DNA from: Actinomycetes bacterium
Lineage (GTDB): Bacteria; Planctomycetota; Phycisphaerae; JAACET01
Length of the DNA stretch: 64,000 nucleotides
Direction of reading: 5' to 3'
Assembly (NCBI GenBank): GCA_030614915.1
Contig: JAUXAG010000006.1
Span: 66,642 to 130,641 of the forward strand
In this document: positions 1 through 64,000 of the stretch, in pieces
How positions within the stretch are numbered: the first letter of the stretch is position 1
How the letters are laid out: each line of letters opens with the position of its first letter
Made by a program: the position numbers and the translations under genes
Notes under the pieces: generated by a model
What the model was told of the DNA's origin: nothing
The model's database searches: none
What the model saw: only the letters and a program-made list of their open reading frames with translations

Positions 1-447
1 GTCCAGCTTCGCTTCAAGAACGATAAGGAGCACAATTTGGGCATGCCCCTGCCCAAGGGCAAGCTTCGATTCTTACAGGCCGATGCCGACGGCGAGCTGC
101 ACCAAGTGGGAGAGGATTCTATCGACCATACGCCCAAGGACGAAGAGCTCGAGCTAACCATCGGCCAAGCCTTCGACGTCGTCGGCCAGCGCGTCCAAAC
201 ATCGCAAAGGCGCCCCAGCCGCCGAGTGATGATACAGGATATAAGGATTACCCTGCGCAATCATAAGAATACCCCCATCAAGGCTGTGGTGGAGGATAAG
301 CTCAACGCTCGCCCCGACGCCAACTGGAAGATCACCGCCAAGAGCGATGAGTTTATCAAAGAGGATTTCCAGACCGTAAGCTTCACCTTCGATTTGCCGG
401 CTAACAGCGAAAAAGTGATTACTTATACCGTCCGTTACGACTGGTAG
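1..447 (+). CDS. Partial (5'-truncated by window) secreted protein, paralog of the next two genes; DUF4139-like (family assignment tentative)
   Basis: Open in frame from base 1. C-terminal 149 aa align with the C-termini of ORFs 460-1851 and 1916-3367 (NLGMPLPKGK..., IDHTPKDE..., ends RYDW vs RYWW/RYKW). Confidence 0.8.
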   Translation, partial: VQLRFKNDKEHNLGMPLPKGKLRFLQADADGELHQVGEDSIDHTPKDEELELTIGQAFDVVGQRVQTSQRRPSRRVMIQDIRITLRNHKNTPIKAVVEDKLNARPDANWKITAKSDEFIKEDFQTVSFTFDLPANSEKVITYTVRYDW

Positions 448-459
448 GAGACTTCTATT

Positions 460-1851
460 ATGTTACGTGTAACAATCTTTCTGACAAGCTTGGCTCTGTT
501 GGCCACATCGGCCCTAGCCGACGAAATTATCGACGAAGCCCGCCTGGGGCCCGGCCTGAGTCTGACCGTCTATAACCAGGACTTGGCCGTTATCAAGGAA
601 CGCAGGCTCATGGAGCTGGGCCGCGGGCGAGACGTACTCAAGTTCGCCAAGGTCGCCGCCAGGATTATCCCCCAGACCGTGCAGTTCAGCTCTTTGACCG
701 ACCCCGGTAAGACCAAGGTCCTGGAGCAGAACTACGAGTTCGACCTGGTTTCGGCCGACAAACTGCTGGACAAATACATCGACAAGCCCATCCGGATCAT
801 TACCCGCGATGGCCGAATGACCGAAGGGACGCTGCTGAGTTACGATTCGACCCAGTTGGTCCTGGCCGACGGCGACGGCGGGCCGATCCAGCTCTTGCCC
901 CGACCCAATAACATCCGCGACATCCAGTTCGGCTCCCTCCCTGAGGGATTCCTGACTAAGCCCACGCTGGTCTGGCTCGTCGAGTCGCAAAAGGCTGGCG
1001 AGCACCTGATCAAAGTAGCCTATCAGAGCCGGGGCTTCTCCTGGCGGGCTGACTATACCGCTCTTATCGCCGAGGACGAGAAGAGCATGACCCTGGCTGG
1101 CTGGGTAACAATTACCAATAAGTCCGGGGCCAGCTATCGCGACGCCGGCCTGAAGCTCATGGCCGGTGATGTACACATCGTTAAGGAAGAGAGGCGTCTG
1201 GGCCGGATATCCGGCCCCGAAGGTCGCGAACGCGCGAGTAAATCAGCCCGAGGTTTTGAGGAAAAGGCCTTTGCCGAGTATCACCTCTACACCCTGGGCA
1301 AGACCACCACGCTGCGGGACAACCAGGTCAAGCAGATCGAGCTCTTTCCCATCGTTGAAGAAGTGCCCGTGCACAAGAAGTATCTCTATCGCGGCGGAAA
1401 TGACGTGGGCGTGTATCTGGAAGTCAAGAATACCAAGCAGAATAATCTGGGCATGCCCTTACCAGCCGGCAAGGTCCGCGTCTATCAGACGGATATCGAC
1501 CGGGCCCGGGAGTTCATCGGCGACGACAGTATCGACCATACGCCCAAGGACGAGCCGGTGAAGGTGCGCATCGGCCGGGCCTTTGACCTGGCTGCCCAGC
1601 GGACGCGGATGGACCACAAACGTCCCAGCGATCGGGTGGAGATTCAGACCTGGCAGATAAAGCTCCGCAATCATAAAGACGTCCCCATCGAGATGGAGGT
1701 CCAGGAGTTCCTGCGGACAGGTGTTAACTGGAAAGTAACGGACTTCAGCGACGAATTCACCAAAAAGGATTACCGCACCATCGTTTTCAAGAAAGAAATG
1801 CCGGCCAACAGCGAATGGATCATCAACTACACCGTTCGCTATTGGTGGTGA
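460..1851 (+). CDS. Secreted DUF4140/DUF4139-like protein (tandem paralog 2)
   Basis: 463 aa with N-terminal signal peptide (MLRVTIFLTSLALLATSALA). Shares NYEFDLV..KLL.KYIDK, GW.TI.N and C-terminal R-Y-x-W motifs with the neighbouring paralogs. Family name is from memory of the DUF4139 architecture, not a search. Confidence 0.8.
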   Translation: MLRVTIFLTSLALLATSALADEIIDEARLGPGLSLTVYNQDLAVIKERRLMELGRGRDVLKFAKVAARIIPQTVQFSSLTDPGKTKVLEQNYEFDLVSADKLLDKYIDKPIRIITRDGRMTEGTLLSYDSTQLVLADGDGGPIQLLPRPNNIRDIQFGSLPEGFLTKPTLVWLVESQKAGEHLIKVAYQSRGFSWRADYTALIAEDEKSMTLAGWVTITNKSGASYRDAGLKLMAGDVHIVKEERRLGRISGPEGRERASKSARGFEEKAFAEYHLYTLGKTTTLRDNQVKQIELFPIVEEVPVHKKYLYRGGNDVGVYLEVKNTKQNNLGMPLPAGKVRVYQTDIDRAREFIGDDSIDHTPKDEPVKVRIGRAFDLAAQRTRMDHKRPSDRVEIQTWQIKLRNHKDVPIEMEVQEFLRTGVNWKVTDFSDEFTKKDYRTIVFKKEMPANSEWIINYTVRYWW

Positions 1852-1915
1852 AGATAGAAAGGACAAGCTAACCAGGCCGAGGAACCGTTCCCGGCTAACA
1901 TTTGGAGGAAAAACC

Positions 1916-3367
1916 ATGAAACGCAGCATAACAATTCTATTATCACTGGCAGCGCTGGTCACCTTGGCCGGGGCGCTTGGCGCAGCCCCCAAAGAACAGG
2001 TCAAGCTGACTGTGTACAACAAGAATTTCGCCCTGGTCAAAGACACGCGTCTGCTGGACTCGCCGTTGGAGGCTGGGCTCAACGTAGTCCGCTTTCGCGA
2101 CGTAGCCAGCACCATCGACGCTACCAGCGTTTACTTTCGCTCGCTCACCGACCCGGCCGGCACCACCGTCGTCGAGCAGAACTACGAGTTCGACTTGGTC
2201 AACGCCAACAAGCTGCTGCACAAATATATCGACAAGCAGATCAGCATCTTGACCAAGGACGGCGAATTGTACGAGGGCACCCTGTTGAGCTTCGACGGGC
2301 GGCAAATCGTGCTGGGCGACGAGAAGCAGAAGCTTTCGCTCATCGAGCGGGGCGAGAACATCAAGAAGATCAGCTTCAGCGCCCTGCCCGAGGGCCTCTT
2401 GACTCGGCCGACGCTGGTCTGGGAGCTCCAGGCCGAGGAGCCCGGCAAGCACCTCGTCCAGGTCAGCTACATTGCCCGGAAGATGAACTGGTCCGCCGAT
2501 TACAACCTGGTGATAAACGCTGAAGAAACAGCCATCGATTTATCCGGCTGGGTAACCATCAACAACCGCACGGGCACCGGCTATAAGCAGGCTATGGTCA
2601 AACTGCTCGCCGGCGATACCGGCCGACAAAACTTGCGACGCAGGGAGTTGGGTTTTGGCCCGGACTACTACAAGACCCTGAGCGAATTGGCCCCCACCGC
2701 CAAGCTCGGCCCCGACCCCAGCAGAGCCTTTGCCGAGTACCGCATGTACAAGCTCCCCGAAGCCACCACGGTCAACAACAACCAGGTCAAGCAGATCGAG
2801 CTGATTACCGCCGCCAACGTGCCCGTCAAAAAGATCTACGTTTACGACGGGGCCAAGATCCGCTGGAACTGGTATGGCAGATACTGGGACCGGGGCTTTG
2901 GCCGGGAGGAAAACAAAAAAGTCAATGTCCTCCTGGAGTTCGAAAACCGCGCCGAGGGGAACTTAGGGCTAGCTCTGCCCAAAGGCAAGTGCCGCGTCTA
3001 TAAGCGCGACGAAGATAAGTCCCTGGAGTTCATCGGCGAAGATTTGATCGACCACACTTCCCGCGATGAGAAGGTTACTCTTTATATCGGCGACGCCTTC
3101 GACATCGTCGGCGAGCGGAAGCAGACCGATTTTCGCAAAATCTCCGACCGTATCTGCGAAGAGGATTTCGAGATCAAGATCCGCAATCACAAGGACCAGG
3201 CCGTTACCGTGGAGGTGTTGGAGAAGCTCTATCGCTGGAGCGAATGGACCATGCTCTCGGCCAGCCACGAATATAAGAAAATCAACAGCCGAACGATCAT
3301 CTTCCCCGTCCAGGTTCCCAAAGACGGCGAGGTTGTTATAACCTATTCAGTTCGCTATAAGTGGTAA
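1916..3367 (+). CDS. Secreted DUF4140/DUF4139-like protein (tandem paralog 3)
   Basis: 483 aa, signal peptide, same conserved blocks as 460-1851 (about 45% identity by eye). Confidence 0.8.
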   Translation: MKRSITILLSLAALVTLAGALGAAPKEQVKLTVYNKNFALVKDTRLLDSPLEAGLNVVRFRDVASTIDATSVYFRSLTDPAGTTVVEQNYEFDLVNANKLLHKYIDKQISILTKDGELYEGTLLSFDGRQIVLGDEKQKLSLIERGENIKKISFSALPEGLLTRPTLVWELQAEEPGKHLVQVSYIARKMNWSADYNLVINAEETAIDLSGWVTINNRTGTGYKQAMVKLLAGDTGRQNLRRRELGFGPDYYKTLSELAPTAKLGPDPSRAFAEYRMYKLPEATTVNNNQVKQIELITAANVPVKKIYVYDGAKIRWNWYGRYWDRGFGREENKKVNVLLEFENRAEGNLGLALPKGKCRVYKRDEDKSLEFIGEDLIDHTSRDEKVTLYIGDAFDIVGERKQTDFRKISDRICEEDFEIKIRNHKDQAVTVEVLEKLYRWSEWTMLSASHEYKKINSRTIIFPVQVPKDGEVVITYSVRYKW

Positions 3368-3403
3368 CGGCTGAAGCTCAAACCTACACAAAGGGGACTG
3401 ACT

Positions 3404-4849
3404 ATGAAACGCATTGTCCTAGCCGGAGTTATCTGTTTAGTCCTGTTTGTCAGCCTTTGGCTAATCGCCAGCAGTTCAGATGACGAAGCCGTCCCCAAGC
3501 CGCCCGCCAGCCAGCCGAAGGGAAGGGCTGAACCAGACTCGAGTAATATGACAAAGTGGGGCCCGAAGCTGAGCGAGGAGGAATTGGCAGAGATAGCCAA
3601 GCTGTCTGTGCCAGAATTGGCTGAGATGCTAAGAACTGGGGATACGATGCATAGATTCGCCGCGCTAGATCAGTTGGAAGCAGATGGGGGCTGGAGAAAG
3701 AACTTTGACCTGCTTCTGGGCATTGGCGGGGATATGGTCGTTGGAGGACTGCTCCGTAGGCTTTGTCCGCTGAAGACCTCGGCCCCTGTTGAGGATAAGC
3801 AACTGGTGGACAAGTTCCTAGATTTCTTGCAAGGACAACTTAAGGAGCTAAAACCCTCGGTCTCGGGGCCTCAGGCGGTGCGTAGTATTGTCCGGACTGT
3901 CTTTCATCGTGATCGCGGATTGCCTGGAATGCCTGGATACACCCCGCCGGAAATACCTTACGCCAATGATCGTGTCATTAACATTTTGATTTCCTGCTTG
4001 GACAACGATGATTGGAATGTGCGCGAGGAGGCACTTAATTGGCTAACGAATGTTGGAGCAAACGATCCTGCCAAGATTGACTATGTGATTGCGGCTTTGG
4101 AGACTCAACTGACTAAAGAGCAGGCTTCACAGGAGAATCAAGAGGTTAGGGCAAGGGTTAAGGCATGGCGGGTACAACGTATCCAGGGTATCATCGAAGC
4201 GCTAAAAAGGCCCCCTACGCAATGGAATTACCCAGGCGGACCGGCTATGCCCGGCATGTTCCAGCCCGCCACGCAGCCGCCTTTAGATAAACGCTTTGTG
4301 GATTTAACACCAAAGCAGTTGATACCTCACGTACTCAATCGAAGCAACCCTGATGGCCCTGATGGATGCCGTCTGGCTTGTGCATGGTTTATATGGAAAA
4401 CTCGGAACACACCAGATGGACAGATGCTGCGAAATGAATTAGCCGACAGACTTGTCGAAAAGATTGGAAAAGTAGACAAGGACCAGATGAAAATGGTACA
4501 CGATGTGTATTTCTGGGCTGAGATGTTCGGGCCACTTGGCGCAAGAGAACAGACCGTATCGCTTTTGAAGGAACTAAAATATGTAGATTGCTGCTATGGC
4601 CCCAATCTGGTAAATTCACTGGCGGTTTGTGGTAAGATTGAAGATGCACCAATTCTTATCGAACTTATAGATAAAGAATCAGAAGGTGGAGCTGGTGCTA
4701 TTAATAAGGCTCTTGAGAAACTTACTGGCGTTAAAATGCCTTTGACCAGCCGGAGATATACGGACAAAACTGCATGGCAAGGTTGGTGGGAAGACAACAA
4801 AGACAGAGTGCTCCAGCCCGCCACGCAGGCGGAGGTCGAAATGCCATAG
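3404..4849 (+). CDS. Hypothetical protein with N-terminal signal anchor/TM helix; helical-repeat (HEAT-like) appearance
   Basis: 481-aa ORF with N-terminal hydrophobic helix (VLAGVICLVLFVSLWLIA). No recognisable catalytic motif. Confidence 0.6.
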   Translation: MKRIVLAGVICLVLFVSLWLIASSSDDEAVPKPPASQPKGRAEPDSSNMTKWGPKLSEEELAEIAKLSVPELAEMLRTGDTMHRFAALDQLEADGGWRKNFDLLLGIGGDMVVGGLLRRLCPLKTSAPVEDKQLVDKFLDFLQGQLKELKPSVSGPQAVRSIVRTVFHRDRGLPGMPGYTPPEIPYANDRVINILISCLDNDDWNVREEALNWLTNVGANDPAKIDYVIAALETQLTKEQASQENQEVRARVKAWRVQRIQGIIEALKRPPTQWNYPGGPAMPGMFQPATQPPLDKRFVDLTPKQLIPHVLNRSNPDGPDGCRLACAWFIWKTRNTPDGQMLRNELADRLVEKIGKVDKDQMKMVHDVYFWAEMFGPLGAREQTVSLLKELKYVDCCYGPNLVNSLAVCGKIEDAPILIELIDKESEGGAGAINKALEKLTGVKMPLTSRRYTDKTAWQGWWEDNKDRVLQPATQAEVEMP

Positions 4850-4904
4850 GGCCTGGATTCCCGCTTTCGCGGGAATGACATGGCTACGAATCGTGCATCG
4901 CTGT

Positions 4905-6611
4905 TTACCGGAAGCTTCGCCAGCGGGCGGGCGGCCAATATACACAGGTTACCACGCCTTCGATCAGCTCGGCGGGCACTGTGCCGGGCTGAATTCTCCC
5001 CTGCAGGCTCGGATGGATTTGCCAACCCAGACGGGAATCGCTGCTGACGGCGCTGTTATCGCCGAGGACGTAGTAATGGCCGGGCTGTATCCTCACAGCG
5101 GCGGCCCGGGGCGGGAACTCGCTTGGCTTTGCGGATATGGTCCGATAATGGATGTCCCTGTCGAGCTGAATGCGGCTAATTCTGCCCCGACAATTCTTCG
5201 CGGCAATACTCAACTGACAGGACTGGGGCGGGATTCGCCCAGCGGCCTCGGCTTCAAACGGCCCGACTGCTGCTTGAGCTAGCAACTCTCTATCGGCGTA
5301 CAGATAAGCGTAGCCGTCTCGGATAATCAGCATCAATTCCAAACCGCTGCCGATGCCTCGGCCCAGATGAGCCGTCTCGGTAACATCCGGCTGTTGTCGG
5401 CCGGGCCCCCGGACCGCCAGATTCGCGGCGCCGGCGGCGTCGATGCTTCCGCGGACCTCCCTGCCCGAGTGTTCCCAGAGCAGGCTCAGGCGGCCATGCC
5501 CCTCAAGCTGCGACAGTCGAACGCCCAGCCTCACGTCGTGTATGGGTTTGGGCTCAATATATTCCAAGGCGTTGACGTTGTAGGCCAGCTCGTCCGTAAG
5601 TTCACCCGTCAGCTCAAGTGACTCGGGGCGATTCTAGGCCGAATTGAACAGCCAGCTTCGCCCCTGGGCTTGCCAACCGACGGCGCTTGGCTTCGGCTGC
5701 CACCACAGCTTGGCCCCGGGTGAATCCTCGGCTTGAAACCTTGTATCCAGGACACTCAGCCACATCTCCTCGTGGGCCAACGCCGGCTTGGAGACCAGCG
5801 AACCGTTGATGAAAATCTCCCCGTTGATTATTTGCACCTCTTCGCCGGGCAGACCAACCACTCTCTTCAGCACCAAAGTACTCATGTCGGCCGGCGAATG
5901 AAACATCAGCAGATCCCATCGGCCAGGGCTAAGCCTCTTGCCGGCCAATATTCGATCTCTCGGGGGCGTGGAGCTATTGACAACGGCCAAATCCTCCCCG
6001 CCGCACATCGGGCAGCTCAGGTCTGGCGTGGGCGTGTACTTCCGCTCAGAGGGCAGTAAGCCCACCTTGAACGCATAGCCGCAGCCTCGGCAGCTCAGCT
6101 TGGCATGTTGGCCCAAAAGAGCGGTGGCCATGGAACCTTCACTGATTTGGTATTCTCCGACCAAGAGTTCCCGGCCGGGCCCAAGGGCCAATATCCCAGC
6201 CGGTACTGGAGCCACAGCCACCACAGCGGCCATGGCCACGATACGCAGAAAGGAATTCTCGATAGTTACCTTCCGGAACAGCCAGCCGCAGCGGGCGGCA
6301 TCGACCCAGCCGAGGAGGTGATACAGAGCTACGGCCACGGTTATGGCCACCAGGCGCCATCCGCCCGTGGCCCCAGCCACCAGCAGCCATAGGCCGACCA
6401 AGAGCAGTTCTCCGGCGAACCAGAGGCTGGCCCGGATAGGACGGCCGCTGAGCCACTGCCCCGGACCGGCGAAGGTTAGCGAACCTAACCAGCAGGCCAC
6501 AGCGGTCCAGAGTCGGTCACGCTTCGAGGCTCGCACCCAAGCCTCGATTTTACGCGGATGCCCCGCAGAGTGGACGAGTCTTGAATCTTGCTGGGGGATT
6601 GGTTTGTTCAC
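4905..6611 (-). pseudogene. Signal peptidase I (S26)-like gene with 4-TM N-terminal extension and zinc-ribbon insert, interrupted by a single in-frame TAG (5634-5636)
   Basis: ORFs 5634-6611 and 4905-5567 are in the same frame (6611-5567=1044=348x3). I translated the 22 codons between them by hand and they are open. Upstream part carries box B (EGSMATAL), a CxxC..CxxC insert (CRGCGY...CPMCGG), box C (RWDLLMFHSP) and box D (KRVVGLPGE). Downstream part carries box E (YYVLGDNSAVSSDSRLGW). Confidence 0.55.
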
Positions 6612-6629
6612 AGGATATTCGGGCTGGAT

Positions 6630-7307
6630 CTACCAGCCGGTGAAAAAACCACGCGTGCGATGGCCCTTCAAACTCAGCGTGTATAGCCCTTGGCGCTCAT
6701 CGACAGTCTCCAAAACCATGCTGCACCTGTTACCGAAGATTCCGGCATCGAATGTAAAGCCGTCTTTGCTCAGCAGTGTCTGCTTGTCGCCTCGGGAGCT
6801 GTATTCGTTGGCCGCCAGCATCAGAATACGTCTCATCGATGAGCTGACGCCGAAAACCTCGTTGATCTGGTCGAAGTGACGCGAGGTGTCGAAGAGTATG
6901 TGTCTGAAGTATTGCAGGATAGCTTCTTCCCGCGGGCCGGGCGCAGCCGAGTACTGCTGAAGTTCGCTTGGGGCTACCTGAGTTTCCAGGGCTATCTTCC
7001 AGGTATCTGTCCGCCAGAGGATTAGCAGCGGCGCGCGGACCCAGTGCCAATAGTACTTGGCGGTTACGATACCATCCTCATCAAGGTTTACCATCATCAG
7101 CTCGGTGTTCTTGCTGAGTTCGTCCTTGGCCAAGGCATATGCGTAGCGGTCCTCGGCCTGGACGGGTGTCTTGAAGGCCTCCTGGACATCCACAGCTGTA
7201 GATCGGCCAACTTTCAGCCCCTGCCACTGCTCATAGCGGCAACCCATCAAACTGGTCATCGTTGCAAGTACAAGCACTGCAACTATCGAAAATTTGGCTG
7301 TTCTCAC
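6630..7307 (-). CDS. Hypothetical lipoprotein
   Basis: 225-aa ORF with lipoprotein-type signal (…TMTSLMGC). No known motif. Confidence 0.55.
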   Translation of the reverse strand: MRTAKFSIVAVLVLATMTSLMGCRYEQWQGLKVGRSTAVDVQEAFKTPVQAEDRYAYALAKDELSKNTELMMVNLDEDGIVTAKYYWHWVRAPLLILWRTDTWKIALETQVAPSELQQYSAAPGPREEAILQYFRHILFDTSRHFDQINEVFGVSSSMRRILMLAANEYSSRGDKQTLLSKDGFTFDAGIFGNRCSMVLETVDERQGLYTLSLKGHRTRGFFTGW

Positions 7308-7438
7308 GATCAGTCCTCTCTATCTACACACAACACAGCAGGATACGTTACGTGCTTGTACCCGAGCTGGTTCGGGATAACAAATACTAATATCGGGCAT
7401 TTTTCGGGTCAAGCTTCACGAAAATCCAGTTCTACCAG

Positions 7439-8569
7439 TCAATTATGTTTCAGGGCTAAATGGTCGGCGTGAATTACCTCTTCCCGGACGCCTTCACCGA
7501 GCAGTTCTTTGAGCCGGCTGGACTTTAGACCCTTGATCTTTCTGATCTGAGCGGAGGAGTAATTTACCCGCCCCTTGCCTATTGTTTGCCCATCCGGTCC
7601 GAGGACCTCGACCACCTGAGAAGCCCGGAAGTTTCCTCTTACAGAGGTAATGCCAATCGCCAGGAGACTCTTTCGCGATTCTAGAATAGCCTGAGCTGCC
7701 CCGCTATCGACGCTCAAGGTCCCGGCTGTCTTTGCCGCAGCGCCTATCCAGCGTCTGTGGGCATTGACCCTTTTGCCGGCGGGGATGAACAACGTCCCCA
7801 ATTCTTCGCCCTGCAGGAGCCTGTCGACTATGTGGGGCAATTTGCCGTTGACGATGATGGCTGCGTCGCCGGCATCGGTAACCAGGGCGGCGGCCTGCAA
7901 TTTCGAGGACATTCCGCCAGCCCCACTGCGGCTTCGGCGACCCTGATCCAGACAATAGATCTCTTCGTCCACCTTCTCGACCACCTCCACGACCCGCCCG
8001 TCTTTGAGCAAGCCGTCCACGCTGCTCAAGAAAATCAGCAGGTTGGCCCGCAGTAGATTTCCTACCAGGGCAGCCAATATGTCGTTTTCGCCGAAGCGAA
8101 TCTCCTCCACCGCCACGCTGTCGTTCTCGTTGATGATCGGCACGGCTCGCATCTTGTGCAGGGCATCGATGGTTCGCCGCGTGTTCAGATAGCGGGTGCG
8201 GTTCTCAAAATCCGAACGGGTCAAGAGGATTTGCCCCACCTTCAAGCCGTGTTTGGCCAAGGCCGCTTCGTAGAGGCGCATCAGGTGCGGCTGGCCGATG
8301 GCCGCGGCCGCCTGCAACTGCTCTATTTTCTTGGGACGACTGGCCCGCTCGAGTTGGGCCAAACCCCTGCCGATGGCCCCGCTGGAGACTAGAACGACTT
8401 TGACCCCTCGCTGGTGCAGCTTGGCGATACTCTGGGCCAATTCGCGGATTACTCTGCGATTGTGCCTGGCCCCCGGGCTGTCGGTTTTCGCCAGCACGTC
8501 GGATCCGATCTTGATCACTATCAATTTGGCTTGGCTGAGGACTTTTTGCCGCAAAGTTTTGCTGGGCAT
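7439..8569 (-). CDS. proB: Glutamate 5-kinase (with C-terminal PUA domain)
   Basis: N-terminal VIKIGSDVLA, VLVSSGAIGRG and amino-acid kinase fold motifs. 376 aa is typical of ProB with PUA. Confidence 0.9.
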   Translation of the reverse strand: MPSKTLRQKVLSQAKLIVIKIGSDVLAKTDSPGARHNRRVIRELAQSIAKLHQRGVKVVLVSSGAIGRGLAQLERASRPKKIEQLQAAAAIGQPHLMRLYEAALAKHGLKVGQILLTRSDFENRTRYLNTRRTIDALHKMRAVPIINENDSVAVEEIRFGENDILAALVGNLLRANLLIFLSSVDGLLKDGRVVEVVEKVDEEIYCLDQGRRSRSGAGGMSSKLQAAALVTDAGDAAIIVNGKLPHIVDRLLQGEELGTLFIPAGKRVNAHRRWIGAAAKTAGTLSVDSGAAQAILESRKSLLAIGITSVRGNFRASQVVEVLGPDGQTIGKGRVNYSSAQIRKIKGLKSSRLKELLGEGVREEVIHADHLALKHN

Positions 8570-8590
8570 GGTCGTTTACCTCACGGTTGC

Positions 8591-9988
8591 CTAGTTTTGC
8601 CGGAGGGCGGCTTTGTCCACCGGCGGCGCGCAGGTTCGTGCATGGTGATGGGCTGATCTTCCCAGGATTCGGCAGATCAGCTTCATATGTTTGTCCGTGG
8701 CTCCCTTACGATCCAGAATAACCTTCTGGGCCCGTTGGCCTACGGTCCGGGCCAATCCCGGATCGCCCAAGAGCCTCTGCAGTACGGGGCTCAGCTCTGC
8801 TGGGCCGGCAATCTGAAATGCCGCCTCGGCCTCGAGCAAGGCCCGGACCGGCTCGGCGAAGTTGAAGGTGTGCGGCCCAAAGATGATGGCCTTGCCCAAC
8901 CCGGCCGGCTCCATCATATCCGATCCGCCCAGCGGTACCAACGTTCGCCCCACGAAGACGACTCTGGCCAGACTGTAGAATTTGTCTAATTCACCCATGG
9001 TATCGCCCAGTACCACCGTATCCCGGGGCAAGGCCCCCACCGGGTCCAGCAGCCCAAAGCCCATTACCCGCGGACCCTCAGCGGTTTGTTCGAGCGGCAG
9101 GTCCGGACGCTTCGAACGCCGACGCAGAGCAAAACCCCGCACCCTGATGAGCGAGGCCACCTCGGCAAAACGCTCGGGGTGTCGGGGCACAATCGCCAGG
9201 CGGATGTTCGCATGGCCCTCCTGAAGCAGTTGTTGATGAGCGGTGAGGATCTCCTCTTCCTCGCCGGGCCCGGTGCAACCGGCTACCCACAGATGGTGGG
9301 TAGCCTTGATTCCCAACGCCAGGGCAAGCTCCCCGCTGCCGGGAACCTCCTGGGCCACCACTGTAGAGTCGTATTTCATGGTCCCCGCTACGCTGATTCT
9401 CTCCGCCGGCACACCCACCGCCCGGAAACGCTCGGCTATCTCCTCGTCCTGAGCAAAGACGTGTCTGATGCGCCGGAACATCCGCGAGGTAAGGGCCCCA
9501 ATCAGCCGGTATGCTCGCTTTGAGCTTTCGGTCATTCGCCCGTTGGCCACTATCACCGGAATGTTGAAACGATCGGCCTGCACCATGAAGTTGTACCAGA
9601 CCTCCAGTTCCATCAGGATTACCAGCGACGGTCTTAGTCGGCGAAATACTCTGCTTACCACCCAGCTCAGGTCAAAGGGAAAGTAGAATACCTCTTCTTT
9701 ACCGAACAGTTTGCAGGCCCGGTTGTAGCCCGTCCGCGTAGTGGCTGAAATCCGCAGCTCGTGGTCCGGCAAATCCCCCCGCAGTCGTTTAATCAACGCC
9801 CGGGCGGCGTTAACCTCGCCCACACTTACCGCGTGCAGCCAGATCAGTGGCTGAAGCGAATACCGCCGACGAATGTGGCCCATGCGCTGTCGAAGTCCCC
9901 GGGCATACTTTCCCTGAGTGACTGCCTTATAGACGAACATCGGCATCAACAGCACCACCAATAGAATATAGAATAAATCGAGAATCAT
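8591..9988 (-). CDS. waaA: 3-deoxy-D-manno-octulosonic acid (Kdo) transferase
   Basis: LIWLHAVSVGEV near the N-terminus (KdtA signature WxHxxSVGE) and GT-B C-terminal half. Confidence 0.85.
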   Translation of the reverse strand: MILDLFYILLVVLLMPMFVYKAVTQGKYARGLRQRMGHIRRRYSLQPLIWLHAVSVGEVNAARALIKRLRGDLPDHELRISATTRTGYNRACKLFGKEEVFYFPFDLSWVVSRVFRRLRPSLVILMELEVWYNFMVQADRFNIPVIVANGRMTESSKRAYRLIGALTSRMFRRIRHVFAQDEEIAERFRAVGVPAERISVAGTMKYDSTVVAQEVPGSGELALALGIKATHHLWVAGCTGPGEEEEILTAHQQLLQEGHANIRLAIVPRHPERFAEVASLIRVRGFALRRRSKRPDLPLEQTAEGPRVMGFGLLDPVGALPRDTVVLGDTMGELDKFYSLARVVFVGRTLVPLGGSDMMEPAGLGKAIIFGPHTFNFAEPVRALLEAEAAFQIAGPAELSPVLQRLLGDPGLARTVGQRAQKVILDRKGATDKHMKLICRILGRSAHHHARTCAPPVDKAALRQN

Positions 9989-10022
9989 TATTCCCTCAAG
10001 CCTCAGGCCTTAGGCTTCAAGC

Positions 10023-13000
10023 CTAACTCCGTCCGCAGCACTTTTTATATTTTTTGCCCGAGCCGCAGGGGCAGGGATCGTTTCGCCCGACTTTTGGAGT
10101 CTTCTTGCGAATGGTCCTGGCCACCGGGGGCGGCTGGCCGGCCTGGGCGGTATCTACCTCGGAGTAATCCATCTGCATCAGGTCGTGACGGGTCTGGGCG
10201 ATGTTGTACACCGAGCGGGCCGACTCGCCGGGTGTGAGCTTGACTTTGAACAACAAGCCTGTTACCCGCGACTGAACCCCCTGGAGCATCTCCTCAAAGA
10301 GCCGCGAGCCTTCCCGGGTGTACTCGATCTTGGGGTCGCGCTCGGCATAGCCGCGCAAACCGATCGAATCGCGCAGATGGTCCATGCTCAGCAGGTGTTC
10401 CTTCCAGCCGGCATCGTATTCGTGCAGGAGAATAAAGCGTTCCAGCTCGCTCAGCTCTCGACGGATAAACTCTCTTCCGGCAGCGAGGAGTTTTTCCCGA
10501 GGGGTTTGTTCGCCACCCTCTTCGCCCAGGTCAGAAGCACTCAAGTTGGCATTGAATCTATCCGAGGCCCATTGGCTGAGCTTTTGCGGGGCATCCGAGA
10601 AGTCGCCCAGCCCCTGGTCCACTTCGTTGGTCAGTCTGCTGTTCTCCAGGAAGTCCCGGCTAAGGTCCAAAAGCCGCCGACGTATGGCCGAGAGCTCCTG
10701 GCCCTGGAAGTCCTCAGGCTTGAACGATTCTTTGTACTTGCGGTTGGCCCAATTGGCCAGCCGTTCGACGGCGAAGAGGTCTTCGGTATTGGACTGGGCG
10801 AAGGTGGTCTCCATGGCCCAGTCCACCGGATAGTGTATTTCCCGTTGGCGGTAGGCTTGTTCGATTTGGCCCAGTAGGGCCCCGCCCACCTCTTCCACCG
10901 AGCGCTCCGCAAATTCAGCCGGGTCGATTCGCAGGTCAAATCTTTCCCTTACCCAATCGGCCAGGGCCCAGTGGCTGAAACCCTTCGCCAGCATGGCCGA
11001 CAGGTCCGAGCAATCCACCGCCTCAACCTGCTGTATGGCCGCTTCGCTTATAGCTTCGCGCATGTCTTCGGGCATCATCTTGCGGAGTTGTCCCTGGCTG
11101 ATGCTGACCTGGAATCGGCTCATGGCCCAGCGCGATACGCCACGCAGGTCCCAGCGTGAAGAGTCTTCTTCTTCGTCGATGTGCTCGCCGAGCTCCAAGT
11201 CCACAGTGCTGCGGACCTCGTCAGCGGCCAGGCGCTTGAGATAATCCTCCAGCTCCTGCTGGTCTTTGCTGGATATGGCCGACACCGCAGCCGAGACGTT
11301 GAAGTTCTCCCGGGCCCAGCGAGCGATACACTCGGCTGGATAGTCTTTCCGCAGATACGTATCAACCGCTTCGCCAACGGAGCCTTCAATCATCGACCAG
11401 ATGAGCTGGGGGATCTCTCGACCCTCCAGAATTCTCTGCCGCAGACTGTAGAAGTACTTCCGCTGGGCATCCATAATGCCGTCGTATTCCAGTAAGTTTT
11501 TGCGGATGGAGAAGTTCCGCTCCTCCACCTTTTTCTGTGCCCGGGCGATACCCTTGGATATCCGCTTGTTCTCGATGGCCATGCCTTCTTCCAGGCCCAG
11601 CCATTCGAGCATCTTGATGGTCCATTCCGGGGCGAAAGTGCGGATCAAATCGTCTCGCAGACTCAGGAAGAACCTGCTCGAGCCGGGATCGCCCTGCCGG
11701 GCGGAACGCCCGCGAAGCTGGTTGTCGATCCTCCGGGCCTCGTGCCTTTCAGTACCTACGATGTGCAAGCCACAGGGCACCCGTTCGCGGCATTCGGTTC
11801 GGCCACGGGCCGGAAAGTCCGGATCCACCTTGGGCTTCCAACAGTGGCCGCATTTTGTGCGGGCGTCATAATCCGGGCAGTGGATGCAGCACTTGGTGGC
11901 CGTAACACCCTTCTCCTGCCAGAACCACTTTTGACCGTTGCTGGACGGGGGGCCGAGGTCTCCGACGCATTTTTCATAAACTACTCCGGTTCCAAGCTTT
12001 ATATCCGTTCCCCGCCCGGCCATATTGGTGGCCACGGTAACATTCCCGAACTCCCTGGAGGGGTCTTTACGGTTCTTGTGGCGATGGCCGGCCTGGGCCA
12101 CGATCTCCGCTTCACGGGAATGATTCTTGGCGTTGAGCACTTCATGAGCCATGCCCATCCTGTGGGTAAGCAGTTGCGAGAGCTTTTCATTGTTCTCCAC
12201 GCTGGTCGTGCCTACCAGGACCGGCCGGCCCGACTCATGCACCGAGCGTATCTCTTCGATAATCGCGTCCCACTTCTCGTCCTCCGAGCGATAAATGACA
12301 TCTTCGTGGTCCATCCGGTTGACCGGCCGGTGCGTCGGCAGGGCCACCACCTCCAGCTTGTATATATTGTGGAACTCCTCCGATTCGGTCATGGCCGTGC
12401 CGGTCATGCCCGCCGGCTTGCCGTAGAGTCGGAAAAAATTCTGCAGGGTGATCGTCGCCAACGTCTGGTTTTCCTGTTTGACGGTTACACCCTCTTTGGC
12501 CTCGACCGCCTGGTGCAGCCCTTCGGACCACTGCCTGCCTTCCATCAGTCGGCCGGTAAATTCGTCAACAATTATCACCTGGTCGTTCTGGACGATGTAG
12601 TGCTGCTCATTCTTATAAATCTCTCGGGCCCGCAGGGCGGTGCTGATCCGATGTATCCAGTACCCCTGGGAGGCCTGGCTGAAGGGCCCTGAGCCGATGC
12701 GGTCTTCAGCCACGCGCTGGCCTTCGTCGGTCATCTTGGCTGAGTGCCTGTCTTTCTCGACGACTACATACTGCTGTAGCCCGATAAGCTCGGCTTCTTC
12801 CTCGTTGAGCAGACGTGGATGGTGCTTGAATTTCAAAAGGGCCGCGGCCGTGGGCCCAACCGCATCGGTTATGTTCTGCACCTTTCGCCGGCAATCTCTG
12901 ACAGCCTTATCCTGCAATGATATCAGGTGCTGGGCTACGTCGTCCGCCGAACGATAGACGCGCACATCATCATAGGCCGGGCCGGAAATAATCAAGGGCG

Positions 13001-13682
13001 TCCGGGCCTCGTCTATCAGTATCGAGTCCACCTCATCAATGATGACGAAGTCGAGGCGGCCCTGCACCTGGGCCTCGGCCGACATCTTCATATTGTCCCG
13101 CAGATAATCGAAGCCGAACTCGCTATTCGTACCATAGGTAACGTCGCAGTCGTACTGGGCTTTGCGCTCCAGGGCCTCGGAGGCGTCCATGCTGGCCTGG
13201 ATGGCCCCAACGCTCATACCCAGCAGCTCGAAGATGGGAGCGGCAAAATCGCGGTCCCGCTGCACCAGGTAGTCATTGACCGTAACCACGTGCACCTTTT
13301 TGCCCAGCAGAAAGGCCAGGTAAATAGCCAAGTAGCAGGCAATGGTTTTTCCCTCACCGGTGGCTTCCTCGGCTATCTTGCCCTCGTGTAGCACTAACCC
13401 GGCGCTGAGCTGCACGTCGAACTGCCGGTGGTCTCGCCCTCGCCGGGAAGCTTCGCGCACCGCTGCACTCGCTTCGGGCAGAATATCCTCGATAGATTCA
13501 CCTTGGCCCAGCCGCCGGCGAAACTCGCCGGTCTTGTCCTGTAGCTGCTGGTCGGAGAGTTGGCGGAATTGCCCTTCCAATGCGGAGATTTGATCTACAG
13601 TTTTCTGATAGCCCTTGAGCAAACGCTGATTGCGCGAGCCGAAGACCTTCGTAAAAGCATTGGATAACGATAGCAGGGCCAT
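10023..13682 (-). CDS. secA: Preprotein translocase ATPase SecA (long form, 1219 aa)
   Basis: N-terminus [12 protein letters not shown]..., DEAD-like motor motifs, C-terminal zinc finger [14 protein letters not shown]. Several insertions relative to the ~900-aa proteobacterial SecA. Confidence 0.95.
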
Positions 13683-13700
13683 GTGTTTGTTCGCCAGGCT

Positions 13701-14261
13701 CTAGCGAACGCGCTCCACGTATTCGCCTGAGCGGGTATCGACCCGTACTGTTTCGCCGACTCCTACAAAAGGCGGCACCTGGACTTTGATACCTGTCTCC
13801 AGTGTAGCCGTCTTGTTCTGATTCGTAGCCGTTGCCCCTTTGACCACCGGTGGAGTCTCAACCACTTTCAGGTCCACGGTATTCGGCAAAATGGCCAGTA
13901 CAGCCTTGCCGTCAAAAAAATGCACTTCCAGAGCCGTGCCGCTGACCAGGTATCCGACTCCATCGCCGATTACCCCCAGCCCAATGGGTATCTGCTCGTA
14001 CGTCTGGCTGTCCATGCAGAAGTGGCCCTGGGCATTGCTGTAGGAATATTCCATCTGCCGCTTATCCACAAAGACGTCTTCAAGGCTGTCGGACACGCGA
14101 AAGCGCTCGTCGATGGTCGTTCCGCTGGAGAGATTTTTGAGTTTGACCTGCATAAGCGAGCGTTTATTTCCCTTGGCCACGTGCTGGGAATCCACCACTG
14201 TCCAGAGATCATCACGATATCTGACGGCTATCCCCCGACGAAGATCCACTGCCTTGATCAT
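13701..14261 (-). CDS. efp: Elongation factor P
   Basis: KGNKRSLMQVKLKNL... with KOW-like and OB domains. Start chosen at internal ATG (MIKAVDLRRG), giving 186 aa. The track ORF extends to 14339. Confidence 0.85.
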   Translation of the reverse strand: MIKAVDLRRGIAVRYRDDLWTVVDSQHVAKGNKRSLMQVKLKNLSSGTTIDERFRVSDSLEDVFVDKRQMEYSYSNAQGHFCMDSQTYEQIPIGLGVIGDGVGYLVSGTALEVHFFDGKAVLAILPNTVDLKVVETPPVVKGATATNQNKTATLETGIKVQVPPFVGVGETVRVDTRSGEYVERVR

Positions 14262-14492
14262 AGGTCCAGAACTCCTCGGTTTTGAAGTATCTGGTTGGGC
14301 TGTCAAATCATCCTGTCTACTTATTTTATAGTATCCCATAGAAACCCCCGCCAGTCAACAACGCTTGGGCTGCATTGATTGACATCTACGGCCCGACAGG
14401 ACGTTAGAAGTCGGGTTTTTCTCTTGGCTTAACGGTCGCCCAGCGGTACACTATCGCGACTTTGTGGTTATGCAGTTTATAGACCGTGGTAA

Positions 14493-14873
14493 TTGGTTTT
14501 TATGGCAGTGCTTCCGACTGATAAGCCTGATGGTCCAGACCAGGGGTCCTGTCCCAGCGAGGAATCTTTTTCCAACACACCCGGTTGCCCGTCCGCCACT
14601 CAACAGGGCTCTTGCCGACATTGCGCCGAGGTAATGGAGCAATTGAATCACAGCCCCACTTCTTACCAGCCGCTTCCGCTTGGCCAGCTCCTGTTGGTTT
14701 TTTTTCTGCCGCTGATATGTGCAGCCGCCTTGGTAATCGGAGCCGTCAGTTGCTTGCCCAAGTTGGCTGAGCATCCGGGTTATCTGGCCCTGTCCGCTTT
14801 GGGCGTAGCCTGTTCAGCCATACTTTTAGCCAGAATCTTCACCCGCCGGGCAAAGACACCCAAGCGAGGATAG
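14493..14873 (+). CDS. Small Cys-rich two-TM membrane protein, possibly RseC/MucC-like (rnf-associated)
   Basis: Four Cys in the N-terminal part (C-x11-C-x8-C-x2-C) followed by two hydrophobic helices. Sits immediately upstream of rnfC. Cys spacing differs from E. coli RseC, so the assignment is tentative. The true start may be internal. Confidence 0.35.
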   Translation: MVFMAVLPTDKPDGPDQGSCPSEESFSNTPGCPSATQQGSCRHCAEVMEQLNHSPTSYQPLPLGQLLLVFFLPLICAAALVIGAVSCLPKLAEHPGYLALSALGVACSAILLARIFTRRAKTPKRG

Positions 14874-14882
14874 TCCTGATCC

Positions 14883-16280
14883 ATGTCTGCAGAGTCAGCC
14901 AGCTCACCAGCCCTTTGCCTGCCCGCCAAGATCGGCCCCGGCACATTCCGGCGCGGCGTGCATCCGCCTCAGAACAAATCACTCACTGCCGATCTGGCTA
15001 TCGAAGTCTTGCCCAGCCCAGCCAAGCTGGTCCTTCCTTTGTTGCAGCACACCGGCAGACCGGCCGAGCTGTCGGTCAAGCCGCGGGACATCGTCGAAGC
15101 CGGCCAGAAAATCGCCGAACCCACCGGTTTGATCTCCGCTGCGGTGCACACGGCCATTGCCGGCAAGGTCGGGCCCGTCACTACTACTGTTCTGGCCGCC
15201 GGCCTTCGGGTCCCAGCCGTTACCATTACCGCTGATTCTTCGACCGAAGCGCCCGAGCCGAGCTGGCCGCCAGCACAGCCGCCGAGATTCAGCCCGGATG
15301 ATTTTTCCGCCCAGCAGATCGCCGAGGCCGCCCAGGAGGCAGGCCTGGTCGGTCTGGGCGGGGCTGCTTTTCCCACCCATGTCAAGCTGATAACCAGCCC
15401 CGAGCGGCCCATCGACACCCTGATCCTCAACGGCTGTGAGTGCGAGCCTTACCTGACCAGCGACTATCGACTCATGCTCGAAGACCCCTGGTGGATCGTA
15501 GCCGGTTTGTTACTAGCCATGCGAGCCACCGCCGCCCAGCGGGGCATAATCGCTATTGAGGACAACAAGCCCCAGGCCATCGCCGCCATGCACATTGCCA
15601 TAAGCGATCATCCCCAGCTCTCAGTGCAATCTTTGCAGACAAAGTATCCCCAGGGCGGCGAGCGATCCTTATTGCCCGCATCGGTGGGGAGGATTATTCC
15701 TACCAAGGGTCTGCCCCTGCACGTAGGTGTGGTGGTGCTGAACGTCGGCACGTCTGCAACACTGGCACGAGCGGTCCTCAATGGCTCCGGCCTGACTCAC
15801 CGGGTAATCACTGTTACCGGCCAGGGCATAGCTAGACCCGCAAACCTCTTGGTTCCTGTCGGAGTGGCCTTGGGCGAAGTCCTCGATTATTGCGGCGGGC
15901 TCACAGACAGCGCCGCCCAGATCGTTATGGGCGGGCCCATGATGGGCAACACGGTTTCAAACCTCGATCTGCCCATTACCAAGGGCATCTCCGGCGTTAC
16001 CGTGCTCGCCAAGTCACAGTTGGATCGCCGCCCCGAGCGCCCCTGCCTCCGCTGCGCCAAGTGCGTGGACCATTGTCCGATCAAGCTCAATCCCACGGGG
16101 ATTGCCCACGCCGTCAAGCTTCGCGAATTCGAGCTGGCCCGCCAACTGAACCTCGAAGCCTGCGTGGAGTGTGGCTGCTGCGGATACATCTGTCCCAGCC
16201 GGATCCCCCTGGTGCAATACATGCGCTCGGGAAAAGCGGCCCTGCTCCAAATTGACCTGGCTAACAAAGATAAAGGATAA
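14883..16280 (+). CDS. rnfC: Rnf electron transport complex subunit C
   Basis: GGAAFPTHVKL NADH/FMN-binding region and two 4Fe-4S motifs (CLRCAKCVDHCP; CVECGCCGYICPS). Confidence 0.9.
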   Translation: MSAESASSPALCLPAKIGPGTFRRGVHPPQNKSLTADLAIEVLPSPAKLVLPLLQHTGRPAELSVKPRDIVEAGQKIAEPTGLISAAVHTAIAGKVGPVTTTVLAAGLRVPAVTITADSSTEAPEPSWPPAQPPRFSPDDFSAQQIAEAAQEAGLVGLGGAAFPTHVKLITSPERPIDTLILNGCECEPYLTSDYRLMLEDPWWIVAGLLLAMRATAAQRGIIAIEDNKPQAIAAMHIAISDHPQLSVQSLQTKYPQGGERSLLPASVGRIIPTKGLPLHVGVVVLNVGTSATLARAVLNGSGLTHRVITVTGQGIARPANLLVPVGVALGEVLDYCGGLTDSAAQIVMGGPMMGNTVSNLDLPITKGISGVTVLAKSQLDRRPERPCLRCAKCVDHCPIKLNPTGIAHAVKLREFELARQLNLEACVECGCCGYICPSRIPLVQYMRSGKAALLQIDLANKDKG

Positions 16281-16293
16281 CTGGATAGGATCA

Positions 16294-17346
16294 ATGGACG
16301 ACCAGAAGCAGCTTAATGTCAGTCCCACGCCGCACGTTTCGGCGAAGCTCACCACCTCTCGGATGATGGCCGATGTGCTTATCGCCCTTATCCCGGTGTC
16401 GGTAACCGCGACGATACTCTTCGGCTGGCGGACCCTGCAGCTACCGCTGATCTGCGTGGCTACTTGCGTGGTTACGGAGATCATTTTCAACTTCTGCCGC
16501 AAAAAGCCCAACTCCCTGGGTGATTGTTCGGCGGTGGTTACGGGCCTGATTCTGGCCTTTTCCGTTCCCCCGACGCTGCCCTGGTTTGCCTGCGTGATCG
16601 GCTCGGTCGTGGCCATCGGTATTGCCAAGATGCTTTTCGGTGGCTTGGGCTCGAATATTTTCAATCCGGCCATGGTCGGTCGAGCCTTTCTGATGATTTG
16701 CTTCGGCCAACTGATGACCACCTGGACTGCCCCAGGGGTGGAAGATACCGCCAAAATATATGCCACGACCAGGGCTACACCTTTGGCGGTGGCCAAGTTT
16801 ACCGAATCCGATCGAAGCAAGGCCCTGGAGGAAGTTTCCTTAGAAGAGTATGAAATATCGCTGAAAGTTCGGGCCGGAAATCCTGCCGTCCTTGGCGACT
16901 TACTTCGCGGGGCGGTGGGCGGTTGCCTCGGTGAGACTTCAGCCTTGGCTATCCTGATCGGCGGGGCCTACCTCCTCTGGAGAAAAACTATCTCCTACCA
17001 GATAACATTGGGAATGATCGGGGCTATCCTGATTTTTGCCGGAGTGGGTTATTATCTCGCCCCCCAGCAGGTCATGCACCCCTTGGGGCATCTCTTTGCC
17101 GGCGGGGCCATGTTCGGAGCCTTTTTCGTTGCCACCGACCCGGTCAGCTCACCACTTAGCACTCCTGGCAGATGGCTTTTCGGGATAGGCACCGGCGTGT
17201 TAGTGATGGTGATCCGTATTTTCTCGGGCTATCCGGAGGGCATCATGTTTGCCGTGCTGATTATGAATGCCATAGCTCCTTTACTGGATCGCTGGACGGA
17301 GCCAGCCCCGCTGGGCACCAAGGTAAAAACCGCCGCGGGCTCTTGA
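16294..17346 (+). CDS. rnfD: Rnf complex subunit D (NqrB/RnfD family)
   Basis: Polytopic membrane protein. Start moved to the ATG (MDDQKQL) just after the rnfC stop. Position after rnfC supports the call. Confidence 0.85.
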   Translation: MDDQKQLNVSPTPHVSAKLTTSRMMADVLIALIPVSVTATILFGWRTLQLPLICVATCVVTEIIFNFCRKKPNSLGDCSAVVTGLILAFSVPPTLPWFACVIGSVVAIGIAKMLFGGLGSNIFNPAMVGRAFLMICFGQLMTTWTAPGVEDTAKIYATTRATPLAVAKFTESDRSKALEEVSLEEYEISLKVRAGNPAVLGDLLRGAVGGCLGETSALAILIGGAYLLWRKTISYQITLGMIGAILIFAGVGYYLAPQQVMHPLGHLFAGGAMFGAFFVATDPVSSPLSTPGRWLFGIGTGVLVMVIRIFSGYPEGIMFAVLIMNAIAPLLDRWTEPAPLGTKVKTAAGS

Positions 17347-17362
17347 GTGAGGAATAGCTGGC

Positions 17363-17968
17363 GTGATCAACTTTATCAAACAGTCGGCTCTGGTGCTGGT
17401 CCTGGCCGTGGTCTTCGGCTCAGGCTTGGCCTTGATGTATGCCGGGACCAATCCACTCTATCTAGCCAATCAGGAAAAAGCTACCCTCGACTCTATCGCT
17501 AAAACAATCCCCGGGGCTGACACAGCTCAGAATCTGCAGACTTCAGAGGTAGAATCCATCGAAGAGTATAGAGTCTATCGTGTTTTCGATTCGCCAGAGG
17601 ACGGCAAAGAAACGCTTCTGGGCTGGGCCTACGTAGCCAAGGGCAAGGGTTTCGGCGGTGATATCAAGCTGCTCGTCGGCCTGAACGCCCAGGCGGATGC
17701 CCTGGTCGGCATCGACGTCCTTGAAGACGTTGAAACACCAGGCTTCGGGAACTATATAAATGACGAAGAACGCTGGAAGAGCAAGTTTCGGCCGCGCGAT
17801 GGAAAGGCCCTGTCTCTGGACAGGAACTTGGTGGTGATCAAGACCACTCCTAAGAAGCCTTATCAGATTCAGGCTATCACCGGAGCGACTATTTCTTCCA
17901 AGGCCGTGGTCGCCATTATCAACGACACCGCCGGGAAAGTTGCCGCCCAGATAAAGCAAGAGGACTAA
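17363..17968 (+). CDS. rnfG: Rnf complex subunit G (FMN-binding)
   Basis: N-terminal TM helix and FMN-attachment motif ITGATISSKAV. Confidence 0.85.
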   Translation: MINFIKQSALVLVLAVVFGSGLALMYAGTNPLYLANQEKATLDSIAKTIPGADTAQNLQTSEVESIEEYRVYRVFDSPEDGKETLLGWAYVAKGKGFGGDIKLLVGLNAQADALVGIDVLEDVETPGFGNYINDEERWKSKFRPRDGKALSLDRNLVVIKTTPKKPYQIQAITGATISSKAVVAIINDTAGKVAAQIKQED

Positions 17969-17973
17969 TATAG

Positions 17974-18600
17974 ATGGCTGACAAAAGTAGCGAACCAAGC
18001 TCGCTGGTGCGCTTTATCAACGGCATTTTGCCGGAGAATCCGGTTCTGCGCCTGGTGCTGGGGATTTGCCCCACCCTGGCGGTAACCGCTAGCATGGAAG
18101 GGGCAATCACCATGGGCCTGGCGGCGACGTTCGTGCTGTTCTGCTCCAACTTCTTCGTCTCGCTGCTGAAAAGATTCCTTCAGCCGCATCTGCGGATACT
18201 GGTCTTTACCATTATCATCGCCACCTTCGTTACCATCGTAGATATGTTCCTCAAGGCTTTCATGTATGACATGTCCCGAACGTTGGGCCCGTACATTCCA
18301 CTGATTATTGTCAACTGCATTATTATCGCCCGGGCCGAGGCCTGTGCCAGCAAGAGTCGTCTGCTGCCTTCCCTGGCCGATGCCTTGGGAATGGGATTGG
18401 GCTTTACTTTAGCCCTGTGCATCCTGGCCAGCGTCCGCGAGATCTTGGCCGACGGGACCTGGCTGAATATACCGGTAATGTGGGAAGGTTTTACGACTTG
18501 GACTATTATGAAATTGGCTCCGGGCGCGTTTTTGGCGTTTGGGCTGGTCGTCGGAGCCAATAATTTCATCCGCCGCAAACTTGAAGAAAGGAAGAGCTAG
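17974..18600 (+). CDS. rnfE: Rnf complex subunit E
   Basis: 6-TM NqrD/RnfE-family protein, paralogous to the next gene. Order C-D-G-E-A-B. Confidence 0.85.
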   Translation: MADKSSEPSSLVRFINGILPENPVLRLVLGICPTLAVTASMEGAITMGLAATFVLFCSNFFVSLLKRFLQPHLRILVFTIIIATFVTIVDMFLKAFMYDMSRTLGPYIPLIIVNCIIIARAEACASKSRLLPSLADALGMGLGFTLALCILASVREILADGTWLNIPVMWEGFTTWTIMKLAPGAFLAFGLVVGANNFIRRKLEERKS

Positions 18601-18602
18601 CC

Positions 18603-19244
18603 ATGACCGTTGAGCTGCTGCTTATCCTTTTGACCGCGGTGTTGATCAACAACCCCGTGCTTTATTATTTTTTGGGGCTTTGTCCTTACCTGGGCGTTTC
18701 CAACAAGGTGGACATGGCCTTTGGCATGGGAATGGCCGTTACTTTTGTGATGACCGTGGCCGCCAGCATGACCTGGGCCATCAACAACCTGGTAATCTTT
18801 TATCTTAGCACCAGCAGCATTGCTATCGACCTGGGCTTTCTGCGTTATATCATTTTCATTTTCGTCATTGCCGGCACCGTGCAACTGGTGGAGATGTTTC
18901 TGCGGAAGTTTTTCCCGCATCTCTACGACCGCTTTGGCATTTTCCTTCCCCTGATTACCACCAACTGCGCCATTCTGGGCTGTTGCCTATGGATTGACGT
19001 AAAGGGATTTAATCTGGTGGCCGGCGAGCAGGGCGTGGCCGTTTCCTGGAAGTTCGCCCAGGCCCTGCTTTTCGGCATCGGGAACGGTTTGGGATTTACT
19101 CTGGCCATCTGCCTGATGGCGGGCATCCGCGAAAGGTTGCGTTTCTCGGATGTCCCCCGTGATTTTCGCGGCGTAGCTATTACCCTCATCGTAGCGGCTA
19201 TCCTGGCCATGGCCTTCATGGGATTCTCCGGTATCGGAGGCTAG
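18603..19244 (+). CDS. rnfA: Rnf complex subunit A
   Basis: NqrE/RnfA-family 6-TM protein, homologous to rnfE. Confidence 0.85.
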   Translation: MTVELLLILLTAVLINNPVLYYFLGLCPYLGVSNKVDMAFGMGMAVTFVMTVAASMTWAINNLVIFYLSTSSIAIDLGFLRYIIFIFVIAGTVQLVEMFLRKFFPHLYDRFGIFLPLITTNCAILGCCLWIDVKGFNLVAGEQGVAVSWKFAQALLFGIGNGLGFTLAICLMAGIRERLRFSDVPRDFRGVAITLIVAAILAMAFMGFSGIGG

Positions 19245-19276
19245 CAAGGGCCGGCCCTTAGCGAGGTGCAGCCAAC

Positions 19277-20101
19277 GTGATCTTATTTTTAACTATTCTC
19301 TCAGCTGCGGCTTTGATGCTGGGCTTGGCCCTGCTGTTCACCATTACCTTGAGCGTGGCCAAGATCCGCCTTCATGTGGAGACCGACCCCCGGATCGAGC
19401 GGATCAACGATATTCTTCCAGGCGCCAACTGTGGCGGTTGCGGGGCAGCCGGCTGCAGCAGTTTCGCCCGCTCCGTTGTTGAAGGCAAGATGCCTGCCGA
19501 TGGTTGTCCTGTCGGTGGACCCGACATTTCCGCCTTGATAGCCGACATTATGGGCATCGAGCTCAGCGCCGGCCATCCCCTGCGCCCGGTGGTTCGCTGC
19601 CAGGCTCGGGCCTCCGATCGCCTGGGCCGGGCCGCTTACAATTCTATCGACACCTGCGCCGAGGCCAACGTCGTGCCCGGCCTGCAGGCCTGCACCTATG
19701 GCTGTTTGGGCTTTGGCGATTGTGTTGTCGCCTGCCGATATGATGCCATCAGAATGGTTGACGGCCTACCCGTGGTGGATTACCAAAAATGCACCAACTG
19801 CGGGGCCTGTAGCCGTGCCTGTCCGCGTAATATGATTGCTCGTGTGCCTTTCAGCCAGGCCGGCATGTACGCCGTGGCCTGCAACAACCACGATCCCGGC
19901 AGAGCCATGAAAAGCATCTGCAAGGTCGGCTGCATTGCCTGTGGGGCCTGCGTCAAGGCCGTGGCCGACTTGTTCGAGGTCAAAGCCAACTTGGCCGAAG
20001 TCAATTACGACGATTACGATAAGGCCGACGCGGCCCCTGCCGGCGAAAAATGCCCCACCAAGGTTATCCTGACTTTCGGTGACGGTCAGAATCAGGCTTA
20101 G
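19277..20101 (+). CDS. rnfB: Rnf complex subunit B (polyferredoxin)
   Basis: N-terminal TM helix, CGGCGAAGC motif and multiple CxxCxxCxxxCP ferredoxin motifs. Confidence 0.85.
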   Translation: MILFLTILSAAALMLGLALLFTITLSVAKIRLHVETDPRIERINDILPGANCGGCGAAGCSSFARSVVEGKMPADGCPVGGPDISALIADIMGIELSAGHPLRPVVRCQARASDRLGRAAYNSIDTCAEANVVPGLQACTYGCLGFGDCVVACRYDAIRMVDGLPVVDYQKCTNCGACSRACPRNMIARVPFSQAGMYAVACNNHDPGRAMKSICKVGCIACGACVKAVADLFEVKANLAEVNYDDYDKADAAPAGEKCPTKVILTFGDGQNQA

Positions 20102-20110
20102 TTTTTCCCA

Positions 20111-20139
20111 TTGACAATTCACCCCTGACAGCGTGTAAT
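20111..20139 (+). promoter_or_regulatory. Sigma70-like promoter (TTGACA-N17-TGTAAT) upstream of the response regulator gene
   Basis: ttgaca attcacccctgacagcg tgtaat, 60 bp upstream of ATG 20206. An aaggag RBS sits 5 nt before the ATG. Confidence 0.4.
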
Positions 20140-20205
20140 TGGCTGTTGTAGGGCGTTGTTTTCGAATACTGAAGGACATGGTGCGGCGGATGTTAAGGAG
20201 TGAGC

Positions 20206-20685
20206 ATGACAGGTAAGTCCGAAGCCCGGCTGGATATCGATCCGAGCAAATCCACCATCCTGGTGGTGGACGACAATCTGCAGAACCTCGAATTGCTCCA
20301 GGCTTATCTGGAGGATTTGGGCTGTGAGGTGATTTCCGCCGTGGACGGCGTGAAGGCTATGCAGGCCGTAGCCCAGCACAATCCGGACCTGATACTGCTG
20401 GACATTATGATGCCGAAGATGAGCGGTTTCGAGGTCTGCCGTCGGCTCAAGGAGGACGAGGCTACCTGCGATATTCCCGTAGTGATGGTAACAGCTCTGA
20501 ACGAACTGGGCGACATCGAACGGGCCGTGGCTGCCGGTACCGATGATTTTCTCTCCAAGCCCATCAACAAGCTCGAGTTGCTCACCCGGGTCAAGAGTCT
20601 GCTGCGGGTCCGCCACCTCAAGAACGAGCTGGAGCGCACCTTGGCTTATCTGCAGGAAGTTGACAGCCCTAAGAAGAAGGCTTGA
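20206..20685 (+). CDS. Stand-alone response regulator receiver domain (CheY-like)
   Basis: ILVVDDN...DLILLDIMMPKMSG...K motifs (phospho-acceptor Asp region, conserved Lys). Confidence 0.85.
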   Translation: MTGKSEARLDIDPSKSTILVVDDNLQNLELLQAYLEDLGCEVISAVDGVKAMQAVAQHNPDLILLDIMMPKMSGFEVCRRLKEDEATCDIPVVMVTALNELGDIERAVAAGTDDFLSKPINKLELLTRVKSLLRVRHLKNELERTLAYLQEVDSPKKKA

Positions 20686-20954
20686 GGCGTGAGGCACAAA
20701 AAGTGTACACTCGAATCCCCGCTTTCGCAGCCTCAAGCCTAACAAAGAGCTATGGCTGATTATACCTTGGTAATGAGAGTTCGCCTCGAAGCTTTGGACG
20801 ACGTGCAGGCCCGCGGGAAAGCCCAAGACCTTCTCGAGCAGATGGGCCAGCAGGAAATCTGCCCTGATGCCCAGTTGGTCTTGCGCCGCCAGGGACCCCA
20901 AGCCAGCCGCAATCTCTTGGGCGGAGATGGCGAATCCTAACCATTACATCTTGT

Positions 20955-21974
20955 TCAAACAAATAGCTTGGGGGCGACTTTTTTCAGAAAATGCTCAGCC
21001 AGGGCCTTGTATCCGTCGGCATTGGGGTGCAGCCCGTCGGGGACCAAATCGTCCCAGTTGGATATGTCTGGACCGAATAGTCTCAGACCGTCAATGTAGT
21101 GAATGTGCCGGTCCCCGTGAGCTTGGAGTGTATCGACAGCTGCGGCTACCTCTTGGCGCATTATCCGCAGATTTAGTTCGACCGGGTTCTTAGCTGTCTC
21201 GTATTGTGGCGCATATATGGGCGAAATGACGGCCAAGGGTGTGTTGGGATGCTTTTCCCGGACGATTTGCACAAAACCGATGATGGCTGGGCGAAAGGTG
21301 CGAAGGCTAAGACTGCACCCGCCTAGGATATTGATCCCTGCACACACGGAAAGGTAATCGACCGGTAAATCGCGGATCAAGCGGGCCAGCATGGGCTCCA
21401 AATGGCACTGACCACCAAAGCCCATGCACGTCAGATTCAACCCACGCCGGCGGGCGACAATGGCCGGCCAGGTTTGGGCCGGGCTCGCCGCGGCTGCACA
21501 TTGGGTGATGGAGCTGCCGTAAGTGATCCAGCGGGGCCGATGATCCTCGAGCGGCGCGACGGTTGCACCGTCATCGAGTTCGAGTTGCTGTAAGCGAAAT
21601 TCATGCTGTTGCGGCAGCCACAATTCGATGCTCTTCTGGCCGGTAGGTAAGTGCTCGAAGTGAAAAGTTCCCTGCTGGTCCAACTCGATGGTTTGGAGAA
21701 GTTTGCCGTCGGCGCAAAGATCTGTTCGAGCGGGGTCATCAACAGGTTCGGGAGTGGCGAGTTCGAGTTTTCCTGCTACGGTAGTGCTGTTGCTGCGAAA
21801 AGTGATACGCACTCCGGCTGCGGTGGCGCCATGGCCCCCGATGCCTTCCGGTGGAAACAGGTCGAATTGCTCGTAGGGGATACGCCAGGGCTTGACCCAC
21901 TTGTCTGTGCGCTCCAGCGAGACGACGCCCTGCCAGGTCAAACGTTCATCGTCGGGCTTGAGAATCAACGACAT
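20955..21974 (-). CDS. SGNH/GDSL-family hydrolase
   Basis: Block I YGSSITQ and block V DGLHPNADGY motifs. 339 aa. Confidence 0.7.
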   Translation of the reverse strand: MSLILKPDDERLTWQGVVSLERTDKWVKPWRIPYEQFDLFPPEGIGGHGATAAGVRITFRSNSTTVAGKLELATPEPVDDPARTDLCADGKLLQTIELDQQGTFHFEHLPTGQKSIELWLPQQHEFRLQQLELDDGATVAPLEDHRPRWITYGSSITQCAAAASPAQTWPAIVARRRGLNLTCMGFGGQCHLEPMLARLIRDLPVDYLSVCAGINILGGCSLSLRTFRPAIIGFVQIVREKHPNTPLAVISPIYAPQYETAKNPVELNLRIMRQEVAAAVDTLQAHGDRHIHYIDGLRLFGPDISNWDDLVPDGLHPNADGYKALAEHFLKKVAPKLFV

Positions 21975-22018
21975 CTGAAGGGTTCCTCTGTGGAAGTTCT
22001 TGCGAAGGTTTGATCTCG

Positions 22019-25000
22019 TTATGTGGGGACCTGTGCAAATGCACCGTGGGGAACGTTTCTGTGTCGGCCTTTTCGCTGCTGAAAGGCTCGGGCCTGGTGC
22101 ATGAAGGCCTCCAGGCGGGTTTCGGTGGTGGCCTGCTCCTGGCCGTCGTAAGCAATGCTCAGAGCCGGCATGGCCCCCAGGTCCTTCTGCACCTTCTTCA
22201 TCAGCGAGCTGACGATCGTCGAAGGCATGCAGGTAAAGGGCATTACGTTGATCACCCCGTCAGCCCCGGCATGAGCGAATTCCACCGTCTTGCCCACGCT
22301 CAGGATTGCTTCACCCTCAAAACTGTCATGTATATACGGTTCTGCCGCTTTGAGGGTTTTGCGCACGTCCTCCTCAGCCAAGGATCCCAGCAGCCGTTCG
22401 AACGGTCGGGCGTAATTCTTCTCAATCCGGTGCTGGATATGATTCTTGAGGCGGTTGGATAGATAATCGCTTATATCTCGCTCGCGCATGGCTGTGCGCG
22501 AACGCGTGAAATTCGTATAGTACATCCACTCGGCAAAGCCGCACAGCGTAACTTGGGCCCCCAGGGCCTCGAGCTGCCGCACGATGTTCTGGTTGCTGAA
22601 GGGATGAGAGCGGACGAAGATCTCTCCCACTACGCCGATCCAGGGCTTGGGCTGGAAACGGTCCACACCAATCCTCTCGAACTGCCCGGCGCAGAAATCC
22701 ATTACTTTCTGCAGGTCGTCGCCGTTTTCGATGGCCATACACACCCGCTGCAGACACATCTCATATACCTCGTCCACCCTGCCGGTTCTGAGTTCATAGG
22801 GCCGCAAAGCCAACTGGGCCTTGTTGAGCAAATCGACCGCAGAGATGCCCTGCCAGGCAAGTTTGGTCGGATCCTGCTTGAACTGCTTGAAATCCTCGTA
22901 GAAATCCTTGTCCTGGTTGGGGGCGATGACCGGCACATCCGGATAACCCACGTCAGCCAGGATAAGCTTGTGCAGCCTGTTGTACTGCCCAAATCGGCAA
23001 GGACCGCAGCCGCTGGGCATGAAGAAGGCCGCCCGTTCAGGATCGAAATCTTTGTCAAAGACCACTCGCAGCATATCGCCGGCCGTTACCGTGCAGGGCA
23101 AACATTCCTTGCCCGTAGTGTACCGCCTACCCAGGGCCAACGATTCGGCATCGGTCATCGGCAGCACCTCGGCCGGTTGACCGCAACGGTGAAAGGCCGC
23201 CACCAGCACCTGGGCATGGTCGCCCATCGGCGGGACGTACACCGTCCGCCGGCTGTGATCCGGCTTCTCTTTGCTTTCACGCAGGATAGTCGTCTTGCTC
23301 TGGCCCGGATGCAAACGTTCGATATTCCGCAGGCTTTCCAGATAGGCCTCCAGGCGGGTTACCACCCCGGCATCGGCTGAATGCTCGTCGATCTCCAAAG
23401 TCAGGAAGGGCTTGTTGCCCATCGCATGTTTGAAAAAGGTATTCAGGAATGAGTCAGGCCCGCAGCCAAAGTTAGTCAGATAGATGGCATAAAGTCTAGG
23501 GTCCTGGCGGATAACTTCCGCCCCGGCCAGGATACGCTGTCCGTATTTCCAGTACATCGACTGCCATTCGTCCGCCAATTTGCCCCGCAGCTCCAGCATA
23601 TCCAGGGGGATAGCCAACACGCCCATCTTTTTCAGCTTGGCCGGTACATTCAGCGATACGCTCGCATCGCAGCCGTTATACGGCCGGGATACCAGCACCA
23701 CCGTTCGTTGCTCGGCCCTGAGATTCGCAAGCGCCTCTTGGGCGCGCCTTCGACAAGCATCTTCGAAATTCCGCTGGGCCCGTTCGGCGTCGTCAATCGC
23801 TCGGCTGAGCTGCTTTCGGCTCACATCCAGTTGGCGACAGAGCACCGACAAATCCTTTTCCATCAACCGTCGGCCATCCTGAAAACGCACCGGCGTGTCC
23901 AGCAGTTTTACCCCGCGTTCTTCCGGCGTCAGGGCGACCTTCACCTGGTAAGGAATTGTCTGCACGTAGGGGCACAAAACGTTGCGGCTCTGCCGCTTGT
24001 CCTCGGCGGGCATACTAACCACGCTGGGCAGCCAGAGGTAATCCACCTTCTTCTCGATGAGCTTATCGATGTGCCCGTGAGCCACCTTTACCGGGAAGCA
24101 GGGCTGGCTCAGAACGCCTTCCACGCCGCGCCTGATTATCTGCTTGGTCGATGCCCCCGAGATGACCACCGTAAAGCCCAGGCTTCGGAACATCCTCCCC
24201 CAGAACGGCAGTAACTGGTAGTTGCTCAGGGCCAGGGGAATACCCACTGTCCCTTTGCTGTGCTCTTCCTGCTCGGCGATACCGGCGAACTTTTCCAGCA
24301 GTTTTTGACGTTCGCCGAACAAATCGGGCAAGTCGTCGCCCAAGCCTTTTTCCTTTTTAACATTGTAGCGGTCGCAACGGCTGCCGTAGTAGAGCGCTTC
24401 GCTGCCTTCGATGCTAACCTTTTTGATTTCACAGTTATTGGCACAATGTTCGCACTCGAATGATTCGATTCTGTAGGAGCGTTCGCTGATCTCGAACCCC
24501 CGAAAGTTGCTCTGCTTTATCTGGGGATTCTCCGCCCTATATTTCTTGGCCAACAGGGCCACGCCGATAGCACCGGTAACCTCGTGGTGCTCGGGCACCG
24601 TAACTTCACTACCGATTACGGCGTTGAAGGCTGCCACAACTCCTTTATTAAAGGCCGTACCCCCTTGGAAGAATATCCGCCTGCCGATCCGCCTGGGGCC
24701 CACCACCCGATTGAGGTAGTTGTGTACGATGGAGTAGCTCAGCCCCGCTACCAGGTCCCCGATAGGCACGTTCTGCTGCTGGTAGCGGATCATGTTTGAT
24801 TCCATAAACACCGTGCAGCGCTCGCCGAGCTTTACCGGTGAGTCGCTGGCCAAGGCCAGGTCCCCGAATTCTTCTTTGATGGCTACGTCCAGCCGCTCAG
24901 CCTGTTCTTCCAGGAACGAGCCGGTCCCCGCTGCACAGGCATGGTTCATCTCGAAGTCCACCACCACGCCGTTGTCCAGGCTGATGTATTTGGAATCCTG

Positions 25001-26302
25001 GCCGCCGATTTCGAAAATGGTATCAACCTCCCGATCGATAGCTGCCGCAGCCGTGGCCTGGGAGGTTATCTCGTTGACCACCAGATCAGCCCCCACGAAA
25101 TCTCCGGTCAGATAGCGTCCCGAGCCGGTCGTTGCTATGCCTTTGACTACCACCTGATCCTTCAGGGCTTGGACAATCTCTCGCAAACCCTGCCGGACAG
25201 CCTCGATTGGTTTGCCGGCGGTCATCAGGTACGATTTGGCCAGGAGCCGCCCATCTTCGTCGATGGCCGCCAGGCAAGTAGAGATCGAGCCGACGTCTAC
25301 CCCCAGGTATACGCTGACGTTTTTCTCCTCAGGCTGGAGTTTTCGCATTACCCGTTGCGGCCCGCCGTCGTCAGAAGGTTCAATAAGCTTGCTCAGTCGC
25401 TCGCCGGTCATCCCCCGATTGCTAAGGTGTTGGTTGAGCTTGTCAGCCCGGAATTCACCGGGCCATTCGCCCGAGTTCTCCAGGGCCGTCAGCACCGCCC
25501 CAATGGCCCCTGTGCTGCTGTGGCATGGAGGAACTATCAGTTCGCCCGATTCCATCTCCAGCACGTTCTCGAATGCCCGCACCACCCCCTCGTTCGAGGC
25601 CACACCCCCGCAGAAGGCGATCGGGCGAATGAACTCTTTGCCTCGGCCGACGTTGCTCTTGAAGTTTCTGGCCAGTCCTAGGCACAGCCCGGCCACAATG
25701 TCGTAGTCCGGAGTCGCTTGCTGTTGCAGATGGATCATATCGCTCTTGGCGAACACGCTGCACCTGCCGGCAACTCTCGGAGGATTCTCGCTCTGCAGAG
25801 CTAGAGCCTCAAATTCACCTTCAATTTTTAATCCCAGTCGGCTGGCCTGTTGATCCAGGAAGCTGCCCGTGCCTGCCGCACAGACCGTATTGGTAGCGAA
25901 ATCCTCGATTAGTTCCGCCCCTCCCCCTGCAGACAGGAAGACCAGCTTTGATTCTTCGCCGCCCATCTCGATCAGGGTTCGCACTTGAGGCTCGACCTGG
26001 CGTATGCCCCGGGCCTGGGCGATGATCTCATTTACAAACGGAACCCCCAGCAGCTCGGCTACCAGTCGTGCTCCGGTCCCGGTACCCGCCAAGAGAGCCA
26101 CTCGGCCGGCATCGGTTCTGCCAAAAAACTCTCCCAGGACCTCCAGAGCCGTCTGCACCGGACGAGCGTGTATCCGGGTGTAAGATTCTTCTAGAAGCGC
26201 GCCGTCTGCGTTGAGCACCGCCACGTTCAGACTTATTGAGCCGATATCGAAGCCAACATAAAGCTTTGCCGAATCCCTGCTCGCCTCTGGATCGCTTATC
26301 AT
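22019..26302 (-). CDS. CoA-substrate-specific enzyme activase fusion: two BadF/BadG/BcrA/BcrD (HgdC-like) ATPase domains plus 2-hydroxyacyl-CoA dehydratase HgdB/D-like domains
   Basis: Two repeats of the acetate/sugar-kinase-like ATPase core (VGFDIGSISLNVAV..., LGVDVGSISTCLA...; CAAGTGSFLD twice) followed by a ~900-aa dehydratase-component-like region. 1427 aa. Confidence 0.75.
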   Translation of the reverse strand: MISDPEASRDSAKLYVGFDIGSISLNVAVLNADGALLEESYTRIHARPVQTALEVLGEFFGRTDAGRVALLAGTGTGARLVAELLGVPFVNEIIAQARGIRQVEPQVRTLIEMGGEESKLVFLSAGGGAELIEDFATNTVCAAGTGSFLDQQASRLGLKIEGEFEALALQSENPPRVAGRCSVFAKSDMIHLQQQATPDYDIVAGLCLGLARNFKSNVGRGKEFIRPIAFCGGVASNEGVVRAFENVLEMESGELIVPPCHSSTGAIGAVLTALENSGEWPGEFRADKLNQHLSNRGMTGERLSKLIEPSDDGGPQRVMRKLQPEEKNVSVYLGVDVGSISTCLAAIDEDGRLLAKSYLMTAGKPIEAVRQGLREIVQALKDQVVVKGIATTGSGRYLTGDFVGADLVVNEITSQATAAAAIDREVDTIFEIGGQDSKYISLDNGVVVDFEMNHACAAGTGSFLEEQAERLDVAIKEEFGDLALASDSPVKLGERCTVFMESNMIRYQQQNVPIGDLVAGLSYSIVHNYLNRVVGPRRIGRRIFFQGGTAFNKGVVAAFNAVIGSEVTVPEHHEVTGAIGVALLAKKYRAENPQIKQSNFRGFEISERSYRIESFECEHCANNCEIKKVSIEGSEALYYGSRCDRYNVKKEKGLGDDLPDLFGERQKLLEKFAGIAEQEEHSKGTVGIPLALSNYQLLPFWGRMFRSLGFTVVISGASTKQIIRRGVEGVLSQPCFPVKVAHGHIDKLIEKKVDYLWLPSVVSMPAEDKRQSRNVLCPYVQTIPYQVKVALTPEERGVKLLDTPVRFQDGRRLMEKDLSVLCRQLDVSRKQLSRAIDDAERAQRNFEDACRRRAQEALANLRAEQRTVVLVSRPYNGCDASVSLNVPAKLKKMGVLAIPLDMLELRGKLADEWQSMYWKYGQRILAGAEVIRQDPRLYAIYLTNFGCGPDSFLNTFFKHAMGNKPFLTLEIDEHSADAGVVTRLEAYLESLRNIERLHPGQSKTTILRESKEKPDHSRRTVYVPPMGDHAQVLVAAFHRCGQPAEVLPMTDAESLALGRRYTTGKECLPCTVTAGDMLRVVFDKDFDPERAAFFMPSGCGPCRFGQYNRLHKLILADVGYPDVPVIAPNQDKDFYEDFKQFKQDPTKLAWQGISAVDLLNKAQLALRPYELRTGRVDEVYEMCLQRVCMAIENGDDLQKVMDFCAGQFERIGVDRFQPKPWIGVVGEIFVRSHPFSNQNIVRQLEALGAQVTLCGFAEWMYYTNFTRSRTAMRERDISDYLSNRLKNHIQHRIEKNYARPFERLLGSLAEEDVRKTLKAAEPYIHDSFEGEAILSVGKTVEFAHAGADGVINVMPFTCMPSTIVSSLMKKVQKDLGAMPALSIAYDGQEQATTETRLEAFMHQARAFQQRKGRHRNVPHGAFAQVPT

Positions 26303-26560
26303 AACCCCGCTTTCTTAGTTTGCGTACCTTCTCGGAAACTGGCCCAATATTTGTCGCCTATCCCTGCTTAAGCTGATATCCGCATTGTAAAACGGCATTA
26401 TACCCTCTTGCAGGCCTCGGGGCAATAGCGCCAATGCTATTTGAGGCTAGCTAGTGTCCAACCGACCGTTCCAGCACAGCTTTCCGGCAGTTACTCTATC
26501 TTCGGACCCAGCCATATGCCGTGCCTTGACCCACCCACCGGAAAATTATTGTTTTTGACA

Positions 26561-26712
26561 GCAAAAAACCTCGCAGGTTACTATCTCTATTGCCGATAAT
26601 GTCTTAGCCCATATTCTTAGCTGGGGCTCTGCGAAGTATTCAAGCACACGACCTTCGGAAATAGTAAAATACTCACCCTGGAGCCCCAGCTCAAGGCCAA
26701 TTGCTAAGATGG
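26561..26712. repeat. ~150-bp intergenic leader repeat, copy 1 (copy 2 at 29066-29213)
   Basis: About 90% identical to 29066-29213 by eye. Copy 1 has an 11-bp perfect inverted repeat (agctggggctc…gagccccagct) and a TTGACA-N18-TACTAT promoter-like site at 26555-26584. Confidence 0.7.
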
Positions 26713-26776
26713 CGTTCATTTGAATTTATAAAGCGGGGTTTTTTCCGCTTGCCAAACAGAAACAAAGTTAGAAACG

Positions 26777-29017
26777 ATGTCCCAAGGCGCTTGCGACATG
26801 GTCACGTCACATAATGGTCAGCCTTTTCTCGGTCCGCTTATGCGGCGGCGGTCTGATGCCTTCATTGCAATTGGCATCTTCGCTGTAGCCGTGCTGGTGC
26901 GCGGCGTGTACCTGGCCGAAAGCTCGGACAATCCGACGTTTGGCTACCCAATAGTCGATTCTTCGACCTATCACGAGATGGCTGCCGAGCTGGCGCGGAA
27001 CGGCCAGATGGACTCGGGATACTTCTGGCAGCCTTTTTTCTACCCGTTTTTTCTCTCTGTGGTGTATAGACTCGCTGGGCCTTCGGTCCTGGCCGCAAAA
27101 CTGGTCCAGGCGCTGCTGGGAGGTGCGACATGCACGCTGAGCTATCTTTTGGGCCGGCGAGTGTTCTCGCGGGCGGTAGGTATCGCGGCAGGGTTGATCA
27201 TGGCCTTCTATGGGCCGCTGATCTTCTTCGAAACGGAGTTGCTCGCGGCGGGCTGGGCTGCCTTCTGGGCGGTAACCCTGTGCCTGTTGCTGCTAGGTGC
27301 GGCCAGTCAGCCCACAATTAAGCGCTGCCTGTTGTTGGGGCTTTGCACTGTGCTAGCGATCATCACGCGGCCGACGTTCTTACCTTTTTGTGCGGCTGCG
27401 TTGATATGGCTCGCTTGGCGATGGGCTCGGCAGGTTCAGTTTAGGCGCTGGGCGTTATTCACGGCTGCGTTTGCGACAGGCTTTGGGATCGTAGCCATCC
27501 CGCTTGGTGTGTGCTTCAGGCGCACCACCGGGAGATTAACGATCTTGCCGTATTCCGCTGGTCTCAATATGTATATCGGCAACAACCCCAACAGCCGCCA
27601 GACACTGACCATCCGGCCAGGCTGGGAATGGCGGCAGCTCCTCGAGCAGCCCATGCGGGAAGGCCTTGAGGGTCCCTGGGACAAACAAGCCTATTTCATG
27701 CGCCAAGTCCGCCAGTACCTTATGAGCGATCCGGCCGGATTCGCAGCGGGCATAGGGCGAAAGACGCTACAATTCGTCAGCTCGCGGGAGATTCCCCGTA
27801 ACATTGATCCCTACCTGTTCGCTCGCTGGTCGCTGGTATTGTCGGTGCTGAATCCAAAGGCGGCGGGCTTCGGGTTTGCCTTTGGCTTGATTTTGCCGCT
27901 GGCATTACTTGGCCTGATGGCTCGCTGGCGGGAGGTCCCCGGCCCGGTCTGGCTGTTACTGTTGGCCTATCCGGCAGCGGTGATCACGGTATTCGTCGCA
28001 GGCAGGTATCGCGTGCCGATTGTCCCGGTGGCGGCAGTGATGGCAGCAGCCGGAGGAGGCTTTATCATCCAAGCCGCCAGCCGCAGGCAGTGGGGTCTGC
28101 TGGGGCTCTCGGCTGTCTCGGTGGCCGGCACAGTCGTTCTGAGTTCGCTGCCCGGACCGTTTTGGGAGGAGCAAGCCAACTACGAGGCCGAGATGTATTG
28201 CGGGCTGGGCTATCACTACGCCCATGCGGACAACTATGACCGGGCCATCCGCGATCTCAACCAGGCCATCAAGTTGAGTCCCAAGTATACCGAGGCCTAT
28301 AACAATCGGGGACTCACCTACTCGAGCAAAGGCGAGTATGACTTGGCCATCCGTGATTTGGACAAGACCATCGAGCTGAATCCGAGCTATGCCGAGGCCT
28401 ACAGCAACCGGGGCGTTACGTACTTGGCTAAGGGTGACTACGATCGGGCCATACGGGATTTCGACCAGGCCATCGCGTTGAATCCCGCGTATGCCCACGC
28501 CTACAACAACCGCGGTATCGCCTACGGGAGCAAAGGCGAATATGACCGGGCCATCCGCGATCTCAACAAGGCCATCGAGTTGAATCCCAGGCTTGCCGAC
28601 GCCTACAACAACCGGGGTATGGCCTACGGGAGGAAAGGCGAATATGACCAAGCCATCCGCGATCTCAACGAGGCCATCGAACTGAATCCCGGAAATGCCG
28701 AGGCCTATAACAATCGGGGGATGGCCTACGGGAGCAAAGGCGAAGATGACCAAGCCATCTGCGATTTCAACGAGGCCATTGAGTTGAACCCGAGCTATAC
28801 CGGGGCCTATCACAATCGGGGACTCGCCTACGGGAGCAAAGGCAAATATGATCTAGCCGTCCGCAACTTCGAAAAAGCCGTCCAATTGGCCCAGGCCGCC
28901 GGAAACGAAAAATTGGCAAAGTATATCCAGAGCCGGCTGGAGTTGTACAAGGCCAGGCGGCCCCATCGCGAACTGTTTACTCCTCAAGATCGTACCAGCC
29001 CGGAACCGAAAGAGTAG
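26777..29017 (+). CDS. Polytopic GT-C glycosyltransferase (GT39/ArnT-PMT-like) fused to C-terminal TPR repeats
   Basis: About 450-aa N-terminal multi-TM domain, then 9 or more 34-aa TPR units with consensus AYNNRG.AY..KGEYD.AIRD...AI.LNP. Confidence 0.7.
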   Translation: MSQGACDMVTSHNGQPFLGPLMRRRSDAFIAIGIFAVAVLVRGVYLAESSDNPTFGYPIVDSSTYHEMAAELARNGQMDSGYFWQPFFYPFFLSVVYRLAGPSVLAAKLVQALLGGATCTLSYLLGRRVFSRAVGIAAGLIMAFYGPLIFFETELLAAGWAAFWAVTLCLLLLGAASQPTIKRCLLLGLCTVLAIITRPTFLPFCAAALIWLAWRWARQVQFRRWALFTAAFATGFGIVAIPLGVCFRRTTGRLTILPYSAGLNMYIGNNPNSRQTLTIRPGWEWRQLLEQPMREGLEGPWDKQAYFMRQVRQYLMSDPAGFAAGIGRKTLQFVSSREIPRNIDPYLFARWSLVLSVLNPKAAGFGFAFGLILPLALLGLMARWREVPGPVWLLLLAYPAAVITVFVAGRYRVPIVPVAAVMAAAGGGFIIQAASRRQWGLLGLSAVSVAGTVVLSSLPGPFWEEQANYEAEMYCGLGYHYAHADNYDRAIRDLNQAIKLSPKYTEAYNNRGLTYSSKGEYDLAIRDLDKTIELNPSYAEAYSNRGVTYLAKGDYDRAIRDFDQAIALNPAYAHAYNNRGIAYGSKGEYDRAIRDLNKAIELNPRLADAYNNRGMAYGRKGEYDQAIRDLNEAIELNPGNAEAYNNRGMAYGSKGEDDQAICDFNEAIELNPSYTGAYHNRGLAYGSKGKYDLAVRNFEKAVQLAQAAGNEKLAKYIQSRLELYKARRPHRELFTPQDRTSPEPKE

Positions 29018-29065
29018 TAGGCCTCCGATGAAGAGCCATTCGTTGATACCCGTCACGACCAGACG

Positions 29066-29213
29066 GCAAAAAACCTTGCAGGTTACTATCTCCATTGCCG
29101 ATAAGGTGTTAGCCCATATTCTTAGCTAGGGCTCTGCGAAGTATCCAAGCACACGACCTTTGGAAATAGTAAAATACTCACCCTGGAGCCCCGCCTCAAA
29201 GCCAATTACCAAT
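29066..29213. repeat. Intergenic leader repeat, copy 2
   Basis: See copy 1. Here the stem is degraded by non-compensatory changes. Confidence 0.7.
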
Positions 29214-29241
29214 ACACGAGCTGTTGGTTTAGAGCTGCAAA

Positions 29242-31311
29242 TTGTCACTTTCGTCGGCTTGGCGGGCGGGAAGTGAACAAATGTCGTCCAAAAGCAAAAA
29301 GTTTTCATTAGACGAACGTACAGATCAGCCAAAGGCTCGCCTGGCAGAAAGCTCATTTTCAGATTGGCGGGGTTTTGTGGCTGGGGGCCTGATCGTCGCA
29401 GCTGGCTTGCTGGCCTATTGCAACAGTTTCGGCGGGCCTTTCATCTTCGATGGTAAAGGCTCCATTGTTGAAAACTCTCACATCCGCCGGCTTTGGCCTA
29501 TCTGGCAGGTCTTCCGGGCCGAGCCTGGCTCGACCGTGGCTGGCCGACCTATCTTGAGTTTATCTTTCGCCCTGAACTACCAAATCAGTGGCCTGAAGGT
29601 CTGGAGCTATCACGCAGTCAACCTGGCTGTGCATATCCTGTCAGCCTTGACGCTCTTTGGCATCCTGCGCAGGACGTTACTCTCCGAAAGGCTGCGGGGT
29701 CGTTTCGGGCAGGCGTCATTTAGCCTGGCATTAATCTGCGCATTAATCTGGCTGGCACACCCTCTGCAGACAGGCTCGGTAACCTACATCGTCCAGCGGG
29801 CCGAGTCGCTAATGGGTCTATTTTATTTGTTGAGCCTGTATTGTGCCATCCGCGGGTTTTCTTCAGCCAAGAGCCGACGATGGTACACCCCTGCCATTCT
29901 GGCCTGCGCCTTGGGGATGGGCACTAAGGAAGTAATGGCTACTGTCCCGTTTATGGTGTTGCTTTACGATCGAGTTTTCGTATCTCGGTCGTTCAAAGAA
30001 GTATTTACCCGGCGTTGGGGTTTGTATGCCGGTTTGGCGGCTACGTGGGTAATCTTTGGCGGATTAGCTTTTTTCGCTCCGCGGGGCAAGTCAGTGGGCT
30101 TCGGTTCTCCGGGCCTGACAGGGCTCGAATACGCTATGACTCAATGCAAGGTCATTGTTAACTATTATCTAAAGCTTTCCTTTTGGCCGCATCCTCTGCT
30201 GTTGGACTACGGCTGACCGATAGTCAGAAGTTTTGGCCATGTTGTGCCCTACGCCTTGGTGCTTGTGGTGCTGTTGATCGTAACGGTGATAGCCCTTCGC
30301 TATCGCTCAGGTTGGGGTTTTCTGGGGCTTTGGTTCTTTCTGATCCTGGCGCCTAGTTCTAGCTTCCTGCCCATTATCAGCGAAATAGTTGCCGAGCATC
30401 GCATGTACCTTCCTTTGGCGGCGGTTGTTGTTGCGGTGGTTGTTTGTGGCTATTGCCTTGGAGGACATCTGTTCTCTCGGCTGGTAAGTTCTGATGACCG
30501 GCGGCTAGCCCTGGAGCGACTCTTGGGATACGCCTTGGCTGGAGTTGTTGTTTTTGCTCTGGGTTTCGCGACAGCCAAACGGAATCACGACTACCGTAGC
30601 GAGCTTTCAATCTGGCAAGACACCGTCGTCAAACAGCTTGACAATCCGCGTGCCTACAACAACCGAGGACAAGCATACAAGAGCAGGGGCCAGCACGAGC
30701 TGGCCACCCGCGATTACAACAAGGCCATCGAGTTGGATCCCGCATATGCCAAGGCCTACAACAACCGGGGTAACGCCTACGGGAGCAAAGGCGAATATGA
30801 CCAAGCCATCCGCGATCTCAACAAAGCCATCAAGTTGGATCCCAAGAATGCCCACGCCTACTACAGCAACCGGGGCGTTGTCTACCGAGACAAGGGTGAC
30901 CTTGAGCAGGCTATCCGTGATTTCGACCAGGCCATCGCGTTGGATCCCGCATATGCCACGGCCTATAACAACCTAGCGTGGATACTAGCCACGTGTCCAG
31001 ATCCCCAGATTCGCGACGGAGCTGAGGCGGTTCACCTTGCAGAACGAGCCTGCGGACTGGGGGACAATAGAGTTCCGACACAGCTGGACACCCTGGCGGC
31101 CGCCTATGCTGAGCTAGGCCAATTCGACCAGGCCGTCGAAACTGCCGAAAAGGCTGTCCGGTTAGCCTTGGCTGCGGGGCAGCAAGAATTGGCCAAGGAT
31201 ATCCGGAACCGGCTAGAATTGTACAAGGCCAAGCGACCGTTTCGAACCTCTGCACGCCAGCAGGTTCAGCCTGACCGCCTCTCTCCACCAAACTCAAAAG
31301 ACGAACCATAA
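29242..31311 (+). pseudogene. TMTC-like (O-mannosyltransferase-like membrane domain + TPR) gene interrupted by a single in-frame TGA at 30214-30216
   Basis: ORFs 29242-30216 and 30244-31311 share one frame and are separated only by TGA. I checked the readthrough (...LLLDYG*PIVRSFGHVVPYALVLVV...) by hand. N-terminus has the TMTC-like LLAYCNSFGGPFIFDGK motif, and TM helices continue across the stop. C-terminal TPR tail resembles the neighbouring genes. Confidence 0.55.
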
Positions 31312-31449
31312 AGGAACGTAAAAGATACAACCGAACAAAGAACCCAAACCAGGAGCCGAAATTGTCATGTAATCTCTAATCCATACTTGTCCCAATTTAG
31401 CTGAACCGATACACTATATACTCCTTTCATCCCAAGATGGAGACGAGAA

Positions 31450-34400
31450 ATGGTCAAACAGCAAATTATATTAAAAAACTCGACCAACAAAATAGCACTG
31501 CTGATTCTAATGTGCTTTTTCCTCTCCGGCCTGACCGGCCTAGTATACGAAATACTATGGACAAGGCTCATTATTAAGATCATCGGCGGTGCACCATTTG
31601 CCGTCAGCATCGTTCTAACCGTTTTTATGGGTGGCCTGGGTTTGGGCGCTTATCTGGCCAGTCGGATCATAGACCGTATCACCGAACAAATGAAGCTGGT
31701 AAGAATATACGGCGCATTACAACTGGCAATAGCTGCTTATGCCCTGGTGATTCCGGTGCTGCTGACGGCTTCCAAGCCGCTTTACGCAATTCTTTATAAT
31801 CGGCTTTTCAGTCATTTTATGCTTTATAACCTTCTTACCTTTGTCGGCTGCTTCATCCTGTTGTGCATCCCTGTTATTTGTATGGGAGCCACGCTGCCGG
31901 TTTTGTGCCGGTTTTACGTTACCAAACTCTCTCATCTAGGTACACATGCCGGGAGGTTATACGGATTAAATACTATCGGTGCTGCTTTAGGTGCTCTGTT
32001 GTGCGGTTTTTGGCTAATCAACCTACTGGGCGTATGGGGAACGCTAATTCTTGCAGTGCTTATTAACGGCGTTATCGGGCTGGCCTGTATCGCTGCCAGC
32101 TATAGAGTGAAGGTGGCTGACGAACTAACAAAGGCGCCACAAGAAAGCGATGTTAAACGAATCCAACAGCCGAAATACCAGGGAGTTTTGTTCGGAGCAT
32201 TGATAATCTTTGCGGTGTCGGGTTTTTGCGCTATGTCCTATGAGGTAATATGGACCAAGCTGCTGGGATTGATGCTCGGGCCTACAACCTATTCTTTCAC
32301 TATTGTACTAGTCACTTTCATTGTAGGATTGGCCTTGGGTAGTATGTTTTTCGGCTGGCTTGCGGACAAAACCGGCAGGGCTATGTGGCTTTTAATATTG
32401 ACCCAGATTATGGCAAGCTTATTTGTACTGGGGATAAGTCAACTTCTGGGAAACAGCCAATTGTTCTTTGCTAAGCTGATCTTTGTCTTTAAAGACCAGT
32501 TCGCCCTGTTAAGCGTCGTTAAAACGGTTGCTTTGTTTGCCTTTATGATTTTGCCGACATTTTGTCTTGGTGCGACCTTCCCTTTGGTCAGCAAGATATA
32601 CACTCAATCTGTTTCGAGAGTGGGAAGATCCATTGGCCTTGCATATACCATCAATACGATTGGTGCGGTTTTAGGCTCATTTTGTGCTGGTTTTCTAATT
32701 ATACCGCTTTTTGGCAAAGAGACGGGATTAAGTCTTGTTATTGGCTTACAGCTTCTTACCTCACTGGTTATCGCTGTTGTCATTTTTGCTAAAAACAGAA
32801 AAGGCCTATTAAAGTGGACATCCCTGGCGGTGCCGGCCCTGGCTGGATTAGTTCTTTGCTTTTATCTTCCGGTGTGGAACCGTCCTCTGCTTGCCCAAGG
32901 CAAATATCATCGCTTCGACCCAAATAAAAGAGGCGTAGAAAGAGTCGGCTGGCTGGAATCCCTTTTGCACGGCCCGGAAATACTGACCAAGTTAGATTTC
33001 AGCGAACTGTTATATTATGGTGATGGTATTGGCGGTTTTACCACGGTACGGAGGAGTCAAGACGCGTTTGGCAATTTTGCATATTTCATGGCAAACAGCG
33101 GAAAAGGGGATGCTTCAACACGAGGAGATATGTGTACTCAAACACTGTTAGCACATTTGCCCATGCTCTTTCACCGGAATCCAAAAACGGTTATGGTATT
33201 GGGACTGGCAAGTGGAATAACCGCCGGCGAGGTATTGCATTATCCTATCGAGCAGCTCGATGTCATCGACATCAACCGTCAGGTTGTTGCGGCAAGTGAC
33301 TTCTTTGTGCCGTGGAATAATAACGTCCTTTCCAATCCCAAAACGAATCTTATTATTCAGGATGGACGGGCGCATCTTCAGCTGACCAGACAAAAATATG
33401 ATGTGATTATTTCCGAGCCTTCTAATCCATGGATGGCCGGCCTGGCTACTCTGTTTACACGCGATTTCTTTGCCCTTGCTGAAGACAGGCTCAACGAGGG
33501 TGGCATATTTGTTCAGTGGCTCCACGCTTACCAGATGGATTGGCCCACTTTTGCCCTTGTCGGCCGGACTTTTGCACAGGTCTTTCCAAACAGCCTTTTA
33601 GTCTCGACCCGCCCCCATGGACTTGATTTCCTCATGGTCGGATTTAAAGGCAAAAACCAGTTGATTCTGGACAATGCAGAGCAAAGGCTCTTCTACACTC
33701 AGCAGTCAAAAAATGTGGTTCTCTCCGACCCAAGATTGCTATACAGGCTCATTCAATCTGAAGATCTTCAAAATCTCTTCGGCCAAGGTCCTGTTAATAC
33801 AGACAATTGGCCTCGGCTTGAATTCAGTGCACCGAGACTGATGCACCAAATGGATTCGATGGTAGAAGAAAATATCGGGGCTAAACAATGGCTCAGTCTC
33901 AGAACGAAAAATATAATCGATCAGGTCGTAACAGACGTCGATGCCCAGATTGATTTTGCTGCTTATGCTCTTTCGCTTTATATTCCATTTCATGACATGG
34001 TTGACCTTTCAAAAGCCACGCCATCACAGAAAGAGCGTTTTTTTGGGCTTATGGAGTCGTATTGTGCCAATAACTGGGTGGAATCTGGCGTGATCAAAAA
34101 CGAAGAACTACATCGCAGGTGCCGCTCGATTCAAATAGAAACCATAGACGATAAGATTGCTGTTGTACCCAATAAGGCATCTTCGTACTTTCGCCTGGCC
34201 ACTAGCTACCAAGAAATGGGAATGGTGCAAAAAGGCATATCCAATTGGTCAAAGTTACTGCAAATCAGACCTAACCAAGCCGACGCCTACAACAACCGGG
34301 GTATCGCCTACTCGAGCAAAGGCGAGTATGACTTGGCCATACAGGATTTCGACCAGGCCATCGCGTTGAATCCCAAGGACGCCAAGACCTATAACAATCG

Positions 34401-34803
34401 GGGACTCACCTACTCGAGCAAAGGCGAGTATGACTTGGCCATACGGGATTTCGACCAGGCCATCGCGTTGCATCCCGCATATGTCACGGCCTATAACAAT
34501 CGGGGTATCGCCTACGGGAACAAAGGCGAAGATGACCAAGCCATCCGCGATTTCAACAAGACCATTGAGTTGGACCCGAGCTATACCGGGGCCTATTGCA
34601 ATCGGGGACTCGCCTACGCGAGCAAAGGCGAATATGACCAAGCCATCCGCGACTTCGAAAAAGCCGTCCAATTGGCCCAGGCCGCCGGAAACGAAAAATT
34701 GGCAAAGTATATCCAGAGCCAGCTGGAGTTGTATAAGGCCAGACGGCCCCATCGCGAACTGTTTACTCCTCAAGATCGTACCAGCCCGCAACCGAAAGAA
34801 TAG
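31450..34803 (+). CDS. Fused MFS-like membrane domain / spermidine synthase-like domain protein with C-terminal TPR repeats
   Basis: N-terminal 12 or more TM helices. Central spermidine-synthase fold motifs (VMVLGLASGITAGEV...IDINRQV...YDVIISEPSNPWMAG). C-terminal TPR units, with the last ~70 aa nearly identical to gene 26777-29017. Confidence 0.75.
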   Translation: MVKQQIILKNSTNKIALLILMCFFLSGLTGLVYEILWTRLIIKIIGGAPFAVSIVLTVFMGGLGLGAYLASRIIDRITEQMKLVRIYGALQLAIAAYALVIPVLLTASKPLYAILYNRLFSHFMLYNLLTFVGCFILLCIPVICMGATLPVLCRFYVTKLSHLGTHAGRLYGLNTIGAALGALLCGFWLINLLGVWGTLILAVLINGVIGLACIAASYRVKVADELTKAPQESDVKRIQQPKYQGVLFGALIIFAVSGFCAMSYEVIWTKLLGLMLGPTTYSFTIVLVTFIVGLALGSMFFGWLADKTGRAMWLLILTQIMASLFVLGISQLLGNSQLFFAKLIFVFKDQFALLSVVKTVALFAFMILPTFCLGATFPLVSKIYTQSVSRVGRSIGLAYTINTIGAVLGSFCAGFLIIPLFGKETGLSLVIGLQLLTSLVIAVVIFAKNRKGLLKWTSLAVPALAGLVLCFYLPVWNRPLLAQGKYHRFDPNKRGVERVGWLESLLHGPEILTKLDFSELLYYGDGIGGFTTVRRSQDAFGNFAYFMANSGKGDASTRGDMCTQTLLAHLPMLFHRNPKTVMVLGLASGITAGEVLHYPIEQLDVIDINRQVVAASDFFVPWNNNVLSNPKTNLIIQDGRAHLQLTRQKYDVIISEPSNPWMAGLATLFTRDFFALAEDRLNEGGIFVQWLHAYQMDWPTFALVGRTFAQVFPNSLLVSTRPHGLDFLMVGFKGKNQLILDNAEQRLFYTQQSKNVVLSDPRLLYRLIQSEDLQNLFGQGPVNTDNWPRLEFSAPRLMHQMDSMVEENIGAKQWLSLRTKNIIDQVVTDVDAQIDFAAYALSLYIPFHDMVDLSKATPSQKERFFGLMESYCANNWVESGVIKNEELHRRCRSIQIETIDDKIAVVPNKASSYFRLATSYQEMGMVQKGISNWSKLLQIRPNQADAYNNRGIAYSSKGEYDLAIQDFDQAIALNPKDAKTYNNRGLTYSSKGEYDLAIRDFDQAIALHPAYVTAYNNRGIAYGNKGEDDQAIRDFNKTIELDPSYTGAYCNRGLAYASKGEYDQAIRDFEKAVQLAQAAGNEKLAKYIQSQLELYKARRPHRELFTPQDRTSPQPKE

Positions 34804-34860
34804 TAGGCCTCCGATGAAAAGCCGTTCGTTGATACCCGTCACGACCAGACGGTAAAAAGT
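34250..34860. repeat. Near-identical TPR-tail DNA repeat (partner roughly 28250-29080)
   Basis: Last ~200 bp of the two TPR genes plus ~55 bp beyond the stop (taggcctccgatgaa.agcc.ttcgttgatacccgtcacgaccagacgg) are more than 95% identical. Similarity fades upstream. Confidence 0.75.
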
Positions 34861-34991
34861 CCGCGGAGTTCGCGTGAATCTTCGATCCCAATCGGTTATA
34901 ATCCTTTAACTTGTCTTTTTCATGAAGTGATGACGCCCTTGTCCGATAAAATCCTTACTGAACCGCTCCCAGGCCAATAGGAAAGCAGTCG

Positions 34992-36119
34992 ATGAGTTAT
35001 TACCTTGCTCGACGAATCGTCTTGGTTCTTGTTTGTTCGTTGCCCCTCTTGCTGGCTTTTGGCTGCAGTCTGGAGCAAGGCCAATGGACCAGTTCCCGGG
35101 CCTCTCATGTTCCGGTCCTGCCTGAAGAAGCCGAGCCCTGGACTTTTGGAGCAATGGAAGGCCGGATCATCGAAACTCCTCATTATCGTATCTATACCAC
35201 CGTCCAGGACGCACTGCTGCTGGAAAAGCTGCCCATTCTCCTGGAAACCGCTTATGAGCAGTACTTGGCTTTCCTGCCCCAGGCCCAGGCCGATGAAGAG
35301 CCCCTGGTGATATATCTGTTTGGCCGCCGTTCGGAGTGGGAGACCTACACCCGCCAGAACATGGGTGCCTTGGCCGAAAGCTATTTGAAGATTCGAGCCG
35401 GAGGATATTCCCACAACGGCATCAGCGTAGCTTATCTGTTGGATCGCTACCACACCTTTGGCGTCTTGGCCCACGAAGGCTTCCATCAGTTTGCCAGCAG
35501 TCGCCTGGCTCACAGAATCCCTGCTTGGATGGAAGAGGGTTTGGCCTGCAATTTCGAGGCCCATTTTTGGAGGGCTGGAAAACCTGACTTTGCCCCAGAC
35601 CTCAATGAATTCCGCATCAAGGCCCTTCAGCAGGCCTTACGACGCGATTCGCTTTTCCCCCTCTCGGAAATCTTGGCTATGGATGCCGGCCAGGCGGTCG
35701 CCATGCCCGCCGAGAAAACCGCTACCTTTTACGCTCAGTCCTGGGCCCTGACCCGATTCTTGCAGGAGGGCCGGAGAGGCAAATATCGGCCGGCTTTTCG
35801 CCGAATGCTCAACGATGCCGCCGACGGCGCCAATCTCTACAGCCAGGCCCAGGCCGTCGAGATCTTCGAAAGTTACTTCCAGGAGGACCTCGAGACTATT
35901 GCCGATGATTTTGTCTTCTTCGCTCGTTTTCTGGCTGATCGGAAGATCGGGCCGGGCATGGAAGTCTATTTGGTCGGATCCGGCCAGACCAGAACGACCG
36001 CAAGGATCACCGCTGAGCAGATCGAGCAGACCAAAGCGGACCGCGTCGGCACGCCGGCTGAGCCCGATGCACTGATCATCAGAATCGAAGAACAGTCGCA
36101 AAGCGACAAGCCGAACTAA
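34992..36119 (+). CDS. Lipoprotein with HExxH motif (DUF1570-like putative metallopeptidase)
   Basis: Lipobox LLLAFGC. HEGFHQF zinc-binding-like motif. DUF1570 name is from memory of Planctomycete proteins. Confidence 0.5.
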   Translation: MSYYLARRIVLVLVCSLPLLLAFGCSLEQGQWTSSRASHVPVLPEEAEPWTFGAMEGRIIETPHYRIYTTVQDALLLEKLPILLETAYEQYLAFLPQAQADEEPLVIYLFGRRSEWETYTRQNMGALAESYLKIRAGGYSHNGISVAYLLDRYHTFGVLAHEGFHQFASSRLAHRIPAWMEEGLACNFEAHFWRAGKPDFAPDLNEFRIKALQQALRRDSLFPLSEILAMDAGQAVAMPAEKTATFYAQSWALTRFLQEGRRGKYRPAFRRMLNDAADGANLYSQAQAVEIFESYFQEDLETIADDFVFFARFLADRKIGPGMEVYLVGSGQTRTTARITAEQIEQTKADRVGTPAEPDALIIRIEEQSQSDKPN

Positions 36120-36255
36120 CGCCCCAGACCCCACCCCAGCGGTCTATAAGTCAACTCACACAAAAGAGCTCTTATAGGCCCTTGACCGCTATAGCTAACC
36201 CGCTCGATCTGTCCCGGCGGGAAAAAACTGTAGTTTTGCCTTCTGAAAAAGGCAA

Positions 36256-36284
36256 TTGACCCGCCGAGGAACTTCCTGTATATT
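36256..36284 (+). promoter_or_regulatory. Sigma70-like promoter (TTGACC-N17-TATATT) for rplM-rpsI
   Basis: ttgacc cgccgaggaacttcctg tatatt, about 50 nt upstream of the rplM start. Confidence 0.4.
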
Positions 36285-36334
36285 CCAGGTTTCCAAGATC
36301 GGGCTTTCCTGGCCTGTTGCTGACGGAGCCGACC

Positions 36335-36766
36335 GTGAAGACGTATTTGGCAAAGAAAAACGAGATTACCGCCGATTGGTATTGTGTCGATGCCACCGGT
36401 CAGGCCCTGGGACGCTTGGCCGCCCAGGTAGCCAGGCTCCTGATGGGCAAGCATAAGCCCATCTATACGCCGAACGTGGACTGCGGAGACTTTGTCGTCA
36501 TAACCAATGCCAGCCAGGTAAGGCTCACGGGAAACAAAGCCCAGACCAAGACTTACGAGCGTTACAGCTACCATCCCGGCGGGCGTAAAGTTATACCCTT
36601 TGCCACCATGATCCAGCGGCATCCTGATCGGGTCATCCGCCATGCCGTAAGGCGTATGATGCCCAAGAACAAGTTGGCCAGGCAGATGCTCAGCAAGCTC
36701 AAGGTTTATGACGGACCCGAACATCCTCATGCCGCTCAGAAACCCAAACCTTTCAAGCTGCACTAA
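36335..36766 (+). CDS. rplM: 50S ribosomal protein L13
   Basis: Near-collinear with E. coli L13 (…DWYVVDA.GQ.LGRLA…GKHKP.YTP..D.GD.VV..NA..V..TGNK...K.Y…KLKVY.G.EH.H.AQ.P). GTG start chosen to match L13 length. Track ORF starts at 36317. Confidence 0.9.
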   Translation: MKTYLAKKNEITADWYCVDATGQALGRLAAQVARLLMGKHKPIYTPNVDCGDFVVITNASQVRLTGNKAQTKTYERYSYHPGGRKVIPFATMIQRHPDRVIRHAVRRMMPKNKLARQMLSKLKVYDGPEHPHAAQKPKPFKLH

Positions 36767-36811
36767 CTGGCTCCGAACCCGTAGTTTCAGAAAACTGTAT
36801 GGAGAATAATC

Positions 36812-37258
36812 TTGCCTGCACAAACCGAACAATCTGCCAAAGACAGCCCTGATGCCCAGACTAAAAAGCCCAAGCAGTACACTTGGGGGCTGGGCAGGCG
36901 AAAAACTGCCGTGGCACGTGTTCGCATTGCCCCCGGACAGGGGAATATCCAGATTAACCGTCGGGACGTCGACACCTATTTTACTGAGGAGCAGGACCGC
37001 AATGCCGTTCGCGCCCCTTTGGTCGCCACTAATTGCCAGACTCACTTTGACATCTGGGCTAACGTCCGCGGTGGCGGGCCCACCGGCCAGGCTGGTGCCG
37101 TGCTCCTGGGCATATCCCGAGCCCTGATCAAAGTCGAGCCCGAATTTGAGTCCATCCTCCGGGCCGGCGGCTACCTCACTCGCGACCCACGCATGGTCGA
37201 GCGAAAAAAGTACGGACAAAAGGGAGCCCGCAAGAGATTCCAGTTCTCCAAACGCTGA
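36812..37258 (+). CDS. rpsI: 30S ribosomal protein S9
   Basis: C-terminus RKKYGQKGARKRFQFSKR. Short basic N-terminal extension. Confidence 0.9.
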   Translation: MPAQTEQSAKDSPDAQTKKPKQYTWGLGRRKTAVARVRIAPGQGNIQINRRDVDTYFTEEQDRNAVRAPLVATNCQTHFDIWANVRGGGPTGQAGAVLLGISRALIKVEPEFESILRAGGYLTRDPRMVERKKYGQKGARKRFQFSKR

Positions 37259-37284
37259 CCGCTTGGTCTACCTTGTTATTCAAA

Positions 37285-37320
37285 GGCTCCGGGCGGCCAA
37301 GCTCCCCGGAGCCCTTTTTC
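37285..37320 (+). terminator. Rho-independent terminator after rpsI
   Basis: ggctccggg cggccaagctc cccggagcc followed by cttttt. Confidence 0.6.
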
Positions 37321-37383
37321 TAGCCCGCATATCTCAAAGGCTGTCTGAAATATTAGGGCCAAACCTCGAATCGGAGCATCGTC

Positions 37384-38409
37384 ATGATTAAGGTCGGCAT
37401 CATTGGTGCCACCGGATATGGTGGCCGGGAAACCATACGCATCTTGCTCGGCCATCCCCAGGTGCGCATTGTCCTGCTCGCAGCGGACCCATCTTTTACC
37501 GGCCAGCGCATCGATCAGGTCTATCCCGAATTTCGCAGCCGGATTGACCTCCCCTGCCTGGATGTGGACGAAGCCAAATTTGCCAAAGAGTGCGATGTAG
37601 TCTTTTTGGCCACTCCCGACGGCCTGGCCATCAAATTTGCTCCCGCCCTCTTAGCCGGCGGGGCCAAGGTTATCGACTATGCCGCCGACTTTCGCTTTCA
37701 GGACGTCAAATTGTACGAGCAGCACTACCCCATAAAGCACACTCAGCCGGATCTGCTCAAAGACGCTGTCTACGGCCTGCCCGAGTTCAATGCCCATCGC
37801 ATTGCCCAGACTTCGCTCGTCGCCAATCCCGGATGTTTCCCCACCGCTGTGGTCCTCGGCGCCGCTCCCTTGTTCAAAAATGCTTTGATTGAGGACAATT
37901 TCATAATCGCCAATTGTCTCACCGGCGCCAGCGGAGCAGGGCGAAAAGCTCTTCTGCCCATGATCCTCCCCGAACTCGCCGCTAACGTTCAGCCCTACAA
38001 GGTTGCTTCTCATCGACATCAACCGGAGATGGCCGAGGTCCTCCAGGCCATCACTTCATCCGCAGCCAGTGTGTGTTTTATTCCTCAGCTGATCCCCGTC
38101 GAGCGCGGCATTATCGCCACGATTACCGCTCGCCTGGCCAAACCGATTTCTCTCGAAGACTTGGTAGATATCTACAACGGCATTTACAGCCAAGCCCCCT
38201 TCGTCCGCATCGGCGCCGCAGGTGAGCTGCCCGAACTCAAGCAAGTTCTTGGCTCGAACTTCTGCGATATCAACCTTGCTCTGGACAATGAGTCCCGCAC
38301 GGTGATCGTCTTTTCCTGCATCGATAATTTGGTCAAGGGCCTTGCCGGCCAAGCCGTGCAGAATATGAACATAATGTTTGACCTGCCTCAAACCACAGGA
38401 CTGCTCTAA
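37384..38409 (+). CDS. argC: N-acetyl-gamma-glutamyl-phosphate reductase
   Basis: VGIIGATGYGG Rossmann motif and active-site ANPGCFPT. Confidence 0.9.
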   Translation: MIKVGIIGATGYGGRETIRILLGHPQVRIVLLAADPSFTGQRIDQVYPEFRSRIDLPCLDVDEAKFAKECDVVFLATPDGLAIKFAPALLAGGAKVIDYAADFRFQDVKLYEQHYPIKHTQPDLLKDAVYGLPEFNAHRIAQTSLVANPGCFPTAVVLGAAPLFKNALIEDNFIIANCLTGASGAGRKALLPMILPELAANVQPYKVASHRHQPEMAEVLQAITSSAASVCFIPQLIPVERGIIATITARLAKPISLEDLVDIYNGIYSQAPFVRIGAAGELPELKQVLGSNFCDINLALDNESRTVIVFSCIDNLVKGLAGQAVQNMNIMFDLPQTTGLL

Positions 38410-38410
38410 G

Positions 38411-39619
38411 ATGACCAGCAACACCAACAAAACCATCACCGCTCCAATGGGTTTTCGAGCCGGTTGTGCTTCTTGCGGACTAAAGGCCGGCAACGCTTTG
38501 GATATTGCCGTCCTCACCTGTGATCACCCCGCTGCAACTGCTGGTGTTTTTACCACCAATAAGGTCTTCGCTGCACCGGTAGCCCTTTGCCGGGAGCGTC
38601 TTGTTGGTGGCCGAGCCCAGGCCTTGGTGGTCAATGCCGGTAACGCCAATGCTTGTACCGGACCGGCCGGACTGCGCGACGCCAAAACCATGACCTCCCG
38701 GCTGGCCCGATCCTTGAATCTCCAGCCCCAAAACGTGCTCGTCGCTTCAACCGGTATAATTGGACATCGTTTGCCCATGACTAAGATTCGCGCCGGCATC
38801 GACGCTGCCGTCGACAATCTCAGCAGTTCCGCCCGGGCCGGCCGCAACTTCGCCCGGGCTATTATGACCACCGACCGCTCTGCCAAGATGGCTTTCCAGC
38901 AAATCAAAATCGGCCGTTCTCTGGTCCGCATTGCCGGTGTCGCCAAGGGGGCCGGCATGATTGCTCCCAACATGGCCACCATGCTTTGCTTTATTACCAC
39001 CGATGCGGCAATTTCCTTACCCCTGCTTAGCTGCTTGCTCAAACGCTCCGTCGACACCTCCTTCAATACCATCACCGTGGACAATCACATGTCCACCAAC
39101 GACACAGCCATCGTCATGGCCTCGGGCTTGGCCGCCAACACCACTTTGAAAACCACAGCCTCAGCCGCCAAGTTCGCCAAGGCTCTGGATGAAGTCTGTT
39201 TGGATCTTGCCTTGCAGATGGTCTCCGACGGCGAAGGTGCCACCAAGCGCATGGACGTTAGAGTCCGCGGAGCACGCAGCTTGGCCGATGCCCGCACCGC
39301 CGCCTTTGCCATAGCCAACAGTCCTTTGGTTAAGTGCGCCCTGTTCGGCGGAGATCCTAATTGGGGCCGGATTGTTTACGCCGTCGGCTCTTGCGGTGTT
39401 GATTGCAATCAGGGGCGAATCGACTGCAAGATCGGACCCATATTTGTCTTTCGCAAAGGTAAGCCAGTGGCCGCTGACACCCGCCGCTTAGCCAAAATCA
39501 TGGCCGCCAAAATCGTCGAGTTCACCGTGGACCTGCACATGGGCCGAAGCCAGTTTACTTGCTACGGCTGCGACCTGACCTATGACTACGTCCGCATCAA
39601 CGCCGAATACCACACTTAG
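38411..39619 (+). CDS. argJ: Bifunctional glutamate N-acetyltransferase / amino-acid acetyltransferase
   Basis: TAPMGFRAG N-terminus and the autocatalytic cleavage-site region ATMLCFITTDA. ATG taken 2 nt after the argC stop. Confidence 0.9.
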   Translation: MTSNTNKTITAPMGFRAGCASCGLKAGNALDIAVLTCDHPAATAGVFTTNKVFAAPVALCRERLVGGRAQALVVNAGNANACTGPAGLRDAKTMTSRLARSLNLQPQNVLVASTGIIGHRLPMTKIRAGIDAAVDNLSSSARAGRNFARAIMTTDRSAKMAFQQIKIGRSLVRIAGVAKGAGMIAPNMATMLCFITTDAAISLPLLSCLLKRSVDTSFNTITVDNHMSTNDTAIVMASGLAANTTLKTTASAAKFAKALDEVCLDLALQMVSDGEGATKRMDVRVRGARSLADARTAAFAIANSPLVKCALFGGDPNWGRIVYAVGSCGVDCNQGRIDCKIGPIFVFRKGKPVAADTRRLAKIMAAKIVEFTVDLHMGRSQFTCYGCDLTYDYVRINAEYHT

Positions 39620-39700
39620 AGCCTATCCGGCTCTTTTGTGCCTTGTCCGCAAAGCTCAAATCAGGTAGAAAGAATACCCCGGCCTGTGGAGGAATCGGCT

Positions 39701-40045
39701 ATGAAAGACTGCCTGTTCTGCAAGATAGCCTCGGGCGAGATCCCCTCGACGAAGGTCCACGAGGACGAGCAGTTCGTGGCCTTCAGGGACATCAACCCCC
39801 AGGCCCCCACCCACATCTTGATAATTCCCCGCCGCCACATCGAGCGGCTCACGGATTTGGGCCCGGACCAGGCGGAGCTCATCGGCCAAATGACCTTGCT
39901 CGCCAACAACATCGCCCAGAACGAAGACATCGTCGCCGGCGGCTTCCGCACCGTGTTCAATTGCGGCGAAGGTGCCGGCCAATCGGTCTGGCACATCCAT
40001 ATGCACCTGCTCGGTGGCCGCCCCATGCGCTGGCCCCCAGGATAA
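39701..40045 (+). CDS. HIT-family (histidine triad) hydrolase
   Basis: CLFCKI...; HIHMHLLGG histidine triad. Start at internal ATG (MKDCLFCKI). Confidence 0.85.
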   Translation: MKDCLFCKIASGEIPSTKVHEDEQFVAFRDINPQAPTHILIIPRRHIERLTDLGPDQAELIGQMTLLANNIAQNEDIVAGGFRTVFNCGEGAGQSVWHIHMHLLGGRPMRWPPG

Positions 40046-40052
40046 AGGAAGA

Positions 40053-40130
40053 CTTGAGGCGTAAGGCCGAGACTTGAGTAGACTAGGCCCTGCCGTTTTT
40101 ACCTCAAGCCTCAGGCCTCAAGCCTCAGGC
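40053..40130. repeat. REP-like palindromic intergenic element (CTTGAGGCGTAAGGC … 2x CCTCAAGCCTCAGGC)
   Basis: Same motif family at 9993-10023 and 20679-20751. Arms are mutually complementary (cttgaggc / gcctcaag). Confidence 0.6.
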
Positions 40131-40143
40131 CTAATTACTAACT

Positions 40144-42804
40144 ATGAGCCAAGCAGATCCATCCACCAAAAACCTCACCCCGGCTATGCGGCAGTACCAC
40201 AGCTTCAAAGCCAAGTACCCCGATGCCGTCCTCTTCTTCCGCATGGGTGATTTCTACGAGATGTTCTACGACGACGCCGTCCTGGCCAGTCGGGTGCTCG
40301 GCCTGGCCCTGACCAGCCGAAGCAAGGGCGACAATGCCGTCCCCCTGGCCGGCGTGCCTTACCACGCCGCCGAAAGCTATCTCAACCGCCTCATCAAAGC
40401 GGGCTATCGCGTGGCCATCTGCGACCAGGTCGAGGACCCCAAGCTCGCCAAGGGCGTCGTCAAGCGCGACGTCGTCCGACTGGTAACCGCTGGCACCCTC
40501 ACCGACGAAGCCCTGCTATCCGAGCGCGAGGAAAACTTCCTCGCTGCCGTCTGCGAAGACTCCCAAGGCCTGGCGCTCGCCTGGGTCGAACTCAGCACCG
40601 GGGCCTTTAGCGTCATGCAAGTCGACCGACCCCGCTTGCTCGACGAGCTCGTCCGCCTGAGGTCCGCCGAGTGCCTCTTCGACCAGAGTTGGCTCAGCGA
40701 AAACCGCACCCTCGCCCAGGAGCTCCGCGAGCTCACCGGTGCGGTCATCACCGAACGGCCCGACTGGTCCTTCGCTCCTTACAATGCCCAACAGGTCCTT
40801 CAGAAACACTTCGCCACCACCAGCCTCGCTGGCTTCGGCTTCGAACACCCCGGCCCGGAAGTATGCGCCGCTGGGGCCATCATCGACTACCTAAACGAAA
40901 CCCAGAAGACCGCCCTGGCCCACATCAACAAGCTCACCCGTTTTGAGCGCAGCAACTTCGTGCAGATCGACCAGAACACCCTCCGCGCCCTCGAAATCGA
41001 GCGCACTCTGCGCGACGGCAAACTCCAAGGCTCGCTCCTGGCCTGCCTCCAGGAAACCTACACCCCCATGGGCTCCAGAATGCTCCGCCGTTGGCTCTGC
41101 TTCCCACTGGCTGAGATGGACATGATCCTCGACCGCCAGCAGGCCCTCGCCCAGCTCGTCAACGACTCTGACACTCTCCGCCAAATGCGATCCCTGCTCA
41201 AAAAAATGACCGCCGACTTGGAGCGTATCACCGCCCGCCTGAGCACCGGAAGGTGCTCCCCCCGCGACCTGCTCGGCTTAGCCTCCGCCCTAAAAATCCT
41301 GCCCCAACTCAAGCAGCTCATGTCCGCCTGCGACGGCCTGTACTGGCAAAAGCTGTTCGAGAATTGCGACCCCCTCACCGATGTTACCGAGCTGATCGAA
41401 CGCGGCATCAATCCCAACGCCCCCAACGTCCTCCGCGACGGCGGGGTAATCAAAGATGGCTACAACACCGAACTCGACCAGCTTCGCTCACTCGGCAAGA
41501 ATCAAAAACAATGGTTGGCCCAGTTCCAGAAGACCCAGGCCCAAACCACCGGAATCCCTTCCCTGCGTGTCGGCTACAACAAGGTCTTCGGCTTTTACAT
41601 CGAGGTAACCAACCTCCATCACGACAAGGTGCCCAGCCACTACATCCGCAAGCAGACCCTCAAGAACGCTGAGCGTTACATCACCGAAGAGCTCAAACAA
41701 TATGAGACCCAGGTCCTCGAAGCTACCGAGAAGAGCAAGGACCTCGAGGCCCGCCTCTTTGAGGACATCCGAACCCAACTGGCCGGGCAGGTCGCCCGTC
41801 TTCAGCAGACCGCCGGCGTAATCGCCCAGACCGACACCCTCTGCTGCTTGGCCCAGTTGGCCGTCGCCCGCGGATACTGTCGCCCCGAAATCCTCGACTC
41901 CACCGAGCTTGAGATCATCGACGGCAAGCACCCCGTCTTGGCTATGACCCTGGCTGAGCGATTCGTCCCCAATGACGTTACCCTCAACGAGAGCGACCGC
42001 CGCCTGGCCATCATCACCGGCCCAAACATGTCCGGCAAAAGCACATACATCCGCCAGACCGCTCTGCTGGCGATCATGGCCCAGATCGGCAGCTACATCC
42101 CCGCTTCACGAGCCCGCATCGGCGTAGTCGACCGCATCTACACCCGCGTCGGAGCCACCGACGAGTTAGCCCGCGGGCAGAGCACCTTCATGGTGGAGAT
42201 GACCGAGACCGCCAACATCCTCAACAACGCTACCGACCGCTCCCTCGTAATCCTCGACGAGGTCGGCCGAGGCACCAGCACCTACGACGGCCTATCGCTC
42301 GCCTGGGCTGTCACCGAGCACATCTGTAGCCACATCCGCTGCCGCACCCTCTTTGCCACCCACTATCACCAGCTCACCGAGTTAGCCGAGCTTTTGCCGA
42401 ATGTCATTAATTTGAATGTACTTGTCCGCGAATGGGCCGACGAGATCGTCTTTCTCCATCGCATCGTCCCCGGCGGAACCGACAAGAGTTACGGCATACA
42501 CGTCGCCCGCTTAGCCGGCATCCCCCGGGCCGTCATCCACCGCGCCCGCGAATTGTTACAGCGCCTAGAAACGGCTGCCTGTGGTGAGCCCCGTCGAACC
42601 GCGCCTGATGCCATCCCCGCCCCACATACAAGTAGTAAAAAGAAAGCTGCCAATGGCAGCCAGATGATGCTCTTCTCCCAACCCACCAACCACTTAGCGG
42701 AAGCCATAAATTCCCTCGACCTCGACAACCTCAGCCCCACCGATGCCCTCAAAGCTCTAAAAGAATTGCAGGAAAAAGCCAAAAGAGAACTAAAACAAAT
42801 CTAG
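40144..42804 (+). CDS. mutS: DNA mismatch repair protein MutS
   Basis: N-terminal TPAMRQY...GDFYE mismatch-binding motif, Walker A GPNMSGKST, C-terminal HTH. Confidence 0.95.
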   Translation: MSQADPSTKNLTPAMRQYHSFKAKYPDAVLFFRMGDFYEMFYDDAVLASRVLGLALTSRSKGDNAVPLAGVPYHAAESYLNRLIKAGYRVAICDQVEDPKLAKGVVKRDVVRLVTAGTLTDEALLSEREENFLAAVCEDSQGLALAWVELSTGAFSVMQVDRPRLLDELVRLRSAECLFDQSWLSENRTLAQELRELTGAVITERPDWSFAPYNAQQVLQKHFATTSLAGFGFEHPGPEVCAAGAIIDYLNETQKTALAHINKLTRFERSNFVQIDQNTLRALEIERTLRDGKLQGSLLACLQETYTPMGSRMLRRWLCFPLAEMDMILDRQQALAQLVNDSDTLRQMRSLLKKMTADLERITARLSTGRCSPRDLLGLASALKILPQLKQLMSACDGLYWQKLFENCDPLTDVTELIERGINPNAPNVLRDGGVIKDGYNTELDQLRSLGKNQKQWLAQFQKTQAQTTGIPSLRVGYNKVFGFYIEVTNLHHDKVPSHYIRKQTLKNAERYITEELKQYETQVLEATEKSKDLEARLFEDIRTQLAGQVARLQQTAGVIAQTDTLCCLAQLAVARGYCRPEILDSTELEIIDGKHPVLAMTLAERFVPNDVTLNESDRRLAIITGPNMSGKSTYIRQTALLAIMAQIGSYIPASRARIGVVDRIYTRVGATDELARGQSTFMVEMTETANILNNATDRSLVILDEVGRGTSTYDGLSLAWAVTEHICSHIRCRTLFATHYHQLTELAELLPNVINLNVLVREWADEIVFLHRIVPGGTDKSYGIHVARLAGIPRAVIHRARELLQRLETAACGEPRRTAPDAIPAPHTSSKKKAANGSQMMLFSQPTNHLAEAINSLDLDNLSPTDALKALKELQEKAKRELKQI

Positions 42805-42820
42805 AGTCGCAATCATTTGA

Positions 42821-44914
42821 TCATCGCGTAGGGTCCGCTGGATTTTGGGTTTCGGGGCCGGATTTCGCGTAGGATTTGAATCTCGCATTTACCGCCGTAA
42901 ACAGCATGCATGCTTTTTTTAGGGTAGTCTCAGGAACGCTCTTTGGGTCTTTGCCCCACTCTTCAATAAGTCGCAGTACAGCCCAAGCTTTCTGATCGGT
43001 TCCGAATGTCCCAAAGCCTTTACGCTTGAATACTTTTTCCATGGCAGCTACGTTAGTTTCTTCCTGCTTTTCCTCGTCGTTCAATTTAAAGTTGTAGCCA
43101 CAAGCCCCCACTGCAGCGGCGTAGCTGTCTCTGGCTACTAGGTCTTCGATAGTAGCCTTTTTCAAACCTACGGCTTGTCCCAGCATCAGAATACGAGAGT
43201 TATCACCAAATAAGTCCCGTTCGAATCGCTTAGCAGCCTGTATGCCTGTGCTATCGCTGTCGAGCAGTACGAGCATCTGACGACCGCCTACACCACTAGC
43301 CCCAAACATTATTGAGGCAAGGGGCATCATTCTGCTAATACCACCGGACGGAATGATCACGGTATCTTCCTGAAGTGTCGGCCCTTTTCCAAGAGCAGCG
43401 AGGCACCCCGTCAAAGCCTTCGCGATCCAGTAGTCGGTGATGCCCTCTACAATCAGTGATCGTTTACCCAGGAAAAGAGTTTGGGCCATCGAGTAACCGA
43501 TGGCGGCCTGCAGAGGAAAAAGGGTATCGCGGTCACCGGCGAGCCGTGTATTGCTGGAAACGACTGCCTTTTCGAGCCGATCTCCCTCAAGGTAGGTGGT
43601 CCTTACGCGCTCAAGATGATTTCCATCAACCAGGAATGGCAGGTGAGTAGTATATATCAATTGGTTGGTACCTGAGATGCGCTCAAAAAGGCCAATAAGG
43701 CTACTTTGCATTGTTGGATGTAGATGCAAACCGGGTTCATCGAGAAGTAATATGGCGCCTTTATGCGCCTGTTTCGATTCGACGAGGAAAACAAGATAGA
43801 AAGAGAAAAACCACTGAAATCCGTGGCTTCGCTCTTCGAATGGAATAGGGAACTCATTGTATTCATCTGAGACCCTCAGTACTAGGTCGTCTCCGTCCGC
43901 GTCAAAAGACAGTTTGTGTCGTTTTTCTGTCCACCATTTGATCCAGTCTCCAGTAAGGCCGAACGACGCGGAGTCCAATAGAGCCCGTCGCTTATCCTTT
44001 CTACGTTGCCTGGCTTCTTCTTCTTCGCCATCCTGTGGTTTGCCAAGCGTGAGAATCTCCTCCGGATTAAGATTACTCCACTCGAATAGGGCGGCCTGTG
44101 TGCGAGTCTTTACGTCAGGGGATTTGACACGCGTTAGATAGAGCGGCAAGTTCAACCTCGTTTCCAGCTGCCCATAGTCGTCGAAATATATGAATGTTGG
44201 GAGGTTTTGAAGAACCCAACTTCTTGCTTTTTGGGCTGGATCACCCTCTTTGGCTTGCCCAATAAGTGTCGAAAGTTTTCCAAGCTCCTTGCTGGCTAGT
44301 TGTTTTCGCGACTCGTCTCCAGATATCCAATTTGAAACAGTCGATTGAAACGATGTCAGTTGAGTGACGGTACCCTTGTCCCAAAGCGGAAGGTCTTCGT
44401 TGATAGCGTTTTCCGCATCGGACTTTGCCTTACTCACTGTACCATCGTCCGACCCATTCGACATGACAGCTTGGGCAACTTCCTGAATTCTCTTCTTAGC
44501 ATGGACCGACGATTTCTGGAATTCCTTTTCGGTCTTTTCATCGAAATTGATATGTGTTTCGGTTTCTTCCTCACCTTTGTAGTAGCTTGTGAAGATGATT
44601 TCTGTCGGCTTGACGTTAAACTCAGAGGGAAACTGGCCGGACAGCTCTTCTGCTTCAGCATCCGTAAGCTCGAACTTGAGAGTAACCACCTCCTGTTTTT
44701 CGAAGCGCTCCTTTGCATAACGTTCCCGGGGATAGTCCAAAAGCTTATCGAACTTGGCATTTGCGACATTCTTTGTCTTCCACAGCGCCCGAAGGATGGC
44801 TGTCTTGCCGCTTTCATTTTTGCCAACGAGAGCTGTTACATGCTCATCCACGGGAATCAGTCCGGTGTCGTCAATTACTTTATAGTTTTTGATCTGAAAG
44901 TGTGTAAGCTTCAT
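42821..44914 (-). CDS. OLD-family ATP-dependent endonuclease (ABC-type ATPase + Toprim), stand-alone class-1 type
   Basis: Walker A GKNESGKT. OLD-type Walker B/H-loop ILLLDEPGLHLHP. Toprim Glu (SLIVEGITDYW) and DxD (VLLDSDSTG). GC (~48%) is clearly lower than the flanks. Confidence 0.8.
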   Translation of the reverse strand: MKLTHFQIKNYKVIDDTGLIPVDEHVTALVGKNESGKTAILRALWKTKNVANAKFDKLLDYPRERYAKERFEKQEVVTLKFELTDAEAEELSGQFPSEFNVKPTEIIFTSYYKGEEETETHINFDEKTEKEFQKSSVHAKKRIQEVAQAVMSNGSDDGTVSKAKSDAENAINEDLPLWDKGTVTQLTSFQSTVSNWISGDESRKQLASKELGKLSTLIGQAKEGDPAQKARSWVLQNLPTFIYFDDYGQLETRLNLPLYLTRVKSPDVKTRTQAALFEWSNLNPEEILTLGKPQDGEEEEARQRRKDKRRALLDSASFGLTGDWIKWWTEKRHKLSFDADGDDLVLRVSDEYNEFPIPFEERSHGFQWFFSFYLVFLVESKQAHKGAILLLDEPGLHLHPTMQSSLIGLFERISGTNQLIYTTHLPFLVDGNHLERVRTTYLEGDRLEKAVVSSNTRLAGDRDTLFPLQAAIGYSMAQTLFLGKRSLIVEGITDYWIAKALTGCLAALGKGPTLQEDTVIIPSGGISRMMPLASIMFGASGVGGRQMLVLLDSDSTGIQAAKRFERDLFGDNSRILMLGQAVGLKKATIEDLVARDSYAAAVGACGYNFKLNDEEKQEETNVAAMEKVFKRKGFGTFGTDQKAWAVLRLIEEWGKDPKSVPETTLKKACMLFTAVNARFKSYAKSGPETQNPADPTR

Positions 44915-44998
44915 CGTTTTCTCCTGGGAATCGTTGGCAAACTCCTATATTAAAGCCCACACGAATTGGCTAGATAGATTATACCGAATCTGTCCATT

Positions 44999-45031
44999 AT
45001 TGACAAGCCCCCTTCTCGGCCCTATATTCGC
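44999..45031 (+). promoter_or_regulatory. Promoter-like motif ATTGACAAGCC-N-CCCTATATTCG (a second copy lies upstream of the repressor gene, at 47806-47838)
   Basis: TTGACA-N17-TATATT. The 11-nt flanking words are identical between the two copies. No plus-strand ORF lies downstream of this copy. It reads into the AT-rich tandem repeat. Confidence 0.4.
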
Positions 45032-45203
45032 ACCGGATTCGGAGCTTTCTCTGCTTTGTGCCTCTGTGCCTTCCTACTCTGCGAAGTAGCTCGCTACGTA
45101 GCACGAGTTGTTCATTTGTGCCTTTCCTCTACTTCGTGCCCTTTGTGTTGAATGAATCAGCGTAATCTGCGAAATCAGCGTCAAAAAATCTTTCTTTGCG
45201 TTT

Positions 45204-45330
45204 CTATATTATCAGTGCAATCTGTGTTCATCTGTGGCTAATTATCTTTTCTGTATTTCTTACTATCAGTGTAATCTGTGAAATCTGTGGCTAATTATCT
45301 TCTCTGTATTTCTTACTATCAATTAGCAAC
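45204..45330. repeat. AT-rich tandem direct repeat (~53-bp unit, ~2.5 copies) containing reiterated AATCTGTG words
   Basis: atctgtggctaattatctt(t/c)tctgtatttcttactatca appears twice (45230-45282 and 45283-45330), with a partial copy upstream. Six copies of aatctg(t/c)g. Confidence 0.7.
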
Positions 45331-45348
45331 GCCCAAGGCGAGCTTAGA

Positions 45349-46092
45349 TCATATTATTTGCTGAGGCGGTTGTTGGTATGGGTTTGCGTATTGGGGTCCG
45401 GCTTGAGCTGCCGCTTGGGCTGGGGGAGCACCAATGCCAAACTGGGCCAATTCGGGCGTCTGGGCTACCAGGTGCCGATATACCAACGCGTTAGCTACCA
45501 TCACTGTAGGATAGGCCGCAAACACACCCACACCCAGGCAAAGCAACCCCAAAAGAATAATCAAAGCACACAGAAGACTAAAGACAAACAGTTTCCATTT
45601 GACCCCCATGGTGGTCCGCCCGCTGGCCTTGATCGCCTGAACGGGCCCCAGGCCTTTATCAATGACAAAATACTGACAAAGGCCGTATTTGATCGACCAG
45701 ATAATCCCTGGAACAATGAATAGCAAAAGCCCACCCCACACAATGAGCATCAAAAGGATCTGTGCCCCCACATACCGCCAGAAGCAGCCTTCATAGTCAA
45801 ATAGGGTACTGAAGCGTGGCTTTCGGCCGTCACAAAAACTAAGGGCTATCTTGATAAAGCCTATGCCGATGATAATGCTGATAACCATCCCGATGATATT
45901 GAGCACAAAAATCAACAAACCAGCTAGCAGCTCGGGGGGCTTTACGCTTAGTATTATCTGCTCGATAATATCCGGTATGGCGCTGACTAATCCAGCCACG
46001 AAAGCCAGCCCTACAAAGAACCACAGGTTCACCTTCATTACTTGCCAGCCAAAGCCCAGCACATCCCCGATGATAAAACGCTTGCCGTACAT
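45349..46092 (-). CDS. Integral membrane protein (DUF975-like, uncertain)
   Basis: Five or more hydrophobic helices. Low GC like the adjacent OLD gene. Start chosen at MYGKRF. Track ORF extends to 46161. Confidence 0.5.
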   Translation of the reverse strand: MYGKRFIIGDVLGFGWQVMKVNLWFFVGLAFVAGLVSAIPDIIEQIILSVKPPELLAGLLIFVLNIIGMVISIIIGIGFIKIALSFCDGRKPRFSTLFDYEGCFWRYVGAQILLMLIVWGGLLLFIVPGIIWSIKYGLCQYFVIDKGLGPVQAIKASGRTTMGVKWKLFVFSLLCALIILLGLLCLGVGVFAAYPTVMVANALVYRHLVAQTPELAQFGIGAPPAQAAAQAGPQYANPYQQPPQQII

Positions 46093-46252
46093 AGATTCCC
46101 CTTTCAAGAAGGTTGTTTTCCAAATTGTAACTGCATGTCTGAGCTTTAGCAAGTCCACCAAAACCGGCTTTACAAGAAGACTACTCTACCAGTATTATTG
46201 GGTTTGGGCAAACTTTGATTGACTTTTCTACAAGAGACAAGGAAAGGCAACC

Positions 46253-46603
46253 ATGTCTGAAGACAAGCCGACTATTACCTTCGACGATTTTGCCAAGCTC
46301 GACCTTCGCGTAGCTAAGATAATCGAGGCTGAGAATCACCCCAATGCAAATAAGCTCATTTGCCTGAAGATCGACCTGGGCAGCGAAGAAAGACAGATCA
46401 TCGCCGGCATCCGCGGCCACTATGAGCCGGCTGAACTGATCGGAAAACAAATCGTCGTCGTCGCTAACCTCGCCCCCCGCACAATGCGAGGCCTCGAATC
46501 GCAAGGCATGCTCTTGGCCGCCCACGCCCAAAATGAATCCGCCAGCTCACTTGTCCTGATAACCCCCGAAAAACCCACCACCCCCGGCGCCGAAGTCTCC
46601 TGA
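46253..46603 (+). CDS. tRNA-binding domain protein (CsaA / MetRS C-terminal EMAP-like)
   Basis: LDLRVAKIIEAENHPNANKL...KIDLG...QIIAGI...YEPAELIGKQIVVVANL OB-fold motif string. Confidence 0.8.
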   Translation: MSEDKPTITFDDFAKLDLRVAKIIEAENHPNANKLICLKIDLGSEERQIIAGIRGHYEPAELIGKQIVVVANLAPRTMRGLESQGMLLAAHAQNESASSLVLITPEKPTTPGAEVS

Positions 46604-46623
46604 GCGGGGCCAGCTAGTGTTTT

Positions 46624-47685
46624 CTATTTAGCTTCGTCCTTAAACAATCCAAAGATAGGCTCGGGCGCCCGTTCCAGCTCAGCCAGGGCCCGTCCCCGAG
46701 TGTTGGTCAGCCGGGCCGATTCTTTCTCCTTGGTATTGGCCGACTCTGCCGGGGCAACTTCCACCTCCAGCACCACACCCCGGTCGATCCGGTCAGCCAG
46801 AAACCGCAAATCCTCCTCCAGAGCCAGCTTCAAATCACCCGCTCGCCCCTTTGCCCCCCCCGGCAAATACTCATCCAGAATCGCCTGGGCCAAATCCCCC
46901 AGCTCTTTGTCAACCAGTTCCCCCTCGTGCTCCACGATGGCCTCGATCCGCTCAGCCGGCACCTTCTGCTTTACCAGGTCCGCCCGCAGCTTCTTGATCT
47001 GCATCAGGTTCTTATACACCCCCGCAATCCGTTCGACAGCCAGGGCCAGGGCCCCCGCCACCTCCGCCGAGACCTCCAGGAACAATTGAAAACCCGTCGG
47101 GCCGAGCGAGCTGATCTTGAGGCTGGCAACCTCCTGCCCCACGATCTTCTCAAACGTCTTGAGGGCATCGTCGAATTCATGGATCTCCGTACCCAGCCCC
47201 TCCAGGTTCGAGCCCACCAACTCCGGCGGAATACTAATCCCCACGCACGCCTGCCCCGCTGCCAGGCAATCGGGCTTGATATCAAAATCGTGCAGCTTTT
47301 TGTGCATGGCCTTGACCGACTTGTAAAAGCCCCCCAGCTTCTTGCCCAGCCGGGCCATTTGCTTCTGGGCATCCGCCGGGCTCATCGTGTTTGCTTCGAG
47401 GATCCCCGACACCTGCCCCCAAAGCCCTCGCCCAGTATAGCCCAGGGCCCCCAGTCGCTCGAAAATCCCCCGGGTGCTGGGCGTAGCCCTGTTCGTCGCC
47501 GACGATTCCAGCAGCTTCTGGAGCTCCCCACACGCCTGCTGGAAAGCCTTGGTATTCTGCTCGCTCGGCGATTGCACCGAGCTATCCAGGGCCCCCTGAA
47601 GCTCTCCCAGTTTTTCCACCACTCCTCCGCAATCGAATTCCTCCCCGATGCAGTGCAGAGCAGCGTGAAGTCTAGCCGTGTGCAT
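46624..47685 (-). CDS. Hypothetical protein (helical/coiled-coil), divergent from the repressor gene
   Basis: 353-aa ORF. No recognisable motifs. Confidence 0.5.
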   Translation of the reverse strand: MHTARLHAALHCIGEEFDCGGVVEKLGELQGALDSSVQSPSEQNTKAFQQACGELQKLLESSATNRATPSTRGIFERLGALGYTGRGLWGQVSGILEANTMSPADAQKQMARLGKKLGGFYKSVKAMHKKLHDFDIKPDCLAAGQACVGISIPPELVGSNLEGLGTEIHEFDDALKTFEKIVGQEVASLKISSLGPTGFQLFLEVSAEVAGALALAVERIAGVYKNLMQIKKLRADLVKQKVPAERIEAIVEHEGELVDKELGDLAQAILDEYLPGGAKGRAGDLKLALEEDLRFLADRIDRGVVLEVEVAPAESANTKEKESARLTNTRGRALAELERAPEPIFGLFKDEAK

Positions 47686-47806
47686 AAGCCCTTCCTTTCG
47701 CAGCTTCTCTGTCTTTGCCCCGGATTGTCTTCTTGCCGGGCCGAGTTGATCCGCCTTGCCCCCACTTCCAGCCTGCTTCGCAGATTATACTCATTTAGGC
47801 CCAGGA

Positions 47807-47835
47807 TTGACAAGCCTTCGGCCGGACCCTATATT
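47807..47835 (+). promoter_or_regulatory. Sigma70-like promoter (TTGACA-N17-TATATT) of the CI/LexA-like repressor gene; copy of the 44999 motif
   Basis: attgacaagcc ttcggccggac cctatattcg. A ggggagg RBS lies 9 nt before ATG 47892. Confidence 0.5.
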
Positions 47836-47891
47836 CGTCCCTCGACAAGCATCTCAACAAGCCAGGGGACAATTTGGGGAGGTACTTGACA

Positions 47892-48872
47892 ATGTCAGAA
47901 GACCCAAAGCCCGAAAACCTCGGCCAAGCTGTAATGGCTCGCCTCAAGCAGTTGCGGCTGCAGACCTATGGCCGGCGCGGACTGGGCCAATTCGCCCGCG
48001 AGCTCGGCATCAGTTCTGCAACTTATCGGCGATACGAAAAACTCAAAGCCGCCCCCGTGGAACTTTTGGCAAAGGCGGCCAGGCTCACCGGCGTCCAGCT
48101 CGCCTGGCTCATCACCGGCCGTAAAACCGACGGCTCGCCCCAGCCGAACATACCAGCCGACAGACAGACCATCCTCGAGAGAATCGAGCGCTTGGCCCAG
48201 CGCAACCCCGCTACCCTCCGGGCAATCCAGAAGTTCATGGACCTCCTCGAACAGCAGGCCGACCGACCCGCCACTCAATCCCCCCACCCCGACCAGCGCG
48301 ACGGTTGGCTGCCCGTACTCGGCCGGTCCGCCGCCGGCGTGGTCTTCTTCTGGGACGATTTACCAGACGGCGCCGGCAAGAGCCCGGCTGACAGACTATC
48401 CGAGCTCATCGACGCCTACCTCCAGGCCCAGACAGCCGGCCACTGGCCCGCCTCCATCGAACCCACTGACGCTCAGGCCGCCGAGCCCACTACCGATATC
48501 ATCAGTCTGATTCAGGTCAACGTCCCCAGCGACGCCCAGGTCGCTGAGTTTCTCGACTGTCCCGCCGTCCGCAAACGCTACCCCGATGCCTTCGCCCTCC
48601 GCATCGACGGCCAGAGCATGGCCCCCCAGCTCATCCACGGCGACTTGGTAATCGTCTCGCCCTCAGAACCAGCCGTACAAGGCAAAGCCGCTGTCGTGCA
48701 ATTACGCGACCAGATAGGCGTAACCTGCAAGCTCTATCGCCGCCAGGCAGACAAAGTTCATCTGATTCCCACCAACAAGCAGTACGAACCGCAAAACTTT
48801 GAACTCTCCGAGGTCCTCTGGGCCCTGCGCGTCCTCTTCCGCATCCGCGTCAAGCCACAACCAACTAGATGA
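47892..48872 (+). CDS. CI/LexA-like repressor: XRE-type HTH + long linker + S24 peptidase domain
   Basis: HTH (LGQFARELGISSATYRRYE). C-terminal S24 motifs (ALRIDGQSMAP...GDLVIV...CKLYRR). 326 aa, so longer than canonical LexA. Confidence 0.75.
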   Translation: MSEDPKPENLGQAVMARLKQLRLQTYGRRGLGQFARELGISSATYRRYEKLKAAPVELLAKAARLTGVQLAWLITGRKTDGSPQPNIPADRQTILERIERLAQRNPATLRAIQKFMDLLEQQADRPATQSPHPDQRDGWLPVLGRSAAGVVFFWDDLPDGAGKSPADRLSELIDAYLQAQTAGHWPASIEPTDAQAAEPTTDIISLIQVNVPSDAQVAEFLDCPAVRKRYPDAFALRIDGQSMAPQLIHGDLVIVSPSEPAVQGKAAVVQLRDQIGVTCKLYRRQADKVHLIPTNKQYEPQNFELSEVLWALRVLFRIRVKPQPTR

Positions 48873-48949
48873 TTGGCACAGTTCGGCACAACGCCGCCAG
48901 TCATACTCAAGACTGCAAGCGCAGAGATGTAGCTTGCACCAGCCTGGGC

Positions 48950-49255
48950 CTAATTATCAAAATGCCTTCGGCGCAGCTCCTTGCTATAGCCCAGCGGGTC
49001 AGCCAGGTAGCGCAGCTGGCACTGCCGGCAAAGGTCGTAGCGAAAAATGCGATAGTTGCCGTCCTCGATCTCTTTCAGCGACATCTGCTCCATCTTTTCC
49101 AGCATCTGTTGGATAATCTCGTCGGGCTTGTTCAGAAGGTCCGGGTCGCTCGAGTCCGCCTCGGCAGCGGCAAAAACCTCTATGCGCACCGTGTAGCGGC
49201 CGCTGCCCGTCGGCAAATCCTTACCGCACAGATCACACGAATAATGGATCATCAC
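48950..49255 (-). CDS. Hypothetical zinc-ribbon protein (CxxC…CxxC)
   Basis: 101 aa. CDLCGK ... CRQCQ. Confidence 0.5.
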   Translation of the reverse strand: MMIHYSCDLCGKDLPTGSGRYTVRIEVFAAAEADSSDPDLLNKPDEIIQQMLEKMEQMSLKEIEDGNYRIFRYDLCRQCQLRYLADPLGYSKELRRRHFDN

Positions 49256-49339
49256 TGAACCTCCTGTTCCGGGCTCGACCGTAAGATATCAGAATCGAAA
49301 CGTCCCTCCAAGCTTTTTACAACCGCCTCGTAAATTCAA

Positions 49340-50599
49340 TTACCACACCTCTACCAGCTTGCCCGGGCCGAACCGCTCCGCGGCGTATCCCCACCCTTGG
49401 GCCGGGATCCGTGCACCCCCATCTTTTCGCTCCCCATCGCTGTCAAAATCCAGGTGCCGCCGATAGGCCGCCAATTGCGAAACGTAGTCCCGAGCAGAAT
49501 CATACAGCCAAGTGGTTACAGCCCCAGCCGGCGGAGTTCGCTTGAGTTCCCCGCAAGTGCCCAACACCGGAATCCAGCCCTTGAGCCGTTCGCACAGCCT
49601 TGGGCCCAGCTCCCGAACAATGCTCTGAGCTTCGACCCGAACCTGCCTCGCCAGCTCCAATGAGCAATAACAGCCCAGGGCCTCAGCCAATAGACACCCT
49701 ATTGTCCCCGGATGCAGAGCCGCCAGGGCGTCCAGTTCGGTGGCCCCGGCACCATGGTAGCATTCAAAGCGAGCTTTGCGCCGGTTGCTTCTCCTGATCG
49801 GTGTCCGCGGCAAATCATACCGCCTGCATTGGCTCCCGGTCAGCATCAAAGTACACAGCTTAACCTCCGGATGTGCTCGCTGGCGGCGCAAAAGGTATTC
49901 CAGTTTGCGGGATACCGATAAAGGCATGCCCCGACCGGCGGGGTCAAAATCGCTGATGTAGAAAATCCTGGTCGGCCGAGCAGAGCGGACCACCCGTTCT
50001 ACCAAACCCACCACAGCGGTAAGTGACATCTCACCCAACGAGCCGACCACATTAACCATATATTCCTTAGCCACTGGCAGCACTTCATCCAGGACCGAAG
50101 ATTTCTCCATCCAAACTTCCACGTAGTAGCGCTGCTGGCGTCCAACCAAACCCGCCGCTACCCGATCCGACAATTCTGACAACATAAGTTTGAGCCATCG
50201 CACCGCCGGAGCTGTTTTATCCCCCCAACCCTGCGAAAAAACAATCGGCTGAGCATTCCGCCGATCCTCGAACACCTCGTAAGGTATCAGACCCAGATAA
50301 CGCGCATATTTACAGCCGTGGTGCATCAGGTCCCAGTCACGCGGCGAATTCGTATAGGCTGACCCGTCCGGACGACAGATATCCGGACGCGCCACTGCCA
50401 GGTAGTGCAGCCGCCGAACGTGCACCGGCACCGGACTGCCCACCAAACGATAAATCCATCTGACCCAACGGGCCTGAAGATAGTGCGAAGGGGTTCCCAT
50501 GTAGAAAGGATCGTTCCTCCGGTACAGGGCCAGATACTTCTCGATCGATTGGCCCTGCATCCGGGCAAGCCTCTTTAGAACAGCATATGGTGCGGCCAT
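49340..50599 (-). CDS. Hypothetical protein; possible Toprim-like core (E ... DxD)
   Basis: 419 aa. EVWMEKSSVLD ... about 70 aa ... RIFYISDFDPAGRGM resembles Toprim Glu and DxD spacing. Weak. Confidence 0.4.
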   Translation of the reverse strand: MAAPYAVLKRLARMQGQSIEKYLALYRRNDPFYMGTPSHYLQARWVRWIYRLVGSPVPVHVRRLHYLAVARPDICRPDGSAYTNSPRDWDLMHHGCKYARYLGLIPYEVFEDRRNAQPIVFSQGWGDKTAPAVRWLKLMLSELSDRVAAGLVGRQQRYYVEVWMEKSSVLDEVLPVAKEYMVNVVGSLGEMSLTAVVGLVERVVRSARPTRIFYISDFDPAGRGMPLSVSRKLEYLLRRQRAHPEVKLCTLMLTGSQCRRYDLPRTPIRRSNRRKARFECYHGAGATELDALAALHPGTIGCLLAEALGCYCSLELARQVRVEAQSIVRELGPRLCERLKGWIPVLGTCGELKRTPPAGAVTTWLYDSARDYVSQLAAYRRHLDFDSDGERKDGGARIPAQGWGYAAERFGPGKLVEVW

Positions 50600-50920
50600 T
50601 AGTGCCTTTGCTTGTGAGCAGCAGCAACGACCCGGACGTCTGCGATCTGCCGGCTCCTATTCCGTACACTAACAACCCCCCTGCCTCTACATCAGGCAAA
50701 TATATCCGGACCAATAAGACTCCACTAGCAAGTGCCTAGTCTACCGTCTAACCCTAATGAGACGATCTGCACCTGTGACAGCCCTATGACAGACTGAATC
50801 GGAATTCTGTATTTCTTTGCTGAATACAGAATCGCAGACCTTCGCAACGCAACTACCGAGTGTAGGCCTTGCCCTGCGGCATGGTGGGCATGGTCAAAAG
50901 CTTGACCAAAAGAGCCCCAG

Positions 50921-51361
50921 TTAATATATTAGTGCTGCTGTGGCTTTGCCGCGCTTTTGCTTCTTGGAGTCGTCGATAATTAGTTCGATCAGCTCGCCTT
51001 TGCCAGGTGCCAGAGCAGCCAGCATTTCGGAGGCTTTGATTTGCAAAACGATCTGCGGCTGCCATCGGCCGACATTGAGGAAGTTGTTGAAGCGGCTGCG
51101 GTGTGGTTGGCTTCGGCTGTCCAGATGTCGGTAGAGGGCCGCTATGTTCTTTCGCCCCCAGGAAATAGTCATCAACAGGACCAAGGTGCGGAAGTACCGG
51201 AAGTGGTCCCAGTGGAACTGATCTTTCAAAGAATCGAAAAAAGACTCCAGTTTTTTGGGGAAACGGACGATCTTGAACATGAGGGCAATCTCCTGTCGAT
51301 AAGTTGTTGTGATAAAGCTCTTATCGATGAGATTGCCTTTTTTTGTTGATAAATTGTTCAT
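50921..51361 (-). mobile_element. IS4/IS701-like transposase N-terminal fragment (truncated, no DDE domain)
   Basis: 146-aa ORF, low GC, lacks the catalytic region. Ends ~60 bp from tRNA-Gly. The family call is pattern recognition only. Confidence 0.35.
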
Positions 51362-51422
51362 GTCCGTCTAAAATCTTCTCAAAAAGTCAGTCAAGTTGAG
51401 TATATAACAATGACAAATAGTT

Positions 51423-51494
<72 letters not shown>

Positions 51495-51510
51495 TTTCGT
51501 AATAGCTTTT

Positions 51511-51538
51511 GGAGCCTAGGGTTACAACCCTAGGCTCC
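51511..51538 (+). terminator. Perfect 11-bp hairpin immediately 3' of tRNA-Gly; tandem TTTTGGGACAGTT x2 follows at 51563-51587
   Basis: ggagcctaggg ttacaa ccctaggctcc. Candidate tRNA terminator and/or att-site/arm-type integrase binding repeats. Confidence 0.45.
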
Positions 51539-51896
51539 TGGCCGTTTAGGCTTACCTCTGATTTTGGGACAGTTTTTGGGACAGTTCTACGCCGAAACTT
51601 ACCTGCGTGGTATTGACTTCACGCCAATCCAACACTAGCAGCAATCAGTTAAATCCCCCACAGACGTTATTGTCAGAGCAATGTCAATCCGCAAGCAGGT
51701 GAGTAGCATGCGCAATTAGAAACTGCCTCATTGGTAGGCATGTTCCCTCCCGATAGGCACTGTCGGCCTTTGATTATCGCTAAGCGGTGATTATCCAGGA
51801 GGCCGGGCCAGATCTCCACTGGGAAGATTGTAGTACATAGGGGTTTTTGCTGAGAGGCCTGGTCTTTCTATGGCTTGCAGCTCTTGTTCATCTGCT

Positions 51897-52994
51897 TTAG
51901 CCAGCTTTGTGCAACCTAGTTTTAGCCCGGGACAACCGAGCGGGTTGCGGTCGAGAAATACCTGCCACCTTGTCATACAGTTCTTCCGGAACCTGTAGAT
52001 AGTGCCGGCTTGAAACACGTATATCATGACCCAGCCAAGCACTGACTACGTATTGAGGATATTTCTGGGCCCAATCAGTTTCACGGTTACGACGGAGTAC
52101 TTGACACCAAGACGCCCATCTTTGTAAACCTGCCCGTTTGCAGATTACGCCGAAATCTCGCCAGAGATTGCTCTGTCCAAGGGATCTTCTCGGAATAACA
52201 AGGGGCTTGCTCTTATCCCTTTTCGAGAATGCTTCGAGAAGCAGATTGAACAAATCCGGCTCGATAGGAACTATTCTCCGTCTTGCGGTTTTTTCGGCGA
52301 CAATCTCTAGTCGCCGATGCTCCCAATCTACAGCTGACCAAGGCAAGTTTAGAGCTTCGCCCTGCCGCAGGCCAGCTAATCGACATAGAGACAGCAATGC
52401 ACGCCAAGGGATTGACGGGCACGCATCAAGCAGCTTTTCGAAGTCTTTTGGGCTGACATATCTCCAATTCTTATCCGGCTCTGGGGCGATTCCTGAGAGC
52501 CGATCAAAGGGATTGAAGAGAACCAGATCATCTCGCAGTGCGTGATTGAAGATGGTCTTAGCATTACGAATGTGCTGACAGACGGTACCTTCTGCCAGTC
52601 CCTCATGTTTTGATGCTTTTCCTTTAGCCAGGCTCGATCGCCAGTCGGCTGCAGCTGCGCGGGTAATTCTATCGATACGAATGCTCTCGCCAAAGTACTC
52701 CAGCAAATAGCTGGCAGTCCGTTCGTGTAACTCTAAGGTGCCCTTCTTTATGTCGGTCCGAGAATCAAGATATCGCTGCAGATATTGCCCGAACGGCAGA
52801 GCCTTGCCAAGACTGTATCTACCAGGATCAACGTGTAGTTTGGCCATGAATCTCTCAGCTAGTACCCTTGCTTGGCGTTTTCGGATCCTCTTGGTCGAGC
52901 CAAGGCTTTTAGTTCGCCTCTTACCAAATTGGTCGTAGTATTTGACCTTCCAGTATCCTGAATCTTCATATAGACGAATTGGGTTTGTATTCAT
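51897..52994 (-). CDS. Tyrosine-type site-specific integrase
   Basis: Box I-like GLRQGEALNL and C-terminal H..R..Y region (LGHDIRVSSRHY). Start at MNTNPIRLY with a GGGAG RBS. Track ORF extends to 53111. Confidence 0.75.
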   Translation of the reverse strand: MNTNPIRLYEDSGYWKVKYYDQFGKRRTKSLGSTKRIRKRQARVLAERFMAKLHVDPGRYSLGKALPFGQYLQRYLDSRTDIKKGTLELHERTASYLLEYFGESIRIDRITRAAAADWRSSLAKGKASKHEGLAEGTVCQHIRNAKTIFNHALRDDLVLFNPFDRLSGIAPEPDKNWRYVSPKDFEKLLDACPSIPWRALLSLCRLAGLRQGEALNLPWSAVDWEHRRLEIVAEKTARRRIVPIEPDLFNLLLEAFSKRDKSKPLVIPRRSLGQSNLWRDFGVICKRAGLQRWASWCQVLRRNRETDWAQKYPQYVVSAWLGHDIRVSSRHYLQVPEELYDKVAGISRPQPARLSRAKTRLHKAG

Positions 52995-53226
52995 TATTAT
53001 ACTCCCTATATTTCCTGGAGGCCTCCTTCTGACCTTGACAGCCCGCACATTCTGTTGGATACAACGGACATCATTAGTTGTTAGTCTAAATGGCTTGCCT
53101 GAAGAGCGCAAGAGGCAAAATCGGATATTTTAAAATTTCTTCGACTGTTCGGAAACCTCGGTTTTTGACGGTAAGCCGGCGTTTTGCCTGCTAATTACTG
53201 GGCTGAATTCCAAAGTGCTATCCAAA

Positions 53227-53505
53227 TTATCGCGGGTTGGTTTCTGTCAGCTCCTCCAAAAGCCGCTCCAACTCAATGCGGCGGAAGCGAATGCTCTTAC
53301 CAACTTGGGTGGCCCGCAGGAGTCCCTTCCTACGATAATAGCGGAGGGTATTCGCCGAGTCTTTGGTTTTGATCCCATCGAGTCGCAAATATCGAATAGC
53401 CTCCTCTTCCGTTAGAAGTTCGGGGCAAGGCTGCCATGGGTCTCCCGGAAGGATGGAGATATGACCAGTTATTGTTGTATTCTTGTGGATTTTCATACCA
53501 ACCAC
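53227..53505 (-). CDS. Excisionase / AlpA-family HTH DNA-binding protein
   Basis: EEAIRYLRL...NTLRYYRRKGLL...GKSIRFRRIELERLL. Typical MerR-like excisionase HTH. Confidence 0.6.
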   Translation of the reverse strand: MVGMKIHKNTTITGHISILPGDPWQPCPELLTEEEAIRYLRLDGIKTKDSANTLRYYRRKGLLRATQVGKSIRFRRIELERLLEELTETNPR

Positions 53506-53715
53506 ATCTCAGCATGCGGATATACTTCCCATTCCATGTCCTCTCACCTGCATGAACTGAAAAGGCACCTGTCACACACGAAGCAGCCGGAATCCCGACG
53601 CATGGGCTGGCTGCACTCGAAGTACAAGCAATCAATGCCCACATTACGGTGAGCTATATAAGAACATGAATTCTTGATCACAATCTTTGGCCTCTACTGA
53701 GACGTCCCAGTCTTA

Positions 53716-54282
53716 TCAAGCCGTTGGAAGGACTATATCCTTCTGATACTGGTATTTGCCTTTGCGGTCGGCGTACGAAGTAGCGCAGGGCATATCACTT
53801 TCAAAGAACAGTACTTGAGCCAGACCTTCGCCCGCGTAAATCTTCGCCGGCAAAGGAGTAGTATTGGAGATCTCCAGCACAGCCTTGCCTTCCCAGCCGG
53901 GCTCAAACGGCGTTACATTTACAATGATTCCACACCTGGCATAAGTAGACTTGCCGACACAAATGGTCATTACATTTCTGGGAATGCGGAACAACTCAAG
54001 GCTCAGAGCTAAAACAAAACTGTTAGGCGGTATCAGGCAGACCTTACCATCGAACTCTACTAGCCCTCTGGGGTCGAAATTCTTGGGATCAACGACCGCC
54101 CCGTAAACATTGGTAAAGATGCGGAACTGACTGGATACTCGCAGATCATACCCAAAAGACGAGTTTCCAAACGAGATGACCGGTCGGCCATCAATGCTGC
54201 GGACCTGGTTTTGAACAAAGGGCTCAATCATACCGTATTCCCTGGCCATCTTTGCAATCCATGTGTCGGGGCGGATACTCAT
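53716..54282 (-). CDS. dcd: dCTP deaminase
   Basis: [11 protein letters not shown]..., [22 protein letters not shown] motifs (dUTPase-fold trimer). Start at MSIRPD just after the nrdG stop. Confidence 0.8.
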
Positions 54283-54295
54283 AGTTTTAGTCTCC

Positions 54296-54931
54296 TTAAT
54301 GTTCTTTCGCTCGAGTTCGAAGCGCCGGATCAAGGGCATGCTGCGGACAGAATTTCTGCAGGCGATGTGCAGATCCGGAAGGAATGAGTTTGCCTATTGA
54401 ATCGATGTCCCTCGGCGACAATAGAGCCTTTACCACGGTTGTCCGGAATTCATGAATAACCTTACTCCTGGCAATCAATTCGATGCTTTCCAGAATTTGA
54501 CTAGTGGGCGTACGTACGCCTGTGAGACGATCATAAATTCGGAGAGGCGCTTTGACATCCATGGCAATGAAATCTACCAACCCATCTTGCAGAACTGCAC
54601 GCAGTACATGTGGCTGACTGCCATTGGTATCCAGCTTGACCAAAAAACCCTCGGACTTTATGCGAGCAAGAAACTCAGGCAGGTCTGCCTGAATAGTCGG
54701 TTCCCCTCCGGTGACTACTACCCCATCGAGTCGTTTGTTACGTGATTGGAGGATCTCAAAAAACTCTTCTTCGGGTATCAAGCAGAATTCAAAGACATCT
54801 GCGGATATTAATGATCCGTTATGACAATAAGGGCAGCGGAAATTGCAGCCCTGAGTGAAGGCCACAGCTGCTGTCCGACCGGGAAAATCAGAGAGACTGA
54901 ACTTATTTAAGCCGCCGATTCTCATGATCAA
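54296..54931 (-). CDS. nrdG: Anaerobic ribonucleotide reductase activating protein (radical SAM)
   Basis: [10 protein letters not shown] radical-SAM cluster motif. 4-nt overlap with the nrdD end. Confidence 0.85.
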
Positions 54932-57060
54932 GCCTCTATTTTGTAGTTCTTCCTAAGGGCAAACTCCGCCTGCTTGCCTTTGTTCCATTGGCTTACAGGC
55001 CTCAGGTATCCGACCACGCGGGAGTAAACCTCGGTCTGGGCGTTACACTTGGGGCACTGAGGCTGCTGACCGGATATGTAGCCGTGCGCAGGACATACAG
55101 AGAACACCGGTGTTATGGTAAAATATGGAAGACGGTATTTGTGGCAAACCTCTCTGATAAAGGCTTTTACGGCCTGAGGGTCTGGCGTGGTCTCGCCGAG
55201 ATAGACATGTAATACCGTACCGCCGGTGTAGAGAGTCTGTAGCTCATCCTGGAGGTCTAAGACCTCAAAGATGTCGCCCGTATAGTTGACCGGTAATTGA
55301 GTGGAATTGGTATAGAAGGGCTCTCCTGTCTGATTGGCACAAATAATGTCGGGGTAGTGTTCCTTGTCCAGCTTGGCCAGCCGATAGCTGGTACTTTCTG
55401 CCGGGGTGGCTTCCAGGTTGTAGAAGTTGCCGGTCTGTTCTTGGAAGCGGATAAGAATTTGGCGCATAAAATCCAAGACTCTGATAGCAAAAGAGCGGCC
55501 TTGTGAGGTGCCGATATCGCAGCCTAGTAGGTTCAGGCCGGCTTCATTCATACCCACGAGGCCTATGGTGGAGAAGTGGTTGTACCAGTAACAGCCGTAA
55601 TGCTGTTTGATCTGTCGCAAATAGAATTTGGTATAGGGAAAGAGGTCCTGCTCGGTGAGCCGTTCGAGGACCTTGCGCTTCGTTTCCAGGCTTGTTCTGG
55701 CAATCTCCATCAACTGGTTGAGCCTCTGGAGAAAGTCGGCCTCATTAACGGCCAGATACCCCAGGCGGGGCATATTAATGGTTACTACACCGATCGAGCC
55801 GGTCAAGGGATTGGCCCCGAAAAGTCCACCCCCGCGTTTTCTTAGAGAACTCAGGTCCAAGCGGAGCCGACAGCACATCGAGCGGACATCGTCAGGAGAC
55901 ATGCCGGAATTGACAAAGTTGGCAAAATAAGGCAGGCCGTACTTGGCGGTGATTTCCCAGAGCTGTTCCAATTCTGGAGCATTCCAATCAAAATCTTCTG
56001 TGATGCTATAGGTGGGAATGGGGAAAGTGAAAGGACGACCCTTGGCGTCGCCCTCGGCTAAGACTTCCAGAAAAGCCCGATTAAAAAGATTCATCTCCGG
56101 CTGGAAGTCACCGTAAGTCTCCCTTTGTGGCTGGCCGCCTATGATGACCGCCTGGTCCGCCAGCGATTTGGGAGGCTGCAGATCCAGGCTAATATTGGCA
56201 AAGGGGGCCTGGCCTCCGACCCGGGTAGGCACGTTGCTATTGAAGATGAATTCCTGAAGAGCCTGTTTTATTTCTCTAAAGATCAGGCCGTCATAACGGA
56301 TAAATGGAGCGAGCAAGGTGTCAACATTAGAAAACGCCTGGGCTCCGGCCGCTTCGCCCTGGAGGGTGAAGATGAAGTTGACCATCTGACCCAGCACAGA
56401 GCGAAAATGCCTGGCCGGTCTGCTTTCAACTTTGCCTGGAGCACCCCGGAATCCCCACAAAAGCAGTCCGTACAGATACCATCCCACGCAATAGGGCGCA
56501 AGAAGCCCGAGGTCGTGAAGGTGTATTGCTCCAGACTCATATGCCTCGCGGACCTCCGGGCTGTAGATTTTCTCGAGCCAGTAATTCTTGCTGATGTCGC
56601 CGGATACGTAGTGGTTTAGTCCCGGCAGAGAGTAACCCATATTGCTGTTTTCACGCACCTTCCAATCACGGCGGTCCAGATAACTGTCTACCCGGTCAAG
56701 ATCAATCTTCTGGGCCATCTTTCTGATTCGCGTGTGCTGATCGCGATACCGGATGTAGGCCTTGCCGGTCTTTCTGAAAAGCGAGGCCAATAAAACGTCT
56801 TCCACCACATCCTGTATTTGTTCCACGGTAGGCGGTTTTTGTGGCAGAATTGTCTCGGCCTGGTTCAACACCTCAGTTGTGAGTGTTCGGGCAGTGTCTT
56901 GGCCAAACTCACCGGTGGCCTGGCCTGCCCGCAGTATGGCCGATTCGATTTTCCTGGCATCAAAAGGAACTAAGCGACCGTCACGTTTCTGAATTTGGTC
57001 AAATGGACAGTCGCCAAGATCGCCAAGGTCTCTTTGGGATTGTTCCGGCAAGCCTATCAT
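54928..57060 (-). CDS. nrdD: Anaerobic ribonucleoside-triphosphate reductase (class III)
   Basis: 710 aa. C-terminal zinc site CPAHGY...CPKCN and glycyl-radical motif RVVGYLRP. Confidence 0.85.
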   Translation of the reverse strand: MIGLPEQSQRDLGDLGDCPFDQIQKRDGRLVPFDARKIESAILRAGQATGEFGQDTARTLTTEVLNQAETILPQKPPTVEQIQDVVEDVLLASLFRKTGKAYIRYRDQHTRIRKMAQKIDLDRVDSYLDRRDWKVRENSNMGYSLPGLNHYVSGDISKNYWLEKIYSPEVREAYESGAIHLHDLGLLAPYCVGWYLYGLLLWGFRGAPGKVESRPARHFRSVLGQMVNFIFTLQGEAAGAQAFSNVDTLLAPFIRYDGLIFREIKQALQEFIFNSNVPTRVGGQAPFANISLDLQPPKSLADQAVIIGGQPQRETYGDFQPEMNLFNRAFLEVLAEGDAKGRPFTFPIPTYSITEDFDWNAPELEQLWEITAKYGLPYFANFVNSGMSPDDVRSMCCRLRLDLSSLRKRGGGLFGANPLTGSIGVVTINMPRLGYLAVNEADFLQRLNQLMEIARTSLETKRKVLERLTEQDLFPYTKFYLRQIKQHYGCYWYNHFSTIGLVGMNEAGLNLLGCDIGTSQGRSFAIRVLDFMRQILIRFQEQTGNFYNLEATPAESTSYRLAKLDKEHYPDIICANQTGEPFYTNSTQLPVNYTGDIFEVLDLQDELQTLYTGGTVLHVYLGETTPDPQAVKAFIREVCHKYRLPYFTITPVFSVCPAHGYISGQQPQCPKCNAQTEVYSRVVGYLRPVSQWNKGKQAEFALRKNYKIEA

Positions 57061-57307
57061 TCGAAAATATCCAATAATATCTACGCGCCGCGTGCAACCT
57101 TTTTGATACTGAGCATCTTCTGATCACACACGTCCATTAAATCAGAAATGTAATGAGCACGAATTCCCTCTACCTAACCAATCACTGATTTCTGCATTGC
57201 TCGATGATTTCAGGTTGTTGTGTGTGGTAATGACCGAACCATGTGCAAGCTCAGCCAGTGCGTGAGCTGAGCTTGCCCGAAAGAGGCAAACCAGGGAGGT
57301 AAAGAAA

Positions 57308-57451
57308 ATGCAAAGTTGTCCCTTGTGTGGTGTAATTAGGTACGGAAGTAAATACTTGGGCAAGTACTGTCCGCGATGTGGCAGGACGATTACGGACTTC
57401 CAAACAGATCTGGTCGATGACTTCCTTTCGGAAGACGACATACTGAGGTGA
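57308..57451 (+). CDS. Small zinc-ribbon protein (47 aa), overlaps the ArdC start; not in the ORF track
   Basis: MQSCPLCGVIRYGSKYLGKYCPRCGRTITDFQ... I translated it by hand. Its TGA overlaps the GTG start of the next gene. Confidence 0.35.
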   Translation: MQSCPLCGVIRYGSKYLGKYCPRCGRTITDFQTDLVDDFLSEDDILR

Positions 57452-58269
57452 TCAAAACGAACACAAATCAAACCAAGCAATTGGCCAAAGAGGCCACTGA
57501 TCAATTGATAGAGGCTGTTGAGGCCGGAAAGAGCGAAAAGCTCAAGGCCTATCTGGCTATGATGGGCAAGTTTCATCGTTATAGCTTTGGCAATGTCATG
57601 CTGATAGGAGCCCAGAAACCGAATGCGAGCAGAGTGGCGGGCTACCGAACCTGGAAAAAACTCGGCAGACAGGTCAAAAAGGGTGAAAAGGCTATCCGTA
57701 TTCTGGCCCCGATGGTTCGGCGGAACAAGCGTCAGCAAGAGGAGGGGGATGACCAGGAAGAAAATGTGACCTTTTTCAAGACCGTTTGCGTCTGGGACAC
57801 GACCCAAACGGATGGCAAACCACTGCCGGAATTCTCTGAGGTTGCAGGTGATCCGGGCAAGTACATTGACCGCTTGAAAGGCTACGTAGCCAGCCGGGGT
57901 ATCAAATTGGAGTACTCCAATTCTATCGGGCGTGCCGAAGGGCTTTCGGCCAAGGGCAGGATCATCCTCAGGAAAAACCTTTCTCCGGCTGAGGAATTTT
58001 CCGTATTGCTGCATGAGCTTTCTCATGAGACATTACACCAAGGCGAAGAACCGACAAAGAACAAGACTGTGCAGGAGACCGAGGCCGAGGCAGTTGCCTT
58101 TGTTGTCTGTCAAGCGGTGGGGCTGGATACCAATACCGCGTCCAGTGATTATGTGCAGCTCTACGACGGCAAGAAGGAAACGCTTATTTCTTCGCTTGAG
58201 CGGATCCAGCAGACAGCCGCCGACATCATTGACAACTTGATGCCTGAGCAGAAAAGATCTGCTGCCTGA
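57448..58269 (+). CDS. ardC: ArdC-like antirestriction protein (N-terminal ssDNA-binding domain + C-terminal HExxH metalloprotease-like domain)
   Basis: N-terminus YLAMMGKFHRYSFGNVMLI...GYRTWKKLGRQVKKGEKAI. C-terminal LLHELSHETLH. Confidence 0.7.
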   Translation: MIKTNTNQTKQLAKEATDQLIEAVEAGKSEKLKAYLAMMGKFHRYSFGNVMLIGAQKPNASRVAGYRTWKKLGRQVKKGEKAIRILAPMVRRNKRQQEEGDDQEENVTFFKTVCVWDTTQTDGKPLPEFSEVAGDPGKYIDRLKGYVASRGIKLEYSNSIGRAEGLSAKGRIILRKNLSPAEEFSVLLHELSHETLHQGEEPTKNKTVQETEAEAVAFVVCQAVGLDTNTASSDYVQLYDGKKETLISSLERIQQTAADIIDNLMPEQKRSAA

Positions 58270-58346
58270 AAAACGGCTCCCGGCCTGGCTTTTTGGGCAG
58301 GGCTTATCGCGCAGTCTTGGCCAGGCCGGGGTAGCCCGGTAGGTCA

Positions 58347-58616
58347 CTAAGACGAGGTGCCGGAGGCTTCCTCACTCTCCTTCAGGCTGATATACTCGAA
58401 GGCCTTGGCGGTCACCAGCTGAAGCTTCGGCAACTCTTCGGGGAAGAAATAGTCGGTGTTCTTCCACACACCGTCCTGCTGGAAACGCTTCTGGATGCGG
58501 GTGGAGTAGCGAACGACGATAGTGCCGTTCTTATCCACCTCGTCCTTCCACACACTCGCGGATACGTTGCCGGCGCGGATGACTTTGATCGGTGCCGTGT
58601 TTGTCTGTTGAGTCAT
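58347..58616 (-). CDS. Hypothetical 89-aa protein
   Basis: ORF only. No Gly-Gly C-terminus, so not an obvious Ubl. Confidence 0.35.
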   Translation of the reverse strand: MTQQTNTAPIKVIRAGNVSASVWKDEVDKNGTIVVRYSTRIQKRFQQDGVWKNTDYFFPEELPKLQLVTAKAFEYISLKESEEASGTSS

Positions 58617-58789
58617 GGTTTTACTCCTTGTGAAAGAGGGTTACTAGAATTTGAATACTGTCCGAGTAGGCGAACAGTGACGTCTTGAGCTGGCCGTGAG
58701 CGCAGCGACTCTAGCCGCAGGCTCACAGCCGCTAGATCTCCGGAGACCCCGCCGCCCTCGCTCAATCACAGACAGTCTGTCAAGTTCGT

Positions 58790-59023
58790 CTAGTCACCCA
58801 GCGGGATCCGCCGACGAACCGGCCTTCGCTCTTGCCGTACAATCGGTGGAGCAGATTCCCGAACCACGGGTGTCTTTTCCAGTTGGGCGATGCGACCCTC
58901 CAGCTTCGCCAGACGATGATCGTCCGGGCGAGCCAGGGCGCCGCCATTGCCGCCGGGGCTGAGATAGCCCAAAAGGTTGCGGCGTCTAACGCTAACGATG
59001 TCGGTCATAGTCTGTCGTGCCAT
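58790..59023 (-). CDS. Hypothetical 77-aa protein 13 nt downstream of the E1-like gene
   Basis: ORF in operon position. Arg-rich. Uncertain. Confidence 0.25.
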   Translation of the reverse strand: MARQTMTDIVSVRRRNLLGYLSPGGNGGALARPDDHRLAKLEGRIAQLEKTPVVRESAPPIVRQERRPVRRRIPLGD

Positions 59024-59035
59024 TGTTTGGCTCCT

Positions 59036-59932
59036 TTAGAAAGAAGTATTACAAACCTCACAGGTCGGATTCCGATCCGCCTGCAGAAAATGTACTGCCA
59101 GCCCTGTCTCCGAAGGCCGATTTTCCATGAAGATGATGTTCTTTTCCGGATCAAAAAGTTCTTGCAGCGGTCCAGTGCTCGCTGAGAGAAGCCACATCGC
59201 TACTCGGGCACACATATTGGCTACCGGCTGTACGTCGATTCCCATGATAGACTCCCGATGCAGAGTCTCGATATCATCCTCGGATTCAACCCCCAGAGAG
59301 CATCGCAGGCAGGGACTATTTCCCGGCCTGGTCCAGATGACGCTGGCCTGCCGGGCCTGGCGGTGGAAAAAGGCGTAAGCAACCGGTTTGAGCCAGTAAG
59401 CCAAGGAATCAAACCTTAGTAGCTGCCGGCCCTCATCAAAGGCTCCCACCACAACATCTGAACTTTCCACCAAAGCAGCGATTTCACCATCGCTCAGGTC
59501 TGCCGTATTCTTGCGAAGAGGTGTTATGTGTGCATGCGGGTACATCTGCAGCAGGTATTTTCGATGGGCCAGTACTTTGGGTGTGCCGATACTGTCCGGC
59601 GGATAAAAGGTTCGCCCGGCCTCCAGATTTTCTTTTTGGACCGTGTCATGATCAAGTTCTGTAAGAGAGCATCCCATAGCCACCAGCTGCAAACCGGTCC
59701 ACCAACCGACTGCACCGGCCCCGATTTGGAGCACTTTCATGCCTGTCAGACCGGCCTGCTCCACCAGAGCATGTCTTATTGGCTCGTCATTCCGATGATT
59801 TGCGGCAACACTATCAAGTCTCGCCAGGGGATTGGAAAAAACCTTTGAATTTGCAGAAGCCGGCCTTTCCCTGTCCGGGTCTTTGATCAGATAGCGGCCG
59901 CTGGCCAGTCTTATTTTTTGGGGCTGTGTCAT
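59036..59932 (-). CDS. E1-like (ThiF/MoeB/HesA family) adenylyltransferase
   Basis: VLQIGAGAVGWWTGLQLVAMG Rossmann motif. Collinear with ThiF/MoeB through ...D.D.V...NL..., IG.PKV, PCLRC...CEVC zinc motifs. ATGA overlap with the upstream gene. Confidence 0.75.
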   Translation of the reverse strand: MTQPQKIRLASGRYLIKDPDRERPASANSKVFSNPLARLDSVAANHRNDEPIRHALVEQAGLTGMKVLQIGAGAVGWWTGLQLVAMGCSLTELDHDTVQKENLEAGRTFYPPDSIGTPKVLAHRKYLLQMYPHAHITPLRKNTADLSDGEIAALVESSDVVVGAFDEGRQLLRFDSLAYWLKPVAYAFFHRQARQASVIWTRPGNSPCLRCSLGVESEDDIETLHRESIMGIDVQPVANMCARVAMWLLSASTGPLQELFDPEKNIIFMENRPSETGLAVHFLQADRNPTCEVCNTSF

Positions 59933-62709
59933 AATCTACTACCGTCAGAACCGGTATCGTGCCCCGGCAACTGTTTCAGAAACGGACCGAGGGCCTGGGC
60001 CTCTTCCACGACTCTGCTGAAAGCCTCTTGATCAACCAGGGCCTCTAGTTCGCCAAGGTTGCCGCTCTCTAATTGGGCTGACAGATTGCCGAGCTTATCC
60101 ATAAGGGTAGAACTGTTTTTGGCCAGGTTCTTACAAAAGGCTCCGTGGATACCGACAAGCAGGTCAAAGTCATCCGTAATCAGGCTCAGGGCCTCCCACG
60201 GGGATTTACCCAGAGACTCTGTTTGGCCATTCTTCCACTGAAGACTGTATCCAGTTCGCTGATCGTATTTAAGCGTATCTAAAATGACGGCCTTGGCTGC
60301 CGCTGTTCTGGCATCGGCAATGGTTGGCTTACCGGCTGGAAGCAGGGCACAATCCGGCCAGGCACTGAACTGAACCTTCTCTGCCGGCCGCTGGTTGGCG
60401 GTCTTCGAGTCATGCTGTTCTATCAAGCTCCTGATGGAGATGCCTGAGCGATACTGTACAAAGAGGATGGTATCCTGCTGATCGCTCAGCTCGACCAATT
60501 CCCAGTCGCCATCTACTAAGTCCGCCTGATCTGCCTCTCTTTGCAGGAATTGGCTGTTTCTTCCGGCCGGCACACCAATGACCTTCTTCCAGGAGATTTC
60601 TTTATTGACCTCCCCGGAAACGCGCAGCCGTCCCCGGCTTTCGCCGACTGCCTGGGCCACCAGGTTTGTGATTTGCTCGGGAGTGTGCTTGTCGCAGAAA
60701 ACGTCAAGGACGTGCAGAGTTTCGATTTCGGTTTGGAAGATGTTTTTGGTTACATCCAGCAGGGCTTCGCGCAAAGACTCCTGCGGGCTGTCTATAAATG
60801 CCGCCAGAGAACCGGACTGTCCCATCAAGTGTTCAAAGGCCTGACCAAGCAATTTTGCCGGCCCCCCTTTTTTCTGGAATAGATCTTTCAGTGTTGTTTC
60901 CAGGAAAGCCCGGCCCGCCAGTTCCATACCTACCGGCGTCTGTAACGGAGATGGCTCGCTGTCCAAGAGCATCTGTGCATGCTGCTCCAATTCGATAGCC
61001 GAACCGTCCATCCTGCCGGTAAACCGCACCAAGCGGCCGAGCTCATTGGTCACAAAGGTATGAATTTCAGTCAGCATACTGGTCAATACCCGATGGACCT
61101 CCTGCTCAAGGGCCAGTCGAATGGCCCAGGAAGCGTTATGACGGTACTGCCGGCACAGTTCGCTCATACTCAAGGATCGAAGGGCACGGCCCAGCCAACT
61201 GCGGCGATTGTGCCCTTCCACTTGGTTTGAATAGGTATCTATCTGCTCTAACACAGGGGCTGAGGCCTCGGACGATAGACGCAGCTTTTCACCGCTGAGC
61301 CGCAAGGATCTCCCGATATTGGCGCAGAGCGAATCGAGCGATGCCTTGCTGCTATTGAGTCCGTTTGGCATCTTCATTTTCGTGGCCAGATCTGCTGTGA
61401 TTTGAGTCTTGGCTTCGACCACAGTCTTAGCTGCCCTTTGCTTCATCCGGCCAACTAACAGCGGAATCAACTCGGCGGTTACGCTACGGTAGGCTCCGTG
61501 CACTGCCTGGCAGCCGAGCCAGCCCGTGGCCTGGCCCACCCTGTCGGCAAAAGCGCCCTGAGCCTCTTGGAAGACGTCGGTTTTGCCGTCTTCGCCGACA
61601 ACAAGATGTCTGCTGCCCTGGCTCTCTGCCTCGGATTCGACCAGCTGTAACCGCCAAGCAAGGTTTTCACCGTCTTGTTCGGCTTGTCCGGGGTCTGCGG
61701 CCAGAAGCGAGCGACATAGCCATGCCGCCAGGCGGGAACCGAGGAAACCCTTGATCCTCTGTCTGTCCAGATTAATAACAGAGATACCGGCGGTTGAGAC
61801 GAAGTGGTCTCTATCCACTGTGGCCTGCAGATCCACACCGTGCCGTCTGAGGCACCTGCCGGTCTCGGTATAAGCTAGATTAAAAAGGAAATGGGTAACC
61901 AGGCCTTTTAAACCTTTAATAGTACTAAGCTCGCCGTGGTCATTCACGTTCTGGAAGACCAGAACAGACTCGCTGACCAACCCGATCCCATCAGTAATCC
62001 CGCCTTCGAGATCTACATAATGTGGACAGCGTTGGGCCCAAAGCTGAGTAAGGAGTTGCTGGCGGTTTCGCACAGCTTGGGCCTTGTTGGGCGGAAAGAT
62101 GGTTCCCAGGTCCAGGAATATCCAAGTCAGATTGACCCTTATGTTGAGTTCAGCCGCCGTCTCGTAGACCAGCTTCCGCACGTCGGCAGTAGCAGAGCCC
62201 CCGGTTCCGCCAACCGTTGAAGTTATGACAAAGATCGGCAAGGCCGAGTTTCTGGTGGAATCTTCTGTAGCAATGGCCCGCTGCTGCCCATAGTCCTGGA
62301 AACGCCGCATACCACGGGCAAGCAACTTAGTAAAAAACTGCCGGTTCATCCTGAATCGAGCTCGGCCCCAGGACGGAATGCCTCCACTGCCCATGTCCTC
62401 CTGCTGTATCCCCGGATTGTCAATCTCTCCTGGATCCAAAAATGGCAACTGCCCGCTGGCGGCCATCTGCTTTCTAGATTGAGGATCAGCTAACTCAGCG
62501 GGAATGAAGGTTGAAGTGGGTAAATCCGTAGCTGATGCCTGAGGATCAAGATGGGTGTCCATCCTGATGATCCAGGAATTTAGACCATGGATAATCTTTC
62601 CGCCATAACCAGAGGCCAGGTTCACCACACCGTTGATAACGTCAATCGCTGTAGTGCCCATGTTTATGAACACTGCAAAGCCGCTGAGATTTTGCTTTTG
62701 CTCATTCAT
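59929..62709 (-). CDS. Large (~926 aa) protein with N-terminal FtsZ/tubulin-like GTPase signature and long helical C-terminal region
   Basis: IFVITSTVGGTGGSATADVRKLVYETAAE matches the FtsZ T4-loop region ([25 protein letters not shown]). A possible T1-like stretch AVFINMGTTAIDVINGV lies upstream. No P-loop GKS/T. ATG MNEQ overlaps the last codon and stop of the vWA-FHA gene. Track ORF starts at 62775. Confidence 0.5.
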   Translation of the reverse strand: MNEQKQNLSGFAVFINMGTTAIDVINGVVNLASGYGGKIIHGLNSWIIRMDTHLDPQASATDLPTSTFIPAELADPQSRKQMAASGQLPFLDPGEIDNPGIQQEDMGSGGIPSWGRARFRMNRQFFTKLLARGMRRFQDYGQQRAIATEDSTRNSALPIFVITSTVGGTGGSATADVRKLVYETAAELNIRVNLTWIFLDLGTIFPPNKAQAVRNRQQLLTQLWAQRCPHYVDLEGGITDGIGLVSESVLVFQNVNDHGELSTIKGLKGLVTHFLFNLAYTETGRCLRRHGVDLQATVDRDHFVSTAGISVINLDRQRIKGFLGSRLAAWLCRSLLAADPGQAEQDGENLAWRLQLVESEAESQGSRHLVVGEDGKTDVFQEAQGAFADRVGQATGWLGCQAVHGAYRSVTAELIPLLVGRMKQRAAKTVVEAKTQITADLATKMKMPNGLNSSKASLDSLCANIGRSLRLSGEKLRLSSEASAPVLEQIDTYSNQVEGHNRRSWLGRALRSLSMSELCRQYRHNASWAIRLALEQEVHRVLTSMLTEIHTFVTNELGRLVRFTGRMDGSAIELEQHAQMLLDSEPSPLQTPVGMELAGRAFLETTLKDLFQKKGGPAKLLGQAFEHLMGQSGSLAAFIDSPQESLREALLDVTKNIFQTEIETLHVLDVFCDKHTPEQITNLVAQAVGESRGRLRVSGEVNKEISWKKVIGVPAGRNSQFLQREADQADLVDGDWELVELSDQQDTILFVQYRSGISIRSLIEQHDSKTANQRPAEKVQFSAWPDCALLPAGKPTIADARTAAAKAVILDTLKYDQRTGYSLQWKNGQTESLGKSPWEALSLITDDFDLLVGIHGAFCKNLAKNSSTLMDKLGNLSAQLESGNLGELEALVDQEAFSRVVEEAQALGPFLKQLPGHDTGSDGSRL

Positions 62710-64000
62710 CTTGCTTGTCCTTATGTTCGGTTTTGCCGTCGGATATACTGGCTTGCCTATCTTGCCCGGGGACAACTGCCAAACGCATGCCGACCTTCTT
62801 GGTTAGCTGAAGTCCAATAGGAAACCTGATCTGACGGGTTTTGCCCCGGTTTAATCGGGTGTTGTTGACTTCAACAGGTTTGGATGAGAGATTTCTGACC
62901 AGCCATCTTGAGCCACGCCGCAGCAGGCGGATGTGCCTGACTTCGATACCTTCTTTTGCCAGCCGCAGGGCATTGCCCGGGCCGCTGCCGATGTGTAGCC
63001 TCCTCAGGCTGGCTACCGGGCCAAGGGTATGTTGTTGTCCATCGACCGTGGCCACCAATATCGATGGTCGAGCCTTGGGTTGGGCAGCGAGTCTTCTGCG
63101 AGCTTTGAGTCTTTGTCGAAGTACACGAACCAAGTCGGGGATAAGCAAGGCTGCAGCCGCCAATACCAGGCACACGACTCCACCGGCGGCTATCATGACC
63201 AGCGAAGGGAACCCGCGTTCTGGTTCAGGCTGTGGTTTTTGGCTTGTCTTCTGCTGTTCCGGAATCTTTATTGGATATCTGGCAGTTGCCCGAAAAGTAG
63301 TTTCCTTCTTAGTGGCTGCTTGACGAATAAGAGGGGCTGGCGTGGGTCTAGCTTGAGCTTTGTCCGGTGTTGTTGCGATTTCTTCGACTTTTGGAGGAAG
63401 CTCGGGTACTGGTTTGCTAACCGGTTTTTGCGGAGGTGTTTCCGGAGCAGCTTTCGCCGAAGGCCCGCGGGCCCCGGCCAGCCAAGTCGCAGGATTAGCC
63501 CGATCGATAAGAGACCAACCTAGTTCGCCGTGACTGGCAGCTATGGGGAGTTGTTTATTGGCCTTTGCGGTGCCCGTAACGTAGAGATGCCAACCTCTGG
63601 CCTTGAACGCGGTCGCCAGATGGCGGATTCGTTCGACCTGGCGGTCCGATAGACGGCCATTTGTCAAGACGATGACTACAACCTTGCTATCGTGCTGGTC
63701 TGCGGTACGCTGATCCAGCCGCTCAAAACCCATTTCCAAAGCGCTGGCCACGTCGGCATCGCGAAAATCGACCGGCTCAATATTGGCCAGCAGGGTGTTG
63801 AGGGTTTCGACCCTTTCGGGGTCGATGGATTCGATAGACTGACTGACCCGGATACGACCTTCCCGACGATGGGCACTTATGACCTCCAGGTAATCGCCGG
63901 TCTGCAACCCGGAAACTATATCTTTGGCCAGGACAGAGAGTTCGTTCCAGTCAGACTTGTTTCGACGAGAAGTGTCCCATATCACCGAAACCGCTAGACT
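62702..64000 (-). CDS. vWA domain – TM helix – FHA domain protein (N-terminus beyond window)
   Basis: vWA-like VSVIWDTS...KVVVIVLTNGRLSD. Pro-rich linker. TM helix LVMIAAGGVVCLVLAAAALLI. C-terminal FHA-like HIGSGPGN...EVRHIRL...LVRNLSSKPVEVNNTRL. Reading frame is open to base 64000. Confidence 0.6.
   Translation of the reverse strand, partial: SLAVSVIWDTSRRNKSDWNELSVLAKDIVSGLQTGDYLEVISAHRREGRIRVSQSIESIDPERVETLNTLLANIEPVDFRDADVASALEMGFERLDQRTADQHDSKVVVIVLTNGRLSDRQVERIRHLATAFKARGWHLYVTGTAKANKQLPIAASHGELGWSLIDRANPATWLAGARGPSAKAAPETPPQKPVSKPVPELPPKVEEIATTPDKAQARPTPAPLIRQAATKKETTFRATARYPIKIPEQQKTSQKPQPEPERGFPSLVMIAAGGVVCLVLAAAALLIPDLVRVLRQRLKARRRLAAQPKARPSILVATVDGQQHTLGPVASLRRLHIGSGPGNALRLAKEGIEVRHIRLLRRGSRWLVRNLSSKPVEVNNTRLNRGKTRQIRFPIGLQLTKKVGMRLAVVPGQDRQASISDGKTEHKDKQDE

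Follow-up and report, generated by a model that had tools for sequence, protein, structure and literature searches.

Does a signal peptidase gene that is broken by one TAG codon record a mutation in the organism, an error in the assembly or a stop codon that the organism reads as sense? The question is raised by a locus on the minus strand of a 64,000-nucleotide stretch of bacterial DNA (contig JAUXAG010000006.1, positions 66,642 to 130,641; hereafter the window), where two open reading frames of one and the same frame together encode a peptidase of family S26. Type I signal peptidase (SPase I) is a normally essential enzyme. A first, sequence-only reading of the window had noticed the interruption and had offered three explanations: a nonsense mutation, a sequencing error, and readthrough or recoding. 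Here the interrupted gene is compared with its relatives, with the other genes of the window and with known systems.

One S26 reading frame interrupted by a single TAG

A single minus-strand frame runs from a GTG start at 6611 to a TAA at 4907-4905 (568 codons), and its sole interruption is a TAG at 5636-5634 (Table 1). The upstream open reading frame (5634..6611) encodes 325 amino acids from the GTG and closes at this TAG, past which the same frame is open for another 242 codons, up to the TAA. The second listed open reading frame begins with TTG 5567, exactly 22 codons from the TAG; both the stop and the 22 open codons of the sequence-only reading were verified in the list of open reading frames and its translation. 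Around the stop, which is codon 326, the residues are ...SWLFNSA-(TAG, ancestral Q)-NRPESLELTGELTDELAYNVNALEYIEPK... The part downstream of it is free of frameshifts and further stops and keeps all residues that are invariant in the family alignment (A1).

The two parts belong to one domain. The Pfam profile PF10502 (Peptidase_S26) matches the upstream part with its positions 36-108 (E = 2.8e-11) and the downstream part with positions 113-168 (E = 4.6e-8); joined, the two parts give 75.2 bits [E = 8e-21 (curated cut-off, 22.9 bits)]. With the equivalog profile TIGR02227 (NCBIfam signal peptidase I; curated cut-off, 47 bits) the joined protein reaches 63.2 bits and the halves alone 40.1 and 25.5 bits, both under the cut-off. 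Uninterrupted orthologs match across the stop with E = 0, so the observation of a split gene is far beyond chance.

In alignments to the solved SPase I structures 4me8 and 4nv4, box D (LKRVVGLPGEEV, K249) falls on one side of the stop and box E (YYVLGDNSAVSSDSR) on the other, and the box D segment is aligned with KRLIGLPGE of 4me8. Boxes C and D (LKRVVGLPGE, Lys249) are upstream, and box E (GDNSAVSSDSRLGW, residues 517-530, with GDNSAVSSDSR) is wholly downstream; with the TAG between box D and box E, the boxes are not all in one open polypeptide. The box B candidate (EGSMATAL within ISEGSMATAL, Ser160) was assigned by motif and by eye only, the profile alignments starting after the zinc-ribbon insert; M161 and A162 of this candidate are nearly invariant in A1. 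Among the 71 invariant columns of the alignment are K249, R250, G253 and G256 of box D and G517, D518, N519, S520, S523, D525, S526 and R527 of box E, which align to 4me8 and 4nv4. The earlier proposal that the S26 boxes are divided between two same-frame reading frames, the candidate box B with C and D upstream and E downstream, is correct.

Table 1. Interrupted genes of the window and the neighbourhood of the S26 gene (positions of the window).
Feature	Position	Strand	Evidence or remark
S26 gene, upstream part, 325 codons	5637..6611	-	ORF list, translation, PF10502, alignment A1, 4me8/4nv4
In-frame TAG, codon 326, former Gln codon	5634..5636	-	Ortholog codons and alignment A1
S26 gene, downstream 242 codons and TAA: remaining ConA-like insert and box E	4905..5633	-	PF10502, alignment A1, dN/dS
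225-aa hypothetical	6630-7307	-	Ends 18 nt before the S26 start
proB	7439-8569	-	Pfam
kdtA-like transferase	8591-9988	-	Pfam
secA	10023-13682		Co-oriented neighbourhood, just beyond the kdtA-like gene
Intact PMT_2/TPR paralog	26777-29017		Directly upstream of the interrupted copy
Gene for PMT_2-like membrane domain and TPR repeats, in-frame TGA 30214-30216	29242..31311	+	Translation, homologs

Predicted architecture of the intact family

About four transmembrane helices are predicted in the N-terminal part of the S26 protein. Four such helices together with a basic N-terminus leave it ambiguous on which side of the membrane the catalytic domain would lie. A nearly invariant quartet of cysteines (C174, C177, C200 and C203; zinc ribbon) lies between box B and box C in A1. 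The AlphaFold model, for which A1 was the input, is of low quality as a whole (mean pLDDT 58.7), with residues ~300-490 modelled confidently (85-94) as a beta-sandwich. The Foldseek matches, which concern this domain alone, are ConA-like jelly-rolls, namely GH16 laminarinases, CBM66 and galectin. From these models the intact family is predicted to be a long SPase I, in which N-terminal transmembrane helices are combined with a zinc ribbon and with a ConA-like insert between boxes D and E. According to the predicted secondary structure the 325 codons upstream of the stop include the first strands of the insert, and residue 326 falls in the loop between predicted strands 319-324 and 330-335. The stretch around this residue is variable in the orthologs, and one of them (P0014) is without it.

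Orthologs and the origin of the stop codon

A homology search with the joined sequence found 15 relatives (P0001-P0015), all annotated with PF10502 and 46-85% identical. Of these, 11 (489-573 aa) cover 88-100% of the query, and they do so without interruption at the stop position. More remote S26 relatives (23-45% identity) come from metagenome-assembled genomes (MAGs) of Planctomycetota, Omnitrophota and other members of the PVC group. Near-identical strains were sought among genome contigs and metagenome contigs and by an exact-protein look-up of proB, and none above 85% amino acid identity was found. The gene order secA, kdtA-like transferase, proB, 225-aa hypothetical, S26 recurs in the gene tables of ortholog contigs L002 and L003.

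The nearest public MAGs, L004 (DAOVKO010000140.1) and L005 (JAACET010000010.1), and also P0131, are labelled Actinomycetes or Actinomycetota. The window carries a kdtA-like Kdo-transferase, a DUF1570 protein and an Rnf operon, and its further S26 relatives are all Planctomycetota/PVC; the NCBI labels of this lineage look wrong.

Gln occupies the aligned column of the stop in the four closest orthologs, and Glu, Lys, Ala or Asp in remoter ones. A sense residue is present in all 14 orthologs that cover the site, P0014 being gapped. At the DNA level the site reads CAG (L001), CAA (L002) and CAG (L003), and the flanks are otherwise near-identical between the window and these three contigs (TGG CTG TTC RAY TCG GCC [C/T]AG AAT). 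These codons, which answer the check for a sense codon in related genomes that the sequence-only reading had put forward, show that the TAG derives from a Gln codon by one C>T transition (G>A at position 5636 of the plus strand).

Selection on the two halves

Nei-Gojobori dN/dS between the window and the orthologs is 0.21-0.32 downstream and 0.29-0.42 upstream of the stop; for pairs of orthologs the corresponding values are 0.13-0.25 and 0.25-0.43. Changes on the branches were polarised with L003 as outgroup and their non-synonymous to synonymous ratio (N:S) was counted per site. The window branch has N:S 27:19 over the whole S26 gene, with an excess of synonymous changes over the neutral expectation (p = 0.012). 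Upstream of the stop the count is 10:7 and downstream 17:12, the latter again with a synonymous excess over neutral (p = 0.035). The S26 genes of the L001 and L002 lineages have N:S 44:28 and 31:45, and Fisher's test of the window branch against these two lineages together gives p = 0.40 for the whole gene and 0.27 for the downstream part only. Relaxed selection downstream of the stop was therefore not found, pairwise dN/dS and lineage N:S showing no significant difference from the upstream part or from the sister lineages. A hint of relaxation from a count by codon identity (4N:3S upstream versus 11N:3S downstream) was gone with the per-site count. The number of further stops is uninformative, as about 3 are expected under neutrality over the whole branch and the probability of 1 or fewer is 0.2.

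By these values, purifying selection acted on the S26 gene, its downstream half included, during most or all of the time that has passed since the split from the nearest known relatives. An old, decaying pseudogene is rejected: there is a single lesion, the N:S of 27:19 has its synonymous excess and the sister lineages do not differ. A downstream half that is both intact and constrained implies that the stop is either very young or present in the assembly only.

A second interrupted gene and the search for further lesions

The sequence-only reading had also drawn attention to a second gene with a single in-frame stop, the TGA at 30214, and this interruption is real. The gene encodes a PMT_2-like membrane domain and TPR repeats (Table 1); the gene after it (31450-34803) codes for a third TPR protein, which has MFS and spermine-synthase-like domains. 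In the column of the TGA, 32 of 60 homologs, nearly all of the closest included, have Trp (...LDYG-W-PIV...), which makes the change a single TGG(Trp)>TGA transition. An intact paralog adjoins the interrupted copy, so that loss of this copy could be tolerated.

Both stops (5636 and 30216) are G>A on the plus strand. On the coding strand a transition can create a stop only as C>T or as G>A, and agreement on the plus strand therefore has a probability of 1/2 by chance. An excess of G>A (C>T) on the window lineage, as deamination or a systematic error would give, was looked for over the S26 gene, the 225-aa hypothetical, proB and kdtA, and the spectrum is ordinary (G>A in 26 of 121 changes). Inspection by eye for a methylation-type motif (GGCC, CCWGG) shared by both stops found none in register. 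Among the other Pfam-annotated genes of the window none has a truncated domain, and mutS is intact. A codon-usage scan for more pairs of reading frames bridged by a stop was not discriminating, and Pfam annotation of the main open reading frames was used instead; one same-frame pair, argJ/HIT, consists of two normal genes. The window has two clean nonsense changes in about 40 genes, and nothing indicates pervasive error or a mutator phenotype.

A recent nonsense mutation or an assembly error

Two of the three explanations of the sequence-only reading, nonsense mutation and sequencing error, fit all of the evidence. We rank first a genuine and very recent CAG>TAG nonsense mutation, which would make the gene a fresh pseudogene or, in the population that was sampled, a knockout allele; we hold it to be slightly more likely than not. 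Nearly as likely, and a serious possibility that stays short of an even chance, is that the TAG is absent from the organism. It would then stem from an error of base calling, consensus or assembly, or from a minority allele that was fixed in the assembly, and the true gene would have CAG and be intact.

The S26 gene represents, in this window, a long type I signal peptidase that is conserved in a Planctomycete-like lineage, and it is set in the conserved secA/kdtA/proB neighbourhood. If the mutation is genuine, one C>T transition would have turned Gln codon 326 from CAG into TAG, and under the standard code, which this organism uses, translation would end after 325 residues. The truncated product would keep the membrane anchor, Ser160 and Lys249 and be without most of the beta-sandwich insert and all of box E. 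Box E is needed by every S26 enzyme, a requirement established in E. coli LepB, and by analogy with that enzyme the truncated product should be unfolded or inactive. Compared with the time since the nearest relatives diverged, the mutation would be very young, and the site would be neither a decayed relic nor a place of recoding.

A genuine mutation is favoured by the form of the lesion, a single stop in one frame with the domain split across it and with neither frameshifts nor further stops, and by the state of the site in orthologs (Q/E/K/A/D, with codons CAG, CAA and CAG) in a window where TAG is an ordinary terminator. In favour of an error, only one base separates the site from the ortholog state, and the perfect preservation downstream of the stop, with all invariant residues kept and selection normal, is equally expected from an assembly or base-call error. 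The importance of the gene bears on both readings. Conserved synteny beside secA makes it look like a housekeeping enzyme, which suits an intact true gene and makes a knockout costly unless a paralog exists. None was found in the window: Pfam annotation of the 48 open reading frames and segments submitted gave no second S26 gene, and neither did a six-frame scan of the window with an HMM of A1, a profile that would miss a divergent short lepB.

The second interrupted gene can likewise be turned both ways. A second stop made by a single transition, in a gene with an intact tandem paralog, is what a real and tolerated loss would produce, and it counts against an error; two clean single-base stops within 64 kb, 24 kb apart and unaccompanied by indel lesions, are also compatible with error. 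The lineage seems to be known from metagenomes only, the relatives found being all MAGs or metagenome contigs, which counts for an error. Against it, substitution errors are rare in polished consensus assemblies, no Pfam-annotated gene has an indel-type lesion, and the substitution spectrum of the window lineage over the four genes is ordinary, with no error-like excess of one class and no sign of wholesale damage. Codon ancestry, the split of the domain, normal termination at TAG and the intact, constrained downstream half are observed; that activity is lost and that the TAG base is present in the organism we infer.

For annotation, the two open reading frames are one interrupted S26 gene and not two proteins, and positions 5636 and 30216 are flagged for a quality check. 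Should a real TAG be combined with a genome that lacks any other SPase I, the organism would either live without a normally essential enzyme or read through the TAG. A lone premature stop is as such an ordinary feature of a known kind, common in genomes and in assemblies, and matters little.

Readthrough, a split enzyme and recoding

The remaining option of the sequence-only reading, readthrough or recoding, is unsupported, TAG ending 12 of 35 genes of the window and the stop being unconserved. Terminators were counted in 35 genes, most but not all of them with Pfam support, and are TAG in 12, TAA in 12 and TGA in 11. The genes that end with TAG include efp, argJ, secA, the kdtA-like gene and mutS. 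Their C-termini are where they should be: the C-terminal domain of efp is matched over 1-56 of 56 positions, 2 residues short of its TAG, the argJ profile is complete (2-377 of 377), and the 225-aa hypothetical upstream of the S26 gene, also closed by TAG, has the length of its orthologs (225 versus 224 aa). Conservation of the S26 stop was sought in the orthologs and is absent from all. A 121-nucleotide RNA segment around and after the stop (5540-5660, minus strand) folds no better than its shuffled versions (z = -0.32), and an Rfam scan of the window returned no element, tRNA only. With TAG a frequent terminator, the stop unconserved and neither structure nor Rfam element at hand, code reassignment, pyrrolysine and programmed readthrough are unsupported.

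It is improbable that the TAG is real and leaky, so that a near-cognate tRNA-Gln, or a supE-like amber suppressor with its gene elsewhere, inserts Gln often enough for a functional full-length enzyme and both halves remain under selection. Insertion of Gln at UAG has been reported at low frequency for suppressor-free E. coli, and basal readthrough in bacteria is typically below 1%. Such readthrough would agree with an intact, constrained downstream half and with the position of the site in a variable loop between predicted strands, where any residue is probably tolerated. In yeast, tRNAs for Gln, Tyr and Lys have been documented to decode UAG as near-cognates (PMC4150775). Against it stand the absence of the stop from every ortholog and of significant RNA structure or an Rfam element at the site, and the sole tRNA of the window is a tRNA-Gly(CCC). 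Since TAG ends a third of the genes, essential ones included, an efficient suppressor would be costly. We know of no readthrough motif that matches the context UAG-AAU-CGC. Basal near-cognate readthrough with Gln, the ancestral residue, would be a by-product and not a designed feature.

A broader form of this reading, to which we give slightly less credence still, is that the organism tolerates or exploits leaky termination, so that the TAG (Gln) of the S26 gene and the TGA (Trp) of the PMT_2/TPR gene are both read through and both proteins are functional. Suppressor tRNAs or weak release-factor activity in an uncultured lineage, for example, could be the means. Were it true, it would explain the pristine downstream halves of both genes.

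A split enzyme, in which the two open reading frames are translated separately (the second from a start at or close to TTG 5567) and the products join to form an active peptidase, is very improbable. All catalytic boxes are present in the two pieces together, but the downstream piece has neither signal peptide nor transmembrane segment and so could not reach the periplasmic side, and by eye no Shine-Dalgarno-like sequence precedes TTG 5567. The break falls within one predicted beta-sandwich domain and not between domains, and no ortholog has the split form.

Least credible of all is a changed genetic code or pyrrolysine, with TAG a sense codon in the organism, for which there is the open frame alone and against which stand TAG at the conserved C-termini of 12 of 35 genes (argJ and efp among them), an ancestral residue that is Gln and not Lys or Pyl, and a search of the window for pyl genes and tRNA-Pyl that found none.

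Other features of the window

At 4857-4876, where two genes converge with stop codons at 4849 and 4905, there is a hairpin of 8 perfect base pairs and a GAAA loop (ATTCCCGC-GAAA-GCGGGAAT). A promoter and terminator scan of 4600-7500 found nothing above shuffled expectation and, as the hairpin lacks a T-run, did not call it; the hairpin may terminate transcription in both directions or bind a protein. On the plus strand, 460-3367 holds tandem paralogs (43% identical), each with a DUF4139 and an LSM-like match; contig L002 has a close ortholog (93%) of the second paralog only. A complete rnfCDGEAB-like operon lies at 14883-20101 (+), where the listed rnfC and rnfD reading frames overlap by 110 nt, so that the true rnfD start is probably downstream of 16171.

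Just after mutS there is a GC-poor patch (44-46 kb, 47% GC) at the genes for an AAA_15/AbiEii-like ATPase (42821-44914, minus strand) and a DUF975 protein, and the segment that holds both, 42821-46161, looks like a small defence or mobile island. The tRNA-Gly(CCC) gene (51423-51494) is followed by a tyrosine integrase gene (51897-53111, minus strand). GC content is lower from 50 to 58 kb (49-51%), where genes for a dCTP-deaminase-like protein, a radical-SAM activase (NrdG-like) and NrdD are located; the region 51423-58100 may be an integrated element. A cluster of three co-oriented minus-strand genes spans 59036-63985: 59036-59932 encodes a ThiF-like E1, 59929-62775 a protein of 948 aa that includes a Tubulin_2-like region, and 62702-63985 a protein with a VWA domain.

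Comparison with known systems

The state of the S26 gene resembles that of recent single-lesion bacterial pseudogenes, with one premature stop of the transition type in an otherwise intact open reading frame, intact synteny and no relaxation detectable yet. It shares with amber suppression, by a supE-type tRNA-Gln (CUA) or a near-cognate tRNA-Gln, that the ancestral residue is the one which such suppression inserts. It differs from that system in that the window has no suppressor tRNA, the stop is unconserved, a stimulatory context is lacking and TAG is a heavily used terminator.

A literature search for a signal peptidase architecture with zinc ribbon and ConA insert in Planctomycetes gave nothing relevant; the intact family would represent an unstudied SPase I architecture, conserved beside secA across Planctomycete-like MAGs. 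The protein is like LepB and SpsB (MEROPS S26A) in box D KR(V/I)xGLPG (K249), in box E GDNxxxSxDSR and in its N-terminal membrane anchor, with an SM motif (S160) as candidate box B. Read through the stop, it passes the cut-offs of both curated profiles. It departs from LepB and SpsB in the interrupting TAG, in its much greater length (568 aa), in about four predicted transmembrane helices and in a conserved four-cysteine zinc ribbon between boxes B and C. In place of domain II of E. coli LepB it has a predicted ConA-like jelly-roll of about 190 aa.

Follow-up and report, generated by a model that had tools for sequence, protein, structure and literature searches.

Three membrane enzymes with one kind of tail

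The window, a 64,000-nucleotide stretch of a metagenome contig from a Pirellulales-like planctomycete, carries a chromosomal tandem array of three inner-membrane enzymes with unrelated catalytic heads and the same kind of C-terminal tail (Table 1). In the ORF list, genes 1, 2, and 3 are consecutive and all lie on the plus strand. BLASTP found no significant similarity between the three heads, and one family of 102-nt TPR units and a capping helix are common to all three genes. The sequences agree in this with the first-pass annotation, which had described three successive genes with unrelated N-terminal membrane domains, the same TPR family, and the same terminal helix.

Table 1. Coordinates of the genes and repeats in the window
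Feature	Position	Strand	Remarks
Leader copy 1	26557-26707	+	Spacer upstream of gene 1
Gene 1	26777-29017	+	746 aa; GT-C glycosyltransferase, PMT_2 (ArnT/PMT-like) family, with 7 TPR
Gene 1 head	26777-28186	+	
Gene 1, seven 102-nt TPR units	28187-28900	+	
Gene 1 capping helix and C-terminal extension	28901-29014	+	
Conversion tract, gene 1 copy (probable donor type)	28697-29072	+	TPR units 6-7, cap, extension, 55 bp of 3' flank (29018-29072)
Leader copy 2	29062-29212	+	Gene 1-gene 2 spacer; hairpin degraded
Gene 2	29281-31311	+	TMTC-like polytopic protein (putative); interrupted by in-frame TGA
Gene 2 in-frame TGA	30214-30216	+	Two codons past LLLDYG, in the loop preceding the next transmembrane helix
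Gene 2, three TPR units	30646-30951	+	
Gene 2 full-length cap module	30952-31308	+	
Gene 3	31450-34803	+	1117 aa; fused MFS/spermidine-synthase-fold protein; Pfam MFS_1, Spermine_synth, TPR
Gene 3 TPR units, one degenerate and four regular	34177-34686	+	
Gene 3 capping helix and extension	34687-34800	+	
Conversion tract, gene 3 copy (probable acceptor)	34483-34858	+	Last two TPR units, cap, extension, 55 bp of 3' flank (34804-34858)

Gene 1 scored 31.3 bits against Pfam PMT_2 (cut-off, 26.1), in keeping with its earlier description as GT39/PMT-like, and it matched TPR families too. A 739-aa protein from NCBI (P0121), with its start at 26798, is 100% identical to the gene 1 product. The AlphaFold2 model of this product has a pLDDT of 88.5, and the TPR part is similar to consensus CTPR and to the OGT/SPY TPR superhelices.

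Gene 3 had been read as MFS plus spermidine-synthase-like, and its MFS_1 and Spermine_synth matches bear this out. Its product consists of 12 MFS helices (6+6), a 13th transmembrane helix ahead of the soluble domains, a class-I methyltransferase/SpdS fold, a helical linker, the TPR units, and the cap (AlphaFold2 pLDDT, 83.6). With 120 bits against a cut-off of 40, it is well inside the NCBIfam family NF037959, "fused MFS/spermidine synthase," for which we found no described function in the literature. It matches PDB spermidine synthases at E = 1e-18 and fails the spermidine-synthase equivalog cut-offs. Over 1,100 homologs were found at E <= 1e-100, many of them TPR tailed. The motif SEPSNPW is invariant across the homolog alignment; placing it by eye, we take it to stand where the canonical acidic catalytic box belongs.

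Gene 2 consists of two ORFs in one frame (29242-30216 and 30244-31311), and its start is likely ATG 29281 rather than TTG 29242. The TGA between the two parts was overlooked in the earlier reading of the sequence. In L017, the closest relative, the ortholog is 53% identical and has Ile in place of the TGA. There is no recoding-type hairpin downstream of this codon (fold z = +0.5). The earlier label of the head, TMTC-like, holds as a putative one by architecture and one motif, but it has no passing Pfam score. The first ORF (29242-30213) reached 19.9 bits against PMT_2, below the cut-off, and the joined head, translated from ATG 29281, matched neither PMT_2 nor DUF1736. A comparison with the gene 1 family by hhalign gave a probability of 36%. 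The motif HP(L/I)(Q/H)T..V of gene 2 and its orthologs resembles AVHPIHT of human TMTC3. Eukaryotic TMTC1-4 are O-mannosyltransferases with the TPR domain on the non-cytoplasmic side, and prokaryotic homologues have been noted (PMC7801869). As in TMTC1-4, a polytopic, apparently GT-C-type membrane domain is followed in gene 2 by a C-terminal TPR domain; unlike in TMTC1-4, the Pfam matches are missing and there is a premature stop codon.

A leader duplicated before genes 1 and 2

The spacers in front of genes 1 and 2 hold two copies of a leader, 92.5% identical over 146 bp (26557-26702 versus 29062-29207; E = 1.5e-55). The first-pass annotation had reported this duplication, with coordinates that were off by about 4 bp. 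Copy 1 opens with a sigma-70-like TTGACA-18-TACTAT site at 26555-26584 (10/12 matches), and about 107 nt of it (26601-26708) fold into a two-tier hairpin (-43.1 kcal/mol; z = -3.6). The 11-bp inverted repeat noted before is perfect in this copy (AGCTGGGGCTC, 26619-26629; GAGCCCCAGCT, 26681-26691), but in copy 2 it has two uncompensated mismatches, and the fold there has a z of +0.37. The leader has no match in Rfam and is absent from L017. In the gene 1-gene 2 spacer, the leader repeat overlaps by 11 bp (29062-29072, GACGGCAAAAA) with a repeat of the gene 1 tail. This overlap had been overlooked, as had the best partners that the TPR units of gene 2 find in gene 1.

The end of gene 3 matches gene 1 better than its own ortholog

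Tails 1 and 3 share one ungapped register with an offset of 5786 (28493-29072 versus 34279-34858) and are 87.8% identical across 580 bp. The identity rises in steps: it is about 75 to 82% in 28493-28700, which is the background between TPR units, about 90% in 28700-28860, and 96.1% in 28866-29072, where 8 mismatches in 207 bp separate the segment from 34652-34858. The match runs 55 bp beyond the stop codon, with 52 of the 55 positions identical, and ends abruptly at 29072/34858. The identity of more than 95% over about 200 bp and some 55 bp past the stop, claimed from the first reading, is thus confirmed, and self-alignment places it above the TPR background. Over the whole tract, the gene 1 and gene 3 copies are 90 to 98% identical. 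The mismatches are clustered (permutation test, P = 5e-5). dS between genes 1 and 3 is 0.077 in the tract and 0.476 in the adjacent TPR units, and third-codon positions in the tract are 94 to 97% identical. The two TPR units of the tract have 16 non-synonymous and 2 synonymous differences (omega, about 2.3), an excess that is not significant (whole-tract omega, 0.99; Fisher P = 1.0). TPR units of the array, including those of gene 2, find their best DNA partners in other genes; g2_2 of gene 2 and g1_4 of gene 1, for example, are 88% identical.

Comparison with orthologs shows gene 3 to be incongruent along its length. Up to about 34330, gene 3 is 80 to 88% (about 86%) identical in nucleotides to its ortholog in the related contig L022. 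From about 34480 to 34858 it is 90 to 98% like gene 1 and only 57 to 82% like L022; beyond 34741 it has no homology to L022, and the match with gene 1 continues past the end of the L022 ortholog. Over their last 53 aa, the products of genes 1 and 3 are 87% identical to each other and 57 to 62% identical to their own orthologs, to which the two genes overall are 64 to 78% identical.

Other planctomycete assemblies show tail-copying events of independent origin. The gene 1 ortholog of L017 has a gene-2-type tail that matches the gene 2 ortholog at 100% across 350 bp or more; behind it, out of frame, lies a fossil of the former gene 1 end, LELYKAKRPHRELF...PEPK*. In L002, a sulfatase-TPR gene and a TMTC-like-TPR gene have 647 bp in common at 97.7%. 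L018, a relative with six TPR-tailed genes, has no high-identity DNA repeats, and copying therefore comes in episodes and is not constant. Five differently headed L018 genes all end in ...DFEKA.QLA.A.G...YKANRP, the capping module has 314 matches with E <= 0.001, and tails of this architecture are already present in the closest orthologs of genes 1 and 3. The tail family is old, and arrays in related genomes carry it on many different heads.

Gene conversion and its alternatives

We put the probability at about 0.8 that the end of gene 3 was recently overwritten, via gene conversion, by a tail segment of the gene 1 type. Because the 102-nt tail units, 70 to 88% identical in DNA, supply long homology between otherwise unrelated genes, homologous recombination probably copies tail segments to a neighbor gene time and again, presumably by a RecA-type mechanism and either as non-reciprocal gene conversion or as an unequal exchange with an equivalent result. 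The latest event at this locus probably overwrote the gene 3 end with about 376 bp of gene-1-type tail, and a separate or linked event duplicated the 146-bp promoter-proximal leader before genes 1 and 2. A direction from the gene 1 type to gene 3 is suggested by the C-terminal extension, since it is present in L017 gene 1/X-type tails and missing from the L022 ortholog of gene 3. The direction depends on these two relatives, and it would be the opposite if the L022 lineage had lost the extension.

A reading in which the likeness of the tails comes from constraint on the protein or from convergence, with no exchange of DNA, is refuted by the identity at synonymous sites and across 55 bp of non-coding DNA. 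The capping module is indeed strongly conserved in many proteins, but orthologous tails under the same constraint reach only 57 to 62% protein identity. We also consider it very improbable that the pattern is an assembly artefact, in which reads of one tail built the other or two pieces were joined at a shared k-mer. The longest exact match between tails 1 and 3, 69 bp, would suffice for a shared node at small k, and two related contigs, L017 and L022, are broken off within or close to the repeats. Yet 8 differences are scattered over 207 bp on either side of the 69-mer, the flanks differ, and no exact match between the leader copies is longer than 31 bases. Independent assemblies of other samples show the same pattern, and NCBI proteins identical to those of genes 1 and 3 lie on one 145,964-bp contig.

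The most serious rival, although an unlikely one, is a segmental (tandem) duplication or Campbell-type insertion. The locus would then be two units with the same flanks, [leader-gene 1 head-tail-55 bp] and [leader-gene 2-gene 3 head-tail-55 bp], joined in the gene 1-gene 2 spacer at the 11-bp microhomology GAC[A/G]G[C/T]AAAAA, and the cargo seen today would stem from subsequent deletions and divergence. The leader repeat begins at 29062, before the tail repeat has ended at 29072, and all three copies contain the 11-mer; two independent conversions fail to explain this overlap, which may instead mark the point where a duplication was joined. In L017, just the fossil end and 14 bp separate genes 1 and 2, with neither leader nor 55-bp element, and the spacer of the window is therefore a recent construct. 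However, the adjacency of genes 1 and 2 is older than the event, as L017 shows, the present order requires at least two further precise deletions, and the stepped tail identity and unit-by-unit mosaic are left unexplained. Duplication is compatible with conversion, and both may have acted together. Less probable still is a selected cassette system, in which conserved flanks, the leader on the 5' side and the tail with its 55 bp on the 3' side, exist to drive recombination that re-assorts heads and TPR tails, envelope modification being diversified and TPR surface residues coming under diversifying selection after each exchange. The common flanks around different cargo, the recurrence of tail exchange between different head types in several genomes, and the non-synonymous excess in the tract would fit such a system. 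But that excess is not significant, the closest relative has no leader, and copy 2 of the leader is losing its structure. Neither the ORFs beside genes 1 to 3 nor the 13 Pfam-scanned neighbors included a recombinase, invertase, or reverse transcriptase, and ordinary homologous recombination between repeats is enough to account for all the observations.

Gene conversion thus remains our preferred reading, and it agrees with the first-pass proposal that recent DNA-level recombination homogenized the gene 1/gene 3 tail and the gene 1/gene 2 leader: synonymous sites, non-coding DNA, the closeness of paralogs relative to orthologs, and equivalent events in other genomes all point to it. The accompanying picture of diverging heads was mistaken, as the heads are unrelated families sharing an old tail family. 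The idea of tail swapping survives in part: copying was recent, but it covered a partial tract and no whole tail cassette.

Relation to known systems

Partial gene conversion of bacterial paralogs that share only their ends is known from the outer-membrane protein genes babA, babB, and sabA of Helicobacter pylori. There, as here, a terminal segment is copied non-reciprocally between neighboring or dispersed genes, and paralogs beat orthologs in identity within a discrete tract only. Unlike in H. pylori, the heads of the partners are unrelated enzyme families rather than diverged paralogs, and what they share is a TPR domain of tandem repeats, which allows register shifts and unit mosaics. We know of no tie between the tail exchange described here and antigenic or phase variation. 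Among eukaryotes, Podospora NWD genes are one case of concerted evolution of repeat domains across paralogs. Further cases are fungal NLR genes with TPR, WD40, or ANK repeats (PMC13449251) and the mammalian TPR genes IFIT1/IFIT1B (PMC4887208). The likeness lies in very similar repeat units exchanged within and between genes and in signs that, once exchanged, repeat residues may come under relaxed or positive selection; the difference is that those are eukaryotic immune or recognition genes, whereas ours are bacterial envelope enzymes in which the positive-selection signal is not significant. For prokaryotes, one study documents recurrent concerted evolution of 26 genes (PMC6053082). These are whole homologous genes, whereas here just the shared domain of otherwise non-homologous genes is homogenized.

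The tail is a near-consensus TPR superhelix whose end is closed by a conserved capping helix. GT-C enzymes have their C-terminal domains in the periplasm or lumen, and MFS proteins have their termini in the cytoplasm. Going by what is known of these families, the tails are most likely periplasmic and may serve as a common docking or substrate-binding module. Their copying at this locus is a clear yet fairly ordinary gene conversion, a new instance of a known process.

Gene conversion at the 3' ends of genes 1 and 3

Genes 1, 2, and 3 are consecutive membrane-enzyme genes with different heads and related TPR tails. The first-pass annotation had proposed a self-comparison of the region; we compared the whole window with itself and recovered the repeat at the ends of genes 1 and 3 and the leader repeat upstream of genes 1 and 2, each without further copies. 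The two tails form one ungapped alignment of 580 bp (offset, 5786), with 87.8% identity. Over the first 200 bp, identity is ~75 to 82%, the level seen between TPR units within one gene, and it is ~90% over 28700-28860. It reaches 96.1% over 28866-29072 (8 mismatches in 207 bp), above the TPR background and in line with the earlier claim of more than 95% over ~200 bp. The match was also said to run ~55 bp past the stop codon; indeed, it ends abruptly 55 bp after the stop, and 52 of these 55 noncoding bases are identical. The 71 mismatches are clustered, since their permutation over the 580 sites gave a P value of 5e-5 for the low-mismatch window, and a run of 69 identical bp had a permutation P value of 0.005. 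Where the tract is coding (28697-29014), dS is 0.077, versus 0.476 in the two TPR units directly upstream, and in the last two TPR units the third codon positions agree at 94% and 97%. Given the low dS and the identity at noncoding and third positions, constraint at the protein level cannot yield this pattern.

We then compared the genes with their orthologs. The closest ortholog of gene 3, on a JGI metagenome contig (L022), has 86.3% DNA identity with window 32290-34741. Gene 3 matches it at 80 to 88% up to ~34330 and at 57 to 82% thereafter, with no homology after 34741, whereas identity of gene 3 to the paralog, gene 1, rises from ~30% to 90 to 98% over ~34480-34858. The terminal 53 residues of genes 1 and 3 are 87% identical to each other, versus 57 to 62% for each against its own orthologs, and the whole ortholog proteins are 64 to 78% identical to the products of genes 1 and 3. 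As read from these alignments, the ortholog-to-paralog switch is what gene conversion typically leaves behind. The locus combines paralog identity above ortholog identity, a discrete and clustered tract, and synonymous and noncoding identity. The probable direction of copying is suggested by a C-terminal extension, '...RPHRELFTPQDRTSPEPKE' ('...RELF..PEPK'), which is present in the gene 1/X-type tails of an ENA metagenome contig (L017), including a fossil end, and absent from the L022 ortholog of gene 3, which ends '...LALYKAKHPYR'. Judged from these two relatives, the donor was probably of gene 1 type, and gene 3 the acceptor whose end was replaced.

The 102-nt TPR units also have best DNA partners across genes. 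By gene and unit number, these pairs are g1_2/g3_3 (85%), g1_3/g2_3 (80%), g1_4/g2_2 (88%), g1_6/g3_4 (90%), and g1_7/g3_5 (92%). This mosaic points to several older exchanges, which would have involved all three genes. Within the tract, the two TPR units (28697-28900 versus 34483-34686) differ by 16 nonsynonymous and 2 synonymous changes. We rejected positive selection on these units, as their omega of ~2.3 is not significant and that of the whole tract is 0.99. The omega of 0.17 for the capping helix indicates constraint, on numbers too small for significance.

Coordinates of features in the window
Feature	Position	Strand	Description
Leader, copy 1	26557-26702		Upstream of gene 1
Leader, copy 2	29062-29207		Upstream of gene 2
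Sigma-70-like site	26555-26584		TTGACA-18-TACTAT
11-mer, start of leader copy 1	26557-26567		
11-mer, end of gene 1 tail repeat and start of leader copy 2	29062-29072		
11-mer, end of gene 3 tail repeat	34848-34858		
Gene 1	26777-29017	+	746 aa; PMT_2 head, polytopic N-terminal half, then seven TPR units (Pfam)
Gene 2, first ORF	29242-30213	+	Likely start ATG 29281
Gene 2, first half	29281-30213	+	
Gene 2, in-frame TGA	30214-30216	+	
Gene 2, second half	30217-31308	+	
Gene 3	31450-34803	+	1117 aa; MFS_1 and Spermine_synth (Pfam)
Gene 3, 'SEPSNPW'	33412-33432	+	S655-E656-P657-S658-N659-P660-W661
Conversion tract, gene 1 copy	28697-29072		~376 bp
Conversion tract, gene 3 copy	34483-34858		~376 bp
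Tandem paralogs	460-4849		463, 483, and 481 aa
ATPase gene	42821-44914	-	697 aa

Tail exchange in related genomes

The same process can be followed in other genomes. On L017, the head of the gene 1 ortholog has 86% DNA identity with that in the window, and this ortholog bears a long cap module of the kind characteristic of gene 2 ('...LAWILATCP...LDTLAAAYAELGQFDQAV...'). The tail of the downstream gene 2 ortholog matches this module at 100% over at least 350 bp, and the end of an upstream gene does so over 106 bp. Past its new end, the gene 1 ortholog is followed directly by an out-of-frame 'LELYKAKRPHRELFDPETISIPEPK*' (L017 2584-2661) that aligns with the end of gene 1 in the window. By this alignment, the remnant is a fossil of the 3' end displaced by the gene-2-type tail. 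Tail pairing differs by lineage, gene 1 with gene 2 in one and gene 1 with gene 3 in another.

In a metagenome-assembled Pirellulales genome (L002), 647 bp of tail (10710-11356 and 13431-14077) are common to a sulfatase-TPR gene and a TMTC-like-TPR gene at 97.7%, with ~480 bp identical. A further relative, L018, has six TPR-tailed genes at 8022-22032: one PMT_2, two sulfatase-fold, and three with other heads. Five consecutive plus-strand genes of L018, with different heads, end in '...DFEKA.QLA.A.G...L..YKANRP' (or '...YKAKYP') without high DNA identity, which argues that the tail family is old and shared and that homogenization is episodic. When we used 97 residues of the cap as a query, 314 proteins matched at E <= 0.001, and their names in the source include spermidine synthase, O-mannosyltransferase, and Ser/Thr kinase.

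The duplicated leader and its junction with the tail repeat

The first-pass annotation had also described a duplicated leader, and the two copies are in fact 92.5% identical (E = 1.5e-55). Copy 1 starts at the region's best sigma-70-like site, and its fold is a long hairpin with two tiers (-43 kcal/mol; z = -3.6); in copy 2, this fold is lost through uncompensated substitutions (z = +0.37). A known cis-regulatory RNA or riboswitch was rejected, since an Rfam search of 26200-35100 at E <= 1 gave no match and the copy 2 substitutions break the stem without compensation. We also rejected a mobile element (MITE or IS), as there is no inverted repeat at the leader ends and there are only two copies in 64 kb. 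The flanks upstream of the two copies are not similar, and the 70 nt between leader and start codons have marginal homology only (z = 1.9; P ~0.05). On L017, the leader is absent at both positions, where the spacers consist of 36 bp and of the fossil plus 14 bp. In a search of JGI metagenomes with two exact leader k-mers, the first was absent and the second hit one unrelated contig of 42% GC, a chance match. From these comparisons, we read the leader as a lineage-specific duplicated promoter/5'-UTR segment, possibly without function.

The tail repeat of gene 1 and the second leader overlap by an 11-mer, GAC[A/G]G[C/T]AAAAA, a point missed in the first pass. The 11-mer stands at the starts of both leaders and at the ends of both tail repeats, and the spacer between genes 1 and 2 therefore looks like a junction of two repeat families. 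With this overlap, one can write the locus as two units flanked alike, leader-gene 1 head-tail-55 bp followed by leader-gene 2-gene 3 head-tail-55 bp. Such a layout could reflect a microhomology-mediated duplication junction instead of two independent conversions. The recombination proposed in the first-pass annotation is right for both the tails and the leader. We regard the locus as a new, well-documented instance of partial gene conversion, with concerted evolution of a repeat domain, which is a known process.

Three unrelated heads in an ordinary chromosomal setting

BLASTP between the three heads found no significant similarity. Gene 1 can be classed as a GT-C glycosyltransferase of Pfam PMT_2, since its polytopic domain has a passing match (PF13231; 31.3 bits versus a cut-off of 26.1; residues 85-231). 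A confident AlphaFold2 model (pLDDT 88.5) has ~11-12 membrane helices. In GT-C enzymes, the catalytic base is an acidic residue conserved in the first extracytoplasmic loop; a candidate for it in gene 1 is D61, which lies in the loop that follows TM1 ('PIVDSSTYH') and does not vary among 39 homologs. A PDB sequence search with the head found no match, and Foldseek hits of the model were to TPR proteins, which left the head unclassified in this search. In the model, the tail looks like the superhelices of designed consensus TPRs (36-40% identity) and like the TPR domains of OGT/SPY.

Gene 2 has TPR units and a sub-threshold PMT_2 match, 19.9 bits for the first ORF versus a cut-off of 26.1. Two of its features had escaped the first-pass annotation, the likely start, judged from the ortholog, and an in-frame TGA between two halves that share a frame. 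Both halves stay open and conserved, and the TGA could mean that the gene recently became a pseudogene, that the sequence is in error here, or that the gene is split. Selenocysteine or other recoding is unlikely, since there is no downstream hairpin (z = +0.5) and the L017 ortholog has Ile at this position. The joined head has no PMT_2 or DUF1736 match at E <= 10, hhalign against the gene 1 family gives a probability of 36% (E = 3.7e-4), and a PDB search with a 4-sequence profile found no match. By domains, gene 2 does not qualify as a TMTC-type O-mannosyltransferase, for it has neither a DUF1736 match nor a passing GT-C/PMT_2 match. By architecture and motif it resembles one, with ~10 hydrophobic segments followed by TPR units and an 'HPIHT'-type motif ('AHPLQTGSV'; 'VHPIHTDAV' in the L017 ortholog). 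Human TMTC3 carries 'AVHPIHT' (PMC7801869).

Gene 3 belongs to NCBIfam NF037959, 'fused MFS/spermidine synthase' (120.2 bits; cut-off, 40). It scores 100 bits against TIGR00417, for which the cut-off is 249.55, and falls far under the cut-offs of the PRK models. PDB spermidine synthases are related in fold to its domain (E = 1e-18). The motif 'SEPSNPW' is invariant in 41 homologs; by eye, we place it where aminopropyltransferases have the canonical acidic catalytic box, and we likewise take 'GLASGITAGE' to stand at their glycine-rich box. Gene 3 thus fails the equivalog cut-offs and has this invariant motif at the presumed site of the canonical one; judged by sequence, its domain is probably not a canonical spermidine synthase or aminopropyltransferase. 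The model (pLDDT 83.6) has 6+6 MFS helices split by a disordered basic loop; a 13th membrane helix comes next and leads to the spermidine-synthase fold, which a helical linker connects to the TPR tail. Our literature search on the function of fused MFS/spermidine synthases found nothing specific.

Gene-3-type genes also occur on contig L005, where two 97.7%-identical copies of a 227-aa gene (7799-8496 and 9092-9790) lie directly upstream of them; we read the end of the product by eye as a PEP-CTERM-type sorting signal. Adjacent gene-3-type genes on this contig are 94.6% identical over their first 224 bp (10001-10224 and 13051-13274), and the second holds an N run.

The genes flanking the array are ordinary chromosomal ones (SecA, an Rnf subunit, rplM/rpsI, argC/argJ, and MutS). 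Proteins identical to those of genes 1 and 3 were found on one 145,964-bp contig in a protein collection with NCBI as its source, and the closest relatives are metagenome-assembled genomes of Pirellulales and of other Planctomycetota. Synteny of the three-gene array is not conserved in 16 GTDB genomes, which have only variable arrays of similar genes, and a literature search for such a locus type found nothing specific. Elsewhere in the window are three tandem paralogs, two with weak DUF4139 matches, that share DNA repeats of ~67-77% identity. An ATPase gene adjoining mutS has strong PADLOC matches to AriA, Old, and GajA-type proteins and is a candidate anti-phage defense gene.

Discussion

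MFS termini are cytoplasmic, and the basic residues of gene 3 follow this pattern; together with the 13th helix, this puts its soluble domains in the periplasm, as a prediction. The C-terminal domains of GT-C enzymes are on the periplasmic side. Those of TMTC proteins lie on the noncytoplasmic side (PMC7801869). A TPR tail that is common to different heads acting on the envelope, and predicted to be periplasmic, may serve them all in docking or in target binding. One may go further and imagine a selected modular system, in which planctomycete arrays of periplasmic envelope enzymes (GT-C, sulfatase-fold, and MFS-SpdS-fold) have a common TPR docking tail, recurrent exchange of tails and leaders re-assorts heads, tails, and promoters, and diversifying selection on residues of the TPR surface tunes the choice of envelope targets for modification. 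We consider this very improbable; if it were true, the shared flanks would be no accident of recombination. The proteins are members of widespread, uncharacterized families, and the copying of tails alone reveals neither a new mechanism nor a new function.

Trees built from full-length proteins of TPR-tailed GT-C, sulfatase, and fused MFS/spermidine-synthase families will be misled by such exchange, and annotation is affected. In metagenome assembly, contigs break, and may mis-join, at TPR tails. The array is a clean, well-bounded bacterial case of domain-restricted concerted evolution, in which genes with unrelated catalytic parts stay partly identical because they have a common repeat-built domain. 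Near-consensus TPR arrays are recombination substrates, and enzyme tails are thus replaceable between close relatives.

Follow-up and report, generated by a model that had tools for sequence, protein, structure and literature searches.

We consider it probable that the segment between positions 42783 and 45320 of the window (the whole 64,000-nt, or 64-kb, stretch of DNA analysed here) is a horizontally acquired single-gene cassette, which occupies a lineage-variable site at the 3' end of mutS and encodes a divergent class 1 OLD protein with a presumed defence role. The protein is a divergent, previously uncharacterised member of an established family, with an identity of ~22% to P2 Old and ~17-22% to the characterised class 1 OLDs. 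By analogy, its family and genomic context suggest an antiphage role. The coordinates of the features are collected in Table 1.

Table 1. Features of the insert at the mutS 3' end and of the encoded OLD protein (window coordinates)
Feature	Position	Strand	Description or basis
mutS	40144-42804	+	
Inserted segment, 2,538 bp	42783-45320	.	GC 0.474; mutS 3' tail, OLD gene, promoter region and repeat array; homology to L191/L192 ends at 42782 and resumes at 45321
Insert-derived end of mutS	42783-42804	+	Last 7 codons and stop (RELKQI*); comparison with relatives
OLD-family gene, 697 aa	42821-44914	-	ABC-type ATPase with helical insertion, Toprim and C-terminal helical region; basis: ORF, AAA_15, PADLOC Old, 6P74
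Unstructured C-terminal extension, ~18 aa	42824-42865	-	Peculiar to the window copy; missing from 49 homologues
C-terminal helical region, aa 595-683	42866-43132	-	Structure models
Toprim core, aa ~484-594	43133-43465	-	E489 and D493 (after β1), D551-x-D553 (end of β3), T587-x-E589, R594
ATPase region, aa 1-440	43595-44914	-	Walker A G30-T37, signature-like S362-x-G-x-Q366, Walker B D391/E392, H398, H-loop H423
Helical insertion within ATPase, ~200 aa (aa ~125-330)	43925-44542	-	Model secondary structure and conservation
Shine-Dalgarno of OLD gene	44921-44925		AGGAG
Promoter module	44956-45038	-	93% identical to L191 2420-2493; 78% to L196 6843-6925
Sigma-70-type promoter-like site	44978-45006	-	TTGTCA-17-TATAAT (11/12); 64-92 nt upstream of the OLD start
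53-nt tandem array, 3.1 copies	45156-45321	.	GC 0.33; TRF

Identity and class of the OLD protein

The first-pass annotation had read a complete OLD signature (GKNESGKT, Toprim E and DxD) in this 697-aa protein, and the reading is borne out: ORF analysis finds the gene intact, full length and unbroken in frame, and the motifs are conserved in 50 homologues. The N-terminal ABC-type ATPase characteristic of the family carries GKNESGKT (Walker A), LLLDEPGLHLHP (Walker B and the D-loop His) and THLPF (H-loop), while the Toprim domain has the metal A residues at the positions expected, i.e. a Glu after β1 (E489 in LIVEG) and a DxD after β3 (D551-S-D553). Across the 50 homologues each of these motifs is either invariant or conserved to at least 90%; the Toprim motifs of some family members are degenerate. 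The second half of the helical insertion in the ATPase is very highly conserved (IYFDDYGQLETR, RTQxALFEW and LDSASFxLTGDWIxWW), and the insertion is presumed to be a dimerisation or sensor module, by analogy with the dimerisation domain of Ts OLD (PMC7049728).

In profile searches the protein matches AAA_15 (E=1.5e-28) as well as AAA_21, and PADLOC, which had been suggested at first pass as a check, returns the Old model (E=1.1e-19) together with GajA and the AriA ATPase. Class 1 Ts OLD (6P74) is the top PDB match by sequence (7e-10, with the alignment reaching the Toprim VEG motif) and by Foldseek (6.9e-12), the longest Foldseek alignment (~750 columns) being to GajA chains. The AF2 model has a pLDDT of 82.8 for the protein and 82.6 for the C-terminal domain, which folds in the model into a canonical four-stranded Toprim core of the order β1-α-β2-α-β3-α-β4 with no helical insert, and which matches the folds of the retron Eco2 Toprim (prob 0.99) and Ts OLD (prob 0.87).

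Direct scans of the isolated C-terminus are only marginal, with PF20469 OLD-like_TOPRIM at E=0.09 and the GajA model (E=0.0018) as the sole PADLOC match; the identity of the domain is settled by its relatives and by hhalign. All ten short C-terminal-domain relatives match PF20469 (three exceed the cutoff), and hhalign against P2 Old gives a prob of 85% and E=6e-6, with the E and DxD in register with both P2 Old and YbjD. DUF4435 matches neither the query C-terminus nor any of the ten relatives. Membership in a non-OLD ABC family devoid of a Toprim, against which the first-pass annotation had cautioned, did not hold, as the Toprim is recognised by fold, by hhalign and through the PF20469 matches of the relatives. 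The sequence and the models support an OLD-family protein in which an ABC-type ATPase is joined in one chain to a predicted nuclease, a Toprim of the OLD type.

In the 6P74 sequence alignment, E489 and D493 align to E377 and D381 of Ts OLD. The remaining residues T587, E589 and R594, mapped by spacing and conservation rather than by superposition, are at least 90% conserved and have the order and spacing expected from PMC7049728; the catalytic residues of Ts OLD that were mutated in that work correspond to conserved catalytic residues of the window protein. Class 1 is distinguished by a Toprim without the helical Insert 3 and by a basic residue near S/T-x-E that does not reside in a separate helical domain (PMC7049728, PMC12796447); across the OLD family the basic transition-state residue is R487 in Ts and K562 in Bp. 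The modelled window protein likewise has no Insert 3, and its R594 is located five residues past E589.

With Gabija GajA (class 2) the protein shares the ATPase-Toprim architecture, in addition to the longest model alignment and the PADLOC match of the C-terminus, but its modelled Toprim lacks the α3-β4 helical insert and no GajB/UvrD-like helicase accompanies it here or at homologue loci. The gene downstream is the convergent mutS, with 16 nt between the two stop codons; no helicase was found near the OLD gene, and no helicase recurs as a neighbour in 102 homologue loci. The insert holds one gene only, and the largest family among the neighbours of the homologues occurs in six of the 102 loci, none being conserved. 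Because no neighbour is conserved in these loci, the gene falls under the single-gene definition of class 1. The window OLD is therefore a class 1 protein as the class is defined, not one of the Gabija type, in agreement with the first-pass claims that it is convergent to mutS, has no UvrD/helicase partner and is neither Gabija-like nor class 2.

The C-terminal half (Toprim and following helices) superposes best on the Toprim of the retron Eco2 RT-Toprim protein (TM 0.52-0.55). Unlike retron Eco2 and the Eco8 OLD (class 3), however, the locus has no reverse transcriptase and no ncRNA, and an ABC ATPase occupies the N-terminal partner position. No reverse transcriptase ORF lies in or beside the insert, Rfam gives no match between 42000 and 47000, and the 434-nt spacer upstream of the OLD gene folds no better than its shuffles (z=0.51) and contains no convincing structured RNA or small ORF.

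Like the class 1 proteins Ts OLD, phage P2 Old, Vibrio cholerae Vc OLD and E. coli YbjD/OldB, the window OLD is the product of a single gene, combines an N-terminal ABC ATPase carrying an inserted helical domain with a C-terminal Toprim devoid of the class 2 helical insert, has putatively the same acidic metal ligands and a basic residue soon after the T/S-x-E motif, and belongs to variable neighbourhoods that include mobile elements. It differs from them in being ~110-170 aa longer, with a larger, highly conserved ATPase insertion and a longer C-terminal helical region, in the weak detection of its Toprim by Pfam and PADLOC, and in its Planctomycete host. It also keeps the Walker B aspartate D391, which is a glutamate in Ts OLD.

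The clade comprises at least 120 clusters at 49-64% identity to the query, of which the best homologue is 64% identical, with homologues at 57-59% in Alphaproteobacteria; the C-terminal domain alone spans about 880 50%-identity clusters. Public labels are mostly 'AAA family ATPase' or 'hypothetical protein', and a look-up of the exact protein returned no contig on record. Homologues are found in defence islands, where their neighbours are type I R-M, Qat, and PLD-SNF2 helicase and methylase genes (DISARM- or BREX-like); some adjoin integrases, 25 viral contigs carry them, and none of the 102 loci associates them with mutS. No other recognised defence gene flanks the OLD gene in the 64-kb window.

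The insert and the mutS 3' end in relatives

Comparison with relatives corrects the limits of the islet proposed at first pass (42821-46161) to those in Table 1, and places the insertion between mutS and a membrane gene, not between mutS and csaA. The GC content of the insert contrasts with 0.573 and 0.593 in its flanks. For the OLD gene, GC and GC3 are 0.488 and 0.507; mutS has 0.607/0.787 and the 353-aa gene 0.608/0.751, the means over the genes of the window being 0.553 (sd 0.040) and 0.628 (sd 0.091). The scan of GC and codon usage suggested at first pass thus finds a clear deviation, with GC3 at 0.75-0.79 in the adjacent genes, and the reported dip of about ten points stands for the OLD gene and the insert; the low GC of the membrane gene, which had been included in it, is intrinsic and not acquired. 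Three further low-GC patches occur within the 64-kb window, so the dip at the OLD gene is not unique. Around the insert there are no att-like direct or inverted repeats and no recombinase or mobility genes. A tyrosine integrase is located ~7 kb away beside a tRNA-Gly, with no demonstrated tie to the insert.

For the comparison we used related metagenomic contigs with 76-86% protein identity in backbone genes, the closer relatives having been reached via the membrane protein and MutS in a metagenome protein collection. The site is empty in L192, L197 and L202 (the last scored from a 73-nt tail), where mutS and the membrane gene are 22-24 nt apart or abutting; relatives without the insertion, whose comparison the first-pass annotation had recommended, thus exist. 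Two other contigs bear unrelated low-GC cargo at the site: a pair encoding a 179-aa protein and a DUF4145 protein in L191, bracketed by a direct repeat that copies 40 nt from the mutS 3' end, and a DUF6680 gene in L196. The slot measures 1.2-2.5 kb, and the C-terminal tail of MutS is different in each relative (...EKANGN* in L192, ...EKAKENWRPT* in L191). Three further MutS relatives (L198-L201), whose contigs stop at or just past mutS, were left out of the occupancy scoring. Species-representative genomes are uninformative on the empty site, since the 80 loci with the nearest MutS proteins, which do not exceed 55% identity, have none of the window's flanking genes in the vicinity of mutS.

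The low GC and GC3, together with three empty-site relatives and two with alternative cargo, support horizontal acquisition of the segment, as proposed at first pass; so do the 64% identity of the best OLD homologue, against the 76-86% of the backbone genes, the alphaproteobacterial homologues at 57-59% and the direct repeat around the L191 cargo. The mutS 3' end is a small integration hotspot or swap site in this Planctomycetota lineage. It cannot be claimed as a defence hotspot with respect to the alternative cargos, because PADLOC and Pfam gave no defence annotation, and PADLOC no match, for those of L191 and L196. In enteric bacteria the mutS-rpoS region is polymorphic downstream of mutS, and defence hotspots flanked by core genes exist generally. 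The present site resembles the enteric region as a variable slot by a conserved mutS that holds different acquired cargo in related strains, but it differs in phylum, in the other flank (a DUF975-like gene and csaA), in its tiny size and in the promoter module common to its occupied versions.

This module is common to all three occupied sites (the window, L191 and L196), and a diverged copy lies upstream of the L191 membrane gene (1470-1528); it is a dispersed repeat of the lineage. The 53-nt array, too, is a dispersed intergenic repeat of the lineage, with copies in L191 (697-842 and 1244-1381) and in L192, and no second copy in the 64-kb window.

Proposed function and competing explanations

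If it behaves like P2 OLD, Vc OLD and Ts OLD, the protein would oligomerise, probably via its helical insertion, and probably remain inactive until a phage-dependent cue is sensed. The ABC-type ATPase with its ~200-aa helical module would serve as the sensor or regulator, and the C-terminal two-metal Toprim nuclease as the effector, with E489, D551 and D553 as putative ligands of metal A, D493, T587 and E589 as those of metal B, and R594 stabilising the transition state. Once activated, it would nick DNA, blocking phage replication, or cut tRNA, stopping translation, and so spare the population; the oligomeric state, trigger and substrate (DNA or tRNA) proposed here are all drawn from the characterised relatives. 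Expression would be driven by the near-consensus sigma-70-type promoter, in the module that also precedes the alternative cargos of the relatives.

The first-pass annotation had proposed the adjacent DUF975-like membrane protein as a co-acquired partner. A two-gene system composed of a membrane effector and an OLD sensor-nuclease would account for their adjacency, shared strand and GC below the neighbourhood, but we find it scarcely credible. The membrane gene, whose likely start is the ATG at 46092 (247 aa) and not the TTG at 46161, lies outside the insert; in L191, L192 and L197 it forms a pair with csaA, whether or not the site holds cargo, and OLD is lacking there. Its closest homologues, up to 83% identical (OLD: at most 64%), are next to csaA in such relatives. 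Its GC of ~0.50 is matched by 0.505, 0.519 and 0.467 in relatives, the occupied site of L196 is found in a contig that lacks the membrane gene altogether, and none of the 102 OLD homologue loci has such a neighbour. In addition, the two genes are 434 nt apart, the spacer holds a promoter of its own, and the membrane protein has no PADLOC match. It is a resident backbone gene of intrinsically lower GC. The pair as a conserved system was rejected on the separate occurrence of its members in relatives and at OLD loci.

It is also unlikely, though less so, that the protein is a fused form of PARIS (class 4), AriA and AriB in one chain, in which the ATPase would sense a trigger protein, such as one for phage anti-restriction, and the Toprim, once released or activated, would cleave specific tRNAs. 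Both have an AAA_15-type ABC ATPase with a Toprim effector, and the total length is near that of the fused AriAB model. However, the two 'AriA' models that score best amount to the generic profiles AAA_15 and AAA_21, with the lengths and matched residues seen in the profile search, the Old model outscores AriAB in PADLOC (68.7 vs 51.5 bits), and Ts OLD ranks first among PDB entries both by sequence and by Foldseek; the Toprim is moreover OLD-type (PF20469 via transitive matches in ten of ten relatives) and not of the DUF4435/AriB type. P2 OLD, a class 1 protein, cleaves tRNA (PMC12445682), so a substrate made of RNA would not place the protein in PARIS. We regard it as about equally unlikely that the gene is left over from an old insertion and is now decaying or silent, with no present function: the 18-aa extension, the absence of mobility genes and att repeats, and the degenerate Toprim motifs of some family members are consistent with decay, but the full-length, unbroken ORF with all catalytic residues intact, the near-consensus promoter and the AGGAG ribosome-binding site argue against it. 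Very unlikely is a housekeeping genome-maintenance ATPase-nuclease tied functionally to mutS (RecF/Rad50/SbcC-like or Cran1-like) and not to defence. The direct adjacency to mutS and an ATPase head like those of Rad50, SMC and RecF would fit it, and an OLD-family protein with a cellular, non-defence role exists in Cran1 (PMC12796447); the YbjD phenotype, for its part, does not require the Toprim (PMC13261556). Against it, the gene is missing from the closest relatives, where mutS and the membrane gene abut, it is foreign in composition and convergent with mutS, not co-transcribed, and its homologues occur in defence islands and viral contigs with no mutS association in 102 loci.

Significance of the locus

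The class 1 single-gene cassette remains our preferred reading, and nothing at the locus overturns current understanding. To our knowledge, class 1 OLDs are the least understood class of the family, and phenotypes are available only for P2 Old, Vc OLD and YbjD, with substrates and triggers that differ among them. The present clade is a reasonable candidate for testing, and its annotation can be improved, because it is large, conserved and vaguely labelled, with a Toprim barely detected by Pfam and PADLOC.

A more speculative proposal, which we think improbable, is that the gap between the mutS stop and the DUF975-like gene is a dedicated cassette-exchange and expression site, where a lineage-specific mobile promoter module recruits and drives interchangeable small cargos, OLD transcription antisense into mutS could modulate mismatch repair, and the OLD clade could be a tRNase with a new trigger. 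Since no terminator lies between cargo and mutS, transcription of the cargo would run antisense into mutS. In this proposal the module comprises TTGTCA-17-TATAAT and conserved sequence upstream of it and is sometimes accompanied by the 53-nt array, while none of the cargos brings a recombinase.

With respect to the class 1 cassette itself, the locus offers a clean natural experiment, in which one site can be compared when empty, when filled by OLD and when filled by other genes. It also adds a small integration hotspot, next to the end of mutS, to what is on record for Planctomycetota, where the biology of defence and of mobile elements has been little explored.

Foreign DNA at the 3' end of mutS

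The gene for the 697-aa OLD protein (ATPase-Toprim) has a GC of 0.488 and a GC3 of 0.507, against means of 0.553 (sd 0.040) and 0.628 (sd 0.091) for 49 ORFs of the window; the per-gene values are 0.607 and 0.787 for mutS, and 0.608 and 0.751 for the 353-aa gene past csaA. The low-GC dip described in the first-pass annotation is therefore real, and it is not unique, as further low-GC patches lie at 3.4-4.8, 31.4-34.8 and 51-57 kb. A 1,117-aa protein that joins an MFS transporter to a spermidine-synthase-like domain and TPR repeats is also a compositional outlier (GC 0.471, GC3 0.51), on which PADLOC gave no match, and a low-GC island (0.48-0.52) adjoining tRNA-Gly(ccc) looks like an integrated element with an anaerobic ribonucleotide reductase. 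The window also encodes a 948-aa protein with a tubulin-like domain (Tubulin_2, E=7.9e-07).

Features of the OLD locus, its relatives and the rest of the window (window positions unless a contig is named)
Feature	Position	Strand	Remark
mutS	40144-42804	+	all 5 MutS Pfam domains found
Nearest OLD-strand terminator-like site	42645-42661	-	within mutS coding region
Foreign segment	42783-45320		2,538 bp
Interval between OLD and mutS stops	42805-42820		16 nt
OLD ORF	42821-44914	-	697 aa
OLD C-terminal extension	42824-42877	-	residues ~680-697
Spacer upstream of OLD			434 nt, between OLD and membrane gene
Promoter module	44956-45038		75-85 nt
Promoter-like element	45006-44978	-	TTGTCA-17-TATAAT (11/12)
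Tandem array	45156-45321		53-nt repeat
Membrane-protein ORF	45349-46161	-	DUF975, 32.1 bits, just under Pfam cutoff (34.8); likely start ATG at 46092 (247 aa)
csaA-like gene	46253-46603	+	tRNA-binding domain
53-nt repeat and module copies	L191 697-842, 1244-1381, 1470-1528, 2420-2493; L196 6843-6925; L192 751-780, 904-972		1470-1528, diverged module; 2420-2493 and L196 copy, modules upstream of cargo
Direct repeat of mutS 3' end	L191 2355-2394 and 3881-3920		40 nt
Third cargo	L196 5592-6802
MFS-spermidine synthase-TPR fusion	31450-34803	+	1,117 aa
Low-GC island	50921-57060
DDE_5 transposase fragment	50921-51361
tRNA-Gly(ccc)	51423-51494
Tyrosine integrase	51897-53111
dCTP-deaminase-like gene	53716-54339
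NrdG-like radical-SAM activase	54296-54931		weak pVip matches, generic radical-SAM
NrdD	54928-57060
Tubulin_2 protein	59929-62775	-	948 aa

Species-representative genomes are too distant for synteny (MutS of Planctomycetota MAGs at most 55% identical), and none shares synteny with the window around mutS. Contigs of the same lineage were reached through relatives of MutS (76-85% identity) and of the DUF975-like membrane protein beside csaA, whose relatives are closer (83%, 82% and 79% identity among them) than those of OLD (at most 64%). Three of these contigs have an empty site: in L192, p353, csaA and the membrane gene are followed by 22 nt and the mutS stop; in L197, mutS is followed by 24 nt, the membrane gene and csaA; in L202, the membrane gene 3' end lies directly after the mutS stop. 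Two others are filled with different DNA. L191, with the same backbone as the window, carries 1,486 bp of low-GC DNA between the membrane gene and mutS, which codes for two proteins, one of 179 aa and one of 242 aa with DUF4145 (GC 0.41-0.46). A 40-nt stretch of the mutS 3' end is directly repeated on either side of this cargo; the left copy still codes for the ancestral MutS tail (...KGN*), and the repeat is a signature of insertion into the mutS 3' end. The cargo of L196, which is without the DUF975-like gene, encodes a 191-aa DUF6680 protein and ORFs of 46 and 139 aa (GC 0.37-0.41), and PADLOC found no match in it. Several of the L198-L202 contigs end in mutS or about 70-230 nt past it, which would fit a downstream site that is polymorphic or repeat-rich in those populations.

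Homology between the window and its relatives stops at 42782 and restarts at 45321, so that the last seven mutS codons (RELKQI*) fall within the insert; the C-terminal MutS tail differs in each relative compared. Together with the three empty and two differently filled sites, the insert GC of 0.474 (flanks, 0.573 and 0.593) strongly supports the horizontal acquisition that had been proposed, although the proposed bounds of the islet (42821-46161) were wrong. These bounds had taken in the membrane gene as a possible co-acquired partner of OLD on account of its low GC. The gene is resident in the relatives, where its GC is equally low (0.505, 0.519 and 0.467, versus 0.50 in the window), as expected for a hydrophobic protein, and a DUF975-like gene is a singleton among 102 OLD homologue loci; the partnership is therefore refuted. 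For the insert itself, neither a recombinase nor an att repeat was found. A tyrosine integrase lies beside tRNA-Gly about 7 kb off, and nothing ties it to the insert.

An OLD-type ATPase-Toprim protein

Residues 1-430 match Pfam AAA_15 (E=1.5e-28) and AAA_21, and the closest solved structure by sequence is 6P74, the class 1 OLD of Thermus scotoductus (Ts OLD; 7e-10), in an alignment that runs from the Walker B region to the first Toprim strand (LIVEGITDY in the query, LLVEGYGDR in Ts OLD). The protein belongs to a large family of about 681 aa per member, 49-64% identical to the query and publicly annotated as 'AAA family ATPase' or 'hypothetical protein'. Across an alignment of 50 members, the residues that are invariant or at least 90% conserved comprise G30, K36 and T37 of Walker A, S362-x-G364-x-Q366, L388-LLDEPG-H398, T422-H423-L-P, E489 and D493, D551-S-D553, T587-x-E589-D590, and R594. 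In Ts OLD, metal A is bound by E377/D431/D433 and metal B by D381/S478/E480, with R487 as the basic residue (PMC7049728); E489/D551/D553, D493/T587/E589 and R594 of the query follow the same order and spacing, with E489 and D493 aligned directly and the other five assigned by conservation and position. In overall architecture, the protein joins a sensor-type ABC ATPase, into which a large and conserved helical module is inserted, to a Toprim domain with a predicted complete two-metal site. In three aligned members (P0117, P0105 and P0113) the Toprim motifs are degenerate (VNSN or LDSN for LDSD, IIGE for IVEG), and these may be nuclease-dead variants. The query also ends in an 18-aa extension (KSYAKSGPETQNPADPTR, pLDDT <50) absent from the 49 aligned homologues, which may be derived from the junction with mutS.

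The best PADLOC rows on the protein are labelled AriA, which would suit a fused AriA-AriB protein of PARIS; these rows are generic AAA_15 and AAA_21 profiles, and are followed by Old (1.1e-19), AbiLi, GajA, PtuA and AriAB. The decision lies with the C-terminal half, and here direct scores are weak: the isolated C-terminus reaches E=0.09 with Pfam OLD-like_TOPRIM and E=0.0018 with a single GajA model. The identity of the domain is settled by profile comparisons of the family alignment with P2 Old (probability 85%, E=6e-6, 240 columns) and E. coli YbjD (E of about 1e-3), both with VEG and DxD in register, and by short relatives of the domain. A search of the C-terminal 258 aa against 1.84 billion representatives returned 882 clusters, most of them proteins 630-720 aa long that carry the domain C-terminally; of ten short relatives, all match PF20469 (three above the Pfam cutoff) and none matches DUF4435. 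A model of residues 440-690 (pLDDT 82.6) has the canonical Toprim core, beta1-alpha-beta2-alpha-beta3-alpha-beta4, without a helical insert, a helical region coming after it. At high probability, its fold matches only the Toprim part of retron Eco2 (probability 0.99, TM 0.52-0.55) and Ts OLD (probability 0.87). A fused PARIS protein thus fails on its Toprim type, which is OLD-like rather than DUF4435, and the AAA_15, Old, 6P74, Toprim-model and PF20469 evidence shows that the gene had been rightly called an OLD-family ATPase-Toprim.

Class assignment and possible mode of action

OLD classes are defined by gene context: class 1 is a single gene, class 2 comes with gajB, class 3 lies inside retrons, class 4 is the split, at times fused, AriA/AriB, and class 5 is the archaeal Cran1 type (PMC12392090, PMC10568477, PMC12796447). 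The insert holds one gene, OLD, with no reverse transcriptase present and no Rfam match at the locus, and the spacer RNA folds no better than shuffled sequence (z=0.51). Among 102 homologue loci (80 metagenomic contigs, 25 viral ones and 5 loci from exact look-ups, minus a few without a called OLD ORF), any one neighbour family turns up in at most six. By definition the gene thus belongs to class 1, as first supposed, being single and partnerless like other class 1 OLDs; where Gabija has gajB, it is followed by convergent mutS, and it is without the reverse transcriptase of retron OLDs. It is a divergent, uncharacterised class 1 OLD. Its closest homologues occupy defence-island settings, of which one has an integrase on one side, a type I R-M operon on the other and Qat genes near by, while another adjoins methylase and PLD-SNF2 helicase genes resembling DISARM or BREX.

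Impaired RecBCD activates P2 OLD, which cuts the tRNA anticodon arm (PMC12445682 and a 2026 preprint; PMC13261556). Vc OLD blocks phage replication as a DNA nickase and requires both active sites (PMC12392090), and in vitro Ts OLD acts as a DNase without sequence preference (PMC7049728). By analogy with these precedents, the protein would most likely be triggered by infection, the ATPase module switching on the Toprim nuclease, whose target may be either DNA or tRNA. The Eco2 Toprim cuts tRNA (PMC12916289), and the closer fold match to it is at most a weak hint of an RNA target. The wider family calls for caution: YbjD phenotypes do not require its Toprim (PMC13261556), and Cran1 is a cell-cycle protein (PMC12796447).

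A promoter module shared by filled sites

OLD stands alone in its foreign segment and is equipped with a promoter. An AGGAG lies 6 nt ahead of its ATG, and the promoter-like element belongs to a module that also contains a conserved upstream box, CCGAATATAGGGCCGA. Since no terminator-like hairpin separates the OLD and mutS stops, OLD transcription may continue antisense into mutS.

Ahead of the L191 cargo, and close to it, lies sequence 93% identical to the module, and the L196 cargo is preceded by sequence 78% identical to it; L191 also has a diverged copy in front of the membrane gene. Copies of the 53-nt array occur in the intergenic regions around csaA in the relatives; within the 64-kb window, neither repeat has a further copy. 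Both are dispersed intergenic repeats of this Planctomycete lineage, and the cassette thus draws its expression signals from them. The module is present at all three occupied sites and at none of the three empty ones, with unrelated cargos, and could be a promoter element that moves, or else a substrate for recombination. Of the by-products of the analysis, the small hotspot at the mutS 3' end with its common promoter module, drawn from six informative contigs and from cargos without assigned function, is of most interest.

Follow-up and report, generated by a model that had tools for sequence, protein, structure and literature searches.

What function could bring together, in one operon on integrated DNA, a membrane protein with vWA and FHA-like domains, a tubulin-like protein and an E1-like adenylating enzyme? 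The question is raised by one end of the window, by which we mean the whole 64,000-nucleotide stretch of DNA that was analysed (Table 1). A sequence-only reading had proposed that three minus-strand genes form a tightly coupled operon, had given their products vWA/transmembrane (TM)/FHA, FtsZ/tubulin-like and E1-like domains, and had placed them near ArdC on a tRNA-integrated element. All of this was borne out: the positions and overlaps agree, the Pfam scores lie above their cutoffs, and a tRNA-Gly(CCC), a tyrosine integrase, an excisionase-like gene and ArdC were found, with dcd, nrdG and nrdD also in the element context. No att repeat was found within the window, nor any direct repeats in 51300-64000. 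We are confident that a conserved multi-gene module, borne by integrative elements of uncultivated bacteria, is represented in the window by the three genes and a 77-aa ORF that follows them. As to what the module does, a conflict-system function and the E1–Asp chemistry described below are offered as hypotheses.

Table 1. Positions of the module's genes, domains and junctions, and of the element's marker genes, in the window
Feature	Position	Strand	Basis or remark
tRNA-Gly(CCC)	51423-51494	+	visible end of integrated element (51423..53505)
Tyrosine integrase	51897-53111	-	element end
HTH_17 excisionase-like gene	53227-53505	-	element end
ArdC-type anti-restriction and metalloprotease gene	57448..58269	+	Pfam ArdcN 6.2e-18, Peptidase_M78; PHROG anti-restriction protein
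77-aa small protein, ends …RRIPLGD	58790..59023	-	sequence and positional counterparts
298-aa E1-like (ThiF/MoeB-type) adenylyltransferase	59036..59932	-	Pfam ThiF
Tubulin-like/E1-like gene overlap, ATGA	59929..59932	-	4 nt, read from sequence
926-aa FtsZl1/Tubulin_2-type tubulin-like protein	59929..62709	-	Pfam Tubulin_2/PF13809
C-terminal alpha/beta domain, residues 594-926	59932..60930	-	AF2 model
Long helical hairpin/coiled-coil stalk, residues 396-583	60961..61524	-	AF2 secondary structure, pLDDT above 90
Complete tubulin/FtsZ fold, residues about 10-370	61600..62682	-	fold comparison of AF2 model
vWA/tubulin-like gene overlap, ATGAATGA	62702..62709	-	8 nt, read from sequence
Signal peptide–vWA–Pro-rich linker–TM–FHA-like protein gene	62702..64000	-	ORF; Pfam VWA and FHA just above gathering scores
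Cytoplasmic FHA-like domain	62831..62995	-	Pfam FHA 21.8 bits
Single transmembrane helix, FPSLVMIAAGGVVCLVLAAAALLIPDLV	63128..63211	-	read from sequence
vWA domain, predicted extracytoplasmic	63554..63982	-	Pfam VWA, residues 7-149

The genes follow one another in the order vWA-TM-FHA, tubulin-like and E1-like, with overlapping starts and stops; the stop codon TGA of the vWA gene (62704-62702) and the ATG of the tubulin-like gene (62709-62707) both lie inside ATGAATGA, and AAGGA stands upstream of this ATG. A TTG at 62775 is also listed as a start for the tubulin-like gene and is less likely than the ATG at 62709. The vWA gene is incomplete in the window, as the sequence-only reading had said, and only about 37 N-terminal codons fall outside it; these encode the signal peptide, as judged from a 96%-identical metagenome contig (L013) in which the gene is whole and its product has 469 aa including the signal peptide.

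At 50% identity the tubulin-like family falls into 137 clusters, whose representatives are mostly full length and come from metagenomes and MAGs only. No match was given by peptide-pattern scans of 185,579 representative genomes, tblastn against 72,556 plasmids and 50,697 phage genomes found no relatives, none were seen in viral contigs, and no PADLOC model matched the tubulin-like or vWA proteins. A search of gene neighbourhoods, proposed together with the original reading, showed the vWA-TM-FHA gene immediately ahead of the tubulin-like gene both in the window and in seven related loci (L001, L003, L010, L012, L014, L015 and L016), so that the pair is kept in eight independent loci whose proteins are 20-32% identical, component homology between loci being confirmed by all-against-all BLAST. 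The two genes overlap by 4, 8, 20 or 23 nt in L001, L003, L010, L012, L014 and L015, and the 4-nt ATGA overlap between the tubulin-like and E1-like genes is also found in L001, L003 and L012. Because the same order and overlaps of 4-23 nt recur between proteins of such low identity, the three-gene arrangement is far beyond chance. That three unrelated cargo genes were fortuitously packed on an island has in its favour that islands in general accumulate unrelated cargo, and nothing further; against the recurrence of order and start/stop overlaps in eight independent loci, we find it scarcely credible.

The related loci also indicate what else belongs to the module. In five of the seven (L003, L010, L012, L014 and L015) there are genes for a HerA/FtsK-type ATPase and a Cys-rich protein, in a block that is permuted from locus to locus; L016 has positional counterparts of both, of which only the ATPase has a BLAST match, a weak one. 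In these relatives the Cys-rich protein is membrane-tethered and is accompanied by one or two small TM proteins. In the window's own element the ATPase, Cys-rich and small TM genes probably sit just beyond base 64000. The ATPase belongs to the HerA/FtsK/VirB4 superfamily, carries a winged-helix tail and is matched by PADLOC mad8 at 9e-10; its nearest named relatives include VirB4/TraC, FtsK, TrwB and the DNA transporters CedB/CedD, and its similarities to conjugation ATPases are all weak and at the level of the P-loop. Around the module the loci vary, with a large serine recombinase beside it in L003, HTH_17 excisionase-like genes nearby in L010, L012 and L015, an adjoining SprT-like gene in L003 with an HExxH counterpart (a HEYGHH protein) in L015, and an adjoining NACHT/STAND or Avs-like giant in L003, L010, L015 and L016.

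The 926-aa protein is a divergent FtsZl1/Tubulin_2 member. Its match to PF13809 is borderline (29.1 bits vs a cutoff of 27, E 7.6e-7), and among its relatives P0016 reaches 26.0 bits and P0045 has no match; the weaker matches of the family search are bona fide Tubulin_2 proteins, and these outgroup sequences score up to 130 bits. A tubulin/FtsZ fold of the N-terminal region had been named beforehand as the point on which the tubulin assignment could fail, and the AF2 model does fold in this way: the region is modelled as a two-domain tubulin/FtsZ fold with a Rossmann-type GTPase domain, the core helix H7 and an activation domain. The T4 signature is VITSTVGGTGGSATA, with the T4 loop TSTVGGTGGSA where the superfamily has GGGTG(S/T)G, and the T3 loop is MGSGGIPSWGR, while T1 is reduced to G18-T19, in which G18 is invariant and followed by T or S in relatives. 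G167 is likewise invariant, G107 and G115 are kept in at least 53 of 56 sequences, and the conserved N215, N254/N256, D293 and D301 are, we infer, the T6 and T7 residues. With T1, T3 and T4 present, the protein is predicted to be a GTP-binding member of the tubulin/FtsZ superfamily. Fold matches of the stalk to AhlB/C, MakA and PspA are weak and unspecific, with TM-scores of about 0.2, and the C-terminal domain has no recognisable relative.

The upstream protein, predicted to sit in the inner membrane, has the same vWA-TM-FHA architecture in the seven other loci. Its signal peptide, together with the positive-inside rule, places the vWA domain by prediction outside the cytoplasm; an Arg/Lys-rich stretch comes right after the TM helix, whose position is kept in all homologues in the alignment. 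Both flanking domains are present as first described; the FHA domain turned out to be degenerate, as did the MIDAS site of the vWA domain. The vWA domain scores 24.5 bits against the Pfam cutoff of 23.8, and the family profile gives weak matches to vWF-A and anthrax-receptor vWA structures (E about 0.02-0.04). Of the MIDAS residues (DxSxS…T…D) the Asp is the same in all aligned sequences; DxSxS and TDG are replaced by DTSRR and LTNG in the window, and the DxSxS motif is complete only in L015 (DSSGS). For the FHA-like domain the Pfam cutoff is 20.7 bits, and there are weak matches to Yop-YscD_cpl and, in NCBIfam, to FhaB/TagH; of the residues with which FHA domains bind phosphothreonine, the Arg of the GR motif is found in L010 alone and the Ser of the SxxH motif in L012 alone, and the Gly, the Asn and mostly the His are kept. 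The domain is similar to the FHA-like modules of secretion systems that work independently of phosphorylation, as its weak YscD match also indicates.

The E1-like protein is a clear ThiF-family member (71 bits vs a cutoff of 28, E 1e-19). In an alignment of four E1-like sequences, G71, G73 and G76 of the motif GAGAVG in the Rossmann-type ATP-binding domain are invariant, as are the predicted adenylation residues D94, D96, N102, R107, K119 and D166. Two CxxC pairs, CLRC (59300-59311) and CEVC (59051-59062), contribute C208/C211 and C291/C294, which are invariant in the same four sequences and predicted to form a structural Zn site of MoeB/ThiF/MccB type; no conserved Cys was found in these sequences outside the two pairs. 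An N-terminal extension of ~55 aa is conserved (VRLxDGxF); nucleotidyltransferases of MccB type carry a peptide-clamp domain at their N-terminus. Against solved structures the family profile matches UBA3 (6.5e-12), MoeB, UBA5, MccB (2e-7), ThiF, Cap2 and PaaA (1.4e-5), with UBA3, MoeB and UBA5 outscoring MccB. The 298-aa protein has no E2 domain; PADLOC E1-E2 models (best 1.7e-8) match it over the E1 segment only, e.g. positions 169-272 of 426, and NCBIfam cap2_3 matches at 1.3e-4. Scored in the eight independent loci, out of the 137 family clusters, the gene is facultative, being present in six and missing from both loci of clade B.

The first small ORF downstream, first noted only for not ending in GG, is relevant to the module: it encodes a conserved partner that ends in Asp. 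It begins 12 nt past the stop of the E1-like gene, with AGGAG 7 nt upstream of its ATG, and counterparts lie 5-15 nt after the E1-like gene in L001, L003, L012, L014 and L015; the E1-like and small-protein genes co-occur in six loci and both are missing from the two clade-B loci. The small proteins have 77-104 aa and are largely disordered, the AF2 model of the 77-aa protein showing two helices with the rest disordered (pLDDT 62). In eight of eight complete copies, which come from five divergent lineages and comprise five locus copies and three close relatives, the C-terminal residue is Asp, a count that leaves out the L001 copy, which is cut by a contig end. The original statement that there is no ubiquitin-like (Ubl) partner thus holds for a beta-grasp protein ending in Gly-Gly, of which there is no ORF in any inspected locus, and fails for the adjacent Asp-ending protein. 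Neither an E2/UBC nor a JAB domain occurs in any inspected locus. K806 was tried as a candidate acceptor Lys for the small protein and failed. The enzyme–small-protein pair appears to be undescribed.

We tentatively propose, at a little under even confidence, that these genes form a conflict module carried by the element and anchored in the membrane, with a submodule in which the E1-like enzyme drives C-terminal activation. The vWA domain would report an event at the cell envelope, and the receptor, through its TM helix and FHA-like domain, would tether or seed at the membrane an assembly of the tubulin-like protein that depends on GTP; that the two genes overlap by 8 nt speaks for a stoichiometric complex of their products. 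Both proposed sensing contacts are uncertain, because the FHA-like domain is without most phosphopeptide-binding residues and the MIDAS site in the window is degenerate. The assembly might then be a threshold switch, or a scaffold for the ATPase and Cys-rich effectors, and the whole module would act as an element-borne conflict system, in defence or in exclusion. As a further step the E1-like enzyme would adenylate the C-terminal Asp of the small protein, which, once activated, would be ligated to a partner or turned into a modified end-product, so as to tune or arm the assembly. A further-reaching version of this chemistry, that the enzyme activates the terminal Asp of the disordered 77-104-aa protein and attaches the protein covalently to a target, we consider unlikely. 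If it were true, the target of tagging would be a module component or a protein of an invader, a Pup-like tagging logic (disordered protein, acidic terminus) would be joined to ubiquitin-type E1 chemistry, and tagging would proceed without beta-grasp, Gly-Gly or E2 and be linked to a tubulin-like polymer anchored in the membrane. A conflict role is favoured by the frequency of E1-like domains in defence systems; against it, the STAND genes may be mere neighbours in a defence island, and an element backbone would account at least equally well for the ArdC/SprT-like genes and recombinases beside the module and for the DNA-pump-type ATPase.

A serious rival is that the module is the element's own machinery for transfer or maintenance, which we hold to be somewhat unlikely overall. 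The ATPase would pump element DNA through a channel of small TM and Cys-rich proteins, the outward vWA domain on its long stalk would touch the recipient cell or the envelope, the tubulin-like protein would position or segregate DNA or remodel the membrane at the transfer site, and the E1-like enzyme and small protein would be accessories. Consistent with such a role, the module is the main multi-gene block common to otherwise different integrative elements, whose recombination genes range from a tyrosine integrase in the window to the serine recombinase of L003 and the HTH_17 genes of L010, L012 and L015; ArdC/SprT-like genes, typical of transferred DNA, stand beside it in the window, L003 and L015; the ATPase counts DNA transporters among its relatives; and the tubulin relatives TubZ and PhuZ, to which a fold relationship was seen, move plasmid and phage DNA. 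Yet no relaxase, replication initiator, pilus or other type IV secretion component occurs in any inspected locus, the plasmid, phage and viral-contig searches returned no relatives, and the likeness of the ATPase to conjugation ATPases is weak throughout. The STAND/NACHT or Avs-like giants at four loci would also be unexpected in a transfer backbone, and it is these neighbours that tilt the choice between conflict cargo and segregation or transfer towards conflict.

Alternatively, the genes might form a cytoskeletal system for membrane remodelling or vesicle formation that serves the host and is only incidentally on mobile DNA. The architecture and vWA partner do agree with what was described, and proposed as a role, for FtsZl1 (PMC2875224), the partners are for the most part membrane proteins, and the stalk has fold matches to the membrane-active PspA, AhlB/C and MakA, but these matches are unspecific. 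The patchy distribution of the family, the recombinase and excisionase genes adjoining it and the lack of any match in the representative-genome scans all count against this idea, as does the fact that a housekeeping role would leave the winged-helix ATPase and the E1-like partner unexplained, and we regard it as improbable. We give similarly little credence to the possibility that the enzyme and small protein are a pair of MccB/MccA type, in which C-terminal nucleotidylation of a ribosomal precursor would yield a toxic or signalling product and the neighbouring genes would serve its export or immunity. The profile matches to MccB and PaaA and the substrate-like ORF directly beside the enzyme are in keeping with it, and the invariant last residue has a parallel in MccA, which also has an invariant terminal residue, Asn (PMC12596934). 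However, that residue here is Asp throughout, so the succinimide/phosphoramidate route of MccB cannot run as such; the partner is no short peptide, the higher-scoring structures are UBA3, MoeB and UBA5, exporter, tailoring and immunity genes of MccC/D/E/F type occur in none of the inspected loci, and the pair never stands alone, its place being always behind the tubulin-like gene.

How, then, does the module that we tentatively read as conflict cargo compare with known systems? To TubZ and PhuZ the similarity is one of fold only: those DNA-segregation tubulins have roughly 300-450 aa, and the present protein, to which a stalk and a C-terminal domain are added, is three times as long; it has no relative in the plasmid or phage collections, and no TubR-like adaptor or centromere repeats were seen. 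With CBASS Cap2 and systems of the Bil/6A-MBL type it shares an E1-like adenylation domain and a place on mobile DNA, but there is no E2 here, the matches are limited to the E1 core, and no JAB peptidase, CD-NTase or beta-grasp Ubl was found in any inspected locus. As in MccB/MccA, an E1-like adenylating enzyme stands beside a ribosomal product whose last residue is invariant; here the product ends in Asp where MccA ends in Asn, it has 77-104 aa as against a peptide of 7 aa to roughly 50 aa, and the pair is without export or tailoring genes and is embedded in a tubulin-like/vWA module. Pup, a small disordered protein, has a segment that forms a helix and ends in an invariant acidic residue; it is activated by PafA, a ligase of glutamine-synthetase fold, at the side chain of this terminal Glu. 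By analogy only, the small protein described here is also disordered and its acidic last residue is a candidate site of activation or ligation, but its neighbour has an E1 fold, the residue is Asp, and genes for PafA, Dop or a proteasome do not accompany it.

Closer parallels are found among tubulin/vWA systems. The GAP1-N2 systems of Firmicutes and Actinobacteria have been read by Kaur, Burroughs, Iyer and Aravind (2020) as conflict systems, NTP-dependent threshold assemblies often found near STAND NTPases (PMC7159879), and in them too a tubulin domain is extended at its C-terminus by a coiled coil or helical domain and is accompanied by membrane proteins bearing extracellular vWA domains. 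The GAP1-family TRAFAC GTPase that defines them, in operons with or without HSP70, is missing from the inspected loci, as is HSP70, and that paper is without any mention of 'E1-like' or 'ThiF'. The nearest relative is the predicted FtsZl1–vWA system of Makarova and Koonin (2010; PMC2875224), originally proposed to be membrane-remodelling or vesicle-forming, and the sequence-only reading was right that FtsZl1 proteins have vWA partners. Shared with it are an N-terminal T4-bearing GTPase domain, a coiled coil and a C-terminal domain in about 900-1050 aa; an adjoining vWA gene with a signal peptide or TM segment, here upstream and overlapping; and a score that passes PF13809, with direct phmmer links to strong Tubulin_2 members. 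The present proteins differ in forming a divergent subfamily (29 bits on PF13809, with several members failing the model) and in having an alpha/beta C-terminal domain, vs the 'mostly alpha-helical' one of the 2010 description, and the structure model suggests a complete tubulin fold where T6-H7 and the C-terminal half of the fold could not be aligned in 2010 (PMC2875224). The partners differ as well: the Ser/Thr kinases, diverged P-loop GTPase and OmpA-like proteins that are frequent but not obligatory in FtsZl1 operons (PMC2875224) are absent from the gene and Pfam lists of the inspected loci, where we find instead an FHA-like tail, a HerA/FtsK-type ATPase, a Cys-rich protein, an E1-like enzyme and an Asp-terminated protein. 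The novelty claimed by the sequence-only reading is therefore reduced only for the vWA and tubulin-like pair, a published predicted system, and stands for its E1-like and FHA partners, of which no description was found in the searchable literature. To the FtsZl1–vWA theme the present analysis adds the extent of the family, the conservation of the pair in eight loci, the ATPase and Cys-rich partners, and the facultative E1-like enzyme with its Asp-terminated protein.

The sequence-only reading had described three consecutive minus-strand ORFs with overlapping junctions. Both points stand, ATGAATGA being common to the vWA-TM-FHA and tubulin-like genes (62702-62709) and ATGA to the tubulin-like and E1-like genes (59929-59932). 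Pfam likewise confirms its domain assignments, ThiF, Tubulin_2, VWA and FHA all scoring above their cutoffs, and the T4-like string VITSTVGGTGGSATA of the tubulin-like protein and the two CxxC pairs of the E1-like protein (CLRC and CEVC) are present as noted. Promoter-like and terminator-like sites within the operon show no excess over shuffled expectation, which is compatible with a single transcript.

Features of the module and its surroundings in the window and in related metagenome or MAG loci
Feature	Location	Strand	Remarks
vWA-TM-FHA gene	window 62702 to beyond 64000	minus	ORF; Pfam VWA 24.5 bits (cutoff 23.8), FHA 21.8 bits (cutoff 20.7)
Tubulin-like gene	window 59929-62709	minus	ORF, 926 aa counted from ATG; Pfam Tubulin_2/PF13809, E 7.6e-7, 29.1 bits (cutoff 27)
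E1-like gene	window 59036-59932	minus	ORF, 298 aa; Pfam ThiF, E 1e-19, 71 bits (cutoff 28)
Small Asp-terminated ORF	window 58790-59023	minus	AGGAG 7 nt before ATG
Small Asp-terminated ORF	L003 13735-13998; L012 8437-8712; L014 7418-7732; L015 12791-13051		after E1-like gene
ATPase gene	L003 5752-7749; L012 743-2722; L015 14357-16411		HerA/FtsK/VirB4 class
ATPase gene, split into two or three ORFs	L010 4442-6642; L014 8537-10399; L016 4972-7345		HerA/FtsK/VirB4 class
Very large STAND-type gene	L003 1-313; L010 1-3090 (-); L015 1-440 + 787-4218 (-); L016 1-1855 (-)		
tRNA-Gly(CCC)	window 51423-51494		
Tyrosine integrase	window		module neighbour
HTH_17 excisionase-like gene	window; L010; L012; L015		module neighbour
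Large serine recombinase	L003		module neighbour
dCTP deaminase (dcd), NrdG-type activase (nrdG), anaerobic ribonucleotide reductase NrdD (nrdD)	window 53716-57060	minus	between excisionase-like gene and ArdC
ArdC	window 57448-58269		Pfam
ArdC or SprT-like/HExxH metalloprotease	window; L003; L015		module neighbour
SprT-like or HExxH metalloprotease gene	L003 4471-5085; L015 6587-7558		two distant clades
Radical-SAM SplB-like neighbour	L003 14120-15253; L015 5363-6304		spore-photoproduct-lyase-like (L003); PA0069/Rv2578c-like (L015)

Within the tubulin/FtsZ superfamily, FtsZl1 proteins rank with the most divergent, and to our knowledge none has been studied by experiment. Searching 1.84 billion cluster representatives exhaustively with HMMER recovered 137 relatives of the tubulin-like protein, 69 of them with an E-value of 1e-30 or better and most of 930-950 aa, aligning end to end at 20-32% identity; a word-indexed homologue search returned no match. 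Judged by these alignments the family is a divergent subfamily of Pfam Tubulin_2, since its weakest matches are strong Tubulin_2 proteins (up to 130 bits on that model) of similar length. Tubulin_2 in turn corresponds to the FtsZl1 family of Makarova and Koonin (PMC9871819). The check on a tubulin/FtsZ fold in the N-terminal region, run on the predicted model, found that fold at residues ~10-370. In the model it is complete, extending beyond the nucleotide-binding half, since fold comparison gave 24.4 for CetZ (311 residues aligned), 21-22 for Asgard, eukaryotic and bacterial tubulins, 19.9 for TubZ, 18.5 for FtsZ and about 16 for PhuZ, as against below 10 for the best non-tubulin match. Foldseek was concordant, and a BFVD structure search gave no full-length analogue. 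G18, D51 and G167 never vary among 56 family sequences; G107 and G115 (T3), G202 and N215 persist in at least 90% of them, and N254/N256, D293 and D301 in more than 80%. Taking the secondary-structure elements in order, we infer that N254/N256 represent T6 and D293/D301 the T7 acidic pair, with which polymer-activated GTP hydrolysis would be possible.

The remainder of the predicted structure consists of very long helices (residues 396-583) and an alpha/beta domain (residues 594-926) without recognisable relative. The succession of tubulin fold, long helices and C-terminal domain exactly matches the FtsZl1 architecture of an FtsZ-like domain, a coiled coil and a C-terminal domain in about 1000 aa (PMC2875224). 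Likenesses of the helical stalk to AhlB/AhlC, MakA, PspA and pyocin S5 were discounted at TM-scores of about 0.2.

The N-terminus of the vWA-TM-FHA protein, missing from the window, is provided by L013, a 3-kb metagenome contig 96% identical to the window and the sole window-like contig found; exact-sequence look-ups gave no record of the window's own proteins. The full-length protein has 469 aa and starts with a signal peptide, and the gene in the window is short by 37 codons only. Eight homologues follow a common plan: a signal peptide comes first, then the vWA domain, a Pro/Ala/Lys-rich spacer whose length varies widely, a single TM helix with an Arg/Lys cluster after it, and the FHA-like domain. 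The positive-inside rule would have the vWA domain facing outward and the FHA-like domain facing the cytoplasm. Both domains are degenerate, DxSxS being complete only in L015 (the window has DTSRR and LTNG) and the phosphothreonine-binding Arg and Ser being mostly absent from the eight homologues. Profile comparison with solved vWA and FHA structures gives consistent matches that fall short of significance, and the two assignments draw on near-threshold profile matches together with the conserved architecture. Upstream of its vWA gene, L013 also has the last 60 nt of an ORF whose hydrophobic-then-basic tail resembles the small TM gene at the same position in L001, L003 and L016.

Eight family members from six clades of the tree were looked up, yielding seven independent loci with flanking sequence (the L009 look-up gave a contig with the tubulin-like gene alone), so that with the window eight independent loci, chosen by contig availability, were examined. 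The check on neighbourhood conservation gave a uniform result: the vWA-TM-FHA gene directly precedes the tubulin-like gene, usually overlapping it, in the window and in 7/7 related loci, and all-against-all BLAST confirmed the homology of each module component across loci. Five of the seven (L003, L010, L012, L014, L015) also encode a P-loop ATPase (450-690 aa) together with a hydrophobic-tailed Cys-rich protein (140-170 aa). L016 has positional counterparts of 530 aa and 243 aa, with a weak BLAST match for the ATPase only, and L001 starts within a gene that, by eye only, resembles the C-terminal part of the ATPase. One or two small TM proteins, with BLAST matches only within locus pairs, accompany these genes. 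The block lies upstream of the vWA gene in L003, L010, L012 and L016 and downstream of the operon in L014 and L015; that its content is retained through changes of order between loci speaks well for a functional unit. The related loci are the source for the ATPase, Cys-rich and STAND genes, none of which is seen within the 64-kb window.

Profile comparison, in which all matches are weak, places the ATPase in the HerA/FtsK/VirB4 superfamily: it matches a DUF87 protein (7.6e-7), HerA, DptH, VirB4-like, FtsK and TrwB, with further weak matches to the TraG P-loop, CedB/CedD and TraC, and to a MarR-like winged helix in the C-terminal part. It also matches PADLOC mad8 at 9e-10; we did not adopt it as a MADS component, as the preprint gives no domain content for mad8 and derives its HMMs from HHpred alignments. 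We note that the ATPase C-terminus also holds an uncharacterised domain with an E-x-E-T-(D/E)-like motif, which might be nuclease-like. At the E1-less locus L010, a RuvB-like AAA+ ATPase (10949-11950) directly follows the tubulin-like gene, and an HTH_17 protein comes next.

In six loci (the window, L001, L003, L012, L014 and L015) the E1-like gene comes after the tubulin-like gene; both loci of one clade (L010 and L016) lack it, and there the module stops at the tubulin-like gene. In every locus having the enzyme, a small ORF begins 5-15 nt past its gene. Its products have diverged beyond BLAST reach across loci; what they have in common is an N-terminal basic motif with an invariant R14, an amphipathic helix in the middle, and P52. 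Each of the five complete lineage representatives ends in Asp (…PLGD, …EMAD, …SIFD, …TRVD, …RISD), as do three closer relatives from other assemblies; a sixth copy, in L001, is cut by the contig end. Asp makes up an estimated 5-6% of residues, roughly, and on that assumption five diverged lineages would agree on the terminus by chance with a probability around 1e-5 or lower. AlphaFold models the small protein as two helices plus disorder (pLDDT 62), with no beta-grasp. Aligned E1-like sequences keep the adenylation residues and four Zn-binding Cys, with no further invariant Cys and no E2 domain; the closest solved relatives are UBA3, MoeB and UBA5, then MccB, ThiF and Cap2, and a word-indexed homologue search returned the enzyme itself only. 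PRTRC-type ThiF cassettes occur in conjugative elements; this identity was set aside, no such NCBIfam model having matched the protein.

Because of its co-presence and co-absence with the E1-like gene, the tight spacing and the invariant terminus, the small protein is the most plausible candidate substrate of the E1-like enzyme. The most interesting possibility is that an E1-type enzyme may act on the terminal Asp of a disordered protein; if true, this would represent a new substrate class for E1-type chemistry and might reveal a new bacterial protein-tagging route. A possible acceptor lysine for the small protein, K806 of the tubulin-like protein, was rejected: Lys occupies this position in most clades presumed to have the E1-like enzyme and is never found there in the clade that lacks it, but the E1-adjoining family members P0003, P0004 and P0010 carry Tyr or Arg.

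The operon had been read as lying beside ArdC on a tRNA-integrated element, and this too is borne out by the tRNA-Gly(CCC), the tyrosine integrase, the HTH_17 excisionase-like gene and ArdC itself. No att repeat of the tRNA end was found within the window, the remainder of which is ordinary chromosome, SecA and MutS included. The dcd/nrdG/nrdD cargo, nucleotide-metabolism genes more typical of phages, occurs in none of the related loci. The metalloprotease domain of the window's ArdC is related to the SprT-like/HExxH neighbours in L003 and L015. STAND-type neighbours give NACHT matches in L003 and L015 and NACHT/nSTAND matches for the divergent giants of L010 and L016, which are homologous to each other, and L015 has an Avs2-like HEAT protein among its giant neighbours; these are the four loci with several kb of upstream flank. 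The STAND giants may be module components or merely defence-island neighbours; within-locus BLAST found no adaptor domain common to the STAND protein and module proteins. Relatives were found neither by tblastn among plasmids (PLSDB) and phages (INPHARED) nor among IMG/VR viral contigs, and two scans of representative genomes with a few peptide patterns gave no match, an absence that is weak evidence; all family members found come from metagenomes or MAGs.

Several further observations concern the window. An 89-aa ORF (58347-58616, minus) between the small Asp-terminated gene and ArdC resembles, by eye, small single-stranded-DNA-binding proteins; it matches nothing in Pfam, PHROG or PADLOC, and the related loci lack a counterpart. 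A 294-aa ORF (57142-58026, minus) antisense to ArdC covers most of the ArdC gene and is unlikely to be a gene itself. The chromosomal flank of the tRNA includes a patch of low GC (0.47, 44-46 kb) with a 697-aa OLD-family or AriA-like ATPase (42821-44914, minus; PADLOC AriA 5.9e-29, also Old and GajA models), which may be a separate defence gene. At 32000-34000, GC drops to 0.46, a composition unusual for the window, inside a 1117-aa MFS–spermidine-synthase-like–TPR fusion gene (31450-34803).

What is well supported is a module in which a membrane receptor, its vWA domain predicted to face out and its FHA-like domain to face in, is made in fixed proportion to a tubulin-like GTPase, together with a DNA-pump-class ATPase and small membrane proteins. 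We tentatively favour an element-borne conflict system, because of the recurrent STAND neighbours, a vocabulary of vWA, FHA, E1 and HerA-like domains typical of conflict systems, and a published account that recasts tubulin–vWA operons as NTP-dependent threshold devices (PMC7159879). Alternatively, the module might be the element's own transfer or maintenance apparatus, a serious rival that we consider somewhat less likely: the module is the main content common to elements with different recombinases, ArdC/SprT-like genes adjoin it and it contains an FtsK/VirB4-class ATPase, but no relaxase or other type IV secretion component was seen in the loci. Membrane remodelling, the original proposal for FtsZl1 operons (PMC2875224), is less likely still, as is an MccB-like peptide-nucleotide pathway.

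Should the module prove to be a defence system, it would offer a first example of a tubulin-like polymer linked to an E1-type enzyme; should it prove to be a device for DNA transfer, it would count as minimal and unusual. Either result would inform how cytoskeletal and ubiquitin-like machineries first came together. Since the partner set is compact and well delimited and the full tubulin fold is predicted with high confidence in this subfamily, polymerisation, GTPase activity and receptor binding are directly testable, and a mobile module that one clade naturally carries without the E1-like enzyme and small protein provides a simple genetic handle.

The pairing of a vWA protein with a giant tubulin-like protein is already known, FtsZl1 membership holds, and the vWA partner that the sequence-only reading had suggested for this family is indeed the FtsZl1 theme of 2010 (PMC2875224). 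The kinase, GTPase and OmpA partners of those systems are absent here, as are the GAP1 GTPase and HSP70 of the GAP1-N2 systems described in 2020. Unlike both, the present module has partners of which we found no description in the literature searched (many subscription journals lie outside it), namely an FHA-like tail, a HerA/FtsK-type ATPase, a Cys-rich protein and a facultative E1-like/Asp-terminated pair.
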